From NCBI GenBank assembly GCA_036476315.1, contig JAZGBI010000098.1, positions 1-32,000 of the forward strand: a stretch of DNA of 32,000 nucleotides, written 5' to 3'. The notes beneath the pieces are model-generated. The model ran no database searches. It saw nothing but the letters and a program-made list of their open reading frames with translations, and was not told where the DNA came from. Below are positions 1 through 32,000 of the stretch, piece after piece. A program made the translations under genes and the position numbers. The stretch comes from Fidelibacterota bacterium. GTDB taxonomy: Bacteria > Fidelibacterota > Marinisomatia > Marinisomatales > S15-B10. Every line of letters starts with the position of its first letter. Position 1 is the stretch's first letter.

Positions 1-104
1 AGATGCCCAGCGACACGCCGGTCCTGACAATTCTGGATCCAGAGAACTGTGTCCTCGCCGTTCAACGAATTCTCCATCTTGCCGCAGAGGACACAGAGAA
101 ATAG
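1..104 (+). CDS. purE: 3' end of a CDS truncated by the window edge; C-terminus resembles N5-carboxyaminoimidazole ribonucleotide mutase (PurE)
   Basis: The frame starting at nt 3 reads (Q)MPSDTPVLTILDPENCVLAVQRILHLAAEDTEK and stops at TAG 102-104. The pattern QMP..PV.T......N..L.A.QIL matches the conserved PurE C-terminal segment as I recall it (E. coli ..[30 protein letters not shown]..). It lies at the head of a pur gene cluster. Confidence 0.45.
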   Translation, partial: MPSDTPVLTILDPENCVLAVQRILHLAAEDTEK

Positions 105-107
105 AAA

Positions 108-303
108 ATGGCTGATAAGCCAACTGAGAAAATCATAGGTGCTGCCATTGAAGTTCATCGTACCCTTGGCCTTGGCAACCCTTCTTGAAGTTGCCATGGC
201 TCAGGCGCTGTCATATCTGAAGGCAACCGATCTTAGTCGAGCGCTCTTAATCAATTTTGGCGAAAAGAGACTCGTTGACGGTATCAAAAGAATATCTCTG
301 TAA
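108..303 (+). pseudogene. GxxExxY-family (PD-(D/E)XK-like) small protein remnant with an internal deletion and frameshift
   Basis: ATG 108 gives MADKPTEKIIGAAIEVHRTLGLGNPS, then TGA at 186-188, which is the typical family N-terminus (IIGAAIEVHR.LGPG). A different frame from about 181 reads LLEVAMAQALSYLKATDLSRALLINFGEKRLVDGIKRISL and stops at TAA 301-303, which is the typical family C-terminus (AQLL.YLK....GLLINF......GIKR). The central part, including the GxxExxY motif, is missing. Confidence 0.7.
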
Positions 304-308
304 CCTCT

Positions 309-1670
309 GTGGCTAACAATCAAATGAATATCTCACCCCTTGATGACCGGTACCGGGATGAGGTCGAGGAACTTATCCCATTCTTTTCAGAAATGGGTCT
401 CATGAAATACCGCATTCAAGTGGAAGTAGAGTATCTTGTCGCTCTGGGAAAGGAAAAAGGCATCCCACAGCTTCCGCCGTTTTCCGCGGGTCGCCAAAAA
501 GATCTTCGCCTGCTGTATCAGAGTTTCTCAGCCCGGGATTTTCAGTCCATAAAAAAAATTGAAGAAGAGACCCATCATGATGTCAAGGCAGTGGAATACT
601 TCCTTCGGCGAAAACTCAACAGGCTCGACATGGAAGAATACGAGGAATGGGTCCACTTCGCCCTCACGTCTGAGGACGTCAACAATCTCGCCTATGCTCT
701 CATGTGGCAAGAAGCTATCACCGAAGTCTACCTCCCCATCTTGAGCGGCTTGATCGGTGAGCTGAAACATTTTGCAGAAAGTTACCGGGACACTCCGATC
801 CTGGCGCTGACACATGGTCAACCTGCTACCCCTACCTCGCTGGGAAAAGAATATGCAGTCTATGTTCAGCGCCTGGCCCGGCAACTGCGCCAGATGAAAG
901 GACACAAGCTGCAGGGCAAGCTTTCTGGGGCCACGGGAACGTGGGGTGCCCATGTTGCCAGTTTTCCTGAGATTGACTGGATAAATTTCAGCAAGAAATT
1001 TATTTCGTCTTTTGGGATGGAGCCGAACCTTGTAACCACGCAGATCGAGGCCAACGATGCTCTTGCGGAGAGCTACCAGATACTCTCTCGTATTAACACT
1101 GTACTCCTGGATCTGTGCCGGGATGTGTGGCTCTACATGAGCCGAGGCATATTCAATCAACGGCAGCACTCGGGAGAGGTTGGATCCAGCACCATGCCCC
1201 ACAAGGTGAACCCTATTCAATTTGAAAATGCTGAGGGGAATCTCGGTTTGGCTAACGTCTACCTTTCCCACCTCGCCAATGCTCTTCCTGTCAGTCGCCT
1301 CCAGCGCGACCTGTCAGGAAGTACCATCATCCGGAACCAGGGTGTTCCCCTTGCCCACGCCCTTCTGGCATGCAAAAACATTCGAAAGGGATTAAAAAGG
1401 CTCTTCATCAACGAGCAAAATCTCCGGAGAGAGCTCAATGAACATTGGGAGGTTCTGGCGGAAGCGGTCCAGACGGTTCTTCGCAAAACGGGGGACAAGA
1501 AAGCATACGAGCGGCTCAAAGAAATGATCCGGAAGGAAAGGGTCACCCAGAGTGATATGCACGCCATGCTGGAGCAACTGAATCTCCCAGAGACTGAGAA
1601 ACAGATGTTGCTGGCGCTTTCCCCTGAGACGTACATCGGTCTTGCGTCCAAGATTGTAGGTGAGGGGTAG
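309..1670 (+). CDS. purB: adenylosuccinate lyase
   Basis: 453-aa ORF with the fumarate-lyase signature GSSTMPHKVNPIQFEN. The N-terminus ISPLDDRYRDEV resembles E. coli-type PurB (SPVDGRY). GTG at 309 is the ORF start; the in-frame ATG at 324 (MNISPLDDRY) is an equally plausible true start. Confidence 0.93.
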   Translation: MANNQMNISPLDDRYRDEVEELIPFFSEMGLMKYRIQVEVEYLVALGKEKGIPQLPPFSAGRQKDLRLLYQSFSARDFQSIKKIEEETHHDVKAVEYFLRRKLNRLDMEEYEEWVHFALTSEDVNNLAYALMWQEAITEVYLPILSGLIGELKHFAESYRDTPILALTHGQPATPTSLGKEYAVYVQRLARQLRQMKGHKLQGKLSGATGTWGAHVASFPEIDWINFSKKFISSFGMEPNLVTTQIEANDALAESYQILSRINTVLLDLCRDVWLYMSRGIFNQRQHSGEVGSSTMPHKVNPIQFENAEGNLGLANVYLSHLANALPVSRLQRDLSGSTIIRNQGVPLAHALLACKNIRKGLKRLFINEQNLRRELNEHWEVLAEAVQTVLRKTGDKKAYERLKEMIRKERVTQSDMHAMLEQLNLPETEKQMLLALSPETYIGLASKIVGEG

Positions 1671-1675
1671 CCCTT

Positions 1676-3151
1676 ATGTGCGGAGTAGTGGGCATCGTTT
1701 CGCAGAAGCCGGTGGTTGCCGAGCTGTACGAGGGACTCATTCATCTTCAGCATCGAGGACAGGACGCGGCGGGCATCATGACCTATGACACCCGGTTTCA
1801 CGCAAAAAAGGGTGTGGGTCTCGTCAGAGATATCTTCGACGAAACGAATATGCTACGCCTTCAGGGAACGATTGGGATCGGTCATACACGGTATCCCACG
1901 GCTGGAGGATTCAGTATGGAGGAGGCCCAACCATTCTGGACGAGCATGCCCTACGGAATCGCCATGGCTCATAATGGAAACATTGTAAACTATGATGACC
2001 TGGTAAGAGATCTTGACGAGAAGTACCAGCGTTACGTCAACTCTACGAGCGACACGGAGGTAATCCTTCACCTGTTTGCCGATGCCCTCGATGACGCCAC
2101 GACCAACGGCCAGGCAGACAGTTTTTTTGAACACATCTGCCAGGCGGGGAAGTATCTTTTCAATGAACTCACAGGATCCTATTCCGCTATCGGGATGATT
2201 ATCGGCAAGGGGATGGTGGTTTTCCGCGACCCCCACGGCATTCGCCCCTTGGTGAAAGGAGAGCGACATAATCCGGACGGCACCACCGATTACATCTTTG
2301 CCTCCGAGACCACCATGTTTTACGCTCTCGGTTTCGAAAACGCCGGAAATGTGGCTCCTGGAGAAATTATCTACGTGAGCGAGGACCGTACCATGTACAG
2401 TCGCATTCTCAAGACGGACCAGTTCACCCCTTGCGTATTTGAATACGTCTACTTCGCCCGCCCTGATACCATGATGAATGACGTGAGCGTCTACAGGTCG
2501 AGACTTCGCATGGGACAGAATCTGGCCAATCGTTGGAAGGAAAGGTATCCAGACTCCATACCTGATATCGTTATCCCTGCTCCATCCACCGCCAACACCG
2601 CTGCCCTTTCTTTTGCCAATGAACTCGGTGTGCGTTATTCTGAAGGCCTTTACAAGAATCCATTTATCGGGCGTACCTTCATCATGCCCGGCCAGGAAGA
2701 ACGAAGACGATCTGTCCGGTATAAGCTCGTTCCTCAGGAGACAGAGATCCGTGACAAGATTGTCCTCATTGTGGATGACAGCATTGTCCGGGGGAATACG
2801 AGCAAGGAAATTGTCAAGATGATCCGGGAGTTTGGCGCAAAGGAGGTCTATTTTGTGGCCGCGTGTCCTCCCGTTAAATCCCCGTGCTTTTACGGGGTTG
2901 ACGTACCCACCCGCGCGGAACTTATCGCATCCCGTATGTCTGAAGAAGAGATACGAGAAAACATGGGAGCCGACAAACTTCTGTACCAGGAGATTGATGA
3001 TCTGGCCGAGGCAGTGACCAGAAAAGGTGAACATGACATCTACCTCCCGTGTATGGCGTGCCTCGATGGCAACTACGTGACAGGGGACGTGGATGAGGTG
3101 AAGATCGTGACGCTGGAAAACAAGAGGATCCGAGAACGCGCTCAGAACTAA
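1676..3151 (+). CDS. purF: amidophosphoribosyltransferase (glutamine PRPP amidotransferase)
   Basis: 491 aa. The MCGVVGI N-terminus carries the Ntn catalytic Cys, and IVLIVDDSIVRGNTSK is a PRTase motif. The Cys pattern (PCVFEYVYFARPD, AACPPVKSPCFYGVD) suggests the Fe-S type. Confidence 0.95.
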   Translation: MCGVVGIVSQKPVVAELYEGLIHLQHRGQDAAGIMTYDTRFHAKKGVGLVRDIFDETNMLRLQGTIGIGHTRYPTAGGFSMEEAQPFWTSMPYGIAMAHNGNIVNYDDLVRDLDEKYQRYVNSTSDTEVILHLFADALDDATTNGQADSFFEHICQAGKYLFNELTGSYSAIGMIIGKGMVVFRDPHGIRPLVKGERHNPDGTTDYIFASETTMFYALGFENAGNVAPGEIIYVSEDRTMYSRILKTDQFTPCVFEYVYFARPDTMMNDVSVYRSRLRMGQNLANRWKERYPDSIPDIVIPAPSTANTAALSFANELGVRYSEGLYKNPFIGRTFIMPGQEERRRSVRYKLVPQETEIRDKIVLIVDDSIVRGNTSKEIVKMIREFGAKEVYFVAACPPVKSPCFYGVDVPTRAELIASRMSEEEIRENMGADKLLYQEIDDLAEAVTRKGEHDIYLPCMACLDGNYVTGDVDEVKIVTLENKRIRERAQN

Positions 3152-3163
3152 ACCACGGACCTG

Positions 3164-3193
3164 CCCGCCCTCCTTTTAGTCGGGAGCAGGCGG
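3164..3193 (+). terminator. weak GC-rich bulged hairpin after purF, a possible attenuating terminator
   Basis: CCGCC-CTCC (3165-3173), a 9-nt loop, then GGAG-ca-GGCGG (3183-3193), followed by a pyrimidine-rich CTTCTTCTT rather than a clean T-run. Confidence 0.25.
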
Positions 3194-3304
3194 GGACGCG
3201 GACTTCTTCTTAACTTCAACCAAGCGGTGTTGAAAAATGGAATCGTCAGAAGGGTGTTATAGCTATAGTGATCCTCGGTGTCTCACTGTCTCCGCGCTGA
3301 CAGA

Positions 3305-4663
3305 GTGAAAGTTCTCGTATACGGCTCTGGAGGCCGAGATCATTGTCTCGCTGACGCCTACGGAGACAGCCAGCACATAGACAAGGTCTATTTCGCCCCG
3401 GGGAATCCCGGGGTTTTGCATACCCCAAAAGGGGAGAGAAAACTTATTGAACGAGTCTCATTGACGAACTTCAATGAGGTGGTCCATTTTTGCGTTGACA
3501 AAGGCGTAGACCTGGTAGATGTGGGATCAGAAAATCCTCTGGAAGACGGTCTCATAGATGTCCTGAGCGAGAATGGTATCAAGGCAATCGGTCCGGAGAA
3601 GGAATACGTCAGACTGGAGAGCGACCGGGCATTCACCGATGACCTTCTGACCAAAATCGGTGTTGCCAAACCGGAGTACGCCACGTTCGATGACCCGGAA
3701 AAGGCCAAGGAGTATGTCCGCAACATAGGTTACCAGGTGGTCGTAAAAGCCAACGGTCTGGCGGCGGGAAAAGGAGCGATAGTCTGCGAAGACATCGAGG
3801 ATGCCGAAACAGCCATTGACAGAATCATGGTGGAACGAATCTTTGGCGACTCGGGCAGCAGGGTGGTCATTGAAGAAAGAAAATACGGGACAGAGATTTC
3901 CTTTTTTGCCTACTTGGACGGCGAGCATGTCATGCCTCTGAGGATGTTCGCGGAGGACTACAAGTCTGCCTTCGATACGGATGACAAAACATTAATTGAG
4001 CAATTTGGAGGGAATCCTAACACCGGGGGCACCGGATGTTACTGCCCCCATAAGTTGGTCACTCCCTGGCTCCTCAACCGAATCATTAAAGAAATTGTCA
4101 ATCCCACTGTCGATGCTCTCTACAACGATCTTGGCTGGAAATACAAGGGAGTTCTTTATTGGGGATTGAACCTCGATCCTTACGATAATCTTGATGTCTT
4201 TGAAATAAACGTGCGCCACGGCGACCCCGAATGGGAGGTTCTCGCTCGGAAGCTGAGCACGGATCTTTTTGAAATTGGTATGGCTGTGTGTGACGGATCA
4301 TTGGATACCATCAGACAGGTATGGAACAATCAATGCTACGTGGATGTGATCGCCATGGAGGGACGCTCCAAAGCGTCCAGGGGGTGGAACAAGGGATATC
4401 CGGGAAGATACGGAAAGGGGCATAAGATAACAGGGCTCGACAAATTAGAGCGAGGTATTGCCCTTTACTATGCGGGCGTTGACGAAGACAGCCAAAAAGG
4501 CCTGGTGACCTATGGAGGAAGAGCCCTGCACGTGGTGGCGGGGGGCGCTTCCCTGGAAGAAGCACGAAAAAAGGCGTACAGAAATATAAAAAGGCTGTCC
4601 TTTATCGATCATAAGAACAGCAATGCCAACTGTCTCCGCTATCGGAGAACAATAGGATTATAG
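3305..4663 (+). CDS. purD: phosphoribosylamine--glycine ligase (GAR synthetase), divergent
   Basis: (V->M)KVLVYGSGGRDHCLADAY...VYFAPGNPG matches the PurD N-terminus (MKVLVIGSGGREHAL...VYVAPGN.G). It also has an ATP-grasp core, GGNPNTGGTGCYCP (canonical G.GPNTGGMGAYSP) and TYGGRALHVVA (canonical TNGGRVL.V). The ORF opens at GTG 3278; homology favours GTG 3305. Confidence 0.85.
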   Translation: MKVLVYGSGGRDHCLADAYGDSQHIDKVYFAPGNPGVLHTPKGERKLIERVSLTNFNEVVHFCVDKGVDLVDVGSENPLEDGLIDVLSENGIKAIGPEKEYVRLESDRAFTDDLLTKIGVAKPEYATFDDPEKAKEYVRNIGYQVVVKANGLAAGKGAIVCEDIEDAETAIDRIMVERIFGDSGSRVVIEERKYGTEISFFAYLDGEHVMPLRMFAEDYKSAFDTDDKTLIEQFGGNPNTGGTGCYCPHKLVTPWLLNRIIKEIVNPTVDALYNDLGWKYKGVLYWGLNLDPYDNLDVFEINVRHGDPEWEVLARKLSTDLFEIGMAVCDGSLDTIRQVWNNQCYVDVIAMEGRSKASRGWNKGYPGRYGKGHKITGLDKLERGIALYYAGVDEDSQKGLVTYGGRALHVVAGGASLEEARKKAYRNIKRLSFIDHKNSNANCLRYRRTIGL

Positions 4664-4682
4664 TGCTTGAGTGCCAGAGTGT

Positions 4683-4698
4683 TAACGTGTTCACGTTA
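4683..4698. promoter_or_regulatory. 16-bp palindrome TAACGTG-TT-CACGTTA, a candidate operator
   Basis: Perfect 7-bp inverted arms (4683-4689 and 4692-4698) lie 20 nt after the purD stop, in the only long intergenic gap of the pur cluster. Confidence 0.25.
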
Positions 4699-4787
4699 TC
4701 CGTCATAAGAAAAGAAGATTAATCAGAGGAACCAGGTTTTGTCAAAGATCGAGAGGTTTAGGACACGAAAATAATCGTCAGGAACTC

Positions 4788-4817
4788 CGTAGTTATTGCC
4801 GTATGGCAATAACTACG
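4788..4817 (+). promoter_or_regulatory. perfect 13-bp stem / 4-nt loop hairpin upstream of purN
   Basis: CGTAGTTATTGCC (4788-4800), loop GTAT, GGCAATAACTACG (4805-4817), an exact reverse complement. No T-run follows, so it is not a classic intrinsic terminator. It lies 45 nt upstream of the purN ATG. Confidence 0.5.
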
Positions 4818-4862
4818 AAGCAACAATTCACTATGGAATTGAACGGTTTCCGTGCATAGGAG

Positions 4863-5477
4863 ATGATTGCGATCAAACTGGGGGTTTTGGGATCAACCAG
4901 AGGAACGGATTTGCAGGCTGTGATTGATGCCATAGACCGGCAGGAGCTCAATGCCTCCGTTAAGGTCGTTATCAGCAACCGGAAGAAGGCCTACATCCTG
5001 GAACGGGCGAGGAATCACGGGATCGACGCGGTATTCATCAGTCATAAGGAAAAGGTCCGCGAAGAATTCGACGCTGAAATGTCAGGAGTATTGGAGGCCA
5101 GAGGGGTAGAGCTCATTCTGCTCATCGGATTCATGCGCATTCTCTCGGGATGGTTTTGCGAGAAATGGCGCAATCGAATCATGAACGTACACCCTTCTCT
5201 ACTCCCTGCTTTCGCTGGGGGAATGGATATGAACGTTCACGAGGAAGTTCTGAAGGCCAGAGCCAAAGAAACAGGCTGCACCATTCACTTTGTGACAGAA
5301 GACCTGGATGCAGGTCCCATTGTGGTACAGAAAACATGTTCCGTTGAACCCGACGAAACTCCCGAATCCCTGAAAGAAAAAGTTCAGGCACTGGAAGGAA
5401 AGGCTTTTGTCGAGGCCATCCAACTCTTCCAGGAAGAAAAACTCAGTGCCCTTTATGGCCAACCCAGGGCGCTATGA
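4863..5477 (+). CDS. purN: phosphoribosylglycinamide formyltransferase
   Basis: 204 aa with the NVHPSLLPAFAG motif and the GCTIHFVTEDLDAGPI motif typical of PurN. Its stop overlaps the purH start (ATGA at 5474-5477). Confidence 0.93.
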   Translation: MIAIKLGVLGSTRGTDLQAVIDAIDRQELNASVKVVISNRKKAYILERARNHGIDAVFISHKEKVREEFDAEMSGVLEARGVELILLIGFMRILSGWFCEKWRNRIMNVHPSLLPAFAGGMDMNVHEEVLKARAKETGCTIHFVTEDLDAGPIVVQKTCSVEPDETPESLKEKVQALEGKAFVEAIQLFQEEKLSALYGQPRAL

Positions 5478-7012
5478 ATACCGAGGGTATTCAAATCAAA
5501 CGTGCCCTGATCTCAGTGTCCGACAAATCAGGAATAGTCGAGTTGGGAAAGGGCTTGAAGGATCTTGGCATTGAGATCATTTCAACAGGGGGTACAGCCG
5601 CGGTTCTGACCGACAGAGACATTTCGGTTACGGATGTTTCCGATGTCACTGGTGTTCCTGAGCTAATGAATGGTCGCATAAAAACTCTCCATCCAAAGAT
5701 TCACGGCGCCATTCTCGGCCTCCGCGATAAGCATGGCGAGAGCGCCCGGGAGAACGACATAGCCTGGATTGATCTGGTTGTCTGCAATCTCTATCCCTTC
5801 GCCGAAACGGTTTCAAAGGAAGACGTTAACCTTGATAGGGCTCTCGAAAATATTGACATAGGGGGACCCTCCATGATTCGAAGCGCTGCAAAGAATGTCG
5901 GTTGGGCAGGTATCGTGGTGGATCCGAAGGATTACGGAGCCGTGTTAGGTGAACTCAAAACTGAAGGGGGCTTGACGTTTGAAACCCGAAAAAGGCTCTC
6001 TGCCAAGGCCTTCGGTCATACGGCCCGCTACGACGCACTCATATACAATCATCTCAATGATAAACCAATGTCTGATCCTTTCACGGTAACATTCGATAAG
6101 CATTATGACCTCCGTTACGGAGAAAATCCACACCAGAAAGCCGCAGCGTTCAGAGTCTCCCACGATAGTGGATCGAACGTTCTGAATGCAAAGATCCATC
6201 AAGGGAAAAAACTTTCCTATAACAACATTTTGGATGCCGATGAGGCATTGGCGTGTTTGAGAGAATTCTCCCAACCTGCCTGCGTGGTGGTGAAGCACGC
6301 CAATCCATGCGGTGTTGCCACCGGCAGCGGCATCACCGATTGTTTCACCCGGGGATTTGAAGCCGACTCACTATCCGCGTTCGGAGGGATCATTGCCTTG
6401 AACCGGACATGCACGAGCGATATCGCGGAATTCTTGAGGAAAGTGTTCATTGAAATAGTCCTCGCCCCAGATTACGAACGGGAAGCCCTGGAAATCTTTA
6501 GCACAAAGAAAAAGCTAAGGGTGTTGGAAGTGGGAGAGATCACCCCACCGGATTCAAGGGTGGAGTTCAAATTCGTCGATGGTGGCCTCTTAGTTCAGGA
6601 GACCAACATTAGCACGTTAATACTCGAACACTTGAACACTGTGACCGAGGCGGAGCCGACAGAGCAAGAGATTGAAGATATGCTCTTCGCCTGGAAGGTT
6701 CTGAAACATGTGAAGTCCAACGCTATTCTCACGGCGAAGGACCATGCCACGGTAGGCATCGGTCCCGGTCAGGTGTCAAGGGTCGACGCGGTGGAGATCG
6801 CGATTCGCAAGTCGGGAGACCGGATCACGGGTGCCGTTCTTGCCTCGGATGCCTTTTTCCCATTCCGGGACAGCATCGATATGATTGCGGATAGTGGATT
6901 GCGGGCTGTGATCCAACCGGGAGGATCGATTAGAGATCAGGAGGTGATTGATGCCTGCGACGAGCACGGGCTCGCCATGGTCTTCACGGGAACGCGCTGT
7001 TTCAAGCATTGA
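5474..7012 (+). CDS. purH: bifunctional AICAR transformylase / IMP cyclohydrolase
   Basis: 512 aa. [31 protein letters not shown] (MGS-like domain), [15 protein letters not shown], and the C-terminal AICARFT domain ending [10 protein letters not shown]. Confidence 0.95.
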
Positions 7013-7067
7013 CGGGGAAGATGTCTTCTCCATAGATTTGGCCAGCAATAAAACGAGGAGAAGGAAT

Positions 7068-7646
7068 ATGATATATGCCGATGTCTTAAGGCCTTCAGTA
7101 AGAGGACGGTCAATCGTATATGATGTGACACTCGTTGTCGGAGGTTCCCTGTTCATTGCCCTCCTTTCCCAGATCAAGATTTCCCTCCCTTTCACTCCCG
7201 TTCCTATCACGGGTCAGACTCTCGGCGTTCTCCTGACAGGAGCCATGCTGGGCCGAACCCGGGGCGTCGCTGCTATTGTGGTTTACCTCTGTGAAGGGCT
7301 TGTTGGTCTACCCGTCTTCGCAGGAGGGGCTTTTGGATTTACCCACATGCTGGGCCCCACGGGAGGCTATCTCTTCGGCTTTATCCCCGGAGCGTTCATC
7401 ACCGGTTTGCTGGCAGAAAAAGGGTGGGACCGAAAAACCGGAACGACCATCCTCGCCATGGTCCTGGGAAATCTTGCCATTCTCTCTGTTGGCCTTTTCT
7501 GGCTGGCTCCATTCACGGGAATAGATCGCCTGCTGGAACTTGGATTTCTCCCATTTATCCCGGGCGAGATCGTGAAGATTGGATTGGCGGCCGTATTGCT
7601 CCCCTCAGGCTGGAAGCTTATAGGGAAAGATTCGTCAGCTTCTTAA
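7068..7646 (+). CDS. bioY: biotin transporter BioY (ECF-type S component)
   Basis: PFTPVPITGQTLGVLLTGAMLG, GLPVFAGG and LGPTGGYLFGFIPGAFITGLL are BioY hallmarks. ATG 7068 is preceded by GAGGAGAAGG. The longer ORF from 6948 overlaps purH and adds non-BioY sequence. Confidence 0.88.
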   Translation: MIYADVLRPSVRGRSIVYDVTLVVGGSLFIALLSQIKISLPFTPVPITGQTLGVLLTGAMLGRTRGVAAIVVYLCEGLVGLPVFAGGAFGFTHMLGPTGGYLFGFIPGAFITGLLAEKGWDRKTGTTILAMVLGNLAILSVGLFWLAPFTGIDRLLELGFLPFIPGEIVKIGLAAVLLPSGWKLIGKDSSAS

Positions 7647-9587
7647 CTCAGCGATATCTGTATAAAGATCCAGAGACCCCGGGTTTGCCAGGGCATCCCG
7701 GTTGAGGGCCTCATCACCGTGAATGATCCTTTTCACGGCAACTTCCACTTTTTTCCCGTTTATGGTGTAGGGAATATCTGTGACGGGAAGAATCTTGGCT
7801 GGCACATGACGTGGTGAGCAGTTAGTTCGAATCGTCTGTCTGATCTGTTGAACAAGGGCGTCCGTAAGATCCACACCTTCGTTGAGCTTCACGAATAGGA
7901 TCACCCTTTCATCTCCCCGCCACTGCTGTCCCACCGCCAGGCTATCTGACACCTCCTGCAGAGCTTCCACAACCTGGTAGATTTCCGCAGTTCCGATCCG
8001 AACACCACTGGGATTCAACGTGGCATCACTCCGACCGAATATCCTGACACCTCCATGATCGTTTATCGTGATATAATCTCCATGGCTCCAGACATTTGAA
8101 AAGAGATCGAAGTAGGCACCTCGGTACTTCGAACCGTCTGGATCATTCCAGAAATAGATGGGCATAGAGGGAAAGGGTGAGACGCAGACAAGTTCTCCTT
8201 TCTCGTTTGTCTGTCCTGTTCCGTGCGGGTCAAAGGAGTCCACCTTCATTCCCAGTCCCCGGCACTGAAGTTCCCCCCGGTATACGGGCACGGTAGGATT
8301 CCCCAGGGCAAAACAGGAAATGATGTCTGTCCCGCCGGAGATGGATGACAGCATCACATCCTCCTTAATATCCCGGTAAACGTAGTCGAAGCTCTCTTCC
8401 ACCAGTGGCGAACCGGTAGAAAGGATGGCCCGCAGTTTTCTCAGGTTAAATGCCTCTTTCGGTTTCACGCCTTCCGCCTCGCAGGCCGAGATGAACTTGG
8501 CGCTCGTTCCGAAGACCGTAATTCCCAGCTCCTCAGCCATCCGCCACATGGCCCCGGCATCGGGATAGAAGGGGGAACCATCGAAAAGAACCACCGTGGC
8601 ACCCACGGCCAGGGAGCTCACCAACCAGTTCCACATCATCCACCCACAGGTAGTGAAATAGAAAATGGTGTCCTCCCGTCTGAGATCGGTGTGAAGACGA
8701 AGTTCTTTCAGATGCTGGATGAGGGTGCCACCGGCTCCGTGGACCATCGATTTGGGCAGGCCTGTCGTGCCGGAAGAATACATGATGTATAGGGGATGGT
8801 CGAAGGGCAGCTGTTCAAATGGCAGTTCAGGAACCTCATCGTCAGGACGGAAATCCCGGTAATGAATACCATTCCTTATGCCCGAAATGTCTTCTCGCTC
8901 CTGCGTGTAGGGAACCACCACAACCCTTTCGACATCCGGTAGTTCACTCAGAATACCCCGCAGTTTCTCCAGACTGTCGATGGGCTTGCCATTGTAATAG
9001 TAGCCATTTGCCGAGAAGAGAACCTTCGGTTGAATCTGACTGAATCTATCGAGGACACCGCGAATCCCGAAATCGGGAGACGAAGAACTCCAGACGGCCC
9101 CGATGGACGCCGTGGCCAACATGGCAACAACAGTCTCCGGAAGATTGGGCATAAAACCGGCTACCCGGTCTCCTGCGGTGACTCCGAGTTCTCTCAAAGC
9201 ATGACCGATTCTTGAAACTTCCTGGTGCAGCTCACCATAGGTTAGTTCCCGATCGGGCTGACCTTCTCCCCGGAAAACCACCGCGGTCTGGGCATCACGG
9301 AAGCGAAGAAGGTTTTCCGCAAAATTGAGACGGGCCCCAGAGAACCATTTCGCTCCGGGCATCTTTCCCGGATCGTCAACTACCTCATGATATGATTGAG
9401 AAGAGATGATCTCGCCAAACTCCCACATATCCGCCCAGAACTCACCAATGAAATTCACCGACCAGTCGTACAACTGATGGTAGTTCAGGTGATCCAATCC
9501 GCGCCGCTCGTTGACGAAACGGCGAAACTTATCCATCTGCGATCGTCTCATCGCCCTGGAGTTTGGACTCCACATAATATCTGACAT
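7635..9587 (-). CDS. acetoacetyl-CoA synthetase (acetoacetate--CoA ligase)
   Basis: 650 aa. The N-terminus (W.P........M..F......G.......L..WSV....FW...W.F) and the AMP-binding motif YSSGTTGLPKSMVHG are typical of the AacS subfamily of acyl-CoA synthetases. The 3' end overlaps bioY convergently by 12 nt. Confidence 0.85.
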   Translation of the reverse strand: MSDIMWSPNSRAMRRSQMDKFRRFVNERRGLDHLNYHQLYDWSVNFIGEFWADMWEFGEIISSQSYHEVVDDPGKMPGAKWFSGARLNFAENLLRFRDAQTAVVFRGEGQPDRELTYGELHQEVSRIGHALRELGVTAGDRVAGFMPNLPETVVAMLATASIGAVWSSSSPDFGIRGVLDRFSQIQPKVLFSANGYYYNGKPIDSLEKLRGILSELPDVERVVVVPYTQEREDISGIRNGIHYRDFRPDDEVPELPFEQLPFDHPLYIMYSSGTTGLPKSMVHGAGGTLIQHLKELRLHTDLRREDTIFYFTTCGWMMWNWLVSSLAVGATVVLFDGSPFYPDAGAMWRMAEELGITVFGTSAKFISACEAEGVKPKEAFNLRKLRAILSTGSPLVEESFDYVYRDIKEDVMLSSISGGTDIISCFALGNPTVPVYRGELQCRGLGMKVDSFDPHGTGQTNEKGELVCVSPFPSMPIYFWNDPDGSKYRGAYFDLFSNVWSHGDYITINDHGGVRIFGRSDATLNPSGVRIGTAEIYQVVEALQEVSDSLAVGQQWRGDERVILFVKLNEGVDLTDALVQQIRQTIRTNCSPRHVPAKILPVTDIPYTINGKKVEVAVKRIIHGDEALNRDALANPGSLDLYTDIAELRS

Positions 9588-9736
9588 TGCCCCTCCTTCC
9601 CTTCAGCAGTTGGACAAATGGTACCGACTTCTCGTTATAAAATCAACTCAAATACGGTTTGTATGCTTCTTTTGCATGCTCTAAATTTTCCGGTCGTGGA
9701 ACCCAGATTAAGAAAACGTACGGAGAGAAGTCCACG

Positions 9737-12439
9737 TTGAAATATATCTACTTTTTCGGTGACGGTCAGGCCGAAGGTAGTGCCAACATGAAAGAACTCC
9801 TCGGAGGCAAAGGGGCCAATATTGCAGAGATGACCAATCTGGCTATCCCCGTCCCACCTGGTTTTACCCTCACGACGGAAGTGTGCCGCTACTACAGCAA
9901 TCGCGACCGGACGTACCCCGCTGAACTGGCAGAAGATGTCGATTCCGCCATAGAAAAAACGGAACGGATTATGGCGCGGAAATTCGGGGATTCTAATAAT
10001 CCCCTTCTTTTCTCAGTGCGTTCGGGTGCCCGGGCCTCTATGCCGGGCATGATGGAAACCGTTTTGAATGTGGGTCTGACTACTCGAACCATTCCTGGCC
10101 TCATCAAGAAAACGAATAATCCCCGCTTCGTTTTCGACGCCTATCGACGCCTTATGATGATGTACTCCGACGTTGTCATGGAAAAAGCCGGGGGCATTAC
10201 ACCCAAAGAGGGCCTCGGCATCCGTGAGCAGCTTGAAGAGCTTATTGAGCTGCACAAAGAAGACAAAGGGGTGCATCAAGATATTGAACTGGATGCCCAT
10301 GACTGGCAGACCCTGTCGGAAAAATTCAAGGAAAGAATCAGCCACGTTTTAGGTGCCGAGTTCCCTGATGATTCCTATGAACAACTCTGGGGAGCGATTG
10401 GGGCTGTCTTCCAATCCTGGAACGGGAAACGGGCGGTAGCCTACCGGCGGATCGAGGGACTGCCCGATAGCTGGGGAACCGCCGTGAACGTCCAATCCAT
10501 GGTTTTCGGAAACATGGGAGAAGAGAGCGCCACAGGAGTGGGATTTACCCGCAATCCTGCGACGGGCCAAAATGTCTTTTACGGTGAATGGTTGCCCAAT
10601 GCCCAGGGGGAAGATGTGGTGGCTGGCATTCGCACCCCCAATCCCCTTAATATTGACGGAAAGACAGAAAAGAACCGGGATCTTCCTTCTCTCGAAGAAG
10701 CAATGCCCGGGCCGTATTCGGCCCTCGATGACATCCAGAGGAGGCTTGACACTCACTACCGGGACATGCAGGACATCGAATTCACCATTGAAGAAGGCCG
10801 TTTATGGATGCTCCAAACGCGCGTCGGCAAGCGCAACGGCGTTGCGGCGGTTAAGATGGCTGTGGATATGCATCATCAAGAATTGATTTCAAAGGAAGAA
10901 GCCTTAATGAGAGTCAAACCCTCTCAACTGGATGAGCTTCTCCATCCCATGGTGGATCCGGTCGCCGAGGAGTCAGCTGCGTTTCTGGCCGACGGTCTTC
11001 CGGCTGGACCCGGCGGTGCTCTGGGCCAGATCGTTTTCACAGCCGATGACGCAGAATCGTGGACCAACGACGGAAAAAAGGTGGTCCTTGTTCGCAATGA
11101 AACTTCTCCTGAGGACGTACATGGCATGCACGTGGCTGAGGGTATCCTGACCGCAAAGGGGGGCATGACAAGCCACGCCGCCCTTGTGGCCAGAGGATGG
11201 GGGAAATGCTGCATCGTCGGATGCGGAGCGCTCAATATCAATCGCCGGAAGAAAACGATCCACGTAAATGGAAAGGTGTTGAAAGAAGGGGATTGGATCA
11301 CCTTGAACGGCACCAAAGGAAATGTCTATCTGGGTGAGCTGCCGCTGGTTCAGGCGGATCCAGTACATAATGAATCCTTCCGGCCACTGATGAAACTCGC
11401 CGACGAAGTCCGGGTGCTGGGTGTCCGCACAAATGCGGACCGGACAGAAGACGCGAAGCAGGCCCGAACTTTTGGCGCTGAGGGTATCGGTCTCTGTCGA
11501 ACGGAACATATGTTTTTTGACCCGGACAGGATCTCGGCGATACGCGAAATGATCGTCGCCGCCTCGCAAGAGGAGCGGCGGAAAGCCGTCATGAAACTCC
11601 TCCCCTACCAACGGAAGGACTTCTACGCGATCCTTAAAGCCATGGAGGGACTTCCCGTGACCATCCGCCTTCTCGATCCTCCCCTCCATGAATTCGTGAA
11701 TCTTACGGAAGAGAAGACAGCGCAACTGGCGACGGAACTGGGTGTGGACGAAGCCAACCTGCAGGCTCGAATCCAGTCACTCCACGAGCTCAACCCCATG
11801 CTGGGGCACCGGGGATGCCGCCTGGGAATTTCCTATCCTGAGATTACTGAAATGCAGGCCCGGGCCATCTTCGAGGCCACTGCCCGGCTCACGAAAGAGG
11901 GTGTGGAAGCCAAGCCAGAGGTCATGGTTCCTCTCATAGCAACGGCGGCCGAGTTCAAACATCAAGAGAAAATCATCCGTCAAACGGCAGAAAAAGTGAT
12001 GAATGAAACAGGACAGGAGTTTGACTATCTTGTTGGGACCATGATCGAGCTCCCCAGGGCGGCTCTCACGGCCGATGAGATTGCCAAAGAGGCTGAATTT
12101 TTTTCATTCGGAACCAATGACTTGACACAGACAACATATGGATTTTCCCGCGACGACATCGGGGGCTTTCTGCCTACCTATCTGGAGCAGAAGATCCTTC
12201 CCCATGATCCTTTCCAATCACTGGATCAGGCGGGAGTCGGACAGCTGGTCCAGCTGGGTGTGGATAGAGGCAGGTCAGTCAAGGATGACTTGAAGGTGGG
12301 AATCTGCGGTGAACACGGGGGCGACCCCGATTCCATCGATTTCTGCCACCGTGCCGGCCTCGATTACGTGAGCTGCTCTCCTTTCCGTGTGCCCATCGCC
12401 CGGCTCGCGGCTGCCCAGGCAGCCATTCGAAATAAGTAA
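9737..12439 (+). CDS. ppdK: pyruvate, phosphate dikinase
   Basis: (L->M)KYIYFFGDGQAEGSANMKELLGGKGANIAEMTNL is the canonical PPDK N-terminus. It also has the phosphohistidine segment GGMTSHAALVARGWGK and a PEP-utilizing C-terminal domain (NDLTQ, CGEHGGDP). There is no in-frame ATG upstream of the conserved N-terminus. TTG 9737 has GGAGAG 9 nt upstream; the ORF technically opens at TTG 9659. Confidence 0.93.
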   Translation: MKYIYFFGDGQAEGSANMKELLGGKGANIAEMTNLAIPVPPGFTLTTEVCRYYSNRDRTYPAELAEDVDSAIEKTERIMARKFGDSNNPLLFSVRSGARASMPGMMETVLNVGLTTRTIPGLIKKTNNPRFVFDAYRRLMMMYSDVVMEKAGGITPKEGLGIREQLEELIELHKEDKGVHQDIELDAHDWQTLSEKFKERISHVLGAEFPDDSYEQLWGAIGAVFQSWNGKRAVAYRRIEGLPDSWGTAVNVQSMVFGNMGEESATGVGFTRNPATGQNVFYGEWLPNAQGEDVVAGIRTPNPLNIDGKTEKNRDLPSLEEAMPGPYSALDDIQRRLDTHYRDMQDIEFTIEEGRLWMLQTRVGKRNGVAAVKMAVDMHHQELISKEEALMRVKPSQLDELLHPMVDPVAEESAAFLADGLPAGPGGALGQIVFTADDAESWTNDGKKVVLVRNETSPEDVHGMHVAEGILTAKGGMTSHAALVARGWGKCCIVGCGALNINRRKKTIHVNGKVLKEGDWITLNGTKGNVYLGELPLVQADPVHNESFRPLMKLADEVRVLGVRTNADRTEDAKQARTFGAEGIGLCRTEHMFFDPDRISAIREMIVAASQEERRKAVMKLLPYQRKDFYAILKAMEGLPVTIRLLDPPLHEFVNLTEEKTAQLATELGVDEANLQARIQSLHELNPMLGHRGCRLGISYPEITEMQARAIFEATARLTKEGVEAKPEVMVPLIATAAEFKHQEKIIRQTAEKVMNETGQEFDYLVGTMIELPRAALTADEIAKEAEFFSFGTNDLTQTTYGFSRDDIGGFLPTYLEQKILPHDPFQSLDQAGVGQLVQLGVDRGRSVKDDLKVGICGEHGGDPDSIDFCHRAGLDYVSCSPFRVPIARLAAAQAAIRNK

Positions 12440-12500
12440 ACCACAGATTACACGGAGTTCACCGAGACTGTCCTGACTTCTTCAACCGAGATAAGACACC

Positions 12501-13043
12501 ATGTATCATCTTGGTAACACGGATCTTCTTGACGACAATCCAATCGCTATTTATGGCTCCCGGGACATTCCGATCTCTGTTCATAATTCAGTTCTTAGCC
12601 TTGTTAATCCCCTCATGGAATCGCCTGTTACTCTCGCTGGCGGGTGGCAGTCAAAACTTGAAAAGGCGTTACTCAAGGCGAGGAGACCGGGATCGCCGTC
12701 CAACATCATTTACGTTCTCGCTAAAGGAATTCATAGCTTCAGGGTGTCAAAATCCCTGAGGGGAGATCTCGATAGGGGAAAAGTTCTTATTATTTCCCCC
12801 TGGATGAGTGACAACCGAATTGATGAAAAAAAGGTGACAAAACGGGACGATTTCATCTTAAATCAGATGGGGCGCTTCCTCTTTCTGCATATCAGAGAAG
12901 GGGGCAATCTGGAAGAGCTCTTTTTCCGCTGCTTGGAGCTCGGAAAGGAAGTTTTTCTCCTCGATGACCTGACAAACGAGACCTGGGCGAATCCGGAAGT
13001 GGTCTCTATATCTGGCAAAGATTTGACTCCCCTGATCTCCTAA
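12501..13043 (+). CDS. stand-alone DprA/Smf-like Rossmann (SLOG-type) domain protein
   Basis: 180 aa. IAIYGSRDIP...LAGGWQSKLEKALLKA...IIYVLAKGI...GKVLIISPW...RDDFILNQMGRFLFLHIREGGNLEELFFRCLELGKEVFLLDD is collinear with the DprA core (IAIVGSR...SGLA.GID..AH...TIAVL..G...G.LISE...RNRIISGLS..vvvEa...SG.l.TA..A.eqGReVfavP). It lacks the DprA N-terminal and C-terminal accessory domains. Confidence 0.5.
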   Translation: MYHLGNTDLLDDNPIAIYGSRDIPISVHNSVLSLVNPLMESPVTLAGGWQSKLEKALLKARRPGSPSNIIYVLAKGIHSFRVSKSLRGDLDRGKVLIISPWMSDNRIDEKKVTKRDDFILNQMGRFLFLHIREGGNLEELFFRCLELGKEVFLLDDLTNETWANPEVVSISGKDLTPLIS

Positions 13044-13045
13044 GT

Positions 13046-13789
13046 TCATACCACTATCCCCCCATCAACGTTAATAATAGCCCCGTTTATGTAACTGGCC
13101 TCGTCGCTGGCCAGGAAGCAGTAGACACTGGCCACTTCCCCAGGCTGACCCATCCGTTCCAAGGGAATCTTTCTCACCTTCGCCTCGATTATCTCTTCGG
13201 GGATATCCTTCAACATGTCCGTCTCGATAAATCCCGGAGCCACTGCATTCACCCGTATGCCGTATTTCCCCAGCTCCCTGGCCCAGACCCTGGTCATCCC
13301 GATGACGCCACTCTTGCTGGCCACATAATTGGTCTGACCAAAATTGCCGTAAAGTGCAACCACGGATGTGGCATTCAATATCACCCCCGATTGCTGCTCT
13401 CGCATTACCCGCGCCACCTCCTGGGTGCAAATGAAGGTCCCTTTCAGGTTTACCCGGATGACGCGGTCGAATTCTTCATCGGTCATCTTCTTCAACGTTT
13501 TGTCCTGTATCACGCCTGCATTGTTCACCAGAACGTCAATGCACCCGAACTTGTCCATCATCGATGTAACCATTTGCCGCACACTTTCCCTGTGGGTTAT
13601 GTCCACATGAACAAACAGGGCCTCCGGACCCGAGCTGGAAATCTCGCGAGCCGCACTCTCGCCAGTCGTTTGATTAACCTCCGCCACGACAACTCTGGCT
13701 CCCTCCTGAGCAAACCGGAAAGCCGTCTCTCGCCCTATACCCTGACCTCCTCCCGTAATGATCACGACTTTGTCTTTGAGTCCCTTCAT
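13046..13789 (-). CDS. short-chain dehydrogenase/reductase, 3-oxoacyl-ACP (FabG) / acetoacetyl-CoA reductase-like
   Basis: 247 aa with TGGGQGIG (TGxxxGxG), NNAG, the catalytic S...YxxxK (NYVASKSGV) and the PGFIETDM motif. Confidence 0.85.
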   Translation of the reverse strand: MKGLKDKVVIITGGGQGIGRETAFRFAQEGARVVVAEVNQTTGESAAREISSSGPEALFVHVDITHRESVRQMVTSMMDKFGCIDVLVNNAGVIQDKTLKKMTDEEFDRVIRVNLKGTFICTQEVARVMREQQSGVILNATSVVALYGNFGQTNYVASKSGVIGMTRVWARELGKYGIRVNAVAPGFIETDMLKDIPEEIIEAKVRKIPLERMGQPGEVASVYCFLASDEASYINGAIINVDGGIVV

Positions 13790-13882
13790 TTTAGTCTCCT
13801 CTTAGTACCGGAAATAATGCAATACTTTTGCCTGACCTTCAATCTTTTTTCTTTTGCATCCTCACTGTAACTTCCCCCCACC

Positions 13883-15511
13883 TTGCGACGGGCCTGCCTC
13901 TATCTCCTTCTTCTTCCCCTTGTCATGCCGGGGCAGGAGGATATCTACTTCAGCCCTGTTTTTGACGTCTCAGAAGTCTCAAAAGCCCTCCAGTCGATCT
14001 CGCAAAGTGATCTTGAAGCTCATCTCATATTTCTCGCTTCAGACGCAACGGAAGGAAGAGAAACCGGCCATCGCGGTCTTCAGGTGGCGGCCCACTATAT
14101 CGCCTCTCAATTTCGACGAATCGGACTCACCTCTCTGAATCCGGACGGGTCTTTTTTCCAGCAGTATGAAGTCTTGAAGAGCCGCCTGGGAGAGGATCCC
14201 ACTCTCGCCCTTTTGTATGAGGAGGGGGCAAGTCAGCTGAAAGAAATCTTTCAATATAAGGAAGATTACTTCCTCTCCACCCGCAACTTGACCAGCAAGT
14301 TGGAGATTCAATCACCGGTTGTTTTCGCCGGGTACGGAATTGTAGCGCCGGAGTACGACTATGACGATTACGCAGGAATAGAGGTTTCTCACAGAATCGC
14401 TCTGGTCATTGAAGGAGAGCCTGATTTTGATGATGCCCGCCGTTTCAAGGGGAAAGAATTCACCCATTTCTCCAATGTGAGGGAAAAGCTGACAGAGGCC
14501 AAAGAAAAAGGGGCCGTTGCACTCCTTGTCGCATCAAATCCAAAGTTAGACAGGATTTTCACCGAGAAGTTCAAAGGGTGGGAGCGGTGGCTACATCGTG
14601 AGAGCATGATGCTTCCAACCTCGGGAAAATCCGTGCCCCTTTTCTTTATTAGCACTCGCACCGCGGACCGAATTTTGGAAGGAGCGGGCAAAACGCTTCA
14701 GGAACTCCAGACGGAATTGGACGCCGGAGGGGACCCCGTTTCTCAGACCCTCCATGATCGATACATTCGTTTTACCCTTGATGTGGAAAAGGAGACTCTC
14801 GTGACCCAGAATGTCGCTGGATATTCCCCGGGAAACGATCCCAAAGCGGGTGGTGAGATGATCATCATATCCGCTCATTATGATCATCTGGGTGTAGACG
14901 AACAAGGAACCATCTCGTATGGCGCCGATGATAACGGAACGGGAACGAGCGTCCTCCTGGAGGTTGCGGAGGCGGTAGCGACAAATCCGGAATTGCCAAG
15001 GAGGGGATATCTGTTCCTCGCTGTCTCCGGCGAAGAGAAGGGGTTACTAGGCTCCCAATACTATGTAGGACACCCTCTTATGTCCCTGGAAAGCACCGTG
15101 GCGAACCTAAACATCGATATGGTGGGCCGGAATGCACCTGACAGCATTTATGTCATCGGCTCGAATATGATGAGCGAAGACCTCCATCGAATAAACGAAT
15201 TCGCCGCCACCAAGGTCAAGGAACTTCATCTCAATTACCGGTATAACTCTCTGGATGATCCCAACCGGTTCTATTACCGGAGTGACCACTATAATTTCGC
15301 AAAAAATGACATCCCGGTGATTTTTTATTTTTCCGGGGTGCATAAAGACTATCATAAGCCGACGGACACCGTCGACAAAATCAATTTCGAAAAGCTGGAC
15401 AAAGTGGCCCGGCTGGTCTTCCTCACAGGATGGGGCGTCACACAAAACATCACGCGGCCGAGAAAGAATGCCGGCCAATATCCCGAGCTTCCGGATAAGA
15501 TTATGTTCTAG
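13883..15511 (+). CDS. secreted M28-family aminopeptidase with PA (protease-associated) domain
   Basis: 542 aa with a signal-like N-terminus (TTG start, MRRACLYLLLLPLV). SAHYDHLG, GADDNGTGTSVLLEVAEA, SGEEKGLLGSQYY and DYHKPTD are M28 zinc-ligand blocks. Confidence 0.85.
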   Translation: MRRACLYLLLLPLVMPGQEDIYFSPVFDVSEVSKALQSISQSDLEAHLIFLASDATEGRETGHRGLQVAAHYIASQFRRIGLTSLNPDGSFFQQYEVLKSRLGEDPTLALLYEEGASQLKEIFQYKEDYFLSTRNLTSKLEIQSPVVFAGYGIVAPEYDYDDYAGIEVSHRIALVIEGEPDFDDARRFKGKEFTHFSNVREKLTEAKEKGAVALLVASNPKLDRIFTEKFKGWERWLHRESMMLPTSGKSVPLFFISTRTADRILEGAGKTLQELQTELDAGGDPVSQTLHDRYIRFTLDVEKETLVTQNVAGYSPGNDPKAGGEMIIISAHYDHLGVDEQGTISYGADDNGTGTSVLLEVAEAVATNPELPRRGYLFLAVSGEEKGLLGSQYYVGHPLMSLESTVANLNIDMVGRNAPDSIYVIGSNMMSEDLHRINEFAATKVKELHLNYRYNSLDDPNRFYYRSDHYNFAKNDIPVIFYFSGVHKDYHKPTDTVDKINFEKLDKVARLVFLTGWGVTQNITRPRKNAGQYPELPDKIMF

Positions 15512-15561
15512 ACAAAGAGACAGAGAGACGAGGTGAAGGGGCGAAGAAGGACAAAGTAGAC

Positions 15562-15946
15562 CTGGTAACCGAGATAAGATCAGACAGGGATCTGCATGTA
15601 TACGCGCTGGCCTTTGATGTGGCTATGGAAATCTTTGAGATCACGAGCGAATTTCCTGTAGAAGAAAGATGTTCCTTGATAGACGAAATTCGCAGATCCT
15701 CTCGTTCCGCGTGTTCCAACACGGCGGAAGCGTACCGCAAGCGGAAGATATAAGGCTGCATTCATTGCAAAACTGAGCGATGCAGAATCCGAAGCGGCCG
15801 GGACTCAGGTGTGGGTCGAATTCGCCCTCAAATGCAGATATATAACGGAGAACGCCGCCAACAAGATCTACAAACAGTACGACAACAGTATTGGTAAGCT
15901 GGTCACCATGATTAATAATCCCAAGAAGTGGATATTGAAGGTATAG
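15562..15946 (+). pseudogene. four-helix-bundle protein (23S rRNA intervening-sequence protein family), frameshifted with no canonical start
   Basis: Frame A reads ..RDLHVYALAFDVAMEIFEITSEFPVEERCSLIDEIRRSSRSACSNTAEAYRKRKI and stops at TAA 15751-15753. Frame B from 15749 continues YKAAFIAKLSDAESEAAGTQVWVEFALKCRYITENAANKIYKQYDNSIGKLVTMINNPKKWILKV and stops at 15944-15946. Joined, they match the family pattern (..EE...L..QirRaa.Si..NiAEG..r......F...A.GS..E..t.l.....g.i). One extra A near 15748 breaks the frame. There is no ATG/GTG/TTG between the upstream in-frame stop (15496-15498) and the conserved region, so the start coordinate given is nominal. Confidence 0.6.
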
Positions 15947-16000
15947 CTCCCAGTCTCCCTCTCTCCCATTCCCCTGGTCTCCCAGTCATCAACTTCCAGT

Positions 16001-17176
16001 TCAACCAACAACTTCCTTAAACACTCGCTTGAAGTTTTCCCCGAGAATCTTGCGAACATCACTCTTGGAATAGCCCCGATCCAGAAGTTTCTCTGTAATC
16101 GCGGGAAACTTCGTACAGTCTTCCAATCCCTGAGGGGGGACGGAAATGCCGTCAAAATCCGATCCAAGCCCCACATGGTCCGCACCGGTAAGCCGGACGA
16201 TGTGGTCGATGTGGTCTATGAGAATGTCAATGGGCGGTGCCACTTTGGCGAGTGGTTCTTCAAGCACCTCTATGCGGGCTCCCCAGAAGTCATCTGAATC
16301 CTCATCATAAAGAGCTCTGAGGGAATCCAGTTCATTCGCGTAATCCTCTTCCACTTGATCCGCTCGTGCAGAGAACGTGCTGTCAATAAAGCTCGGGTAG
16401 AAATTGACAAATACGACCCCACCATTTTCCTTCACAGCGAGGAGCTGATCGTCCTTCAGATTCCGGTAGTGAGGACAGAGGGCGTAGGCGGAAGAATGGG
16501 AGGCGATTACCGGCTTTGACGTTGTTTGCATGATGTCCCAGAAGGTCCGTTCCCCCACATGTGAGACATCCACAATTACCCCCAGGTCATTGCAAGTCTG
16601 GACAATCTCGCGCCCAAAATCCGTCAAACCGAGAAAAGGGAGGTCCTCCTCCTCCGCCTCATCCCTGGCAGAAGTGGCCCACGTGGTGGAATTGTTCCAG
16701 GTGAGTGTGAGATATCGCATGCCCCGGTTGAATAGGTGTTCCAGGTTTTCAAGACTATTCTCAATATGATGGCCTCCTTCCACACCGATAACGGCCGCCA
16801 GTTTTCCCGTCTCCTCGATTGCCAATAGGTCATCGTATGTTTTTGCCATTTCAAATTTCCCCGGCGCTTTCCCCTCAAGTTCATACAGGGCATCAATCTC
16901 GGCATTCGCCTGCTCAAAAGAACTATCCAGGGGGAAGAAAGAGGGGTTGATCCAGACGGAGAAAACCTGGACATCCACTCCCCCCGCCAGTAGCCTGGGA
17001 ATATCCGAATGACCCGATGATGTCCACTGCGTAATGTCTTCGCCCCTCATCACACGGAGAAGAACGTCGTTATGGGTGTCTGCCACATATGCCCGGTCAT
17101 GGAAATCCTGTACCGATTCGGTGCAGGCCAAGAATGCGCATAAGGACAAGAAAACTGGCGTGACCGTCCTTTTCAT
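16001..17176 (-). CDS. membrane dipeptidase (peptidase M19, renal dipeptidase family), likely lipoprotein
   Basis: DTHNDVLLRVM, DVSHVGERTFWDIM, ASHSSAYALCPHYRNLKDDQL and HVGLGSDFDGI are M19 blocks. ATG 17176 (MKRTVTPVFLSLCAFLACTE, lipobox-like) is preceded by GGAGG at 9 nt. The ORF opens further upstream at 17230. Confidence 0.88.
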   Translation of the reverse strand: MKRTVTPVFLSLCAFLACTESVQDFHDRAYVADTHNDVLLRVMRGEDITQWTSSGHSDIPRLLAGGVDVQVFSVWINPSFFPLDSSFEQANAEIDALYELEGKAPGKFEMAKTYDDLLAIEETGKLAAVIGVEGGHHIENSLENLEHLFNRGMRYLTLTWNNSTTWATSARDEAEEEDLPFLGLTDFGREIVQTCNDLGVIVDVSHVGERTFWDIMQTTSKPVIASHSSAYALCPHYRNLKDDQLLAVKENGGVVFVNFYPSFIDSTFSARADQVEEDYANELDSLRALYDEDSDDFWGARIEVLEEPLAKVAPPIDILIDHIDHIVRLTGADHVGLGSDFDGISVPPQGLEDCTKFPAITEKLLDRGYSKSDVRKILGENFKRVFKEVVG

Positions 17177-17287
17177 GACATGCTTCCTCCCTTTTCTAAT
17201 GCCAGATCTTCTCGGAATTATCTCTGTCAAATTCTCATCTCAACGGGTTTGCCACCATCTATTTACGGAGTCGGGGAAACAATCCCT

Positions 17288-18706
17288 CTAGACGGGCTCA
17301 AACTTTGCGGTGAAATGCCTCAGGAACTTCGCCTGCTCCACAATGCGAAAACCTCTGAGCTGTTCCCGTTTTTCCCAGACGCGTTTACACGCTTCAATCA
17401 CATAATCGATATGGCTTTGTGTATACACTCTTCGGGGAATAGCGAGTCTCACCAGTTCCATCTCCGCTGGCGTTTCCTCTCCCGTCTTAGGGTCCACCTT
17501 CCCGAACATCACCGAACCGATCTCCCCTGTCCGTATTCCACCCACCCGATACAGTTCAACCACCAGAGCTTCTCCGGGATATTCCAGGGAAGGAATGTGA
17601 GGTAAACTCGCTTTTGCATCGATATAGATCGCATGGGCGCCGGGCGGCTGGACGATAGGGAAGCCCGACTCTTCCAGAAACTTCCCGAGATACTGTGTTT
17701 CCGCAACCCGGTAAATAAGATATTCTTCACGGAGGACTTCTTTGAGTCCCACGGCAACGGCTTCCAGATCCCTTCCTGCCAGTCCCCCATAGGTGGGGAA
17801 GCCCTCTGTCAGGATGAGAAGATTTCTCTCCTCGCGGGCAAGATGGTCACTATTGGTGCACAGAAAGCCACCAATATTTGCCAGGCCGTCCTTCTTCGCG
17901 CTCATGGTACAGCCCTCTCCGTAGCTCATCATTTCTCGGACGATTTCCCAGACAGGCTTATTCCCATATCCCCTTTCGCGAAGCTTAATCAGGTAAGCAT
18001 TCTCAGCGAATCTGCAGGCATCAAAATAAAGGGGAATATCATGCCTGGAAAGAATCTCCTTAACGTTGCGAATATTCTCCATCGATACTGGTTGTCCCCC
18101 ACCTGAGTTGTTCGTAACCGTCAGCATGCAGAGGGGAATCTTTTCTCTCCCTACCTTTTTAATCAATGATTCCAGCTTATCCACGTCCATGTTTCCCTTG
18201 AACGGATATGGGTTCTGAGGATCCTTCCCTTCGTCAATGACCAAATCTTCGGCGATGGCACCCCTGAATTCGATATTGGCCCGGGTAGTGTCGAAATGTG
18301 AATTATTGGGAACCACATCGCCCGCGCTGCATGCGGCTGAAAAGAGAATGCGCTCAGCGGCCCGTCCCTGATGGGTTGGAATGACATGCTTGAATCCGAA
18401 GATTTCCTTCACCACATTTTCAAATCGCCGGTAACTCTCGCTCCCCGCATAGGCCTCGTCGCCCCGCATAATAGCACTCCACTGGTTGGCACTCATGGCA
18501 CCGGTGCCGCTGTCGGTGAGAAGATCGATAATCACATCCTGGGCATCAATCTGGAAGACATTGTAATCTGCCTGTTTGAGCACTTTCTCCCGGTGTTGGC
18601 GAGTGGTCATCCGGATCGGCTCGACCGATTTGATCTTGAACGGCTCGATTATGGTTCGGAAAGTGGTCCCAGCTTTGTTCAACTGATGGATCTCTTCTTT
18701 TCCCAC
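17288..18706 (-). CDS. tnaA: tryptophanase (beta-eliminating lyase family; tyrosine phenol-lyase not fully excluded)
   Basis: 472 aa. EPFKIKSVEP, IDLLTDSGTGAMS, PTHQGRAAE, the PLP-lysine block CTMSAKKDGLANIGGFL, DACRFAENAYLIK and LRHFTAKFEPV. SAKKD and RFAENAY agree with tryptophanase rather than TPL (SGKKD, RCVENAY) as I recall them. Confidence 0.8.
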   Translation of the reverse strand: MGKEEIHQLNKAGTTFRTIIEPFKIKSVEPIRMTTRQHREKVLKQADYNVFQIDAQDVIIDLLTDSGTGAMSANQWSAIMRGDEAYAGSESYRRFENVVKEIFGFKHVIPTHQGRAAERILFSAACSAGDVVPNNSHFDTTRANIEFRGAIAEDLVIDEGKDPQNPYPFKGNMDVDKLESLIKKVGREKIPLCMLTVTNNSGGGQPVSMENIRNVKEILSRHDIPLYFDACRFAENAYLIKLRERGYGNKPVWEIVREMMSYGEGCTMSAKKDGLANIGGFLCTNSDHLAREERNLLILTEGFPTYGGLAGRDLEAVAVGLKEVLREEYLIYRVAETQYLGKFLEESGFPIVQPPGAHAIYIDAKASLPHIPSLEYPGEALVVELYRVGGIRTGEIGSVMFGKVDPKTGEETPAEMELVRLAIPRRVYTQSHIDYVIEACKRVWEKREQLRGFRIVEQAKFLRHFTAKFEPV

Positions 18707-18748
18707 GTTATCCCGCCGAAATCTCCATACGATTTTGAGAAGTGATAG

Positions 18749-19486
18749 TCACCAGGATAATGTGAATCCAACCTTGACATCCGTGTCCCGCTCTTTCACG
18801 TTTTTCGGCGGTTGGGAGTTATACTGGTCCCGCCAGGTTGCCGTGATCATGAACTTTTCGGATGGGGTGGGAATGGAGAGTGTAAACTGGTTATCAATGA
18901 GAAGATGGGCAGGGTTTCGGACCAGGGGTTGGATAAAGATCATGTAATTAACAGTGATTCCGCTATCGAACTTCTTTTTGTACTTGGGCCGAACCGACAG
19001 ACGGTATTGTCTTCTTACTGCTTCGGCTTTGTAATCCTCTATCTCCCACAGATAGGCTACACTGACGGAAATTTCCTTCCCAGCCGTGTATTTTCCCCCG
19101 GCACCCAGTTGAACTCTTCTCTCGAGGAAGGTTGTGGAGTCGTACGCCCAGTACGACAGAAAGAATGGGGAAAAAGTCTCATGCGCCATGATCTCCAGGA
19201 GGAAAGAAGCGCTGCCATCGTGTTCGTAAAGAGCATCATTTAACTGTCCTCGCGTGTGGCTGACAGTGAATCTCACTTCACTGTCCGGCAGATTGATCCT
19301 TCCCAATTGCCCAAAGGGTTCTATGGACAGGTCTCCCGCATACTCACTGGACATTGCTACGGTATATGAAGTCAGGTGCGTATTCCCCTGCTGGGTTGTG
19401 AGAGATCCTGTGAAGGATCTTTCCCATTCCCCCGCCGAGACTGCTCCAACAGAAAGGACACTCAACAATATTACGACTCTTTTCAT
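18749..19486 (-). CDS. DUF481-like outer-membrane beta-barrel protein
   Basis: 245 aa with a signal peptide (MKRVVILLSVLSVGAVSA), alternating beta-strand pattern, an early GNT motif, and a C-terminus PPKNVKERDTDVKVGFTLSW resembling the DUF481/YdiY ending. Confidence 0.5.
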   Translation of the reverse strand: MKRVVILLSVLSVGAVSAGEWERSFTGSLTTQQGNTHLTSYTVAMSSEYAGDLSIEPFGQLGRINLPDSEVRFTVSHTRGQLNDALYEHDGSASFLLEIMAHETFSPFFLSYWAYDSTTFLERRVQLGAGGKYTAGKEISVSVAYLWEIEDYKAEAVRRQYRLSVRPKYKKKFDSGITVNYMIFIQPLVRNPAHLLIDNQFTLSIPTPSEKFMITATWRDQYNSQPPKNVKERDTDVKVGFTLSW

Positions 19487-19531
19487 CTCTCCAAAACCTC
19501 AATTCGTCTCATTTTGAAACTAATTCATACG

Positions 19532-19566
19532 AAAAAGCCTTCCTGAGCAGTGGCTCCCGGAAGGCC
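19532..19566 (-). terminator. Rho-independent terminator closing the fliG-like operon
   Basis: On the - strand, 24 nt after the fliG-like stop: GCCTTCC-gg-GAGC-cact-GCTC-a-GGAAGGC followed by TTTTT. On the + strand this is AAAAA 19532-19536, GCCTTCC 19537-19543 and GGAAGGC 19559-19565. Confidence 0.7.
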
Positions 19567-19589
19567 TGTTTTGAGAATTCGAATGGCAG

Positions 19590-20519
19590 CTAATCCACCA
19601 TTTCCGAACCGCCCAGAACGTCCTCAAGATTAAATCGACCTTCCTTTTCCATCTGCCGTGCCGCATCCACGATCGTCTTTCTTGCCATATTCACCTCTCG
19701 CTTCGGGATGGCCCCTTCCACGGGCTCATACATGGCCTGTTTTTTCTGCGGGAGGTTATTGAGAACCTTGTCCGAGGTCTCCTGAGGCAGACCCTTGAAA
19801 GCGAGTGCGATGGTATCCAGCTCGACCGTGTTCATGATTTCCCGAAGTAGGTTGTCGGGAAAGCTGAAGATGTCATCAAATGTTAGGTAGTACTTCTTGA
19901 TCTCTTTCACCAGGTCAGGTGATTCCCGGGAGATGGTTTCAAGGTATCTCTCCTCCTCCTCGGGAGGCATCTGGCCCAGAATATCAGCGATACTCTTTCC
20001 CCCACCGCGGGAGAAGTCCACGGCCCGGGGAAGGAAGTGAGACTTATGTTCCAATTGCGTGGCCACATTCACGATCGCTTCCAGTGGAACTTCACTCAGA
20101 TTACCCATTTCCATGAGTACCCTTCCTTTAACTTCCGGCGCTAGCCGGTTGATTACCACCATCCGCCTCTCGGATGAAACCTGGGCCGCGGCCATGGCGA
20201 TAATGCGAGGCTCTTCCACTTCCAGAAGTGCCGCGAGCTGCTCATCTGCGAGACTGTCAAGGAATTCGAAGGGTCGTTTCGCATCGGTCACATCCGATTT
20301 CTGGAGTTTCCTCGAAATAAAGGCAAGATAGAATTCATCAACGACTTGCTTTTTGATTAAAGAGGAAACGGGCTCCATTTCACGGATCCGGCTACGGATT
20401 TTTCTCACCTCCGTTTCTCCCAACCCCTTAATGAGTTTAACCGCAAGGCCCTCTCCAAGAACGGAAAAGACTATGGCCACTTTATCCAGGCCGGACAGTC
20501 TGTTATATTCGGTAATCAT
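19590..20519 (-). CDS. FliG-like rotor/switch protein (three-domain architecture, divergent C-terminal torque helix)
   Basis: 309 aa. The N domain LSGLDKVAIVFSVLGEGLAVKLIKGLGETEVRKI matches FliG L.G.eKAAilL..lGee.a..v.k.L...Ei. The middle domain is EEPRIIAMAAAQVSSERRMVVINRLAPEV..V..EM (canonical EHPQ.iA.iL..L....aa.vL..Lp.e). A GGGK linker follows. The C domain is YLTFDDIFSFPDNLLREIMNTVELDTIALAFKGLPQETSDKVLNNL (canonical MFvFEDl..lddr.iq.lLrevd...La.ALKga.eel.eki..Nm). Confidence 0.8.
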   Translation of the reverse strand: MITEYNRLSGLDKVAIVFSVLGEGLAVKLIKGLGETEVRKIRSRIREMEPVSSLIKKQVVDEFYLAFISRKLQKSDVTDAKRPFEFLDSLADEQLAALLEVEEPRIIAMAAAQVSSERRMVVINRLAPEVKGRVLMEMGNLSEVPLEAIVNVATQLEHKSHFLPRAVDFSRGGGKSIADILGQMPPEEEERYLETISRESPDLVKEIKKYYLTFDDIFSFPDNLLREIMNTVELDTIALAFKGLPQETSDKVLNNLPQKKQAMYEPVEGAIPKREVNMARKTIVDAARQMEKEGRFNLEDVLGGSEMVD

Positions 20520-20528
20520 CTCTCGCCT

Positions 20529-22064
20529 CTACTTTTTCTTTTTCTTCTTCCCCTTTTTTTCCTCTTCGGGGGGTGCTGCGGGAGGTGCCTCTTCAGGGGC
20601 CGGAGCCGCTTCAGCCTGAGGGGGTGCCTCTTCTTCCAGCCACTCCTTCACAATGCCGGTTGCCGTCTCGGGCTCACTCACGGCCGCGGACACGATGGAC
20701 TGGCGCGTCGATTTGACTTCGGATTGGAGAACCGCCGGATCTTCACCGGGTGCAACCGGGGGAACCGATGGGGGTGGAGGCGGCGTGGGCGGAGGTGTCA
20801 CTCGGGCCTCTCCGCCTTCAGATTTCGTCACTTTTTTTTTCGGGGGCCTCATCATCCAGGGAGGCGGCATAACGTACCGCGGCTTGCGTCTCCCATTGAA
20901 AAGGATGACAGCAGCGAGAGCCACAACCGCCAGCAATGAAATGGCACTCATGAGATAAATGGGGAGATTACTCACGCCCCCATTCGCCCGACTCATCTCT
21001 CTTTGAACCTGTTGCAGCATTGCAAGCTTTTCCCCTATGACGGAATCCAACCGGGCCTTCTCCTGTTCCATGGCGGTGACTTCATCCACCGCAGCCTGTT
21101 CTTCTTCATCGGTCATGCTGGCCGTTCCCAGCTCGACCCTCAGCTGATTGATTTCGCTGGCCAACTGAACCACTCTCAAGGAGTCTCGTGCCAGAAGGGC
21201 CTCTCTTTGCTCCTCAAACTCTCGACTGAGCCGCTCATTTTCAAGCTTTTGCAGTTCCAAACGCCAAACGGACTGTTCTTCCTCGCGGCGACTGGCTTCT
21301 TCATCCTTCCACCTCTCCAATTCCTGGCGCCAATCCTCCGCAACCTTTGCGTCGGTTTCAGCCTGTTTCTCTTCAAGCTGATCAATCTTCTGGGCAATAC
21401 TCCGCAGTATGATGGCTTCGGCAGTCCGCTCGTCCCTCCTCACCTTAAAGGAAGCTGTCATGATGCTCAACACATCACCCCGGCTGCGGTCATAATGCGA
21501 AGCAACCATAATGATTTGACGTACATTCTCAATCAACTCCGGAGATGACGCTTCCGGTAGAATACAGCTGATTTCCATTTTCTCTATCATAGGTATCGAA
21601 GCCGTAATGTCAGTGTACGATTGAGATATGATCCGTGCCCCTTCTCTTGAGGAAGGCTCCGGGAGGGCCTCTTCGAGTTCCACCACAGACGGCTCTTCAG
21701 TTTCTTCCTCCTCTTGTTCTACCTGGAAATCGAATCCGGGTATGGGGATACCCGTCACCCTTGACTTTCTCCCCTGGCGTTCTTCGGCAGGGGTGGGTGC
21801 GGATTTTTCCGGCGCTTCCTTGGGGGACGGCTCAAATGTCACTTCTTCCCTTACAGTGGGGGTGAACTTCAGATCCACCGTGACATCCAACACATACCGG
21901 TGGTCAGCCAGCACCTTTGACAGGGCAGATTCGATACGTTTTCTAAAATCGTTTTCCAGCATCAACTTCTGTGCCAGATAGGTAGACTCTTGACCCATAC
22001 TTACACCCACAATCGTAGCCCCAACCAGGGTGGCCGCCGCCATAAATGTCAATCTCCTTTTCAT
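20529..22064 (-). CDS. minimal FliF-like (MS-ring family) membrane protein: N-terminal TM, split RBM3-like core, long coiled coil, C-terminal TM, Pro-rich cytoplasmic tail with a FliG-binding-type motif
   Basis: 511 aa. LENDFRKRIESALSKVLADHRYVLDVTVDLKFTPTVREEVTFEPS aligns by eye with Salmonella FliF FANDVESRIQRRIEAILSPIVGNGNVHAQVTAQLDFANKEQTEEHYSPN. IEKMEISCILPE...VRQIIMVASHYDRSRGDVLSIMTASF aligns with IERLSVAVVVNY...IEDLTREAMGFSDKRGDTLNVVNSPF. The second TM is LPIYLMSAISLLAVVALAAVILF. The tail ..EPETATGIVKEWLEEE compares with the FliF C-terminus ..DPRVVALVIRQWMSND. Confidence 0.75.
   Translation of the reverse strand: MKRRLTFMAAATLVGATIVGVSMGQESTYLAQKLMLENDFRKRIESALSKVLADHRYVLDVTVDLKFTPTVREEVTFEPSPKEAPEKSAPTPAEERQGRKSRVTGIPIPGFDFQVEQEEEETEEPSVVELEEALPEPSSREGARIISQSYTDITASIPMIEKMEISCILPEASSPELIENVRQIIMVASHYDRSRGDVLSIMTASFKVRRDERTAEAIILRSIAQKIDQLEEKQAETDAKVAEDWRQELERWKDEEASRREEEQSVWRLELQKLENERLSREFEEQREALLARDSLRVVQLASEINQLRVELGTASMTDEEEQAAVDEVTAMEQEKARLDSVIGEKLAMLQQVQREMSRANGGVSNLPIYLMSAISLLAVVALAAVILFNGRRKPRYVMPPPWMMRPPKKKVTKSEGGEARVTPPPTPPPPPSVPPVAPGEDPAVLQSEVKSTRQSIVSAAVSEPETATGIVKEWLEEEAPPQAEAAPAPEEAPPAAPPEEEKKGKKKKKK
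20832..20840 (-). repeat. A9 homopolymer in the coding strand of the fliF-like gene (Lys-Lys-Lys)
   Basis: The + strand has T9 at 20832-20840, which equals AAA AAA AAA (K409-K411) just after the second TM. Further A-rich runs encode the C-terminal KKGKKKKKK. Confidence 0.9.
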
Positions 22065-22089
22065 AACTTCCCCTATTCTTAACGAATTC

Positions 22090-22872
22090 TTATTCTTCCT
22101 TTTCTACTTTCTGACTCCCGGTCACTCCTGCAGAGCCTCCAGGAGTGGCCTTGAAAGTAATCTCGACCCGCCTGTTTCTCGCCTTTAGTGCAACCGTTTC
22201 ATTCTGCCTCCTGATAATATCTGGGGTTATTAATCGATCCGTAGGGCGATCTCTGGGAACGTTCTCAGCCAATCCGACAGCCTCCAACCGTGTGGGATCA
22301 ACGCCTAACTTAATCAGCTCCCGGACAACGCCGGCAGCACGGGCTGCTGAAAGTTCCCAGTTACTGGGATACTTATCCTGATATCCCTTCGGAAGCGGGT
22401 CACTGTCTGTGTGTCCTTCAACCGCCACAGGAAACTTATTGCCAGGCCTATTTATGGTAGGGACGAGCGTTTCCAATACCTGAACGATACCGGTCATCAA
22501 TTCAGCGGAGCCGGAAGAAAAACTAATTTCCGATGGAATGGCAATTGTCACACCCTTGGGGCTGGTGGATACTTCAACACCCTCAAGCGTATCTTCATTC
22601 TCTTCCAACATTTCAGTGACCGCCTTCTTAACATCAGCCAGATTCATTGCTTGCCCTTCTTTGGTAACCTTGCCAACCTTTTTGCCCATGGAATCGGCCA
22701 TTTCCTGCAGCTTAACCGGATCAATGGTCGAGATGGCCGCCAGCAAAACGAAGAATGCCAATAGGAGGGTCATCATGTCGGCAAAGGTGCTAAACCAACC
22801 GGGGAGCCCCTCTTCAACTTGAGCGCGACCCTTTTCTATAAGTCGCTTTTTCTCTGTCGCCGATACGGCCAA
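22090..22872 (-). CDS. motB: MotB-type stator protein (OmpA-like peptidoglycan-binding C-terminal domain)
   Basis: 260 aa. WFSTFADMMTLLLAFFVLL is a single TM with the conserved Asp (residue 32). The OmpA-like domain reads FSSGSAEL...VEGHTDSDP...SNWELSAARAAGVVREL...NRRVEITF. The TTG start lies 5 nt after the motA stop. Confidence 0.88.
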   Translation of the reverse strand: MAVSATEKKRLIEKGRAQVEEGLPGWFSTFADMMTLLLAFFVLLAAISTIDPVKLQEMADSMGKKVGKVTKEGQAMNLADVKKAVTEMLEENEDTLEGVEVSTSPKGVTIAIPSEISFSSGSAELMTGIVQVLETLVPTINRPGNKFPVAVEGHTDSDPLPKGYQDKYPSNWELSAARAAGVVRELIKLGVDPTRLEAVGLAENVPRDRPTDRLITPDIIRRQNETVALKARNRRVEITFKATPGGSAGVTGSQKVEKEE

Positions 22873-22877
22873 TCAGG

Positions 22878-23666
22878 CTACTCTTCTCTTTTCCACTCTT
22901 TCGGTGGAATAAATGAATTCAGTTTTTCACGTACGATGAGGGGATGTTTTTTCTGATGTATGAGCCTAGCAGCCTCTACCAGCATTGCCTGCATCGTACT
23001 GGTTTGAGAGATACGGGAATTAAGCTTTGCTGCCATGGGCAGAAAGAAGAGATTTGCAAGCACGGCTCCATAAAACGTTGTGATAAGCGCCGCCGACATA
23101 CCTACTCCAAGGGCTTCTGTACCGCCGCCCCCTTCACCACCAAATCCTGAAAGCATGATCACCAGTCCGATGAGTGTCCCGATCATCCCCCACGCCGGCG
23201 CCATGTTTCCCATGGTCTTGAACAGCTCTGCCTGGTGCTTCTCACGGATTTCTCTGTAATCAATACGCGTATTCAGAATCTCGATGATCTCGGGCTCTGA
23301 ATACCCATCCACCACCATCTGAACACCGTCTTTGAAGAAGAAATTCCTGATTCCCCCAATAGCCTGTTCCAATTCTGCCGGTCCTTTTCTTGCGGACTCC
23401 GACACTCCTACCGCCGCATCGACAAGACCTCCCAACCTTACGACTCCGCCTTTGAAGACCGCCCCCATGGCGGCTCCCAGTTTCATGACCTCCGAGAGTG
23501 GAAATGCAACGGAGACTGAAGCTACCATTCCGCCGACTACAATTGCGAAGCTGGCTGCGGAAACGAAACCGCCCACACCTGCACCCACGGCCGAGGCAGC
23601 GATAAAGATTCCCCCACTTATGGAAACCAACCCAATCAGGATTCCTACGAGAGTTGCTATGTCCAT
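22878..23666 (-). CDS. motA: MotA/PomA-type stator protein
   Basis: 262 aa. MDIATLVGILIGLVSISGGIFI is a MotA/PomA-type N-terminus. There is a cytoplasmic loop of about 100 aa between TM2 and TM3. APAWGMIGTLIGLV and FYGAVLANLFFLPMAAKL carry the two conserved prolines (P157, P210). This is a four-TM MotA topology rather than three-TM TolQ/ExbB. Confidence 0.88.
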   Translation of the reverse strand: MDIATLVGILIGLVSISGGIFIAASAVGAGVGGFVSAASFAIVVGGMVASVSVAFPLSEVMKLGAAMGAVFKGGVVRLGGLVDAAVGVSESARKGPAELEQAIGGIRNFFFKDGVQMVVDGYSEPEIIEILNTRIDYREIREKHQAELFKTMGNMAPAWGMIGTLIGLVIMLSGFGGEGGGGTEALGVGMSAALITTFYGAVLANLFFLPMAAKLNSRISQTSTMQAMLVEAARLIHQKKHPLIVREKLNSFIPPKEWKREE

Positions 23667-23675
23667 GAGTTGTTT

Positions 23676-25040
23676 CTACTCCGTACTAAAGCTTGTGGTT
23701 TTTAGCCGATTCTCGTGCAACGCCTTCAATATATTTCGAACATCATCATACTCGGGATCCATCTTAAGCGCCAGATTCCAGTTGATGGTGGCTCTCTGAA
23801 TATCCCCAAGTTTGTAATAGATGGATCCCCGCCGAGCATAGGCCAACGCCAGATTGGGATTCAATTCCAGAGAGGTTTCCACTTCCTGGAGTGCTTCACG
23901 GTAGTCTCCCGAATAGAAGTATCTCAGAGACCGAGACAGATGACGCATGGCCCGGTTCAGATTCTTCTGGCCAATGCCTCTTTCCAACCGCAATGTATTC
24001 ACAGAATCGTCCAGAGTAACCGACTTCTGCCTCAACTGGGCCACCTCGGCACCGAGGTTTCGGGTCTGATATCTGGACACTCTCAGGGAATCTCGCAGAA
24101 CCGCCACGGCATAGTCCGCGGCAAGAAGAGTCGTATCGAGCATGGCTGCCTCGGGAATGGGAGATGGTGCGCCCGGGAGCCCCGGGACCTCCCTCACGGC
24201 AGCGGCCCTGGGTACCGACATATCAAGACCGATGGTGAATCCCGGATGATCCGCTCCGTACGGCTCCTCGGAAAACGTGGGCAAATTTTCTATGTGGGTG
24301 AATCCTAGGCCCAGGCGATAATCCGAGGTAAGGGGGATGCGGAGTCCCACATTGATGCCCGACCCGTCGAATTCACCCACAATATCCAAACCACCCCACT
24401 GGGGTAAGAAAGGCGTGGTTAACAGAAATCCCGCAAAAACACCGACGTTGGAACCGCTCGACGTGGTGTCCGCTGCCGCGGTCGACTCCCGCGTCACCAA
24501 CGCCTGCGAAAACCCTCCCGTTCCGAAACCGATGTACGTGCTGAGATGGTAGCCACCGAATGGCTTCTCACTCCCAATAACGCCGAAAAAGGAAAGGAGC
24601 TTTGTATCCAAATTCAATCCGTTTTCCGTCGCATTTTCAAAAACAACATCATGAAGTCCCAGGGAAAAAGAGATGTTATCACGTACGTACACCCGCTGCT
24701 GAAAATGGAAACCGAATTCCGCCGGCGCCACGTACTGGGACGTATCCAGAAGCACTAAAGATGTGGTGTCAGCCCCCTGACCAGAAGAAAATCCGAGAGT
24801 GAACCTGTCGGTGACATCCATCTGGAAGTAGACTCCTCGGGCCACGTTGAAAGGGGAAAAGTTGTGGATTTCAGCCCCGAAGCCCGTGCTGAATAGATAG
24901 GGTGAACGGGCGGTGCGCGTGGTGGGAATTTTCATCATTACTCCGGGGCGCGTATACGCCACCCGGGTTAACGAATCCAACGGTGAAATGGCCACCACCA
25001 AAAACATTACCACAAAAATTGTCTTTACTTTCCCAATCAT
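23676..25040 (-). CDS. secreted beta-rich domain + coiled coil + C-terminal TPR protein, function unknown
   Basis: 454 aa with a signal/anchor (MIGKVKTIFVVMFLVVAISPL). About 270 aa have an amphipathic beta-strand pattern (GFHFQQRVYV, GGLDIVGEFDGSGINVGLRIPL, YRLGLGFTHI). A heptad-like segment follows, then TPR repeats (YSGDYREALQEVETSLELNPNLALAYARRGSIYYKLGDIQRATINWNLALKMDPEY). Confidence 0.6.
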   Translation of the reverse strand: MIGKVKTIFVVMFLVVAISPLDSLTRVAYTRPGVMMKIPTTRTARSPYLFSTGFGAEIHNFSPFNVARGVYFQMDVTDRFTLGFSSGQGADTTSLVLLDTSQYVAPAEFGFHFQQRVYVRDNISFSLGLHDVVFENATENGLNLDTKLLSFFGVIGSEKPFGGYHLSTYIGFGTGGFSQALVTRESTAAADTTSSGSNVGVFAGFLLTTPFLPQWGGLDIVGEFDGSGINVGLRIPLTSDYRLGLGFTHIENLPTFSEEPYGADHPGFTIGLDMSVPRAAAVREVPGLPGAPSPIPEAAMLDTTLLAADYAVAVLRDSLRVSRYQTRNLGAEVAQLRQKSVTLDDSVNTLRLERGIGQKNLNRAMRHLSRSLRYFYSGDYREALQEVETSLELNPNLALAYARRGSIYYKLGDIQRATINWNLALKMDPEYDDVRNILKALHENRLKTTSFSTE

Positions 25041-25042
25041 GA

Positions 25043-26020
25043 CTACCTCTCGGCGTTCCGCAGCTCCAGTTGAGCCAGTTTGAGATATTCACTGTCAGGA
25101 TAATTGTCTATGATATTGGCGAACGCTTCAATCGCTTGAATCTCATCCCCCATCTGGCGGTAGACCAGCCCGGTCAAGATCATGGCATCGTCCTGCTTAT
25201 CTGATCTGAATAGAGGCTCAATCGCCACCAATGTTCTCAGGGTCTCACCGTATTCACCCATCTGATAGTAGCAGTCCGCTATCCAGTAGAGAACGTTTCC
25301 GGCTGTAACATCATCAACGTCTCCAAGGTACAGCTCCGCAAAATGTCGCAGCGCCATGCTGAAATCCTCTCGTTGATAGGCAAAAACGGCATTCATATAG
25401 ACCGTCCGGTTAAAGGGCCGCTTTTCATTTGTCAGTCGACGTGACGGGGCTTCGACCAAATTAATCTCCATTGGACTTACCTGGGTCAATTCCTCTTCCC
25501 GGGGTTCCTCCGCAGCAACGGGTACGGTGACCTCCTCATCATCGGCTGCTTTAGTAGCCGTGGCGTCAGCGGGAGCCACGTTCAACGGCATTACTTCAGA
25601 CGTTGATACCCGGGCCTCCTCCGGGTGAGAGATCGGCTCCCTTGCCAACAGATCGGCTATCATGCCGCGCAAGTCCTCATTCTCTTGCCTCAGGCTCCCC
25701 ACCTCCCTCTCAAAAGCGGCCTCAAGAGTCTCAATCTTTTGGCTAATTCGATTCAATGTTTGCTGCATTTCTCTCGTGGATGCAATAAAGACAGATCCGC
25801 TGGGTGCCTTATCGACAAAGAATTTTACTTTCTCCGGGGGCGCTTTCACGAGCCGGGTAACTTCTTCATCCCCTGTAGCCGATTCAATCACAATTCCCAG
25901 ATCGAGAAAGAAAATGTCATTCCCCACGGGTCCCGCTGACTGGCCGGCCAGATAGCCTGAAAGTACCATCGCAAAAGCGAGATTTCGCAGCAGATAGATC
26001 ATGGCGCGAACGATGCTCAT
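25043..26020 (-). CDS. CpoB/YbgF-like periplasmic coiled-coil + TPR protein
   Basis: Signal peptide, coiled coil (QQTLNRISQKIETLEAAFEREVGSLRQENEDLRGMIADLL), acidic linker, then YMNAVFAYQREDFSMALRHFAELY...AGNVLYWIADCYYQMGEYGETL...DDAMILTGLVYRQMGDEIQAIEAFANIIDNYPDSEYLKLAQLEL. This is collinear with the YbgF C-terminal repeat pattern (Y..A......y..A...F..F...yP.s....nA.YWLGe.yy....y..A). ATG 26020 overlaps the upstream stop as ATGA; the ORF opens at 26035. Confidence 0.6.
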   Translation of the reverse strand: MSIVRAMIYLLRNLAFAMVLSGYLAGQSAGPVGNDIFFLDLGIVIESATGDEEVTRLVKAPPEKVKFFVDKAPSGSVFIASTREMQQTLNRISQKIETLEAAFEREVGSLRQENEDLRGMIADLLAREPISHPEEARVSTSEVMPLNVAPADATATKAADDEEVTVPVAAEEPREEELTQVSPMEINLVEAPSRRLTNEKRPFNRTVYMNAVFAYQREDFSMALRHFAELYLGDVDDVTAGNVLYWIADCYYQMGEYGETLRTLVAIEPLFRSDKQDDAMILTGLVYRQMGDEIQAIEAFANIIDNYPDSEYLKLAQLELRNAER

Positions 26021-27147
26021 TCGTACTCTTCCCAATCTATCGTATAAGAATAGCCGATATACGACCCAAATTCTGCGGGTATGACGAGTTCAAATGTCCC
26101 AGTTGCCCCCGGGAGAAGAGAGGAGTCCGTGGTGATACCAGAGTCGAAGGAATAGTAACTTCCCGAGACAAAAGAGGTCAGGGTTTGAGTTTCACCACTC
26201 CAGTTCTTCCTGAATACAAAATTCACTTTGACAAAATCTGACCGGCGGCCACCAATGTTCTTCACCTGGCCGGAAAAAGTGGTATTGTTGGACCGGTCCC
26301 TTTTTTCGGAAATATTTCCCATGAGAACAATATTGGCCGCTCGATCCCTGGCGGCAAGCCGTTCCGTGGGTTCTCCTGCCACATAGCGAGGTTGTGCCAG
26401 CTTCGGCATGGGAGGTGGACTGTAGGTCTCCCGAATCTGTTCGGGAATATATTCCGGCTCCTCCTCCGCAATAACGTTTTCCACAATCCGAACCACCTGG
26501 CTCCGGTCTATCACCAGATACCCTACCAACGTCTCGACTTTCAAGATTTCCTCATCTTGATACACGACTTTTCCAAAGACAGTGCTTCCGTTGTCTAGAA
26601 TAATCTCTTTGCTGTAAATGGAGAGGGGATTCGTCCACATTTCACTTCTCGCCTGAAGATCCCGAACCTGGCCTCCCAGATGATCCATTTCCGCCGCCAG
26701 TTTCTTCAGTTCAAAACTGAGTTCGGTGGTGACATATTCTTCCTGTGGCAACCGCTCAGCTTCTTTCCCTGCGGCAGCCGCTCCCGTTTCACCGGGCTTT
26801 TTCGCCACGACCAATGACAGTTCAATTTCCTGGTCTTCATCGGCCACCGCGAAATCGAGGGAGGCGGAACCTGCATCCTCCTCGGTCGCCTTCACACTAT
26901 ACCTGCCGGGCGACACCTTCTTAAACTCAAACTTACCCTTACCACCGAACCGCTTCCCCGTTGAGGTTTGGTCCACCTCTCCCCCGTCTGCATCGAGAAG
27001 CACCACGTCAGCAGCAGGTACTTTTTCCCCCTCTTGGTCTTTCACGACACCGCTGACGGTGTACGTCTCATCCTGAGCGACCAGGAATGACCCCACAAGG
27101 GCTGTAGCAAAAACAATAAGGATAAAGTTCTTGGCAGGTTGTTTCAT
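26017..27147 (-). CDS. secreted multidomain protein: CarboxypepD_reg-like beta-sandwich, coiled coil, small beta (SH3-like) domain, C-terminal FxLYD-like beta-sandwich
   Basis: 376 aa with a signal peptide (ILIVFATALVGSFLVAQ). YTVSGVVKDQEGEKVPAADVVLLDADG...GKFEFKKVSPGRYSV is CarboxypepD_reg-like. LSFELKKLAAEMDHLGGQVRDLQARS is coiled coil. IILDNGSTVFGKVVYQDEEILKVETLVGYLVIDRSQVVRIV is a small beta domain. The C-terminal FSGQVKNIGGRRSDFVKVNFVF...LLPGATGTFELVIP is FxLYD-like. Confidence 0.5.
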   Translation of the reverse strand: MKQPAKNFILIVFATALVGSFLVAQDETYTVSGVVKDQEGEKVPAADVVLLDADGGEVDQTSTGKRFGGKGKFEFKKVSPGRYSVKATEEDAGSASLDFAVADEDQEIELSLVVAKKPGETGAAAAGKEAERLPQEEYVTTELSFELKKLAAEMDHLGGQVRDLQARSEMWTNPLSIYSKEIILDNGSTVFGKVVYQDEEILKVETLVGYLVIDRSQVVRIVENVIAEEEPEYIPEQIRETYSPPPMPKLAQPRYVAGEPTERLAARDRAANIVLMGNISEKRDRSNNTTFSGQVKNIGGRRSDFVKVNFVFRKNWSGETQTLTSFVSGSYYSFDSGITTDSSLLPGATGTFELVIPAEFGSYIGYSYTIDWEEYE

Positions 27148-27210
27148 GCGAGTACCTCGGATTTACCTCGTATTCAACCCCAGATTTCGAAAAGCCGTTA
27201 GGCGTCATAG

Positions 27211-27239
27211 AGTGTAAACCCTCCGGTTCAAAATGTCAA
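27211..27239 (-). promoter_or_regulatory. candidate sigma70-type internal promoter (TTGACA-N17-TACACT) for the downstream seven genes
   Basis: The - strand reads TTGACA (complement of 27234-27239), exactly 17 nt, then TACACT (complement of 27211-27216). It lies in the only sizeable gap (160 nt, 27148-27307) of the cluster, about 65 nt upstream of the ATG at 27147. Confidence 0.35.
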
Positions 27240-27307
27240 GAGAAAAGGTCCGGAGGCTAAATGGGGCCCGAAAACGGCCCGTGGTCCGGATGGGCGGGAT
27301 TTGTATC

Positions 27308-30073
27308 CTAGAACGTATAGTTGAGAGAGGCTCTGATAAGAGTGCTCCTTTTGGACTCGCCGTCAATCTTTTTGAATCGCAATCCCCCATCGAAGCGAGC
27401 CCGGAGATATTCGGTGATCCGGTAATTGACTCCTGCACGGATCCCCAGCCGGCTGAATTCCTCGTTCCCCGTACCCGAGGTACGATTGATCCCCGCCAAA
27501 AGCTTGAGTCGATTCCCCAGCACATCATACGTTCCACTCAGGGTTACATTGGTAATATTCTGACCGCCATAATCATAGGCAAAATCCTCGGGGATGCCAA
27601 ATGTGCTTCTGTTCACCGAAACAATCGCAGTGGTTTTCAGAGGAAAGGGGTATTCCGTCATCACAGACAGATTGATCACATCTGATTTCAGATTCGGGGA
27701 TACAAAGGTGGAATCGAAGAACAGCGTATCCCCAGTAAGATTCGTACCGAAGTATGGGGCGGAAGGGCGGTCATCAAACTGATCCGCCCGGTCAAGCAAA
27801 ACGTAGTTGACTGACAGGTTGTGATTGAACCCCGAGAAGCTCACTCGGTGGGTGAGTCCAAAACTGGCATTGACACTTTTCGTGAAATTGCGAAGGTCCT
27901 CCAGGTCGATTCTTCGTGCCTCAGGATCGACGTTTACCGTATCCAGGGTCGTTTTACCGTTATCGCGGTCCTGAACCCGGTAGCTCAACGCGAAAGAAGG
28001 GAGATCCCCTCCCGGGTAAATTCCCGCGTTCATAGTTACCGTATTTGTTGTGGTCACGTCCGTCACCACACGGAGAATGTCATCATCCTGATGCTTATAG
28101 ATAAGGTTGAGAAGAAGGCGATTCTGGAAAAACCCGACTCTGTCTGAAATCGTATATTGCCGATTGTTTTTCTGAATATAGGGATTGCCCAGTGAATTGA
28201 ACTCGGGGCCCACCTGCACGAATTCGAAACTGAGGCGATTCTGAAGTAAATTGCCCGAGGCTCTAAAATTGTACGCCGCAGAAGGAAGCTTCAGAATCGC
28301 CTTCACGGGCTCTTGAAACAGGAGCAGCGTGTCCACTGGTATGAGTGGCCTGAGATTCAGATTCAGCACAAACAGGTCTTCATAATCCTTGGGATCGAAT
28401 GGGATGTCAAAGGATCCTCCAATCTTTCCGTCCAGTGTCGAATCACCCAAAACACCCAGAGTGTCGAGTTCGCTTTTGCTGAACGCGCCACCCCATATAT
28501 TCCCATTGAACATACTGAATGCAAATCCCGCCTCGATTCCGATCTGACGCCTAAAGAGAGAGAACTTTAAATCGGAACCCATCACAATATTGTCCTGAGG
28601 GGAATCACCGGCCCAGCTTTCCTCGTCCGCCAGATCAATAGAATAGTTGTTCTCCAGGAGCAGATTACTAAGGTCACGGTAGGTGTAGATATCCGGGCTA
28701 ATTGCCAGGGAAAGCGCTTCAACCGTGTCGACTTCTATCTTGGCATTGTCCAGAATAGGCTCTACCGAAGTAATATCATCCTTTGCCTTCAACCAGTTGA
28801 AGCCCAGCTGAAAGATCTTTCCGCTGCCAAAACTCAACCGTGTGGAAAAAATATCTTTTTGGAAGGTGTATCCCTTCCTGTTGAGCTGGTATCTTATGGA
28901 TTCTCCCTGAAGTTCCACGCCTTCAGACAGGTAGGTCTCTCCTTCACCAAGTCTCCCCTGGATTTTTCTTTCCAATTCGCCTTTCACCACATGAAGGTTA
29001 ACGAAGCCCAGTTGCAGGTCTGCATCCACGCCTCTCACTCGCTTGCCGTCCAGAGTGAATCGGGAAAGCCGGGAATTGAAATCCCCGAACTTCAACCGCA
29101 GGTAATCGCCGGCTTCCAAGCTCAACCGATACCGGTTTCTCGGTTGCTTGAAAGAATCCTCTTCCGATGTGAGTTTTAGATCCGATTTGAATCGTAAAGG
29201 ACCCCACTCTCCAGAGAAGTTCGCCGTCGTCTGACTGATTGCCAGTGGATCACCCTCATCGATTTCATCAAAAGAGTAACCCCCGTTTATCCTGCCACCA
29301 TAGGTCAGGACCCGCTCCACAGCTTCCACTTTCTCCACGTGCTCCCGAACGGCCTCAAACGACCAGGCTTTTGGCTCCACAGGGCGACCCGTCAAAGCGG
29401 TCAGTTCTATCCGTACCTGATGCCTCCCCGGGAGGAGAAGTTTAGGCTCATACGTCACAAGATCGGGACCCACAAGAGAGCGGGCCGTTACATCACGACC
29501 GTCAACGAGGAGTCTGACCGAGGATACATCCACAGAGTCCACATTGAAAAGTGAAGCCGCAATGAGGACATCATCGAACGGGATTCTTGCTCCGGGCAAG
29601 GGACTGAAAATAATAACGGCATCAACTCCCACCGCAGGTGCTGCCTCAACCACCGTCGTCGGCTCCGGTTCCGGGCTAATCTGAACAGAAACTGGGGCAT
29701 CCTGGGGATCGGTCTCTGGGAAGTTGAGTACGGACCCATCCACCAACGTTGCCGAAATGAAGTATTCCACCCCTTCGAGAGAAAGGCGTTCCAGAGGAAT
29801 TTCGCCACGCCACCCCTCCGTCGTTCCTTCCATCTCCACTTCAATGAAGCCCTCTTCACCCGTTTCTCGATAGAAAAGGTCTACCCTCTCCACATCAACA
29901 GGAGAGGAGACATCCGCCTGTATGACCAGGACTTCAGTGGCCGTGTGGCGAATAACCGGCTGATGGGTGATGACCCCTGTGGCCTGAGCGTGAAGAGAGG
30001 TAAATGTCAAAATAACACAACTTGACGTGAGAAAAATCCTTTTCCACGGCGAACCGCTTGTCTGCTGATCCAT
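27308..30073 (-). CDS. large outer-membrane beta-barrel protein with two N-terminal Ig-like/beta-sandwich domains
   Basis: 921 aa with a signal peptide (ILTFTSLHAQA). Two beta-sandwich-like domains come first; the second reads SVRLLVDGRDVT...YEPKLLLPGRHQVRIEL...WSFEA, resembling bacterial Ig/CopC-like folds. About 650 aa of alternating-strand sequence rich in G/Y/N/S/F follow, ending ..RASLNYTF with a terminal Phe, the usual OMP C-terminal signature. Confidence 0.65.
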   Translation of the reverse strand: MDQQTSGSPWKRIFLTSSCVILTFTSLHAQATGVITHQPVIRHTATEVLVIQADVSSPVDVERVDLFYRETGEEGFIEVEMEGTTEGWRGEIPLERLSLEGVEYFISATLVDGSVLNFPETDPQDAPVSVQISPEPEPTTVVEAAPAVGVDAVIIFSPLPGARIPFDDVLIAASLFNVDSVDVSSVRLLVDGRDVTARSLVGPDLVTYEPKLLLPGRHQVRIELTALTGRPVEPKAWSFEAVREHVEKVEAVERVLTYGGRINGGYSFDEIDEGDPLAISQTTANFSGEWGPLRFKSDLKLTSEEDSFKQPRNRYRLSLEAGDYLRLKFGDFNSRLSRFTLDGKRVRGVDADLQLGFVNLHVVKGELERKIQGRLGEGETYLSEGVELQGESIRYQLNRKGYTFQKDIFSTRLSFGSGKIFQLGFNWLKAKDDITSVEPILDNAKIEVDTVEALSLAISPDIYTYRDLSNLLLENNYSIDLADEESWAGDSPQDNIVMGSDLKFSLFRRQIGIEAGFAFSMFNGNIWGGAFSKSELDTLGVLGDSTLDGKIGGSFDIPFDPKDYEDLFVLNLNLRPLIPVDTLLLFQEPVKAILKLPSAAYNFRASGNLLQNRLSFEFVQVGPEFNSLGNPYIQKNNRQYTISDRVGFFQNRLLLNLIYKHQDDDILRVVTDVTTTNTVTMNAGIYPGGDLPSFALSYRVQDRDNGKTTLDTVNVDPEARRIDLEDLRNFTKSVNASFGLTHRVSFSGFNHNLSVNYVLLDRADQFDDRPSAPYFGTNLTGDTLFFDSTFVSPNLKSDVINLSVMTEYPFPLKTTAIVSVNRSTFGIPEDFAYDYGGQNITNVTLSGTYDVLGNRLKLLAGINRTSGTGNEEFSRLGIRAGVNYRITEYLRARFDGGLRFKKIDGESKRSTLIRASLNYTF

Positions 30074-30095
30074 CTTATTCCTTACTTGTCCCCTG

Positions 30096-31661
30096 CTATT
30101 GAAATTTGATGATGAGTTCTTTTCTTCGCCCGTGATTATCCTCCATATCGAAAATCAACTCCCGTTCAGCAACGATCACCATAACGGCGGTGGCCAGAAA
30201 TGCCCCCGTTTCTTTCTCCACACTCCCGGTAACCGTTACCCGAAGACCGGTCGTAATCTCACCTCCCTCAATCTCGGTATCCGGTCCTAATTTCACAATA
30301 CCGGACAAAGTTGAAGGATCGAGATCCCCTTCCTGGACGGTGATGTCGGTGATTTCGAACTGCTCGTTTACTACCGGAGAATTAACCGTCGCCAAGAGCA
30401 CTACCTGTGGAAGGCGGATACGTTCAGCAACTATGTCTCCCGTCTCTTCGTCCAAGGTTCCCACTACCGTCACCTTGAGACCGACAGTCAGTTCGTCTAC
30501 TTCTATCACGGTCGACCCTGTTACAATTACCCGGCCCGATAAGGCGGAAGCCTCAATTTCACCCACCTTCACCTCGATTTCAGACAGTTCAACCAGGCCC
30601 TCCTCGCTGACAGCGGTGATAAGTCCCGTGATTCTCAATTTAGGAATGACAACGATCATTTGTGTGGCTTCAAGAACTTCGGTCTCCCTGTTGAAAATCC
30701 CCACCACGGTGACCTCTGCCCCATAGATGATATCGTCACCTTCGATTACCGTCCCCTCGGTTATCTTCACCTCGGCGGGGAGAGTTTCTCGATCGCCCTC
30801 CACAACGGTCACGTCGGAAATGGGAAACCGGTTTCCCGTGAACGTTGATGACACAATCCCTCTTATCGTGACGCGCTCCGAAACTTCGATGAGAGTGGCC
30901 TCCACGTTCCCAGTTTGTTCATCCAGGATGCCGGTGAGAGTGATTACCGCCCCCGCTTTTACGTCAGTCCCCTCAAAGACCGTGCCTCCCGTGACCTCTA
31001 CAGTGTCAGACAGATCCTGGGCACTCACCCCTCCACCCAATACGGATATACCGGAAAGTGTAAATCGGCCTGCCGATATACCCGAGGAGGCTTCTCCCCT
31101 GACCTTTACCGTGGCGAGAACCTCGATTTTACCGTCTGCGTTCGATTCTACAACGGTCCCCGGTACTACGGAATGAACGCTTCCGGATATGAGATTGGTC
31201 AGCTCGATGGCTCCCTCAAGACTGATGATGATATCTCCAGAATCGGGATCAGTCAAAACCCACAACTCGGTCCCCTTGATCGAGGCAACCGACGTGGGGG
31301 TGGTGATGGTGAATTGCTGGGTCTGCTCTTTCACCGTTGCCTTCAAGGTGCCATAACTCAACTCCACACGCTTGGAAATTACCCCCTCGGTGCGACTTCC
31401 TGCTATCCGCGTCTCCGTGTTCTGTCTAATCTTCAGTTGAGACTTATCATCCAAAAACAGAGCGATGGCCAGCCCATCATCGCCGGTGACCACAAAATCA
31501 CCATCAAAAAGCGAGGAGCCGCGCCGGAGGGTCTGAAAGTCTGGCACTTGTTCTCCCTTATGACTGACCTGTCCGGACGTCTTCATGGTCAACGCTATCC
31601 TGTCAACGGCCAGTAGTCCACTGGTGACAGTGACCAGGAACAATAACTTCCGCATCATCAC
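30096..31661 (-). CDS. secreted FecR-domain protein followed by four tandem DUF5666-like modules
   Basis: 521 aa with a signal peptide (MMMRKLLFLVTVTSGLLA). The FecR-like region is LFDGDFVVTGDDGLAIALFLDDKSQLKIRQNTETRI...LSYGTLKATV...FTITTPTSVASIKGTELWV. Four modules of about 78 aa follow. The start overlaps the upstream stop (ATGA at 31658-31661). Confidence 0.65.
   Translation of the reverse strand: MMMRKLLFLVTVTSGLLAVDRIALTMKTSGQVSHKGEQVPDFQTLRRGSSLFDGDFVVTGDDGLAIALFLDDKSQLKIRQNTETRIAGSRTEGVISKRVELSYGTLKATVKEQTQQFTITTPTSVASIKGTELWVLTDPDSGDIIISLEGAIELTNLISGSVHSVVPGTVVESNADGKIEVLATVKVRGEASSGISAGRFTLSGISVLGGGVSAQDLSDTVEVTGGTVFEGTDVKAGAVITLTGILDEQTGNVEATLIEVSERVTIRGIVSSTFTGNRFPISDVTVVEGDRETLPAEVKITEGTVIEGDDIIYGAEVTVVGIFNRETEVLEATQMIVVIPKLRITGLITAVSEEGLVELSEIEVKVGEIEASALSGRVIVTGSTVIEVDELTVGLKVTVVGTLDEETGDIVAERIRLPQVVLLATVNSPVVNEQFEITDITVQEGDLDPSTLSGIVKLGPDTEIEGGEITTGLRVTVTGSVEKETGAFLATAVMVIVAERELIFDMEDNHGRRKELIIKFQ
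30171..31112 (-). repeat. four tandem protein-level repeats of about 78 codons inside the FecR-domain gene
   Basis: Residues 184-261, 262-340, 341-419 and 420-497 share the pattern (V/I)x(I/V)xGx(I/V)...F.(I/L)(S/T)(D/E)(I/V).V........L....V.(I/V)T.GT.(I/F)EG....G..(V/I)T(V/L).G....ETG...A..(I/M).V. Examples are AVITLTGILDEQTGNVEATLIEV, EVTVVGIFNRETEVLEATQMIVV, KVTVVGTLDEETGDIVAERIRL and RVTVTGSVEKETGAFLATAVMVI. Confidence 0.75.
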
Positions 31662-32000
31662 CGGACCTCAGTGGAAATCAAGCTCGCGGTTCCCTGTCTG
31701 AACTCCTCTACCAGGGCGTTCAAGGTGGACATATCGCTTTCTGTGCCATCAAGAGTGAAGGTGCCGGAGGCCTGGTATCCCGTTAAGGGACCGCCCGGTG
31801 TGAAGTAGGCCTGCAGAATCTCTTCCGGCAGGATCTCCTGCAATGCCTGCATGATTGGATTTACGGTCATATCTTTAATCATGAAAGCGTAAATGGGACT
31901 GTTGATCCTCTCAATACCTTCGGTTGTGGAAATCCGTTTCTGGATCTGCCATACATAAATGCTGCCGGCCATGAGGTCCACCACCCCTGCCGTGGGATAC
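31658..32000 (-). CDS. 3' part of a hypothetical protein (5' end beyond the window), first visible gene of the cluster
   Basis: The reading frame is open from the window edge (..YPTAGVVDLMAGSIYVWQIQKRISTTEG...EEFRQGTASLISTEVR) and the stop overlaps the next start. I recognise no family with confidence. Confidence 0.5.
   Translation of the reverse strand, partial: YPTAGVVDLMAGSIYVWQIQKRISTTEGIERINSPIYAFMIKDMTVNPIMQALQEILPEEILQAYFTPGGPLTGYQASGTFTLDGTESDMSTLNALVEEFRQGTASLISTEVR

What the first reader, a model, noticed from the sequence alone, without database searches (positions are those of the whole stretch)
19590..32000. Orphan FliF-like/FliG-like/MotA/MotB rotor-stator module in one operon with TPR, FecR-repeat and outer-membrane barrel proteins: a candidate flagellum-independent envelope machine
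Ten same-strand genes are packed with overlaps or small gaps: 4-nt ATGA overlaps at 31658 and 26017, then gaps of 2, 5, 9, 9, 22 and 25 nt, plus one 160-nt gap. A clear terminator at 19532-19566 closes the set.

The last four genes encode the core torque-generating parts of a flagellar motor: the MotA/MotB stator, a FliG-like rotor protein, and a FliF-like membrane ring protein whose C-terminal tail carries the FliG-binding-type motif. Nothing else flagellar is present in 32 kb. There is no FlhA/B, FliPQR, FliI, FliM/N, rod, hook, flagellin or FlgH/I.

The partner genes are instead periplasmic coiled-coil/TPR proteins, a CarboxypepD_reg-like protein, a 921-aa outer-membrane barrel and a FecR-domain protein with DUF5666-like repeats. 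That is the type of composition (ion-driven motor, TPR adaptors, OM barrels) seen in trans-envelope energy transducers such as Myxococcus Agl-Glt or Tol-Pal, but here it is built around FliF/FliG.

Inference: an ion-motive-force-driven rotor that transmits work across the periplasm to the outer membrane, for surface motility, secretion, OM remodelling or adhesin movement, rather than spinning a filament.
Basis: partly seen in the sequence, partly recalled or inferred. Interest (0 to 1): 0.92.

Follow-up and report, generated by a model that had tools for sequence, protein, structure and literature searches.

The report
Flagellum-less FliF/FliG/MotAB envelope motor
A marine SAR406 (Marinimicrobia) bacterium, from a phylum not known to make flagella, keeps only the torque-making core of the flagellar motor in a conserved seven-gene operon with an outer-membrane barrel and periplasmic adaptor proteins, which points to an undescribed ion-driven envelope machine.

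Summary
Ten tightly packed minus-strand genes end in MotA, MotB, a FliF-like and a FliG-like protein, followed by a terminator hairpin. The rest of the window is housekeeping.

The assignments are real. The FliG-like protein has all three Pfam FliG domains. The FliF-like model matches only FliF RBM3/S-ring structures. The stator has the plug, the channel Asp and a peptidoglycan-binding domain.

The contig is Marinimicrobia (SAR406/Fidelibacterota). In 80 species-level genomes, all named ones from that phylum, the conserved unit is seven genes: g4, a CpoB-like TPR protein, an outer-membrane-barrel/TPR protein, MotA, MotB, FliF-like and FliG-like. Typical dN/dS is 0.02-0.13. The stator-rotor charge residues are invariant or nearly so.

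The parts that tie a motor to a flagellum are missing. FliF RBM1/RBM2 is absent and the FliM-binding EHPQR motif is degenerate. A published census found fliG in 8 of 12 Marinisomatota MAGs and fliM/fliN in none. The only isolate is non-motile.

The FecR protein, the 921-aa protein and the first gene form a separate three-gene module that also occurs alone elsewhere.

Best reading: a flagellum-independent rotor-stator whose ~20 nm coiled-coil stalk reaches an outer-membrane complex. Its function is unknown; a Tol-Pal-like envelope role is my leading guess. I found no prior description.

The parts
19590..20519 (-). g10, FliG-like rotor protein (309 aa) with N, M and C domains
   Evidence: - **Pfam:** FliG_N 52, FliG_M 57 and FliG_C 82 bits, all above cut-offs. 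TIGR00207 scores 113 bits, below its 227 cut-off.
- **PDB:** Aquifex FliG 3hjl, E 4e-20.
- **Conservation in 73 orthologues:** K259, K260 and K273 are invariant; E265 68/73, E268 70/73, R274 70/73. The G172-G173-G174 hinge is 70, 73 and 73 of 73.
- **Degenerate motif:** the EHPQR FliM-binding motif is not kept.
- **Selection:** dN/dS 0.02-0.13.
20529..22064 (-). g9, FliF-like ring protein (511 aa): signal peptide or TM1, RBM3 domain, ~143-residue helical stalk, TM helix, FliG-binding-type C-terminal helices, poly-Lys tail
   Evidence: - **Family:** PF08345 scores 28.7 bits against a 23.8 cut-off. There is no PF01514 hit, so RBM1/2 are absent.
- **AF2 model (positions number the 504-aa annotated product, 7 residues shorter than the 511-aa ORF):** RBM fold at residues 20-200, helices 208-306 and 312-355, TM 360-384, C-terminal helices 436-472.
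- **Fold search:** the top 14 Foldseek PDB hits are all FliF RBM3/S-ring (E 3e-8 to 4e-6); the next hit is at E 0.05.
- **C-tail:** it aligns with the Vibrio FliF C-terminus.
- **Stalk length:** 184-202 residues, median 197, in 67 orthologues.
- **Start codon:** homologues support the ATG at 22064 rather than the annotated start.
22090..22872 (-). g8, MotB/PomB-type stator B subunit (260 aa)
   Evidence: - MotB_plug scores 60.6 bits and OmpA 44.5 bits.
- It aligns to C. sporogenes MotB and Vibrio PomB through the plug and TM helix.
- The channel residue Asp32 is invariant, 73/73.
22878..23666 (-). g7, MotA/PomA-type stator A subunit (262 aa)
   Evidence: - MotA_ExbB scores 92.5 bits. The best NCBIfam matches are MotP and PomA, while tolQ and exbB are negligible.
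- Full-length match to C. sporogenes MotA at E 2e-38 and to PomA at E 2e-30.
- R93, K94, G95 and E100 are 73/73, and position 98 is always D or E.
23676..25040 (-). g6, outer-membrane beta-barrel (res ~48-277) with a periplasmic coiled coil (303-353) and a TPR domain (358-448)
   Evidence: - One of the two best-conserved non-stator proteins of the module: 70% mean column identity in 20 homologues picked from the 120 best hits.
- The AF2 model has ~14 strands, then a long helix and TPR repeats. Its confidence is low (pLDDT 54.6).
- Foldseek hits are outer-membrane barrels (PorV, OmpG, NanC, KdgM, FapF), with target-normalised TM-scores up to 0.70.
- Present in 73/80 loci.
25043..26020 (-). g5, CpoB/YbgF-like periplasmic protein (325 aa): signal/TM segment, coiled coil, variable linker, TPR domain
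   Evidence: - TPR_6 scores 39.9 bits. TIGR02795 tol_pal_ybgF gives E 3e-9 and PRK10803 CpoB E 2e-6, both below their cut-offs.
- Best PDB hits are CpoB 6g5s (E 1e-6) and YbgF 2xev (E 9e-4).
- It is the least conserved member.
26017..27147 (-). g4, secreted protein (376 aa): CarboxypepD_reg beta-sandwich (30-104), then a conserved C-terminal ~240 aa of unknown fold
   Evidence: - PF13620 scores 40.7 bits.
- Only residues 136-376 are conserved in the divergent modules L083 and L085.
- 34% of positions are at least 95% conserved in 58 orthologues.
- There is no Pfam or PDB match for the C-terminal part.
19532..19566 (-). Intrinsic-terminator-like hairpin plus U-run closing the operon
   Evidence: The sequence was read directly and folded.
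27148..27307 (-). 160-nt gap upstream of g4, the likely start of the seven-gene unit; promoter-like TTGACA-17-TACACT at 27239-27211
   Evidence: The consensus scan finds this site, but such sites are no more frequent than in shuffled sequence. In most relatives the module begins at g4, with unrelated or divergently transcribed genes upstream.
27308..32000 (-). Adjacent but separate module: g3 (921 aa, unassigned, possibly an outer-membrane protein), g2 (FecR-domain protein with internal repeats) and g1 (389 aa, cut by the window end)
   Evidence: The triad lies next to the motor only in L004 and L005. It occurs alone in L087 (Marinimicrobia) and in L088 (Melioribacteraceae, followed by a CHASE2 cyclase).

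Best explanation
Genes g4-g10 encode a flagellum-independent rotary machine of the cell envelope, conserved across Marinimicrobia.

**Proposed mechanism.**
1. MotA/MotB stator units are anchored to peptidoglycan by MotB's OmpA-like domain. They conduct H+ or Na+ past the invariant MotB Asp32.
2. The MotA cytoplasmic charges (R93/K94, D/E98, E100) push on the conserved charged helix of the FliG-like C-domain (K259/K260, E265/E268, K273/R274).
3. The FliG-like N-domain sits on the two C-terminal helices of the FliF-like protein, as in a flagellar MS/C-ring junction.
4. The FliF-like protein oligomerises through its single RBM3 domain.

**How it differs from a flagellar rotor.**
- It has no RBM1/RBM2, so it has no housing for an export gate and no rod.
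- Its FliG lacks the FliM-binding motif, so there is no switch complex and no chemotactic reversal.
- A length-conserved helical stalk of ~143 residues (up to ~21 nm) separates RBM3 from the membrane helix. This would place the ring deep in the periplasm.

**Proposed output.** At that depth the ring could engage the CpoB-like TPR protein g5, the g4 protein, and the periplasmic coiled-coil/TPR arm of the outer-membrane barrel g6. Work from the ion gradient would therefore reach the outer membrane rather than a filament.

**Shown versus inferred.**
- Shown: homology, domain loss, synteny, purifying selection and residue conservation.
- Inferred: ring formation, rotation, the contacts with g4-g6, and the role.

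My leading guess for the role is envelope maintenance of the Tol-Pal type (outer-membrane tethering, remodelling or division). The module is kept across all the genomes sampled, and one partner is CpoB-like. Surface motility, adhesin movement or energising secretion are not excluded.
For: - **Real homologues:** Pfam and NCBIfam; PDB sequence matches; the FliF-like fold matches only FliF RBM3 rings.
- **Interface residues:** stator-rotor and channel residues are invariant or nearly so in 73 orthologues.
- **Selection:** all seven genes are under strong purifying selection, typical dN/dS 0.02-0.13.
- **Synteny:** the gene order is fixed in 80 species-level genomes, all named ones from Marinimicrobia/Fidelibacterota. 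Missing members are mostly explained by contig ends. The order is also kept in very divergent versions (L083-L086).
- **Lost flagellar features:** there is no PF01514 and the EHPQR motif is degenerate.
- **Published census (PMC10359470, Suppl. Dataset 3):** of 12 Marinisomatota MAG rows read, 8 have fliG. None has fliM, fliNY or cheA/B/R.
- **Phenotype:** the only cultured member of the phylum is non-motile (PMC11652737).
- **Partners:** g6 is predicted as an outer-membrane barrel with a coiled coil and TPR domain. The TPR domain of g5 best matches CpoB/YbgF.
- **Stalk:** its length is conserved at 184-202 residues.
Against: - No whole genome could be searched, so the absence of flhA, fliI, fliPQR, rod, hook and flagellin genes in this organism is not shown directly.
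- The census covers only fliG/M/N and che genes, in incomplete MAGs of relatives.
- It is unknown whether the non-motile isolate carries the module.
- The g6 model has low confidence (pLDDT 54.6).
- The FliF tail match to canonical FliF is weak on its own (9.6 bits).
- Nothing tests physical contact between the FliF-like protein and g4-g6.
- A wide ring on long stalks would have to turn within or past the peptidoglycan layer, and it is not clear how.
- The Tol-Pal-like role rests on one sub-threshold CpoB similarity and on the argument from universal retention.
Confidence: 0.72

Rival explanations
1. This is an unusually arranged part of a normal flagellar system. The export apparatus, rod, hook, filament and FliM/N are encoded elsewhere in the genome, and these four genes are the organism's ordinary motor genes.
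For: - All four proteins are true homologues of flagellar parts.
- The stator is of the flagellar (PomA/MotP-like) type with a plug.
- Only about 42 kb of a 272-kb contig could be read.
Against: - The FliF-like protein lacks RBM1/RBM2 and carries a ~143-residue stalk in a place where canonical FliF has none.
- The FliM-binding motif of FliG is degenerate across the family.
- None of 12 Marinisomatota MAGs has fliM or fliN, while 8 have fliG.
- The only isolate of the phylum is non-motile.
- The four genes are always fused to g4-g6 and never to another flagellar gene in 80 loci with flanks of up to 10 kb.
Confidence: 0.06
2. This is a decaying relic of a lost flagellum with no present function.
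For: Non-flagellated lineages such as Lysobacter and many Actinobacteria are reported to keep leftover flagellar genes (titles and abstracts seen).
Against: - dN/dS is about 0.02-0.13 for all seven genes.
- The functional residues are invariant.
- Gene order and reading frames are intact across the phylum and across FliF-like divergence down to about 21-26% identity.
- New features were gained: the stalk, a poly-Lys tail in 63/71, and dedicated partner proteins.
Confidence: 0.02
3. It is the same machine, but its job is locomotion or surface work. It would drive gliding, move adhesins, or energise secretion across the outer membrane in the way GldLM/PorLM powers gliding and the type IX system. 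It would not maintain the envelope.
For: - Marinimicrobia encode proteins with type IX (Por) C-terminal sorting domains: a 2724-aa protein in L087 and PMC5596340.
- The best fold hit of the g6 barrel is PorV of the type IX translocon. The similarity is generic to barrels and the model is weak.
- TPR and beta-sandwich accessory proteins are typical of gliding and type IX machinery.
Against: - No Gld, Por or Glt family is matched above noise.
- The isolate is non-motile.
- It is not known whether these genomes lack PorL/M.
Confidence: 0.2

Closest known systems
Bacterial flagellar motor core (MotA5B2 stator, FliG ring, FliF MS-ring)
   Same: - The four motor proteins are homologous.
- MotB has the plug, the channel Asp and a peptidoglycan-binding domain.
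- The charged MotA-FliG interface is kept.
- The FliF C-terminal helices are of the FliG-binding type.
- The RBM3 fold is the one that builds the S-ring.
   Different: - FliF has no RBM1/RBM2.
- No FliM/N binding motif is present.
- No export gate, rod, hook or filament genes lie nearby, and relatives lack fliM/fliN.
- A ~143-residue helical stalk is inserted between RBM3 and the membrane helix.
- Most members carry a poly-Lys tail.
- The module is always linked to an outer-membrane-barrel/TPR protein, a CpoB-like protein and g4.
Tol-Pal system (TolQRA-TolB-Pal-CpoB)
   Same: - Both are ion-driven inner-membrane motors of the MotA/TolQ superfamily.
- Both have a long periplasm-spanning helical protein, peptidoglycan binding, and a coiled-coil + TPR protein resembling CpoB/YbgF.
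- Both are seven-gene envelope operons retained across a lineage.
   Different: - The motor is of the flagellar type, not the TolQR type.
- Force would pass through a cytoplasmic FliG ring instead of directly from TolQR to TolA.
- There is no TolB or Pal.
- The stalk protein has the opposite topology to TolA, with its globular domain at the N-terminus and its membrane helix at the C-terminus.
GldLM/PorLM gliding and type IX secretion motor, and Myxococcus Agl-Glt
   Same: Both use an ion-driven motor whose rotation or force is carried across the periplasm by an elongated protein to an outer-membrane-associated complex that includes TPR proteins.
   Different: - There is no sequence relationship to GldL/M, AglRQS or Glt proteins.
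- Those systems have no FliG/FliF-type rotor.
Zorya anti-phage system (ZorAB)
   Same: Both contain a MotB-like subunit. ZorB profiles hit g8.
   Different: There is no match to ZorA, ZorC or ZorD. The context is a housekeeping chromosomal one with phylum-wide synteny, not a defence island.

Membership tests
Canonical bacterial flagellar motor | FliG with N, M and C domains | tested here: met
   All three Pfam domains score above their cut-offs. The match to Aquifex FliG covers most of the protein, residues 38-299 of 309. It is nevertheless below the NCBIfam equivalog cut-off, 113 against 227 bits.
Canonical bacterial flagellar motor | FliG EHPQR motif that binds FliM | tested here: not met
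   The window reads E-E-P-R. In 73 orthologues only the first E is conserved (71/73). The H position is variable, P is kept in 51/73, and the Q position is R, S or K.
Canonical bacterial flagellar motor | FliF with RBM1-RBM2 (PF01514) as well as RBM3 | tested here: not met
   Only PF08345 (RBM3) is found, with no PF01514 hit at E <= 1. The AF2 model shows a single RBM fold followed by long helices.
Canonical bacterial flagellar motor | MotA/MotB stator with plug, channel Asp, peptidoglycan-binding domain and charged MotA loop | tested here: met
   Asp32 is 73/73, and MotA R93, K94 and E100 are 73/73.
Canonical bacterial flagellar motor | FliM/FliN switch complex encoded in the genome | tested here: inconclusive
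   This genome could not be searched. In a published table, none of the 12 Marinisomatota MAG rows read has fliM or fliNY, while 8 have fliG.
Canonical bacterial flagellar motor | Type III export apparatus, rod, hook and filament genes | not testable with these tools
   None is present in the 32-kb window, in 10 kb further upstream, or among the recurrent neighbour families around 80 related loci with flanks of up to 10 kb.
Tol-Pal system | TolQ/TolR-type motor, TolA, TolB and Pal | tested here: not met
   TIGR02796 tolQ gives E 0.095, against E 7e-51 for MotP. No TolA, TolB or Pal family hit appears in any of the seven proteins.
Tol-Pal system | CpoB/YbgF coiled-coil + TPR protein | tested here: inconclusive
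   For g5, TIGR02795 scores 37 bits (cut-off 90) and PRK10803 27.7 bits (cut-off 383). The best PDB hits are CpoB at E 1e-6 and YbgF at E 9e-4.
Gliding / type IX motors (GldLM, Agl-Glt) | GldL/GldM or AglRQS motor and Glt/Gld accessory families | tested here: not met
   Only noise-level TPR hits were found: GltC at E 0.039, GltE at E 0.086 and PorW at E 0.018.
Zorya defence system | ZorA with a long tail, plus ZorC/ZorD | tested here: not met
   PADLOC matches ZorB profiles to g8 only. Nothing matches MotA or any other module protein.

The most novel reading that the evidence does not exclude
This would be a previously unrecognised class of bacterial nanomachine. It is a FliG/FliF-ring rotor driven by MotAB that has no export gate, rod or filament. 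It reaches across the periplasm on a ~20 nm coiled-coil cage to a dedicated outer-membrane-barrel/TPR complex, and it is a standard part of the envelope of the SAR406/Marinimicrobia phylum. If so, the flagellar rotor-stator pair is a separable module that can exist and be selected for without type III secretion. It would be either an exaptation after flagellar loss or a surviving relative of a pre-flagellar rotor.
Probability: 0.5. Interest if true: 0.95.

Novelty: new variant of a known kind. Interest (0 to 1): 0.86.

Why it matters
- **A new use for the flagellar rotor.** Every known non-flagellar use of MotA-family motors (Ton, Tol, Gld/Por, Agl, Zorya) acts without a FliG/FliF rotor. A FliG ring has only been known as part of flagella. 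A phylum-wide, selected FliF(RBM3)-FliG-MotAB unit without the secretion core would show that torque generation and type III export can be separated. That bears directly on the long-running question of how the flagellum was assembled in evolution.
- **An abundant, barely cultured clade.** It would add a new way of delivering ion-motive energy to the outer membrane in one of the most abundant ocean bacterial clades.
- **A practical warning.** fliG, motA and motB cannot be used alone as markers of flagellar motility in metagenome surveys.

Tried and rejected
- **Ten-gene operon rejected.** Synteny in 80 loci and the independent occurrence of the g1-g3 triad show two modules.
- **921-aa protein as the machine's barrel rejected.** It is absent from nearly all modules. 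It has no Pfam, NCBIfam or PDB match.
- **CarboxypepD_reg domain as a core feature rejected.** It is absent from the L083 and L085 versions.
- **Zorya or another defence system rejected**.
- **Sub-domain searches.** Pfam searches of g1, the g6 barrel, the g4 C-terminus and the g3 C-terminus gave nothing. A PDB sequence search of g4 gave nothing.
- **Literature.**
  - Ten full-text searches found no paper that mentions the phylum together with FliG, FliF and MotA.
  - The MotAB evolution paper (PMC12505986) does not mention this lineage by name.
- **Type IX link left untested.** The presence or absence of PorL/M in these genomes could not be checked.
- **Taxonomy of divergent members.** Looking up names for the most divergent family members gave almost none.

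Full report

Yes. Ten ORFs lie head to tail on the minus strand from the window end down to 19590. The stated spacings are correct: gaps of 2, 5, 9, 9, 22, 25 and 160 nt, and an ATGA overlap at 26017. The junction at 31658 reads GGTGATGATG, which is a GTGA or TGATG overlap rather than ATGA.

The first gene is cut by the window edge. On the source contig it is 389 aa and is preceded by a Na+/H+ antiporter gene. Just after the FliG-like stop codon there is a G+C-rich hairpin followed by UUUUU at 19532-19566.

Profile searches confirm the domain calls:
- FliG_N, FliG_M and FliG_C, all above the Pfam thresholds.
- YscJ_FliF_C at 28.7 bits against a cut-off of 23.8.
- MotA_ExbB, MotB_plug plus OmpA, several TPR families, CarboxypepD_reg and FecR.

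The other 19.5 kb encodes purine biosynthesis, BioY, acetyl-CoA synthetase, pyruvate phosphate dikinase, a short-chain dehydrogenase, peptidases, a beta-eliminating lyase and a DUF481 protein. Nothing there is flagellar.

**2. Where does it come from?**

The FliG-like protein is encoded on NCBI assembly GCA_044232415.1, contig JAZHCE011268101.1 (272,842 bp). Homologues of the FliF-like protein that carry names are all from Candidatus Marinimicrobia, Neomarinimicrobiota or Fidelibacterota, that is SAR406 or Marine Group A. NCBI labels the identical 921-aa protein as coming from a Candidatus Neomarinimicrobiota MAG.

**3. Are the flagellar assignments genuine?**

- **FliG-like.** It aligns with Aquifex FliG (3hjl, E 4e-20) over residues 38-299 of 309.
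- **FliF-like.**
  - The AlphaFold model (16-sequence alignment, mean pLDDT 68.5) has one alpha/beta ring-building fold at residues ~20-200.
  - The fold is interrupted by a disordered acidic insert that holds the invariant LPIPGFDF motif.
  - Then come helices 208-306 and 312-355, a membrane helix at 360-384, and two C-terminal helices at 436-472. These positions number the 504-aa annotated product.
  - In the PDB the model's 14 best matches are all FliF RBM3/S-ring structures (E 3e-8 to 4e-6). The next hit is at E 0.05.
  - The family profile also matches the Vibrio FliF C-terminus, which binds FliG...PE.A..IVKEW... against ...PELAAQVVKNW....
- **MotA.** It matches Clostridium MotA and Vibrio PomA over its full length (E 2e-38 and 2e-30).
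- **MotB.** It matches through the plug, the transmembrane helix and the OmpA-like domain.

So the 'spurious assignment' route to refutation fails.

**4. What is the conserved unit?**

A scan of one genome per GTDB species returned 106 confirmed loci. The best 80 were kept, and every one whose record title names a taxon is Marinimicrobia, Fidelibacterota or 'FCB group'; about a quarter are titled only 'uncultured bacterium'. I searched them with tblastn using the window's proteins.

| Protein | Loci with a hit (of 80) |
|---|---|
| FliF-like | 80 |
| MotB | 78 |
| FliG-like | 78 |
| MotA | 76 |
| g6 | 73 |
| g4 | 64 |
| g5 | 61 |
| g3 | 2 |
| g2 | 1 |
| g1 | 2 (weak, opposite strand) |

The order is always the same, and most missing members fall at contig ends. 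The g1-g3 hits that matter are in the two closest relatives (L004, L005). Genes further upstream and downstream are varied housekeeping genes, often on the other strand.

An exhaustive profile search of 1.84 billion cluster representatives found only 313 clusters at E <= 0.001, so the family is narrow. Two very divergent versions have FliF-like proteins of 442 and 632 aa, at 21-26% identity over the aligned parts. Both still show the same seven-gene order with a 309-aa FliG-like protein. In these versions only the C-terminal ~240 residues of g4 are present.

The g1-g2-g3 triad occurs on its own at two other places:
- In another Marinimicrobia contig, as 406 aa, FecR 697 aa and 939 aa (L087).
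- In a Melioribacteraceae contig, where a CHASE2 cyclase follows it (L088).

The machine is therefore seven genes. The FecR and 921-aa genes are neighbours in this lineage only. The 160-nt gap before g4 is the likely operon start.

**5. Is it functional?**

Pairwise dN/dS over 14-22 independent close pairs is typically 0.02-0.13 for g4, g6, MotA, MotB, FliF-like and FliG-like. A few nearly identical pairs are noisier, reaching 0.36. For g5 it is 0.07-0.29.

Conservation in 73 orthologues:
- MotB Asp32 is invariant.
- MotA R93, K94, G95 and E100 are invariant, and position 98 is always acidic. These align with the E. coli R90/E98 region that contacts FliG (role as stated in PMC12505986).
- The FliG-like C-terminal helix keeps K259, K260 and K273 (all 73/73), E265 (68), E268 (70) and R274 (70). 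From the 3hjl alignment and my knowledge of E. coli FliG, I place these at the R281, D288/D289 and R297 positions.
- The hinge glycines G172, G173 and G174 are kept in 70, 73 and 73 of 73.

These results argue against a decaying relic.

**6. What has been lost relative to a flagellum?**

- PF01514 (FliF RBM1/RBM2) is absent. From established structural work, that region surrounds the export gate.
- The FliG EHPQR motif, the FliM docking site, is degenerate across the family.
- The supplementary table of PMC10359470 scores each MAG for fliG, fliM, fliNY and cheA/B/R. Of the 12 Marinisomatota rows I could read, 8 have fliG and none has fliM, fliNY or any che gene. The four without fliG are 53-77% complete.
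- Fidelibacter multiformis, the only isolate of the phylum, is described as non-motile (PMC11652737).
- A study of SAR406 genomes mentions flagellar genes only for other bins (PMC5596340).

I could not search a whole genome, so direct absence of the export apparatus, rod, hook and filament remains unproven.

**7. What has been gained?**

- **A stalk.**
  - About 143 helical residues lie between RBM3 and the membrane helix.
  - The spacing from the end of RBM3 to the PPW motif after the membrane helix is 184-202 residues (median 197) in 67 orthologues, which run from 37% identity to the window protein upward. That looks like a ruler.
  - At 0.15 nm per residue the two helices span up to ~21 nm.
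- **N-terminus.**
  - It looks like a cleavable signal peptide, with a small residue before an invariant Gln.
  - If cleaved, the RBM3 ring would sit at the far end of the stalk, near the peptidoglycan or outer membrane. An uncleaved anchor does not fit the unequal helix lengths (99 and 44 residues). This geometric argument is inference.
- **A poly-Lys tail** in 63 of 71 FliF-like proteins.
- **Three dedicated partners.**
  - g6 is one of the two best-conserved non-stator proteins (70% mean column identity in 20 homologues picked from the best hits). Its model has ~14 beta strands, a 50-residue helix and TPR repeats. Confidence is low (pLDDT 54.6), but the PDB hits are outer-membrane barrels such as PorV, OmpG, NanC/KdgM and FapF.
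  - g5 has the coiled-coil plus TPR layout of CpoB/YbgF. CpoB and YbgF are its best PDB hits (E 1e-6 and 9e-4).
  - g4 has a conserved C-terminal region with no known relative.

**8. How does it most likely work?**

Peptidoglycan-anchored MotAB units turn a FliG ring held on the C-terminal helices of a ring of FliF-like subunits. There is no switch complex, no export gate and no rod. The stalks carry the RBM3 ring across the periplasm to the g4/g5/g6 complex at the outer membrane, so the ion gradient does work there.

The homology, the losses, the gains, the linkage and the selection are shown. Ring formation, rotation, the contacts and the output are inferred.

For the role I favour envelope maintenance of the Tol-Pal kind, at roughly 0.35. 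The reasons are that the module is kept in every sampled genome and that a CpoB-like partner is present. Gliding, adhesin movement or powering secretion come next, at about 0.2 together. In support of those:
- The phylum has type IX sorting-domain proteins.
- No Gld, Por or Glt family is matched, which weakens the case.

Zorya-type defence is excluded.

**9. Comparison with known systems**

It works like a flagellar rotor-stator at the inner membrane, and like Tol, Ton or Gld systems in delivering energy across the periplasm. It is not a member of the canonical flagellar motor: two defining features were tested and not met (RBM1/2 and the FliM-binding motif). It is not a member of Tol-Pal, Gld/Por, Agl-Glt or Zorya either.

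The recent classification of MotAB homologues treats stators with a torque-generating interface as flagellar (PMC12505986). This stator is of that type in a lineage that appears to have no flagellum.

**10. Novelty**

Ten full-text searches found no paper that names the phylum together with FliG, FliF and MotA (and earlier). NCBI annotates these proteins only as 'flagellar M-ring protein FliF C-terminal domain-containing protein', 'tetratricopeptide repeat protein' or 'hypothetical protein'.

I rate it a new variant of a known kind: flagellar motor parts in a new, filament-less, outer-membrane-coupled architecture. There is a real chance that it deserves to be called a new class of machine.

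Noticed in passing
window 27308-32000; L087 4630-10820; L088 6186-10403: A conserved three-gene module recurs at unrelated loci in Marinimicrobia and in Melioribacteraceae. It comprises a ~360-406-aa unknown protein, a FecR-domain protein and an 800-940-aa unassigned protein ending in an aromatic residue. In Melioribacteraceae a CHASE2 guanylate/adenylate cyclase follows it. It looks like an envelope sensing or uptake unit of unknown function.
   Followed up: partly
window 22043-22064: The GenBank gene call for the FliF-like protein (504 aa) starts 7 codons too late. Homologues begin M-K-x-R-L, which matches the ATG at 22064 (511 aa).
   Followed up: yes
window 20529-20560 (C-terminus of the FliF-like protein): A run of 6-10 lysines ends the FliF-like protein in 63 of 71 orthologues, but not in the two most divergent versions. 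Canonical FliF, as far as I know, has no such tail. It may bind anionic lipid or nucleic acid.
   Followed up: partly
window 18749-19486: A DUF481-family (outer-membrane barrel-like) protein lies directly downstream of the terminator on the same strand. It is found in that position in 7 of 80 related loci, so it is probably not part of the machine.
   Followed up: partly
window 17288-18706: A beta-eliminating lyase gene (tryptophanase or tyrosine phenol-lyase family) follows the module in 27 of 80 loci. This is unusually stable synteny for a gene with no obvious link to the motor.
   Followed up: no
published table, PMC10359470 Suppl. Dataset 3: Marinisomatota MAGs score fliG = 1 but fliM = 0 and fliNY = 0. 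Surveys that use fliG, motA or motB alone as motility markers would wrongly call this abundant clade flagellated.
   Followed up: partly
L087 1-3707: A protein of more than 2700 aa in a Marinimicrobia contig carries Laminin_G_3, CARDB and CarboxypepD_reg domains and a type IX (Por_Secre_tail) sorting domain. This shows that type IX substrates exist in the phylum.
   Followed up: no
window 309-7012: Genes for purB-, purF-, purD-, purN- and purH-type enzymes lie together on the plus strand. This is an ordinary purine biosynthesis cluster.
   Followed up: no
source record: The contig name JAZHCE011268101.1 implies an assembly with more than a million records, so this is a metagenome-scale or host-associated assembly rather than a binned genome. 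No genome bin is available for a gene census.
   Followed up: no

Follow-up and report, generated by a model that had tools for sequence, protein, structure and literature searches.

A probable switch-less FliG in a conserved rotor–stator gene module of Marinimicrobia

The window analysed here, a 32-kb stretch (32,000 nucleotides) of a Fidelibacterota genome, contains a gene whose product is a pared-down protein related to FliG of the flagellar rotor. Marinimicrobia (SAR406, Fidelibacterota) is one of the dark ocean's most abundant bacterial phyla. On balance, we favour the reading that this open reading frame encodes a switch-less FliG that serves as cytoplasmic rotor subunit in a self-contained module of seven rotor–stator genes, which is conserved throughout Marinimicrobia. 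The module is most likely functional, switch-less and endowed with a non-flagellar output, and the flagellar motor core may here be reused for something other than swimming.

The gene and its main motifs were located as follows.

19590..20519, minus strand: FliG-like rotor protein, 309 aa, with FliG_N at aa 8-72, FliG_M at aa 93-160 and FliG_C at aa 194-298
20205..20216, minus strand: EEPR replacing EHPQ of the FliM-binding EHPQR motif (translation)
19995..20006, minus strand: GGGK hinge between FliG_M and FliG_C, aa 172-175 (R171, G173, G174 and K175 invariant in alignment A1)
19695..19757, minus strand: remodelled torque-helix segment NLPQKKQAMYEPVEGAIPKRE, aa 255-275 (translation and alignments)

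The first-pass annotation, made from the sequence, had recognised the three FliG domains and the GGGK linker, and both observations are borne out. The three domains score above the Pfam gathering thresholds (FliG_N 52 bits, FliG_M 56.9 bits, FliG_C 82 bits). An AlphaFold2 model (pLDDT 80.6) retrieved FliG structures with Foldseek. Its FliG_C superposes on 8ucs_H with an rmsd of 1.6 A and a TM of 0.81, and its FliG_M matches 4fq0_C with a TM of 0.85. The protein is also shorter than typical FliG, as had been remarked: 309 aa as compared to 329-349 aa in the canonical FliGs of the comparison set, the deficit lying mostly in the C-terminal part of FliG_N (profile match 2-66 of 104 positions). The equivalog model TIGR00207 gave 112.7 bits, half of its cut-off of 226.7, which was therefore not reached, and NF004260 gave 38.1 against a cut-off of 550. 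Homologues numbered 1044, and every source name among the 120 listed is Marinimicrobia or Fidelibacterota.

As compared to flagellar FliG (T. maritima 1LKV, A. aeolicus 3HJL, Salmonella C-ring 8UMD, C. sporogenes FliG_C–MotAB 8UCS), the FliG-like protein shares the three-domain architecture, the Gly-Gly hinge and the ARM-like folds, its C domain superposing at an rmsd of 1.6-1.9 A. It also shares the K264-equivalent Lys, a basic residue opening the torque segment and an adjoining flagellar-type MotAB pair. In contrast to the flagellar proteins, which are about 330-345 aa long, it has a truncated FliG_N, has lost EHPQR, and carries a torque helix three residues shorter with Pro-Val at the D288/D289 positions. 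Moreover, FliM/FliN appear to be missing in most genomes of its phylum.

In 46 canonical FliGs, the EHPQR columns hold E in 45 sequences, H in 33, P in 44, Q in 45 and R in 45. The H, Q and R of the motif are replaced in 224 Marinimicrobia sequences belonging to the two clades described below. In the window protein, the R160-equivalent is a Glu (aa 137). The protein offers no FliM/FliN-binding motif, and we therefore propose that it does not support chemotactic switching. The first-pass annotation mentioned neither this motif loss, nor the top conservation of the torque segment, nor the rotor–stator operon context.

Textbooks place torque generation at the torque helix of FliG and the charged residues it carries. 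An altered peptide had been quoted at this place, with basic residues kept near its start, its acidic pair replaced or shifted and a Pro in mid-segment. Translation confirmed the peptide, and the charged residues were mapped by aligning the FliG-like protein to T. maritima, A. aeolicus and H. pylori FliG, using E. coli residue numbers (K264, R281, D288/D289, R297). K264 has a kept equivalent, K242. The R281-equivalent is K259, a conservative change, with K260 next to it, so that the basic start of the segment is indeed retained. The D288/D289 positions are occupied by P266 and V267, which are flanked by E265 and E268 and lie inside a net 3-residue deletion. Finally, the R297-equivalent is displaced by one residue (P272, K273). 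The canonical charge set (K264, R281, D288, D289, R297) is thus incompletely conserved, and the torque helix is non-canonical. From N255 to K273, the segment spans 19 residues in 167 relatives as compared to 22 in the 46 canonical FliGs. AlphaFold2 predicts helix only at 258-263, that is six residues or about 1.5 turns. Charge polarity is retained, with basic residues (K259, K260) followed by acidic ones (E265, E268), and the geometry is altered.

This segment is the lowest-entropy 12-aa stretch of the FliG-like family (0.17 bits as compared to a mean of 1.03), and ten of its residues are invariant in alignment A1 (25 sequences). In more divergent short-type lineages, E265 is replaced by Thr or Ser and position 268 is Asp, Glu or Lys. 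Because of this variation, the acidic contacts proposed below would not be universal.

The FliG-like gene is the last of seven co-oriented genes. The other features are:

26017..27147, minus strand: secreted protein, 376 aa, with CarboxypepD_reg, a coiled coil, a small beta domain and a C-terminal beta domain (Pfam)
25043..26035, minus strand: 330-aa protein with an N-terminal anchor/signal, a coiled coil and C-terminal TPR (Pfam TPR_6, YfiO)
23676..25040, minus strand: 454-aa protein with TPR at its C-terminus (Pfam, aa 370-441), the N-terminal ~350 aa having no family match
22878..23666, minus strand: MotA, flagellar type, 262 aa (PDB 8ucs_C and 6ysf_E, 135 bits)
23364..23396, minus strand: MotA cytoplasmic loop SARKGPAELEQ, aa 91-101, with rotor-facing Arg and Glu (translation, conservation)
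22090..22872, minus strand: MotB, with a TM carrying the channel Asp (FADMMTLL), a plug and an OmpA-like peptidoglycan-binding domain (Pfam)
20529..22064, minus strand: FliF-like protein, 511 aa (Pfam YscJ_FliF_C 28.7 bits; the gene caller starts 7 codons later)

The order is therefore CarboxypepD_reg protein, two TPR proteins, MotA, MotB, FliF-like and FliG-like. Distances between the genes range from a 19-nt overlap to a 25-nt gap, with 9 nt separating the FliF-like stop from the FliG-like start. Gene order is identical in all loci with enough sequence (84 loci from genome representatives), a motif scan confirmed 159 species-level loci, and motA, motB, fliF-like and fliG-like are contiguous everywhere. 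The 376-aa protein is encoded by the first gene of the conserved block and is syntenic in 109 loci. The 454-aa protein is syntenic in 124 of 167 loci, the remainder being mostly cut by contig ends; its N-terminal ~350 aa have a beta-rich look and possibly form an outer-membrane barrel. The 330-aa TPR protein resembles YbgF/CpoB at sub-threshold scores (NCBIfam tol_pal_ybgF 37.4 against 90.1; CpoB 27.7 against 383). A promoter-like site precedes the 376-aa gene (27239-27211, minus strand) but it is weak, the scan for promoters and terminators giving counts no higher than in shuffled sequence. Neighbouring genes were also considered as parts of the system and dropped: the upstream FecR-domain gene and 921-aa gene are present in 0-2 of the first 84 loci, and the downstream DUF481 gene in 8 of them. 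No published description of the operon was found in the literature on SAR406 FliG/flagella, non-flagellar FliG/MotAB and T9SS. The T9SS protein PorE is described with the same domain types as the accessory genes (TPR, CarboxypepD_reg, OmpA-type; PMC12773672), which we take as a lead only.

Low equivalog scores and lost canonical motifs would be expected of a decaying flagellar remnant without function. This reading is effectively refuted by the conservation data and retains almost no weight. Indeed, six of the seven genes have dN/dS values of 0.09-0.12 (for TPR1, close sequences were too few for an estimate), the open reading frames are intact and gene order is the same throughout the 159 confirmed species-level loci. 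Because its altered torque segment is the most conserved one in 167 relatives and its dN/dS is about 0.1, the FliG-like gene is not decaying.

The FliF-like protein begins with an N-terminal TM, RBM3 and beta-collar with a disordered insert that carries an invariant PIPGF.F motif, and about 145 aa of long helices. These are followed by TM2, a linker rich in Pro, a pair of C-terminal helices holding an invariant Trp, and a tail rich in Lys. In the AlphaFold2 model, helices of 99 aa and 44 aa precede the second TM. TIGR00206 gave 33.9 against a cut-off of 129.75. Each of the 18 best Foldseek matches is a FliF structure, and 17 are solved rings (MS-ring or RBM3/collar, 33-35-mer). With flagellar FliF the protein has in common two TMs, RBM3, a beta-collar whose loop is disordered, and a C-terminal tail of two helices in the cytoplasm. 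In contrast, only RBM3/collar was found in the FliF-like protein by Pfam, AlphaFold2 and Foldseek, with neither RBM1 nor RBM2; an insertion of ~145 aa, made up of long helices, separates RBM3 from TM2, and the Pro-rich linker and poly-Lys tail are further differences. Lacking RBM1/RBM2, the ring would therefore, we propose, have no seat for the type III export gate or the rod. The end of the tail, …P..A..I(K/R).W(L/M), presumably resembles the FliG-binding end of Salmonella FliF. A PDB sequence search with this tail for FliF–FliG co-fold peptides returned low-complexity noise only.

MotA and MotB are of the flagellar type, their best matches being MotA, PomA and MotP (MotP and PomA in NCBIfam for MotA). 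MotB scores 60.6 bits with MotB_plug and 44.5 bits with OmpA in Pfam, and aligns to PDB 6ysf_A and 8ucs_A with E about 1e-19. Its channel Asp is invariant, as are the conserved prolines P157 and P210 of MotA. The MotB channel Asp, plug and OmpA-like domain, together with the Arg, Glu and prolines of MotA, correspond to the flagellar stator features listed in PMC12505986 for the 'FIT' class, which is further characterized there by a cytoplasmic torque-generating interface of at least four helices.

Other ion-driven systems were considered. With PADLOC on the seven genes, only MotB matched models of the Zorya defence system (ZorB), with no ZorA, ZorC or ZorD, and the genes showed no signature of ZorA, GldL or GldM. 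A Tol-Pal system was likewise set aside: MotA and MotB score as flagellar stators, the YbgF/CpoB-like protein is below cut-off, and the operon contains no TolB or Pal. Like the 5:2 motors ExbBD, TolQR, GldLM/PorLM, ZorAB and AglRQS, the module has an ion-driven stator of the MotA/MotB family and, apparently, an output in the envelope rather than a filament. Those motors, however, have no FliG/FliF partner, and their A subunits have no flagellar torque interface.

The same parts could nevertheless constitute a Tol-Pal/TonB-like envelope energiser. Ion flow through MotAB would then be converted into conformational work of the FliF-like coiled coil on outer-membrane or peptidoglycan partners, with the FliG-like protein as a cytoplasmic adaptor or regulator and without continuous rotation of a large ring. 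One TPR protein combining coiled coil and TPR in the manner of YbgF/CpoB, though below the cut-offs, the TolA-like length of the FliF-like helices (~145 aa), the OmpA-like domain of MotB and the periplasmic or outer-membrane type of the accessory genes all fit such a device. We nonetheless regard it as unlikely. RBM3/collar is a ring-forming fold, the strong structural matches being all FliF and, for 17 of 18, 33-35-mer rings. Furthermore, known Tol/Ton motors couple to their partner within the membrane and not via a cytoplasmic FliG, and MotA is flagellar-type with invariant rotor-facing Arg and Glu.

A sister Marinimicrobia clade of FliG-like proteins (P0123 type; loci L085 and L086) shares the operon, the loss of EHPQR, a similar length (310 aa) and MotA R93/E100. 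Its torque segment, SLPQRTQIILEDEMELLEGPQPRR, is of the canonical type, with R, E-D-E and RR retained. The sister loci differ by one extra TPR gene and a somewhat shorter FliF-like protein. Relative to this clade, the form found in the window is a derived state with a 4-residue deletion.

The torque segment of the window protein reads NLPQKKQAMYEPVEG, and its putative partner is the cognate MotA loop. With a median identity of 73%, MotA is better conserved than any other protein of the operon. As the first-pass annotation had stated, its loop SARKGPAELEQ keeps R and E: R93 and E100, which correspond to R90 and E98 of E. coli, do not vary in 125 loci, made up of 89 + 7 loci with a short-segment FliG and 29 sister loci whose R…EDE helix is of canonical length. 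In both clades, this Arg and Glu lie one residue closer together than in C. sporogenes MotA. Matching FliG-MotA indels were sought across the 125 loci and none was found, since MotA spacing and R93/E100 do not differ between the clades with short and long FliG. MotA differs consistently between the clades only at G95/S95, G73/K73 and F149/L149. Since these three substitutions reflect one phylogenetic split, they are not evidence of compensation, and the co-variation analysis thus brought no compensating change to light. A co-evolved, non-canonical rotor–stator interface had been suggested at the outset. The FliG side is indeed non-canonical, but on the MotA side the idea does not hold. Because R93/E100 are equally invariant in sister lineages having the canonical FliG helix, the co-evolution claim is only partly supported.

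These data also bear on the idea that the shortened segment no longer touches MotA, FliG_C having been retargeted to another partner while MotAB acts on something else. The canonical acidic pair is gone, the helix is down to about six residues and the acidic residues vary in divergent short-type lineages, as this idea would predict. However, MotA R93 and E100 are still invariant in the same genomes, the motA, motB, fliF-like and fliG-like genes stay together everywhere, and the basic-then-acidic charge order is preserved. In addition, so strongly conserved a segment points to a fixed partner, and no protein of the operon is more conserved than MotA. Retargeting is therefore improbable in our view.

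Related arrangements exist as single-chain fusions of FliF-like and FliG (P0156 and P0163; loci L168 and L169), which comprise an RBM3-like segment with LPGLPF, a TM and the FliG N, M and C domains. In L169, the neighbours of the fusion are a TPR gene, MotA and a MotB plug. As compared to the window, rotor ring and FliG are in one polypeptide, the torque segment differs (LPGKLRAAIVDELKFGE), and the MotA of the fusion locus is only 28% identical to the window MotA. Another protein containing FliG_C (P0206, 771 aa) is not accompanied by MotAB and is probably of a different kind.

We finally considered whether the FliG-like protein could be the ordinary FliG of a true, divergent flagellum, with the other flagellar genes elsewhere in the genome and the torque helix reflecting lineage-specific tuning of a swimming motor. 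All parts have homologues in the flagellar motor, and sources annotate the FliG-like protein as FliG. TPR scaffolds around stators are moreover known in complex flagellar motors (PflA/PflB, FlcA, MotX). Beside the operon's own genes, no flagellar gene was found in the 32-kb window or in the annotated flanks of loci L001, L003, L085 and L086. In the MAG table of PMC10359470, 15 Marinisomatota rows give fliG in 11, fliM in 1, fliNY in 1 and che genes in none, cheA, cheB and cheR being absent from all 15. Ten of the 11 fliG-positive MAGs lack both fliM and fliN/Y in these rows, although the table's fliG may be another protein than the FliG-like one and HMMs could miss very divergent FliM or FliN. 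The fliG-only MAGs of the rows include genomes that are 94% and 93% complete. Conversely, the row of Fu_MAG_87 (genus AB-629-J13, 91.6% complete) lists fliG, fliM and fliNY, so that the phylum is not uniformly aflagellate (PMC10359470). The one representative of the phylum in culture is non-motile (PMC11652737). On the basis of the published table, most genomes of the phylum appear to be without fliM and fliN. A true flagellum also accords poorly with the loss of the FliM-binding motif, with a FliF-like protein devoid of RBM1/RBM2 and having a long coiled coil where FliF has none, and with equivalog HMM scores far under their cut-offs. Taken together, we judge this explanation quite unlikely.

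We return to the favoured reading, a switch-less FliG in a rotor–stator module. The FliF-like protein would form an S-ring/collar-type ring, and its two C-terminal helices would dock the shortened FliG_N, thereby arranging a FliG ring beneath the inner membrane. Stators of the MotA5B2 type would be anchored to peptidoglycan via MotB, and the two TPR proteins and the CarboxypepD_reg protein would probably position them. Conducting ions via the invariant MotB Asp, the stators would push on FliG_C. The predicted contact would involve the 1.5-turn helix, with K259/K260 facing MotA E100, then the Pro-kinked loop, with E265/E268 facing MotA R93. With no switch motif and no seat for the export gate or the rod, the collar ring and the long coiled coil in the periplasm would therefore carry the torque to some non-flagellar partner, which would reside in the periplasm or the outer membrane.

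More tentatively, we propose that SAR406 bacteria have a flagellum-independent rotary machine, in which a collar-only FliF ring and a switch-less FliG ring are spun by MotAB within a TPR scaffold. The periplasm-spanning coiled coil would drive an outer-membrane or periplasmic output such as movement of a surface adhesin, secretion or envelope remodelling. Together with the L169-type fusions of other uncultured bacteria, this machine would represent a wider undescribed rotor–stator class, either a descendant of the flagellar motor core or a relative of that core's ancestor.

The protein is a natural FliG variant having a helix of 1.5 turns, a replaced acidic pair, the strongest constraint of the whole protein on this segment and an unchanged MotA opposite. 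As such, it tests how much of the canonical torque interface is truly needed. The operon context counts for more, a flagellar-type stator being paired only with a FliF-like and a FliG-like protein. If the assembly rotates, it would be, to our knowledge, the first case of a flagellar rotor core driving a non-flagellar output. For marine metagenome trait surveys, 'fliG present' should not be taken as 'motile'. If true, our proposal would bear on motor evolution, for instance on the existence of a rotor–stator core without a type III export apparatus, and on the cell biology of SAR406.

The FliG-like gene ends a block of seven tightly packed genes on the same strand, with spacing ranging from a 19-nt overlap to a 25-nt gap. 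Pfam and NCBIfam searches gave the following assignments.

Genes of the rotor-stator operon (Pfam and NCBIfam searches)
26017-27147, minus strand, secreted protein with a CarboxypepD_reg domain
25043-26035, minus strand, YbgF/CpoB-like coiled-coil and TPR protein
23676-25040, minus strand, 454-aa protein with C-terminal TPR
22878-23666, minus strand, MotA
22090-22872, minus strand, MotB
20529-22064, minus strand, FliF-like protein
19590-20519, minus strand, FliG-like protein

In the 454-aa protein, the first ~350 residues had no family match; their beta-rich, aromatic-punctuated pattern is suggestive of a candidate outer-membrane barrel. When one genome per species was scanned for the motif KKQAM[YF]EP, 159 loci were confirmed. 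Where the record title named a taxon, almost all were Marinimicrobia, Fidelibacterota or 'FCB group' MAGs. Synteny is strict, as gene order was identical in the 84 loci compared, wherever the contig was long enough. The sister Marinimicrobia clade, whose FliG-like proteins are of a long type, has the same operon with one extra TPR gene. Values of dN/dS were 0.09-0.12 for six of the seven operon genes, with dS near saturation, TPR1 being set aside because of too few close sequences.

The neighbouring genes are less constant. Two genes lie directly upstream on the same strand (27308-31661, minus). One encodes a 521-aa protein with a FecR domain, the other a 921-aa protein weakly matching Big_7. 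Of the first 84 related loci, two had the 921-aa gene and none the FecR-domain gene, so that both are lineage-specific additions. These genes, as well as the downstream DUF481 gene, were rejected as operon parts since such neighbours are not conserved. The other genes of the window concern purine synthesis, BioY, an acyl-CoA synthetase, PPDK, peptidases and a beta-eliminating lyase. The lyase gene (tryptophanase or tyrosine phenol-lyase family; 17288-18706, minus) comes after the operon in many Marinimicrobia and occupies this position in 33 loci; the gene for the DUF481 outer-membrane protein separates the two in the window and in 8 loci. One MAG, isolate NP55, carries two FliG-like loci (PBTS01000042 and PBTS01000039, 66% and 57% identical to the window), so that either the locus is truly duplicated or two populations share a bin. 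A short-type Marinimicrobia FliG-like gene on a 2.5-kb contig (L083, JAKUNG010000054.1) belongs to a MAG labelled Terriglobia, most likely a binning error.

The FliG-like ORF encodes 309 aa and matches FliG_N (aa 8-72), FliG_M (aa 93-160) and FliG_C (aa 194-298), all above the Pfam gathering thresholds. An AlphaFold2 model calculated from 25 relatives (mean pLDDT 80.6) had FliG structures as best structural matches. Its C domain superposed at 1.6 Å on FliG_C from the MotAB–FliG complex of C. sporogenes (8ucs_H), and its M domain at 1.6 Å on 4fq0_C. Homology to FliG is clear, and the three domains recognized in the first-pass annotation are borne out by these matches. The TIGR00207 score was 112.7 bits vs a cut-off of 226.7. 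The FliM-binding EHPQR motif of FliG is lost, reading EEPR…E in the window. Among 46 canonical FliGs, the five columns hold E in 45, H in 33, P in 44, Q in 45 and R in 45 sequences; the 224 Marinimicrobia sequences have substitutions at H, Q and R, with Glu in place of Arg.

Outside the operon, neither the window nor the annotated flanks of four loci contained flagellar genes. In 15 Marinisomatota rows of Dataset 3 of PMC10359470, which reports HMM matches per MAG, fliG was present in 11, fliM in one, fliNY in one, and cheA, cheB and cheR in none; the completeness of some of the fliG-only MAGs reaches 94.4%, 93.1%, 86.6% and 84.5%. The exception is Fu_MAG_87 (family UBA8229, genus AB-629-J13; 91.6% complete, 0.1% contamination), which has fliG, fliM and fliNY, the last two being absent from the other 14 rows (PMC10359470). 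Fidelibacter multiformis, the one member of the phylum in culture, is non-motile (PMC11652737). Flanks, MAG table and cultured member, all indirect evidence, together indicate that FliG occurs without the switch in most of Marinisomatota, not all. With such a distribution, Fu_MAG_87 apart, a true flagellar motor having its remaining genes elsewhere in the genome is unlikely.

The first-pass annotation had described the torque helix as non-canonical from the peptide NLPQKKQAMYEPVEGAIPKRE, which is exactly residues 255-275, and the alignments confirmed this. Aligned by HMMER with the FliG proteins of A. aeolicus, T. maritima and H. pylori, the segment shows a net three-residue deletion in each case, canonical NMSKRAAALLKDELEYMGPVR facing NLPQKKQAMYEPVE---GAIPKR in the window. 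Across 270 full-length relatives, the segment from N255 to K273 measured 19 residues in the window's group (short type, 167 sequences), 22 in canonical FliGs (46) and 23 in the sister clade (57). In the alignment, canonical R281 becomes K259, followed by K260, and the acidic pair D288, D289 becomes P266, V267, with E265 and E268 on either side. Two more sites, which we take to be canonical K264 and R297, correspond to invariant K242 and to P272, adjoined by K273. In E. coli, MotA R90 pairs with FliG D288/D289 and MotA E98 with FliG R281 (PMC12505986). The AlphaFold2 model of the torque segment is helical at 258-263 only, residues 264-272 forming a loop. Because the sister-clade segment, SLPQRTQIILEDEMELLEGPQPRR, retains every canonical charge, the short form was derived within Marinimicrobia.

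The short segment is not degenerate. An alignment of 25 sequences (60-83% identity) shows no variation at L256, P257, K259, K260, Q261, A262, M263, E265, P266 and E268, and no other 12-residue window of the protein has entropy as low as that of residues 255-266 (0.17 bits vs a mean of 1.03). Divergent short-type lineages retain LP(Q/K)(K/R)KQAM(F/Y) while their acidic positions vary, as in MFTPIDKP and MFERREGP. Faced with this conservation and with the low dN/dS, a decaying relic is scarcely credible.

On the stator side, the quoted peptide SARKGPAELEQ is exactly residues 91-101 of the adjoining MotA. This protein scored 135 bits against C. sporogenes MotA (8ucs_C, 6ysf_E), with MotP, PomA and MotA as best NCBIfam matches, and MotB carries a plug and an OmpA-like domain, with its channel Asp located in FADMMTLL. 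MotAB has the tested features of flagellar-type stators. MotA R93 and E100, equivalent to R90 and E98, show no variation across the loci compared (89 short-type, 7 variant short-type and 29 long-type). Relative to C. sporogenes MotA, their spacing is reduced by one residue in both clades alike, and only G95/S95, G73/K73 and F149/L149 follow the FliG type. Since the MotA residues and spacing are common to both types, the FliG side was remodelled against an essentially fixed MotA surface. A co-evolved interface, as initially proposed, is thus not demonstrated; what the data do show is that the basic-then-acidic order is retained on FliG. That FliG_C has been retargeted and no longer acts on MotA is quite improbable.

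The AlphaFold2 model of the FliF-like protein (mean pLDDT 70) comprises an N-terminal TM helix; the ring-building module RBM3 with long beta-hairpins and a disordered insert bearing an invariant PIPGF.F; helices of 99 and 44 residues; a second TM followed by a Pro-rich linker; and two conserved C-terminal helices with an invariant Trp, then a Lys-rich tail. Each of the top 18 Foldseek matches was a FliF structure; 17 are solved rings, either MS-ring or RBM3/collar, and one is an integrative FliF–YlxF model. RBM1 and RBM2, which surround the export gate and proximal rod in flagella, are absent from the FliF-like protein. Beside these ring matches, a non-rotary, Tol/Ton-like energiser is rather doubtful.

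The insert (~65 residues, aa ~78-144; 21750-21860) is located at the predicted beta-collar tip and is probably a docking site for a periplasmic partner. Its P-I-P-G-F-x-F motif is invariant, with LP(L/I)PGFE as its counterpart in the sister clade and LPGLPF in the fusion proteins described below. The C-terminal …QPETA.GIVKEWL resembles what we take to be the FliG-binding end of Salmonella FliF (…DPRVVALVIRQWM), a lead only; a PDB sequence search with the tail was uninformative. The Lys-rich end, EEEKKGKKKKKK (20529-20570, minus, 3′ end of the gene), is conserved in orthologues, K500-K503 being nearly invariant, and its coding run is A/G-rich. The FliG start codon lies 9 nt past the FliF-like stop, which suggests translational coupling.

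Overall, the operon parts fall within the FliG, FliF and MotAB superfamilies. The FliG-like and FliF-like proteins depart from the flagellar equivalogs: both fail the HMM cut-offs, the former lacks the EHPQR motif and the acidic pair, and the latter lacks RBM1/RBM2. Zorya was rejected by a defence-system profile search of the operon, and Tol-Pal by relevant scores below cut-offs and the lack of TolB and Pal. We found no description of the operon in the literature.

The evidence is best explained by a rotor–stator module that is functional but switch-less. We infer that an S-ring/collar-type ring of the FliF-like protein would carry a FliG-like ring, with TPR and CarboxypepD_reg proteins probably scaffolding the MotAB units. 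These units would push FliG_C via the remodelled torque segment, K259/K260 being placed opposite MotA E100 and E265/E268 opposite MotA R93. Torque from such rotation would exit via the collar and coiled coil to a putative periplasmic or outer-membrane partner.

Among the top 150 distant FliG relatives, about 45 proteins have lengths of 575-790 aa. Two of them, P0156 and P0163, have an RBM3-like segment with LPGLPF, a TM and complete FliG N, M and C domains in one chain and are read as natural FliF-like–FliG fusions (loci L168, 3196-5199, and L169, 5351-7315). At L169, the fusion gene is flanked by a TPR gene and by MotA and MotB plug, suggesting a broader class of minimal rotor–stator modules.

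Altogether, the initial observation stands and its interpretation is only partly supported. The finding is of more interest than first proposed, since strong selection acts on the unusual torque segment and the orphan motor module to which it belongs is phylum-wide; there is a substantial chance that the operon encodes a new type of machine. Motility surveys relying on fliG alone would mislabel Marinisomatota.

What the first reader, a model, noticed from the sequence alone, without database searches (positions are those of the whole stretch)
20529..22064. Minimal FliF: RBM3-like core only, extra coiled coil of about 150 aa, and a retained FliG-docking tail
By eye the protein aligns to two blocks of Salmonella FliF that flank the RBM3/beta-collar region: ..RIQRRIEAILSPIVG..V.AQVTAQLDF.. 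and ..IERLSVAVVVNY...AMGFSDKRGDTLNVV..F.

The N-terminal half of canonical FliF (RBM1/RBM2, the part that surrounds the type III export gate and is shared with SctJ) has no counterpart. The sequence goes from the N-terminal TM straight into the RBM3-like block.

The collar insert is replaced by a short acidic/Pro-rich linker (residues about 76-140). A heptad-rich, highly charged segment (residues about 208-358, nt 20991-21443) is inserted before the second TM.

The cytoplasmic tail is Pro-rich, ends in poly-Lys, and contains EPETATGIVKEWLEEE, which resembles the FliF C-terminal helix that binds FliG (..VALVIRQWM..).

Loss of RBM1/2 fits a ring that does not house an export apparatus.
Basis: partly seen in the sequence, partly recalled or inferred. 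Interest (0 to 1): 0.82.

Follow-up and report, generated by a model that had tools for sequence, protein, structure and literature searches.

The report
Short FliF of a flagellum-less motor
A marine SAR406-group (Fidelibacterota) bacterium encodes a stripped-down FliF, the flagellar base-ring protein, in a conserved seven-gene cluster with MotA, MotB and FliG but no export, rod or filament genes nearby, which suggests an ion-driven rotor that works without a flagellum.

Summary
The ORF is real (20529-22064, minus strand, 511 aa) and is a true but heavily reduced FliF.

- **FliF identity.** It matches Pfam PF08345 (FliF RBM3) above threshold, as do all 40 aligned relatives. None matches PF01514 (RBM1/2). 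The 18 best PDB matches to its AlphaFold model are all FliF RBM3/S-ring structures.
- **Layout.** Signal peptide (probably cleaved, not a TM helix), split RBM3 with a 67-aa acidic insert carrying an invariant PIPGF(D/E)F motif, a helical stalk of about 160 aa, one TM helix, and a Pro/Lys-rich cytoplasmic tail. The tail's two helices resemble the FliG-binding end of FliF. It ends in poly-Lys.
- **Context.** The gene sits in a strictly collinear seven-gene cluster: CarboxypepD_reg protein, CpoB-like TPR protein, beta-rich TPR protein, MotA, MotB, FliF', FliG. I found this cluster in 82 loci; 106 species genomes encode a relative, and every named one is Marinimicrobia/Fidelibacterota or FCB group.
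- **Motor residues.** MotA keeps the R90/E98 equivalents, MotB keeps D32, the plug and the OmpA-like domain, and FliG keeps all three domains.

Best reading: a stator-driven FliG/FliF' rotor with no export gate or rod, passing torque to periplasmic and outer-membrane partners. What it drives is unknown. Ring formation, FliG docking and genome-wide absence of flagellar genes remain untested. I found no literature on it.

The parts
20529..22064 (-). FliF' : 511-aa RBM3-only FliF homologue (whole ORF including stop codon)
   Evidence: ORF. PF08345 at 28.7 bits. Foldseek top 18 hits are all FliF RBM3/S-ring. 40 of 40 relatives hit PF08345 and none hits PF01514.
21993..22064 (-). Residues 1-24: Sec-type signal peptide, probably cleaved before Gln25
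   Evidence: Basic n-region, short h-region, G/A/S at -1 in 66 of 66 relatives. Kyte-Doolittle only 1.8. Inference; no SignalP run was possible.
21834..21989 (-). Residues 26-77: first half of RBM3 (helix 1, strands 1-2)
   Evidence: AlphaFold2 helix to residue 51, strands 58-68 and 71-77. Aligned to FliF 238-275.
21633..21833 (-). Residues 78-144: acidic/Pro-rich insert at the beta-collar position. The invariant PIPGF(D/E)F motif is at residues 107-113 (nt 21726-21746).
   Evidence: pLDDT below 50. Composition. P107, I108, P109, G110, F111 and F113 are invariant. hhalign pairs the motif with E. coli GVPGALSN.
21444..21632 (-). Residues 145-207: second half of RBM3 (strands, helix 2, last strand with RGDxLxIxxxxF)
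   Evidence: AlphaFold2 strands 145-152 and 157-170, helix 175-188, strand 198-204. R195, G196 and D197 invariant. Aligned to FliF 380-438.
20961..21443 (-). Residues 208-368: periplasmic helical stalk (coiled coil, with a Glu/Arg-rich stretch of weak heptad signal)
   Evidence: AlphaFold2 helices 212-313 and 319-391, pLDDT about 90. Heptad score 0.458 against 0.37 in shuffles. Length from RGD to TM is 157-176 aa in 70 species.
20892..20960 (-). Residues 369-391: the single transmembrane helix
   Evidence: Kyte-Doolittle up to 2.77. Followed by a basic segment, so the C-terminus is cytoplasmic.
20742..20891 (-). Residues 392-441: basic and Pro-rich juxtamembrane linker with the invariant PPPW motif
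   Evidence: 35% Pro, net charge +6. P401 and P402 invariant; P400 and W403 at least 90% conserved.
20625..20741 (-). Residues 442-480: two tail helices, the candidate FliG-binding element (EPETATGIVKEWLEEE at 464-479)
   Evidence: Helices 443-463 and 465-479. Best PDB match is the C-terminal FliG-binding helix of Vibrio FliF, residues 552-579. This is the best-conserved part across distant relatives.
20532..20624 (-). Residues 481-511: acidic/Pro-rich end and poly-Lys run
   Evidence: Poly-Lys in 66 of 75 relatives. Function unknown.
19590..20519 (-). FliG (309 aa) with N, M and C domains, starting 9 nt after FliF'
   Evidence: PF14842, PF14841 and PF01706. PDB hits to 3HJL and others. Alignment with E. 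coli FliG.
22090..22872 (-). MotB-type stator subunit (260 aa): plug, conserved Asp, OmpA-like peptidoglycan-binding domain
   Evidence: PF13677 at 60.6 bits and PF00691. Equivalent of D32 conserved.
22878..23666 (-). MotA/PomA-type stator subunit (262 aa)
   Evidence: PF01618. MotP 172.9 and PomA 147 bits against ExbB 19 and TolQ 12. Equivalents of R90, E98, P173 and P222 conserved.
23676..25040 (-). Secreted protein of 454 aa: beta-rich N-terminal domain of unknown fold, helical segment, two near-consensus TPR repeats
   Evidence: TPR hits. 169 of 454 positions are at least 90% identical over 69 species. Present in 75 of 82 loci, always directly before motA.
25043..26035 (-). CpoB/YbgF-like periplasmic coiled-coil plus TPR protein (325-330 aa)
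   Evidence: TIGR02795 YbgF E 3e-9, CpoB E 2e-6, BamD E 1e-7, all below cut-off. Present in 63 of 82 loci.
26017..27147 (-). Secreted 376-aa protein: CarboxypepD_reg beta-sandwich, coiled coil, two conserved C-terminal domains. First gene of the conserved cluster.
   Evidence: PF13620. 146 of 376 positions at least 90% identical. Present in 65 of 82 loci.

Best explanation
FliF' is the membrane-spanning rotor subunit of a flagellum-independent, stator-driven machine.

Shown:
- It is a FliF homologue reduced to the RBM3 ring-building domain, a long periplasmic helical stalk, one TM helix and a cytoplasmic tail.
- It is encoded between a flagellar-type MotA/MotB stator and a three-domain FliG.
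- The seven-gene cluster is conserved across Fidelibacterota (SAR406).

Inferred:
- The RBM3 domains oligomerise into a ring, as in the flagellar S-ring.
- Each tail binds the N domain of one FliG.
- MotA5B2-type units, anchored to peptidoglycan through MotB and probably Na+-driven, push on the FliG C-domain charges and turn the FliG/FliF' ring in the inner membrane.
- With no RBM1/2, no export gate and no rod, torque leaves through the stalk, the RBM3 ring and the acidic PIPGF(D/E)F loop.
- It goes to the three co-conserved secreted proteins: the CpoB-like TPR protein, the beta-rich TPR protein and the CarboxypepD_reg protein. These link the rotor to the outer membrane or cell surface.

What the rotation is used for (surface movement, secretion or envelope maintenance) is unknown.
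For: FliF identity:
- PF08345 above the gathering score, and in 40 of 40 relatives.
- TIGR00206 alignment to FliF 240-450; hhalign E 3e-4.
- The AlphaFold2 model's 18 best PDB matches are all FliF RBM3/S-ring (E 1e-6 to 6e-5). The next hit has E 0.08.

Tail:
- The best PDB sequence match is the FliG-binding end of Vibrio FliF.
- It is the most conserved segment among distant relatives.
- Tail helix 2 rises from pLDDT 63-69 to 78 when modelled fused to FliG, without any tail alignment.

FliG:
- All three Pfam domains are present, and the top 13 Foldseek hits are FliG.
- It keeps the GGG linker and a +,+/-/-/+,+ charge pattern on the torque helix.

Stator:
- Equivalents of MotA R90, E98, P173 and P222 are conserved. 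MotB keeps D32, the plug and the OmpA-like domain.
- It scores as MotP/PomA, not ExbB/TolQ.
- It meets the plug and OmpA-domain stator criteria of PMC12505986, and its four-TM layout with a long cytoplasmic domain fits the MotA criteria.

Context:
- Gene order is identical in 82 loci.
- 106 species genomes encode a relative; the 80 loci kept are Marinimicrobia/Fidelibacterota, one 'FCB group bacterium', or untitled 'uncultured bacterium' MAGs.
- A 23%-identical relative of unknown lineage from Tara Oceans has the same cluster.
- The genes are 3-25 nt apart or overlap.
- The accessory proteins are more conserved than FliF' itself.
- The only cultured member of the phylum is non-motile.
Against: - Nothing here shows ring formation, FliG binding or rotation.
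- The tail similarity alone is not significant (E 0.11, level with chance Meis homeobox hits). Pairwise BLAST to the E. coli tail finds nothing.
- The fusion model is low-confidence overall (pTM 0.36), and no contact or PAE data were available.
- The FliG torque helix is 3 residues shorter than in E. coli and carries a conserved Pro. The EHPQR motif is degenerate.
- All the flagellar-type proteins score below NCBIfam equivalog cut-offs.
- I could not scan whole Fidelibacterota genomes, so absence of fliM/fliN, flhA, fliPQR, rod, hook and flagellin genes rests on local synteny, on the lack of any mention in phylum-level genome papers, and on one non-motile isolate.
- The stalk geometry in the monomer model is physically ambiguous.
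Confidence: 0.68

Rival explanations
1. The cluster is a proton- or sodium-driven envelope energiser of the Tol-Pal/TonB kind rather than a ring-shaped rotor. On this view FliF' acts like TolA, as a few copies of an inner-membrane-anchored arm that spans the periplasm. FliG is only a cytoplasmic adaptor between stator and arm. The output is outer-membrane tethering or cell-division-linked envelope remodelling.
For: - The second gene resembles CpoB/YbgF of the tol-pal operon (TIGR02795 E 3e-9, CpoB E 2e-6).
- FliF' has a helical periplasmic region of about 160 aa, like TolA domain II.
- The partners are secreted TPR/coiled-coil proteins.
- The cluster is retained across the phylum, as expected for a housekeeping envelope function.
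Against: - RBM3 is a ring-building motif, and the model matches only FliF S-ring structures.
- The stator is flagellar-type, with the rotor-facing R90/E98 charges, and scores only 12-19 bits against TolQ and ExbB.
- FliG keeps the torque-helix charge pattern and all three domains. That is hard to explain without a stator-rotor interface.
- The CpoB-like hits are below cut-off.
Confidence: 0.15
2. The organisms are flagellated after all. FliF' is then one half of a split FliF, or an accessory second rotor protein, and an SctJ-like RBM1/2 protein plus the export, rod, hook and filament genes are encoded elsewhere in the genome.
For: - Whole genomes could not be searched here.
- FliF', FliG, MotA and MotB are all of flagellar type.
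- Other FCB-group lineages, such as Caldithrix, carry full flagellar gene sets.
Against: - None of the 82 loci (about 20 kb each) has another flagellar gene next to the cluster, and the usual fliE-fliF-fliG-fliH-fliI order is absent.
- Instead, three secreted TPR/coiled-coil proteins are strictly co-linear with the cluster.
- A 160-aa stalk between RBM3 and the membrane would misplace the S-ring relative to a rod.
- The FliM-binding EHPQR motif of FliG is degenerate.
- The cultured Fidelibacter is non-motile, and three phylum-level genome papers mention no flagella.
Confidence: 0.1
3. The cluster is a decaying remnant of an ancestral flagellar locus with no present function.
For: The proteins are divergent, all below equivalog cut-offs. 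FliF' has lost domains.
Against: - The reading frames are intact, and gene order is identical in 82 loci; 106 species genomes encode a relative.
- Across those loci MotA is 64-80% identical to the window's copy (42% in the distant Tara relative), with the catalytic residues kept.
- Dozens of positions are invariant in FliF' and in the accessory proteins.
Confidence: 0.03
4. The MotAB-like pair belongs to a Zorya-type anti-phage defence system.
For: Zorya uses MotAB-like ZorA/ZorB. MotB here hits ZorB models (E 5e-18), as any MotB would.
Against: No ZorA, ZorC or ZorD match for any of the seven proteins. MotA is short and PomA-like, without the long ZorA tail. The cluster is part of the phylum's core genome, not patchily distributed.
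Confidence: 0.01

Closest known systems
Canonical flagellar MS-ring protein FliF (Salmonella/E. coli/Vibrio; e.g. PDB 6SD1, 7CG7, 8Z5S)
   Same: RBM3 fold with an insert at the same position, the RGDxLxVxxxxF strand, a TM helix followed by a cytoplasmic tail whose last helix ([DE]P-x8-[IV][VI][KR][EQ]W[LMI]) lies where FliF binds FliG, and a fliG gene immediately downstream.
   Different: No RBM1/RBM2. The insert is 67 aa and low-complexity instead of the long beta-collar insert of canonical FliF. A helical stalk of about 160 aa lies between RBM3 and the TM helix. The N-terminus is probably a cleaved signal peptide rather than TM1. There is a poly-Lys end. There are no neighbouring fliE/H/I/J or export genes. 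It scores 33.9 bits against the 129.75-bit cut-off of TIGR00206.
Chlamydiaceae short FliF-FliG fusion (Bergeron 2016, PMC4768692)
   Same: A naturally reduced FliF in bacteria not known to be flagellated, physically coupled to FliG.
   Different: The reduction is the opposite one. Chlamydial FliF keeps RBM2 (plus a second predicted RBM), lacks the SpoIIIAG-like RBM3 domain, and is fused to a FliG M-like domain. Its proposed partner is a type III secretion system. Here only RBM3 is kept, FliG is a separate three-domain protein, and the partner is a MotAB stator.
SpoIIIAG of the sporulation channel
   Same: Membrane anchor plus a single split RBM with an insert, which forms a large ring on its own (background from PMC4768692).
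   Different: No SpoIIIAG structure appears among the Foldseek hits, whereas 18 FliF entries do. SpoIIIAG has no FliG-binding tail, no stalk and no stator partners.
Flagellar stator-rotor pair MotA/MotB-FliG (FIT stators of Puente-Lelievre et al. 2025, PMC12505986)
   Same: Four-TM MotA with the R90/E98 and P173/P222 equivalents, MotB with Asp, plug and OmpA-like domain, and FliG with N, M and C domains and charged torque helix.
   Different: The context is not a flagellum. MotA lacks the E. coli TGI5 insert and is PomA-like. The FliG helix between N and M is about 35 aa shorter, the torque helix is 3 residues shorter with a Pro, and EHPQR is degenerate.
Other 5:2-motor machines that send force across the periplasm: TolQRA-Pal-CpoB, and GldLM of Bacteroidota gliding/type IX secretion
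   Same: A functional analogy only. In each case an ion-driven inner-membrane motor is coupled to a long helical periplasm-spanning protein and to outer-membrane partners. The cluster also has a CpoB-like TPR protein. The description of GldLM rests on my own knowledge.
   Different: Those motors act on their arm through transmembrane contacts and have no FliG or FliF-like ring. Here the coupling would run through a cytoplasmic FliG ring.

Membership tests
FliF (flagellar MS-ring protein) | RBM3 / 'FliF C-terminal' domain (PF08345) with FliF-like fold | tested here: met
   28.7 bits against a gathering score of 23.8. 40 of 40 relatives match, best E 6e-13. The top 18 Foldseek hits are FliF RBM3/S-ring, TM-score up to 0.63.
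FliF (flagellar MS-ring protein) | RBM1 and RBM2 (PF01514, the SctJ-homology region that surrounds the export gate) | tested here: not met
   No PF01514 hit in the window protein or in any of the 40 close and 24 diverse relatives. Only about 10 residues lie between the signal peptide and RBM3.
FliF (flagellar MS-ring protein) | Long beta-collar insert inside RBM3 | tested here: inconclusive
   The insert is at the right position but is only 67 aa, acidic and Pro-rich, and modelled as disordered. Its invariant PIPGF motif is paired by hhalign with the E. coli sequence GVPGALSN.
FliF (flagellar MS-ring protein) | Two TM helices flanking the periplasmic region | tested here: inconclusive
   The C-terminal TM helix is clear (Kyte-Doolittle 2.8). 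The N-terminal segment has the features of a cleaved signal peptide. No dedicated predictor was available.
FliF (flagellar MS-ring protein) | C-terminal cytoplasmic helix that binds the FliG N domain | tested here: inconclusive
   The best PDB match of the whole-protein and tail-only profiles is Vibrio FliF 552-579, but E is 0.11 for the tail alone. The fusion model raises tail pLDDT only to 78. Position, conservation and the adjacent fliG support it.
FliF (flagellar MS-ring protein) | Score above the NCBIfam equivalog cut-off (TIGR00206) | tested here: not met
   33.9 bits against a cut-off of 129.75.
FliF (flagellar MS-ring protein) | Assembly into a ring of about 33-34 subunits that holds rod and export gate | not testable with these tools
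   Only monomer prediction was available. No rod or export genes lie in any of the 82 loci.
FliG (rotor/switch protein) | N, M and C domains with FliG fold | tested here: met
   PF14842, PF14841 and PF01706. The top 13 Foldseek hits are FliG. Domain TM-scores are 0.82-0.86 for M and C.
FliG (rotor/switch protein) | Charged torque helix (E. coli R281, D288, D289, R297) | tested here: inconclusive
   The family consensus LP.KKQAM.E---PVEG..KR keeps the plus/minus/minus/plus order, but with a 3-residue deletion and a Pro.
FliG (rotor/switch protein) | EHPQR motif that binds FliM | tested here: not met
   Only Glu (at least 90% conserved) and Pro (60-90%) are kept. The His, Gln and R160 equivalents are lost. 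TIGR00207 scores 112.7 against a cut-off of 226.7.
Flagellar-type stator MotA/MotB (FIT) | MotA R90/E98 rotor-facing charges and P173/P222; four TM helices with an expanded cytoplasmic domain | tested here: met
   Family consensus RK-G..LE, aPAWG and LPM. MotP 172.9 and PomA 147 bits against ExbB 19 and TolQ 12, though below equivalog cut-offs. Criteria taken from PMC12505986. The helix count of the torque-generating interface was not modelled.
Flagellar-type stator MotA/MotB (FIT) | MotB conserved Asp in the TM helix, plug, and OmpA-like peptidoglycan-binding domain | tested here: met
   TFADMMT (the D32 equivalent), PF13677 at 60.6 bits, PF00691 at 44.5 bits.
Complete bacterial flagellum | Type III export gate, C-ring FliM/FliN, rod, hook and filament genes in the genome | not testable with these tools
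   None lies within about 10 kb of the cluster in 82 loci.
Zorya anti-phage defence | ZorA with a long tail, plus ZorC/ZorD or ZorE | tested here: not met
   PADLOC gives only generic ZorB (MotB) hits and nothing for the other six proteins.
Tol-Pal system | TolQ/TolR/TolA/TolB/Pal with CpoB | tested here: not met
   MotA scores 12 bits on TolQ. Only the TPR protein resembles YbgF/CpoB, and below cut-off (37 bits against 90).

The most novel reading that the evidence does not exclude
Fidelibacterota (SAR406), an abundant deep-ocean phylum with no known flagella, carry a self-contained rotary motor built from flagellar parts: a Na+/H+ stator, FliG, and an RBM3-only FliF on a helical stalk. It has no type III export apparatus, rod or filament. 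Three conserved periplasmic/outer-membrane TPR and coiled-coil proteins link it to the cell envelope. It would be either a secondarily stripped flagellar motor put to a new use (surface motility, secretion or envelope mechanics) or a surviving relative of the pre-flagellar rotor module.
Probability: 0.5. Interest if true: 0.92.

Novelty: new variant of a known kind. Interest (0 to 1): 0.8.

Why it matters
- **Origin of the flagellum.** It is disputed whether the rotary module (MotAB-FliG-FliF) and the type III export machine can exist apart. A natural stator/FliG/FliF' cluster without export gate, rod or filament would show that they can. It would also give a small system in which to study torque generation.
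- **A possible new machine.** If the rotor drives the co-conserved TPR and outer-membrane proteins, this would be a new way of sending rotation across the periplasm, in one of the most abundant uncultured phyla of the dark ocean.
- **A practical point.** fliG, motA and motB are used as markers of flagellar motility in metagenome trait surveys (for example PMC10359470). SAR406 genomes will give false signals.
- **A test of a recent proposal.** Flagellar-type (FIT) stator features were proposed as specific to flagellar motility (PMC12505986). This cluster would be a counter-example.

Tried and rejected
- **Genome-collection scan.** I used A1 instead, which biases the taxon list to the main clade.
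- **FliF'-tail/FliG co-fold.** An offline MAFFT test of a full-length FliF'+FliG fusion misaligned the FliF' rows. I therefore modelled tail plus FliG with FliG homologues only. The result was inconclusive.
- **Tail homology.** Pairwise BLAST of the tail against the E. coli FliF tail found nothing. The tail-only profile against PDB was not significant.
- **afdb50 fold search.** Unavailable.
- **Accessory proteins.** PDB sequence searches found only TPR repeats, so the beta-rich domain of the 454-aa protein stays unassigned. My guess of an outer-membrane barrel is untested.
- **Operon boundaries.** Promoter and terminator scans were not above chance.
- **Literature.** Nine full-text searches and direct reading of SAR406/Marinimicrobia genome papers found no description of the cluster and no statement on flagellar genes in the phylum.
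- **Rejected readings.** Zorya was rejected. A gene-decay remnant was rejected on conservation.


Full report
**The observation.** The minus-strand ORF 20529-22064 encodes 511 aa. The window matches contig JAZHCE011268101.1 (272 kb) of the MAG GCA_044232415.1. NCBI assigns its FliG to 'Candidatus Neomarinimicrobiota bacterium', which is the phylum Fidelibacterota of the FCB group, formerly Marinimicrobia or SAR406. NCBI starts the gene 21 nt later, giving 504 aa. The alignment of 40 relatives supports the longer form beginning MKRR.

**Is it FliF?**
- Pfam gives one hit, PF08345 (YscJ_FliF_C, the RBM3 domain). It scores 28.7 bits against a gathering score of 23.8 and covers residues 48-206 and the whole profile.
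- All 40 aligned relatives hit the same model, best E 6e-13. None of them, nor any of 24 more diverse relatives, hits PF01514, the RBM1/RBM2 region.
- NCBIfam's FliF model aligns residues 32-222 to positions 240-450 of FliF, with E 1.7e-8 but far below the equivalog cut-off.
- hhalign of the family against E. coli FliF aligns to residues 238-438 with E 3e-4.
- An AlphaFold2 model built on the 40-sequence alignment has mean pLDDT 70.6, and about 90 in the folded parts. It shows helix, two strands, a disordered insert, two strands, helix, strand.
- The model's 18 best PDB matches are all FliF RBM3 or S-ring structures (E 1e-6 to 6e-5, TM-score up to 0.63). The next match has E 0.08.
- The last strand carries the FliF signature RGDxLx[VI]xxxxF.

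So the protein is a real FliF homologue that keeps only RBM3.

**Anatomy.**
- Residues 1-24 have a basic start, a short hydrophobic core, and G/A/S at position -1 in 66 of 66 relatives, followed by a conserved Gln. This is the pattern of a cleaved Sec signal peptide rather than the first TM helix of FliF. That is an inference; no dedicated predictor was available.
- RBM3 is split by a 67-residue insert (78-144) with 27% acidic residues and 15% Pro, modelled as disordered. It sits where FliF carries its beta-collar.
- Inside the insert, P107, I108, P109, G110, F111 and F113 are invariant. hhalign pairs this motif with the E. coli FliF sequence GVPGALSN.
- Residues 208-368 form two long helices (212-313, and 319-391 running into the membrane). 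The heptad signal is modest, 0.458 against 0.37 +/- 0.039 in shuffles, and residues 258-285 show the weakest signal in a Glu/Arg-rich stretch.
- The stalk length is nearly constant, 157-176 aa in 70 species. A few metagenomic variants carry repeat insertions.
- Residues 369-391 are the only strong TM helix. The basic segment after it puts the tail in the cytoplasm, so the RBM3 blocks are periplasmic.
- The tail has a conserved PPPW motif, a Pro-rich linker, two helices (443-463 and 465-479), an acidic/Pro-rich stretch and a poly-Lys end.

**The FliG-docking claim.**
- The family profile matches Vibrio FliF in two co-linear places: RBM3 (270-454) and the extreme C-terminus (552-578, DVLKAVRALVANEPELAAQVVKNWMND).
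- A profile of the tail alone again ranks that helix first in the whole PDB sequence set. However, E is 0.11, level with chance hits. BLAST against the E. coli tail finds nothing.
- By eye, the E. coli end DPRVVALVIRQWI and the window's EPETATGIVKEWL align without gaps. Pro and Trp are identical, and five other positions are conservative substitutions.
- The tail is the best-conserved part of the protein in the most distant relatives, which are only 18-27% identical overall.
- A model of tail plus FliG, with an alignment for FliG only, raised the second tail helix from pLDDT 63-69 to 78. Without contact information this is only suggestive.

I regard docking as likely but not shown.

**Surroundings.** The gene lies in a tight minus-strand operon with gaps of 3-25 nt or overlaps:
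1. a secreted CarboxypepD_reg protein (376 aa);
2. a coiled-coil plus TPR protein resembling YbgF/CpoB and BamD (330 aa);
3. a 454-aa protein with a beta-rich N-terminal domain and two near-consensus TPR repeats;
4. MotA;
5. MotB;
6. FliF';
7. FliG.

A scan of one genome per species found 106 genomes encoding a relative. The 80 loci kept carry titles of Marinimicrobia, Neomarinimicrobiota or Fidelibacterota, one 'FCB group bacterium', or untitled 'uncultured bacterium' MAGs. In these loci, plus two Tara Oceans scaffolds that carry a relative only 23% identical, the seven genes occur in the same order wherever the contig is long enough. The counts out of 82 are: FliF' 82, MotB 80, FliG 80, MotA 76, the 454-aa protein 75, the first gene 65, the CpoB-like protein 63.

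No other flagellar gene lies in any locus. Two of the accessory proteins are better conserved than FliF' itself: 169 of 454 positions in the 454-aa TPR protein and 146 of 376 in the CarboxypepD_reg protein are at least 90% identical. A search of 1.84 billion cluster representatives returned only 155 relatives, so this is a compact family.

**Are the motor parts functional in type?**
- MotA keeps the equivalents of E. coli R90 and E98 (consensus RK-G..LE) and of P173 and P222.
- MotA lacks the E. coli-specific cytoplasmic insert. It scores best against the Na+-type MotP and PomA models (173 and 147 bits), against 19 for ExbB and 12 for TolQ.
- MotB keeps the channel Asp, the plug and the OmpA-like domain.
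- The plug and OmpA-like domain are two of the features Puente-Lelievre et al. give as diagnostic of flagellar stators (PMC12505986). MotA's four-TM layout and long cytoplasmic domain fit the other two, which I did not model.
- FliG has all three domains and a FliG fold. It keeps the Gly-rich hinge and a plus/minus/minus/plus charge order on the torque helix.
- FliG differs in three ways. The helix between the N and M domains is about 35 residues shorter. The torque helix is 3 residues shorter and contains a Pro. The FliM-binding EHPQR motif is reduced to E.PR, with the distal Arg lost. That last change fits a rotor without FliM.

**Most likely mechanism.**
- Shown: a flagellar-type stator, a FliG, and an RBM3-only FliF with periplasmic RBM3 and a cytoplasmic tail are co-inherited as one operon with three secreted TPR/coiled-coil proteins across a whole phylum.
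- Inferred: RBM3 forms a ring. Each tail holds one FliG. Peptidoglycan-anchored stator units turn this ring. Because there is no RBM1/2, export gate or rod, the torque leaves through the stalk, the RBM3 ring and the conserved acidic loop to the accessory proteins, and so to the outer membrane or cell surface.
- TPR domains commonly bind short peptides. The invariant PIPGF(D/E)F loop is therefore a candidate handle, which is speculation.
- The geometry is unresolved. The two stalk helices are unequal, so a simple hairpin would bury charged residues in the membrane. An extended stalk of about 22 nm would put the RBM3 ring close to the outer membrane.
- The purpose of rotation is unknown.

**Rivals.**
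- A non-rotary, Tol-Pal-like envelope energiser is supported by the CpoB-like gene and the TolA-like stalk. It does not explain the ring-building fold, the rotor-facing stator charges or the FliG torque helix.
- A true flagellum with a split FliF cannot be excluded, because whole genomes could not be searched. Against it stand the synteny, the stalk, the degenerate EHPQR motif, the non-motile isolate Fidelibacter multiformis (PMC11652737), and the silence of three phylum-level genome studies on flagella.
- Gene decay is contradicted by the conservation.
- Zorya defence was tested and not met.

**Comparison with what is known.**
- It works like a flagellar rotor-stator pair, but it is not a member of FliF in the strict sense. 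The defining RBM1/2 region is absent and the equivalog score is not reached.
- The nearest described oddity is the Chlamydiaceae FliF, about 330 aa, which lost the opposite part (it lacks RBM1 and RBM3) and is fused to a FliG M-like domain (PMC4768692).
- SpoIIIAG shares the 'anchor plus split RBM' plan but does not appear among the structural hits.
- Nine full-text searches and targeted reading found no description of this cluster. Databases label the proteins only automatically, as 'FliF C-terminal domain-containing protein' and 'FliG C-terminal domain-containing protein'.

**Verdict.** The protein is a new variant of FliF. The seven-gene system around it may be a new kind of rotary machine. 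Interest is high because it bears on whether the flagellar motor module can exist without the export apparatus, and because it occurs throughout an abundant ocean phylum. The main gaps are the genome-wide gene census and any direct evidence for ring formation, FliG binding and output.

Noticed in passing
window 27308-31984 (-): Upstream on the same strand lie a FecR-domain protein (521 aa), a 921-aa protein with a weak bacterial Ig-like hit, and the end of a further gene. They are closely spaced but occur in only one or two of the closest relatives, so they are not part of the conserved cluster. Function unknown.
   Followed up: partly
window 18749-19486 (-): A DUF481-like putative outer-membrane protein follows fliG after a 103-nt gap. 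It is present in only 7 of 82 loci. A beta-eliminating lyase (17288-18706) follows in 27 of 82 loci, which is probably plain synteny.
   Followed up: partly
window 22043-22064 (-): NCBI's gene call starts FliF' at the second ATG (22043, 504 aa), which has an AAGGAG 10 nt upstream. The family alignment supports the first ATG (22064), which supplies the basic start of the signal peptide.
   Followed up: yes
P0201, P0210, P0228, P0193, P0238; loci L004/L005 10001-11446: A distant subfamily (18-27% identity, Tara Oceans and other metagenomes) has the same seven-gene cluster. In these proteins a CxxC motif replaces the RGDxLxI strand of RBM3, and PIPGLP replaces PIPGF(D/E)F. This could be a periplasmic disulfide or metal site.
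   Followed up: partly
P0043, P0047, P0049, P0065 (relatives of window 20961-21443): A few metagenomic relatives carry 40-140 extra residues of tandem Glu/Arg/Ser/Leu-rich repeats inside the first stalk helix. In 70 species genomes the stalk length varies by only about 20 residues.
   Followed up: partly
window 20532-20624 and 20865-20876 (-): A C-terminal poly-Lys run (66 of 75 relatives) and a conserved PPPW motif just after the TM helix have no counterpart in canonical FliF and no explanation.
   Followed up: no
window 22878-23666 (-): MotA scores best against the Na+-type MotP and PomA models. From memory, it also has Thr residues where PomA binds Na+ (GMIGTLIGL, ALITTFYG). A sodium-driven stator would suit a marine organism. 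I did not check this against a PomA sequence.
   Followed up: partly
window 19590-20519 (-): Metagenome trait surveys that use fliG (with fliM and fliN) or motA/motB as markers of flagellar motility, such as PMC10359470, will detect this non-canonical FliG and stator in SAR406 genomes.
   Followed up: no
window 27211-27239 (-): A sigma-70-like site (TTGACA, 17 nt, TACACT) lies in the 160-nt gap before the first gene of the cluster. Such sites are no more frequent here than in shuffled sequence.
   Followed up: yes
window 309-17230: The rest of the window is ordinary housekeeping: a purine biosynthesis set (purB-, purF-, purD-, purN- and purH-like, 309-7012), BioY, an acyl-CoA synthetase, pyruvate phosphate dikinase (9659-12439), a short-chain dehydrogenase, and M28 and M19 peptidases.
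   Followed up: yes
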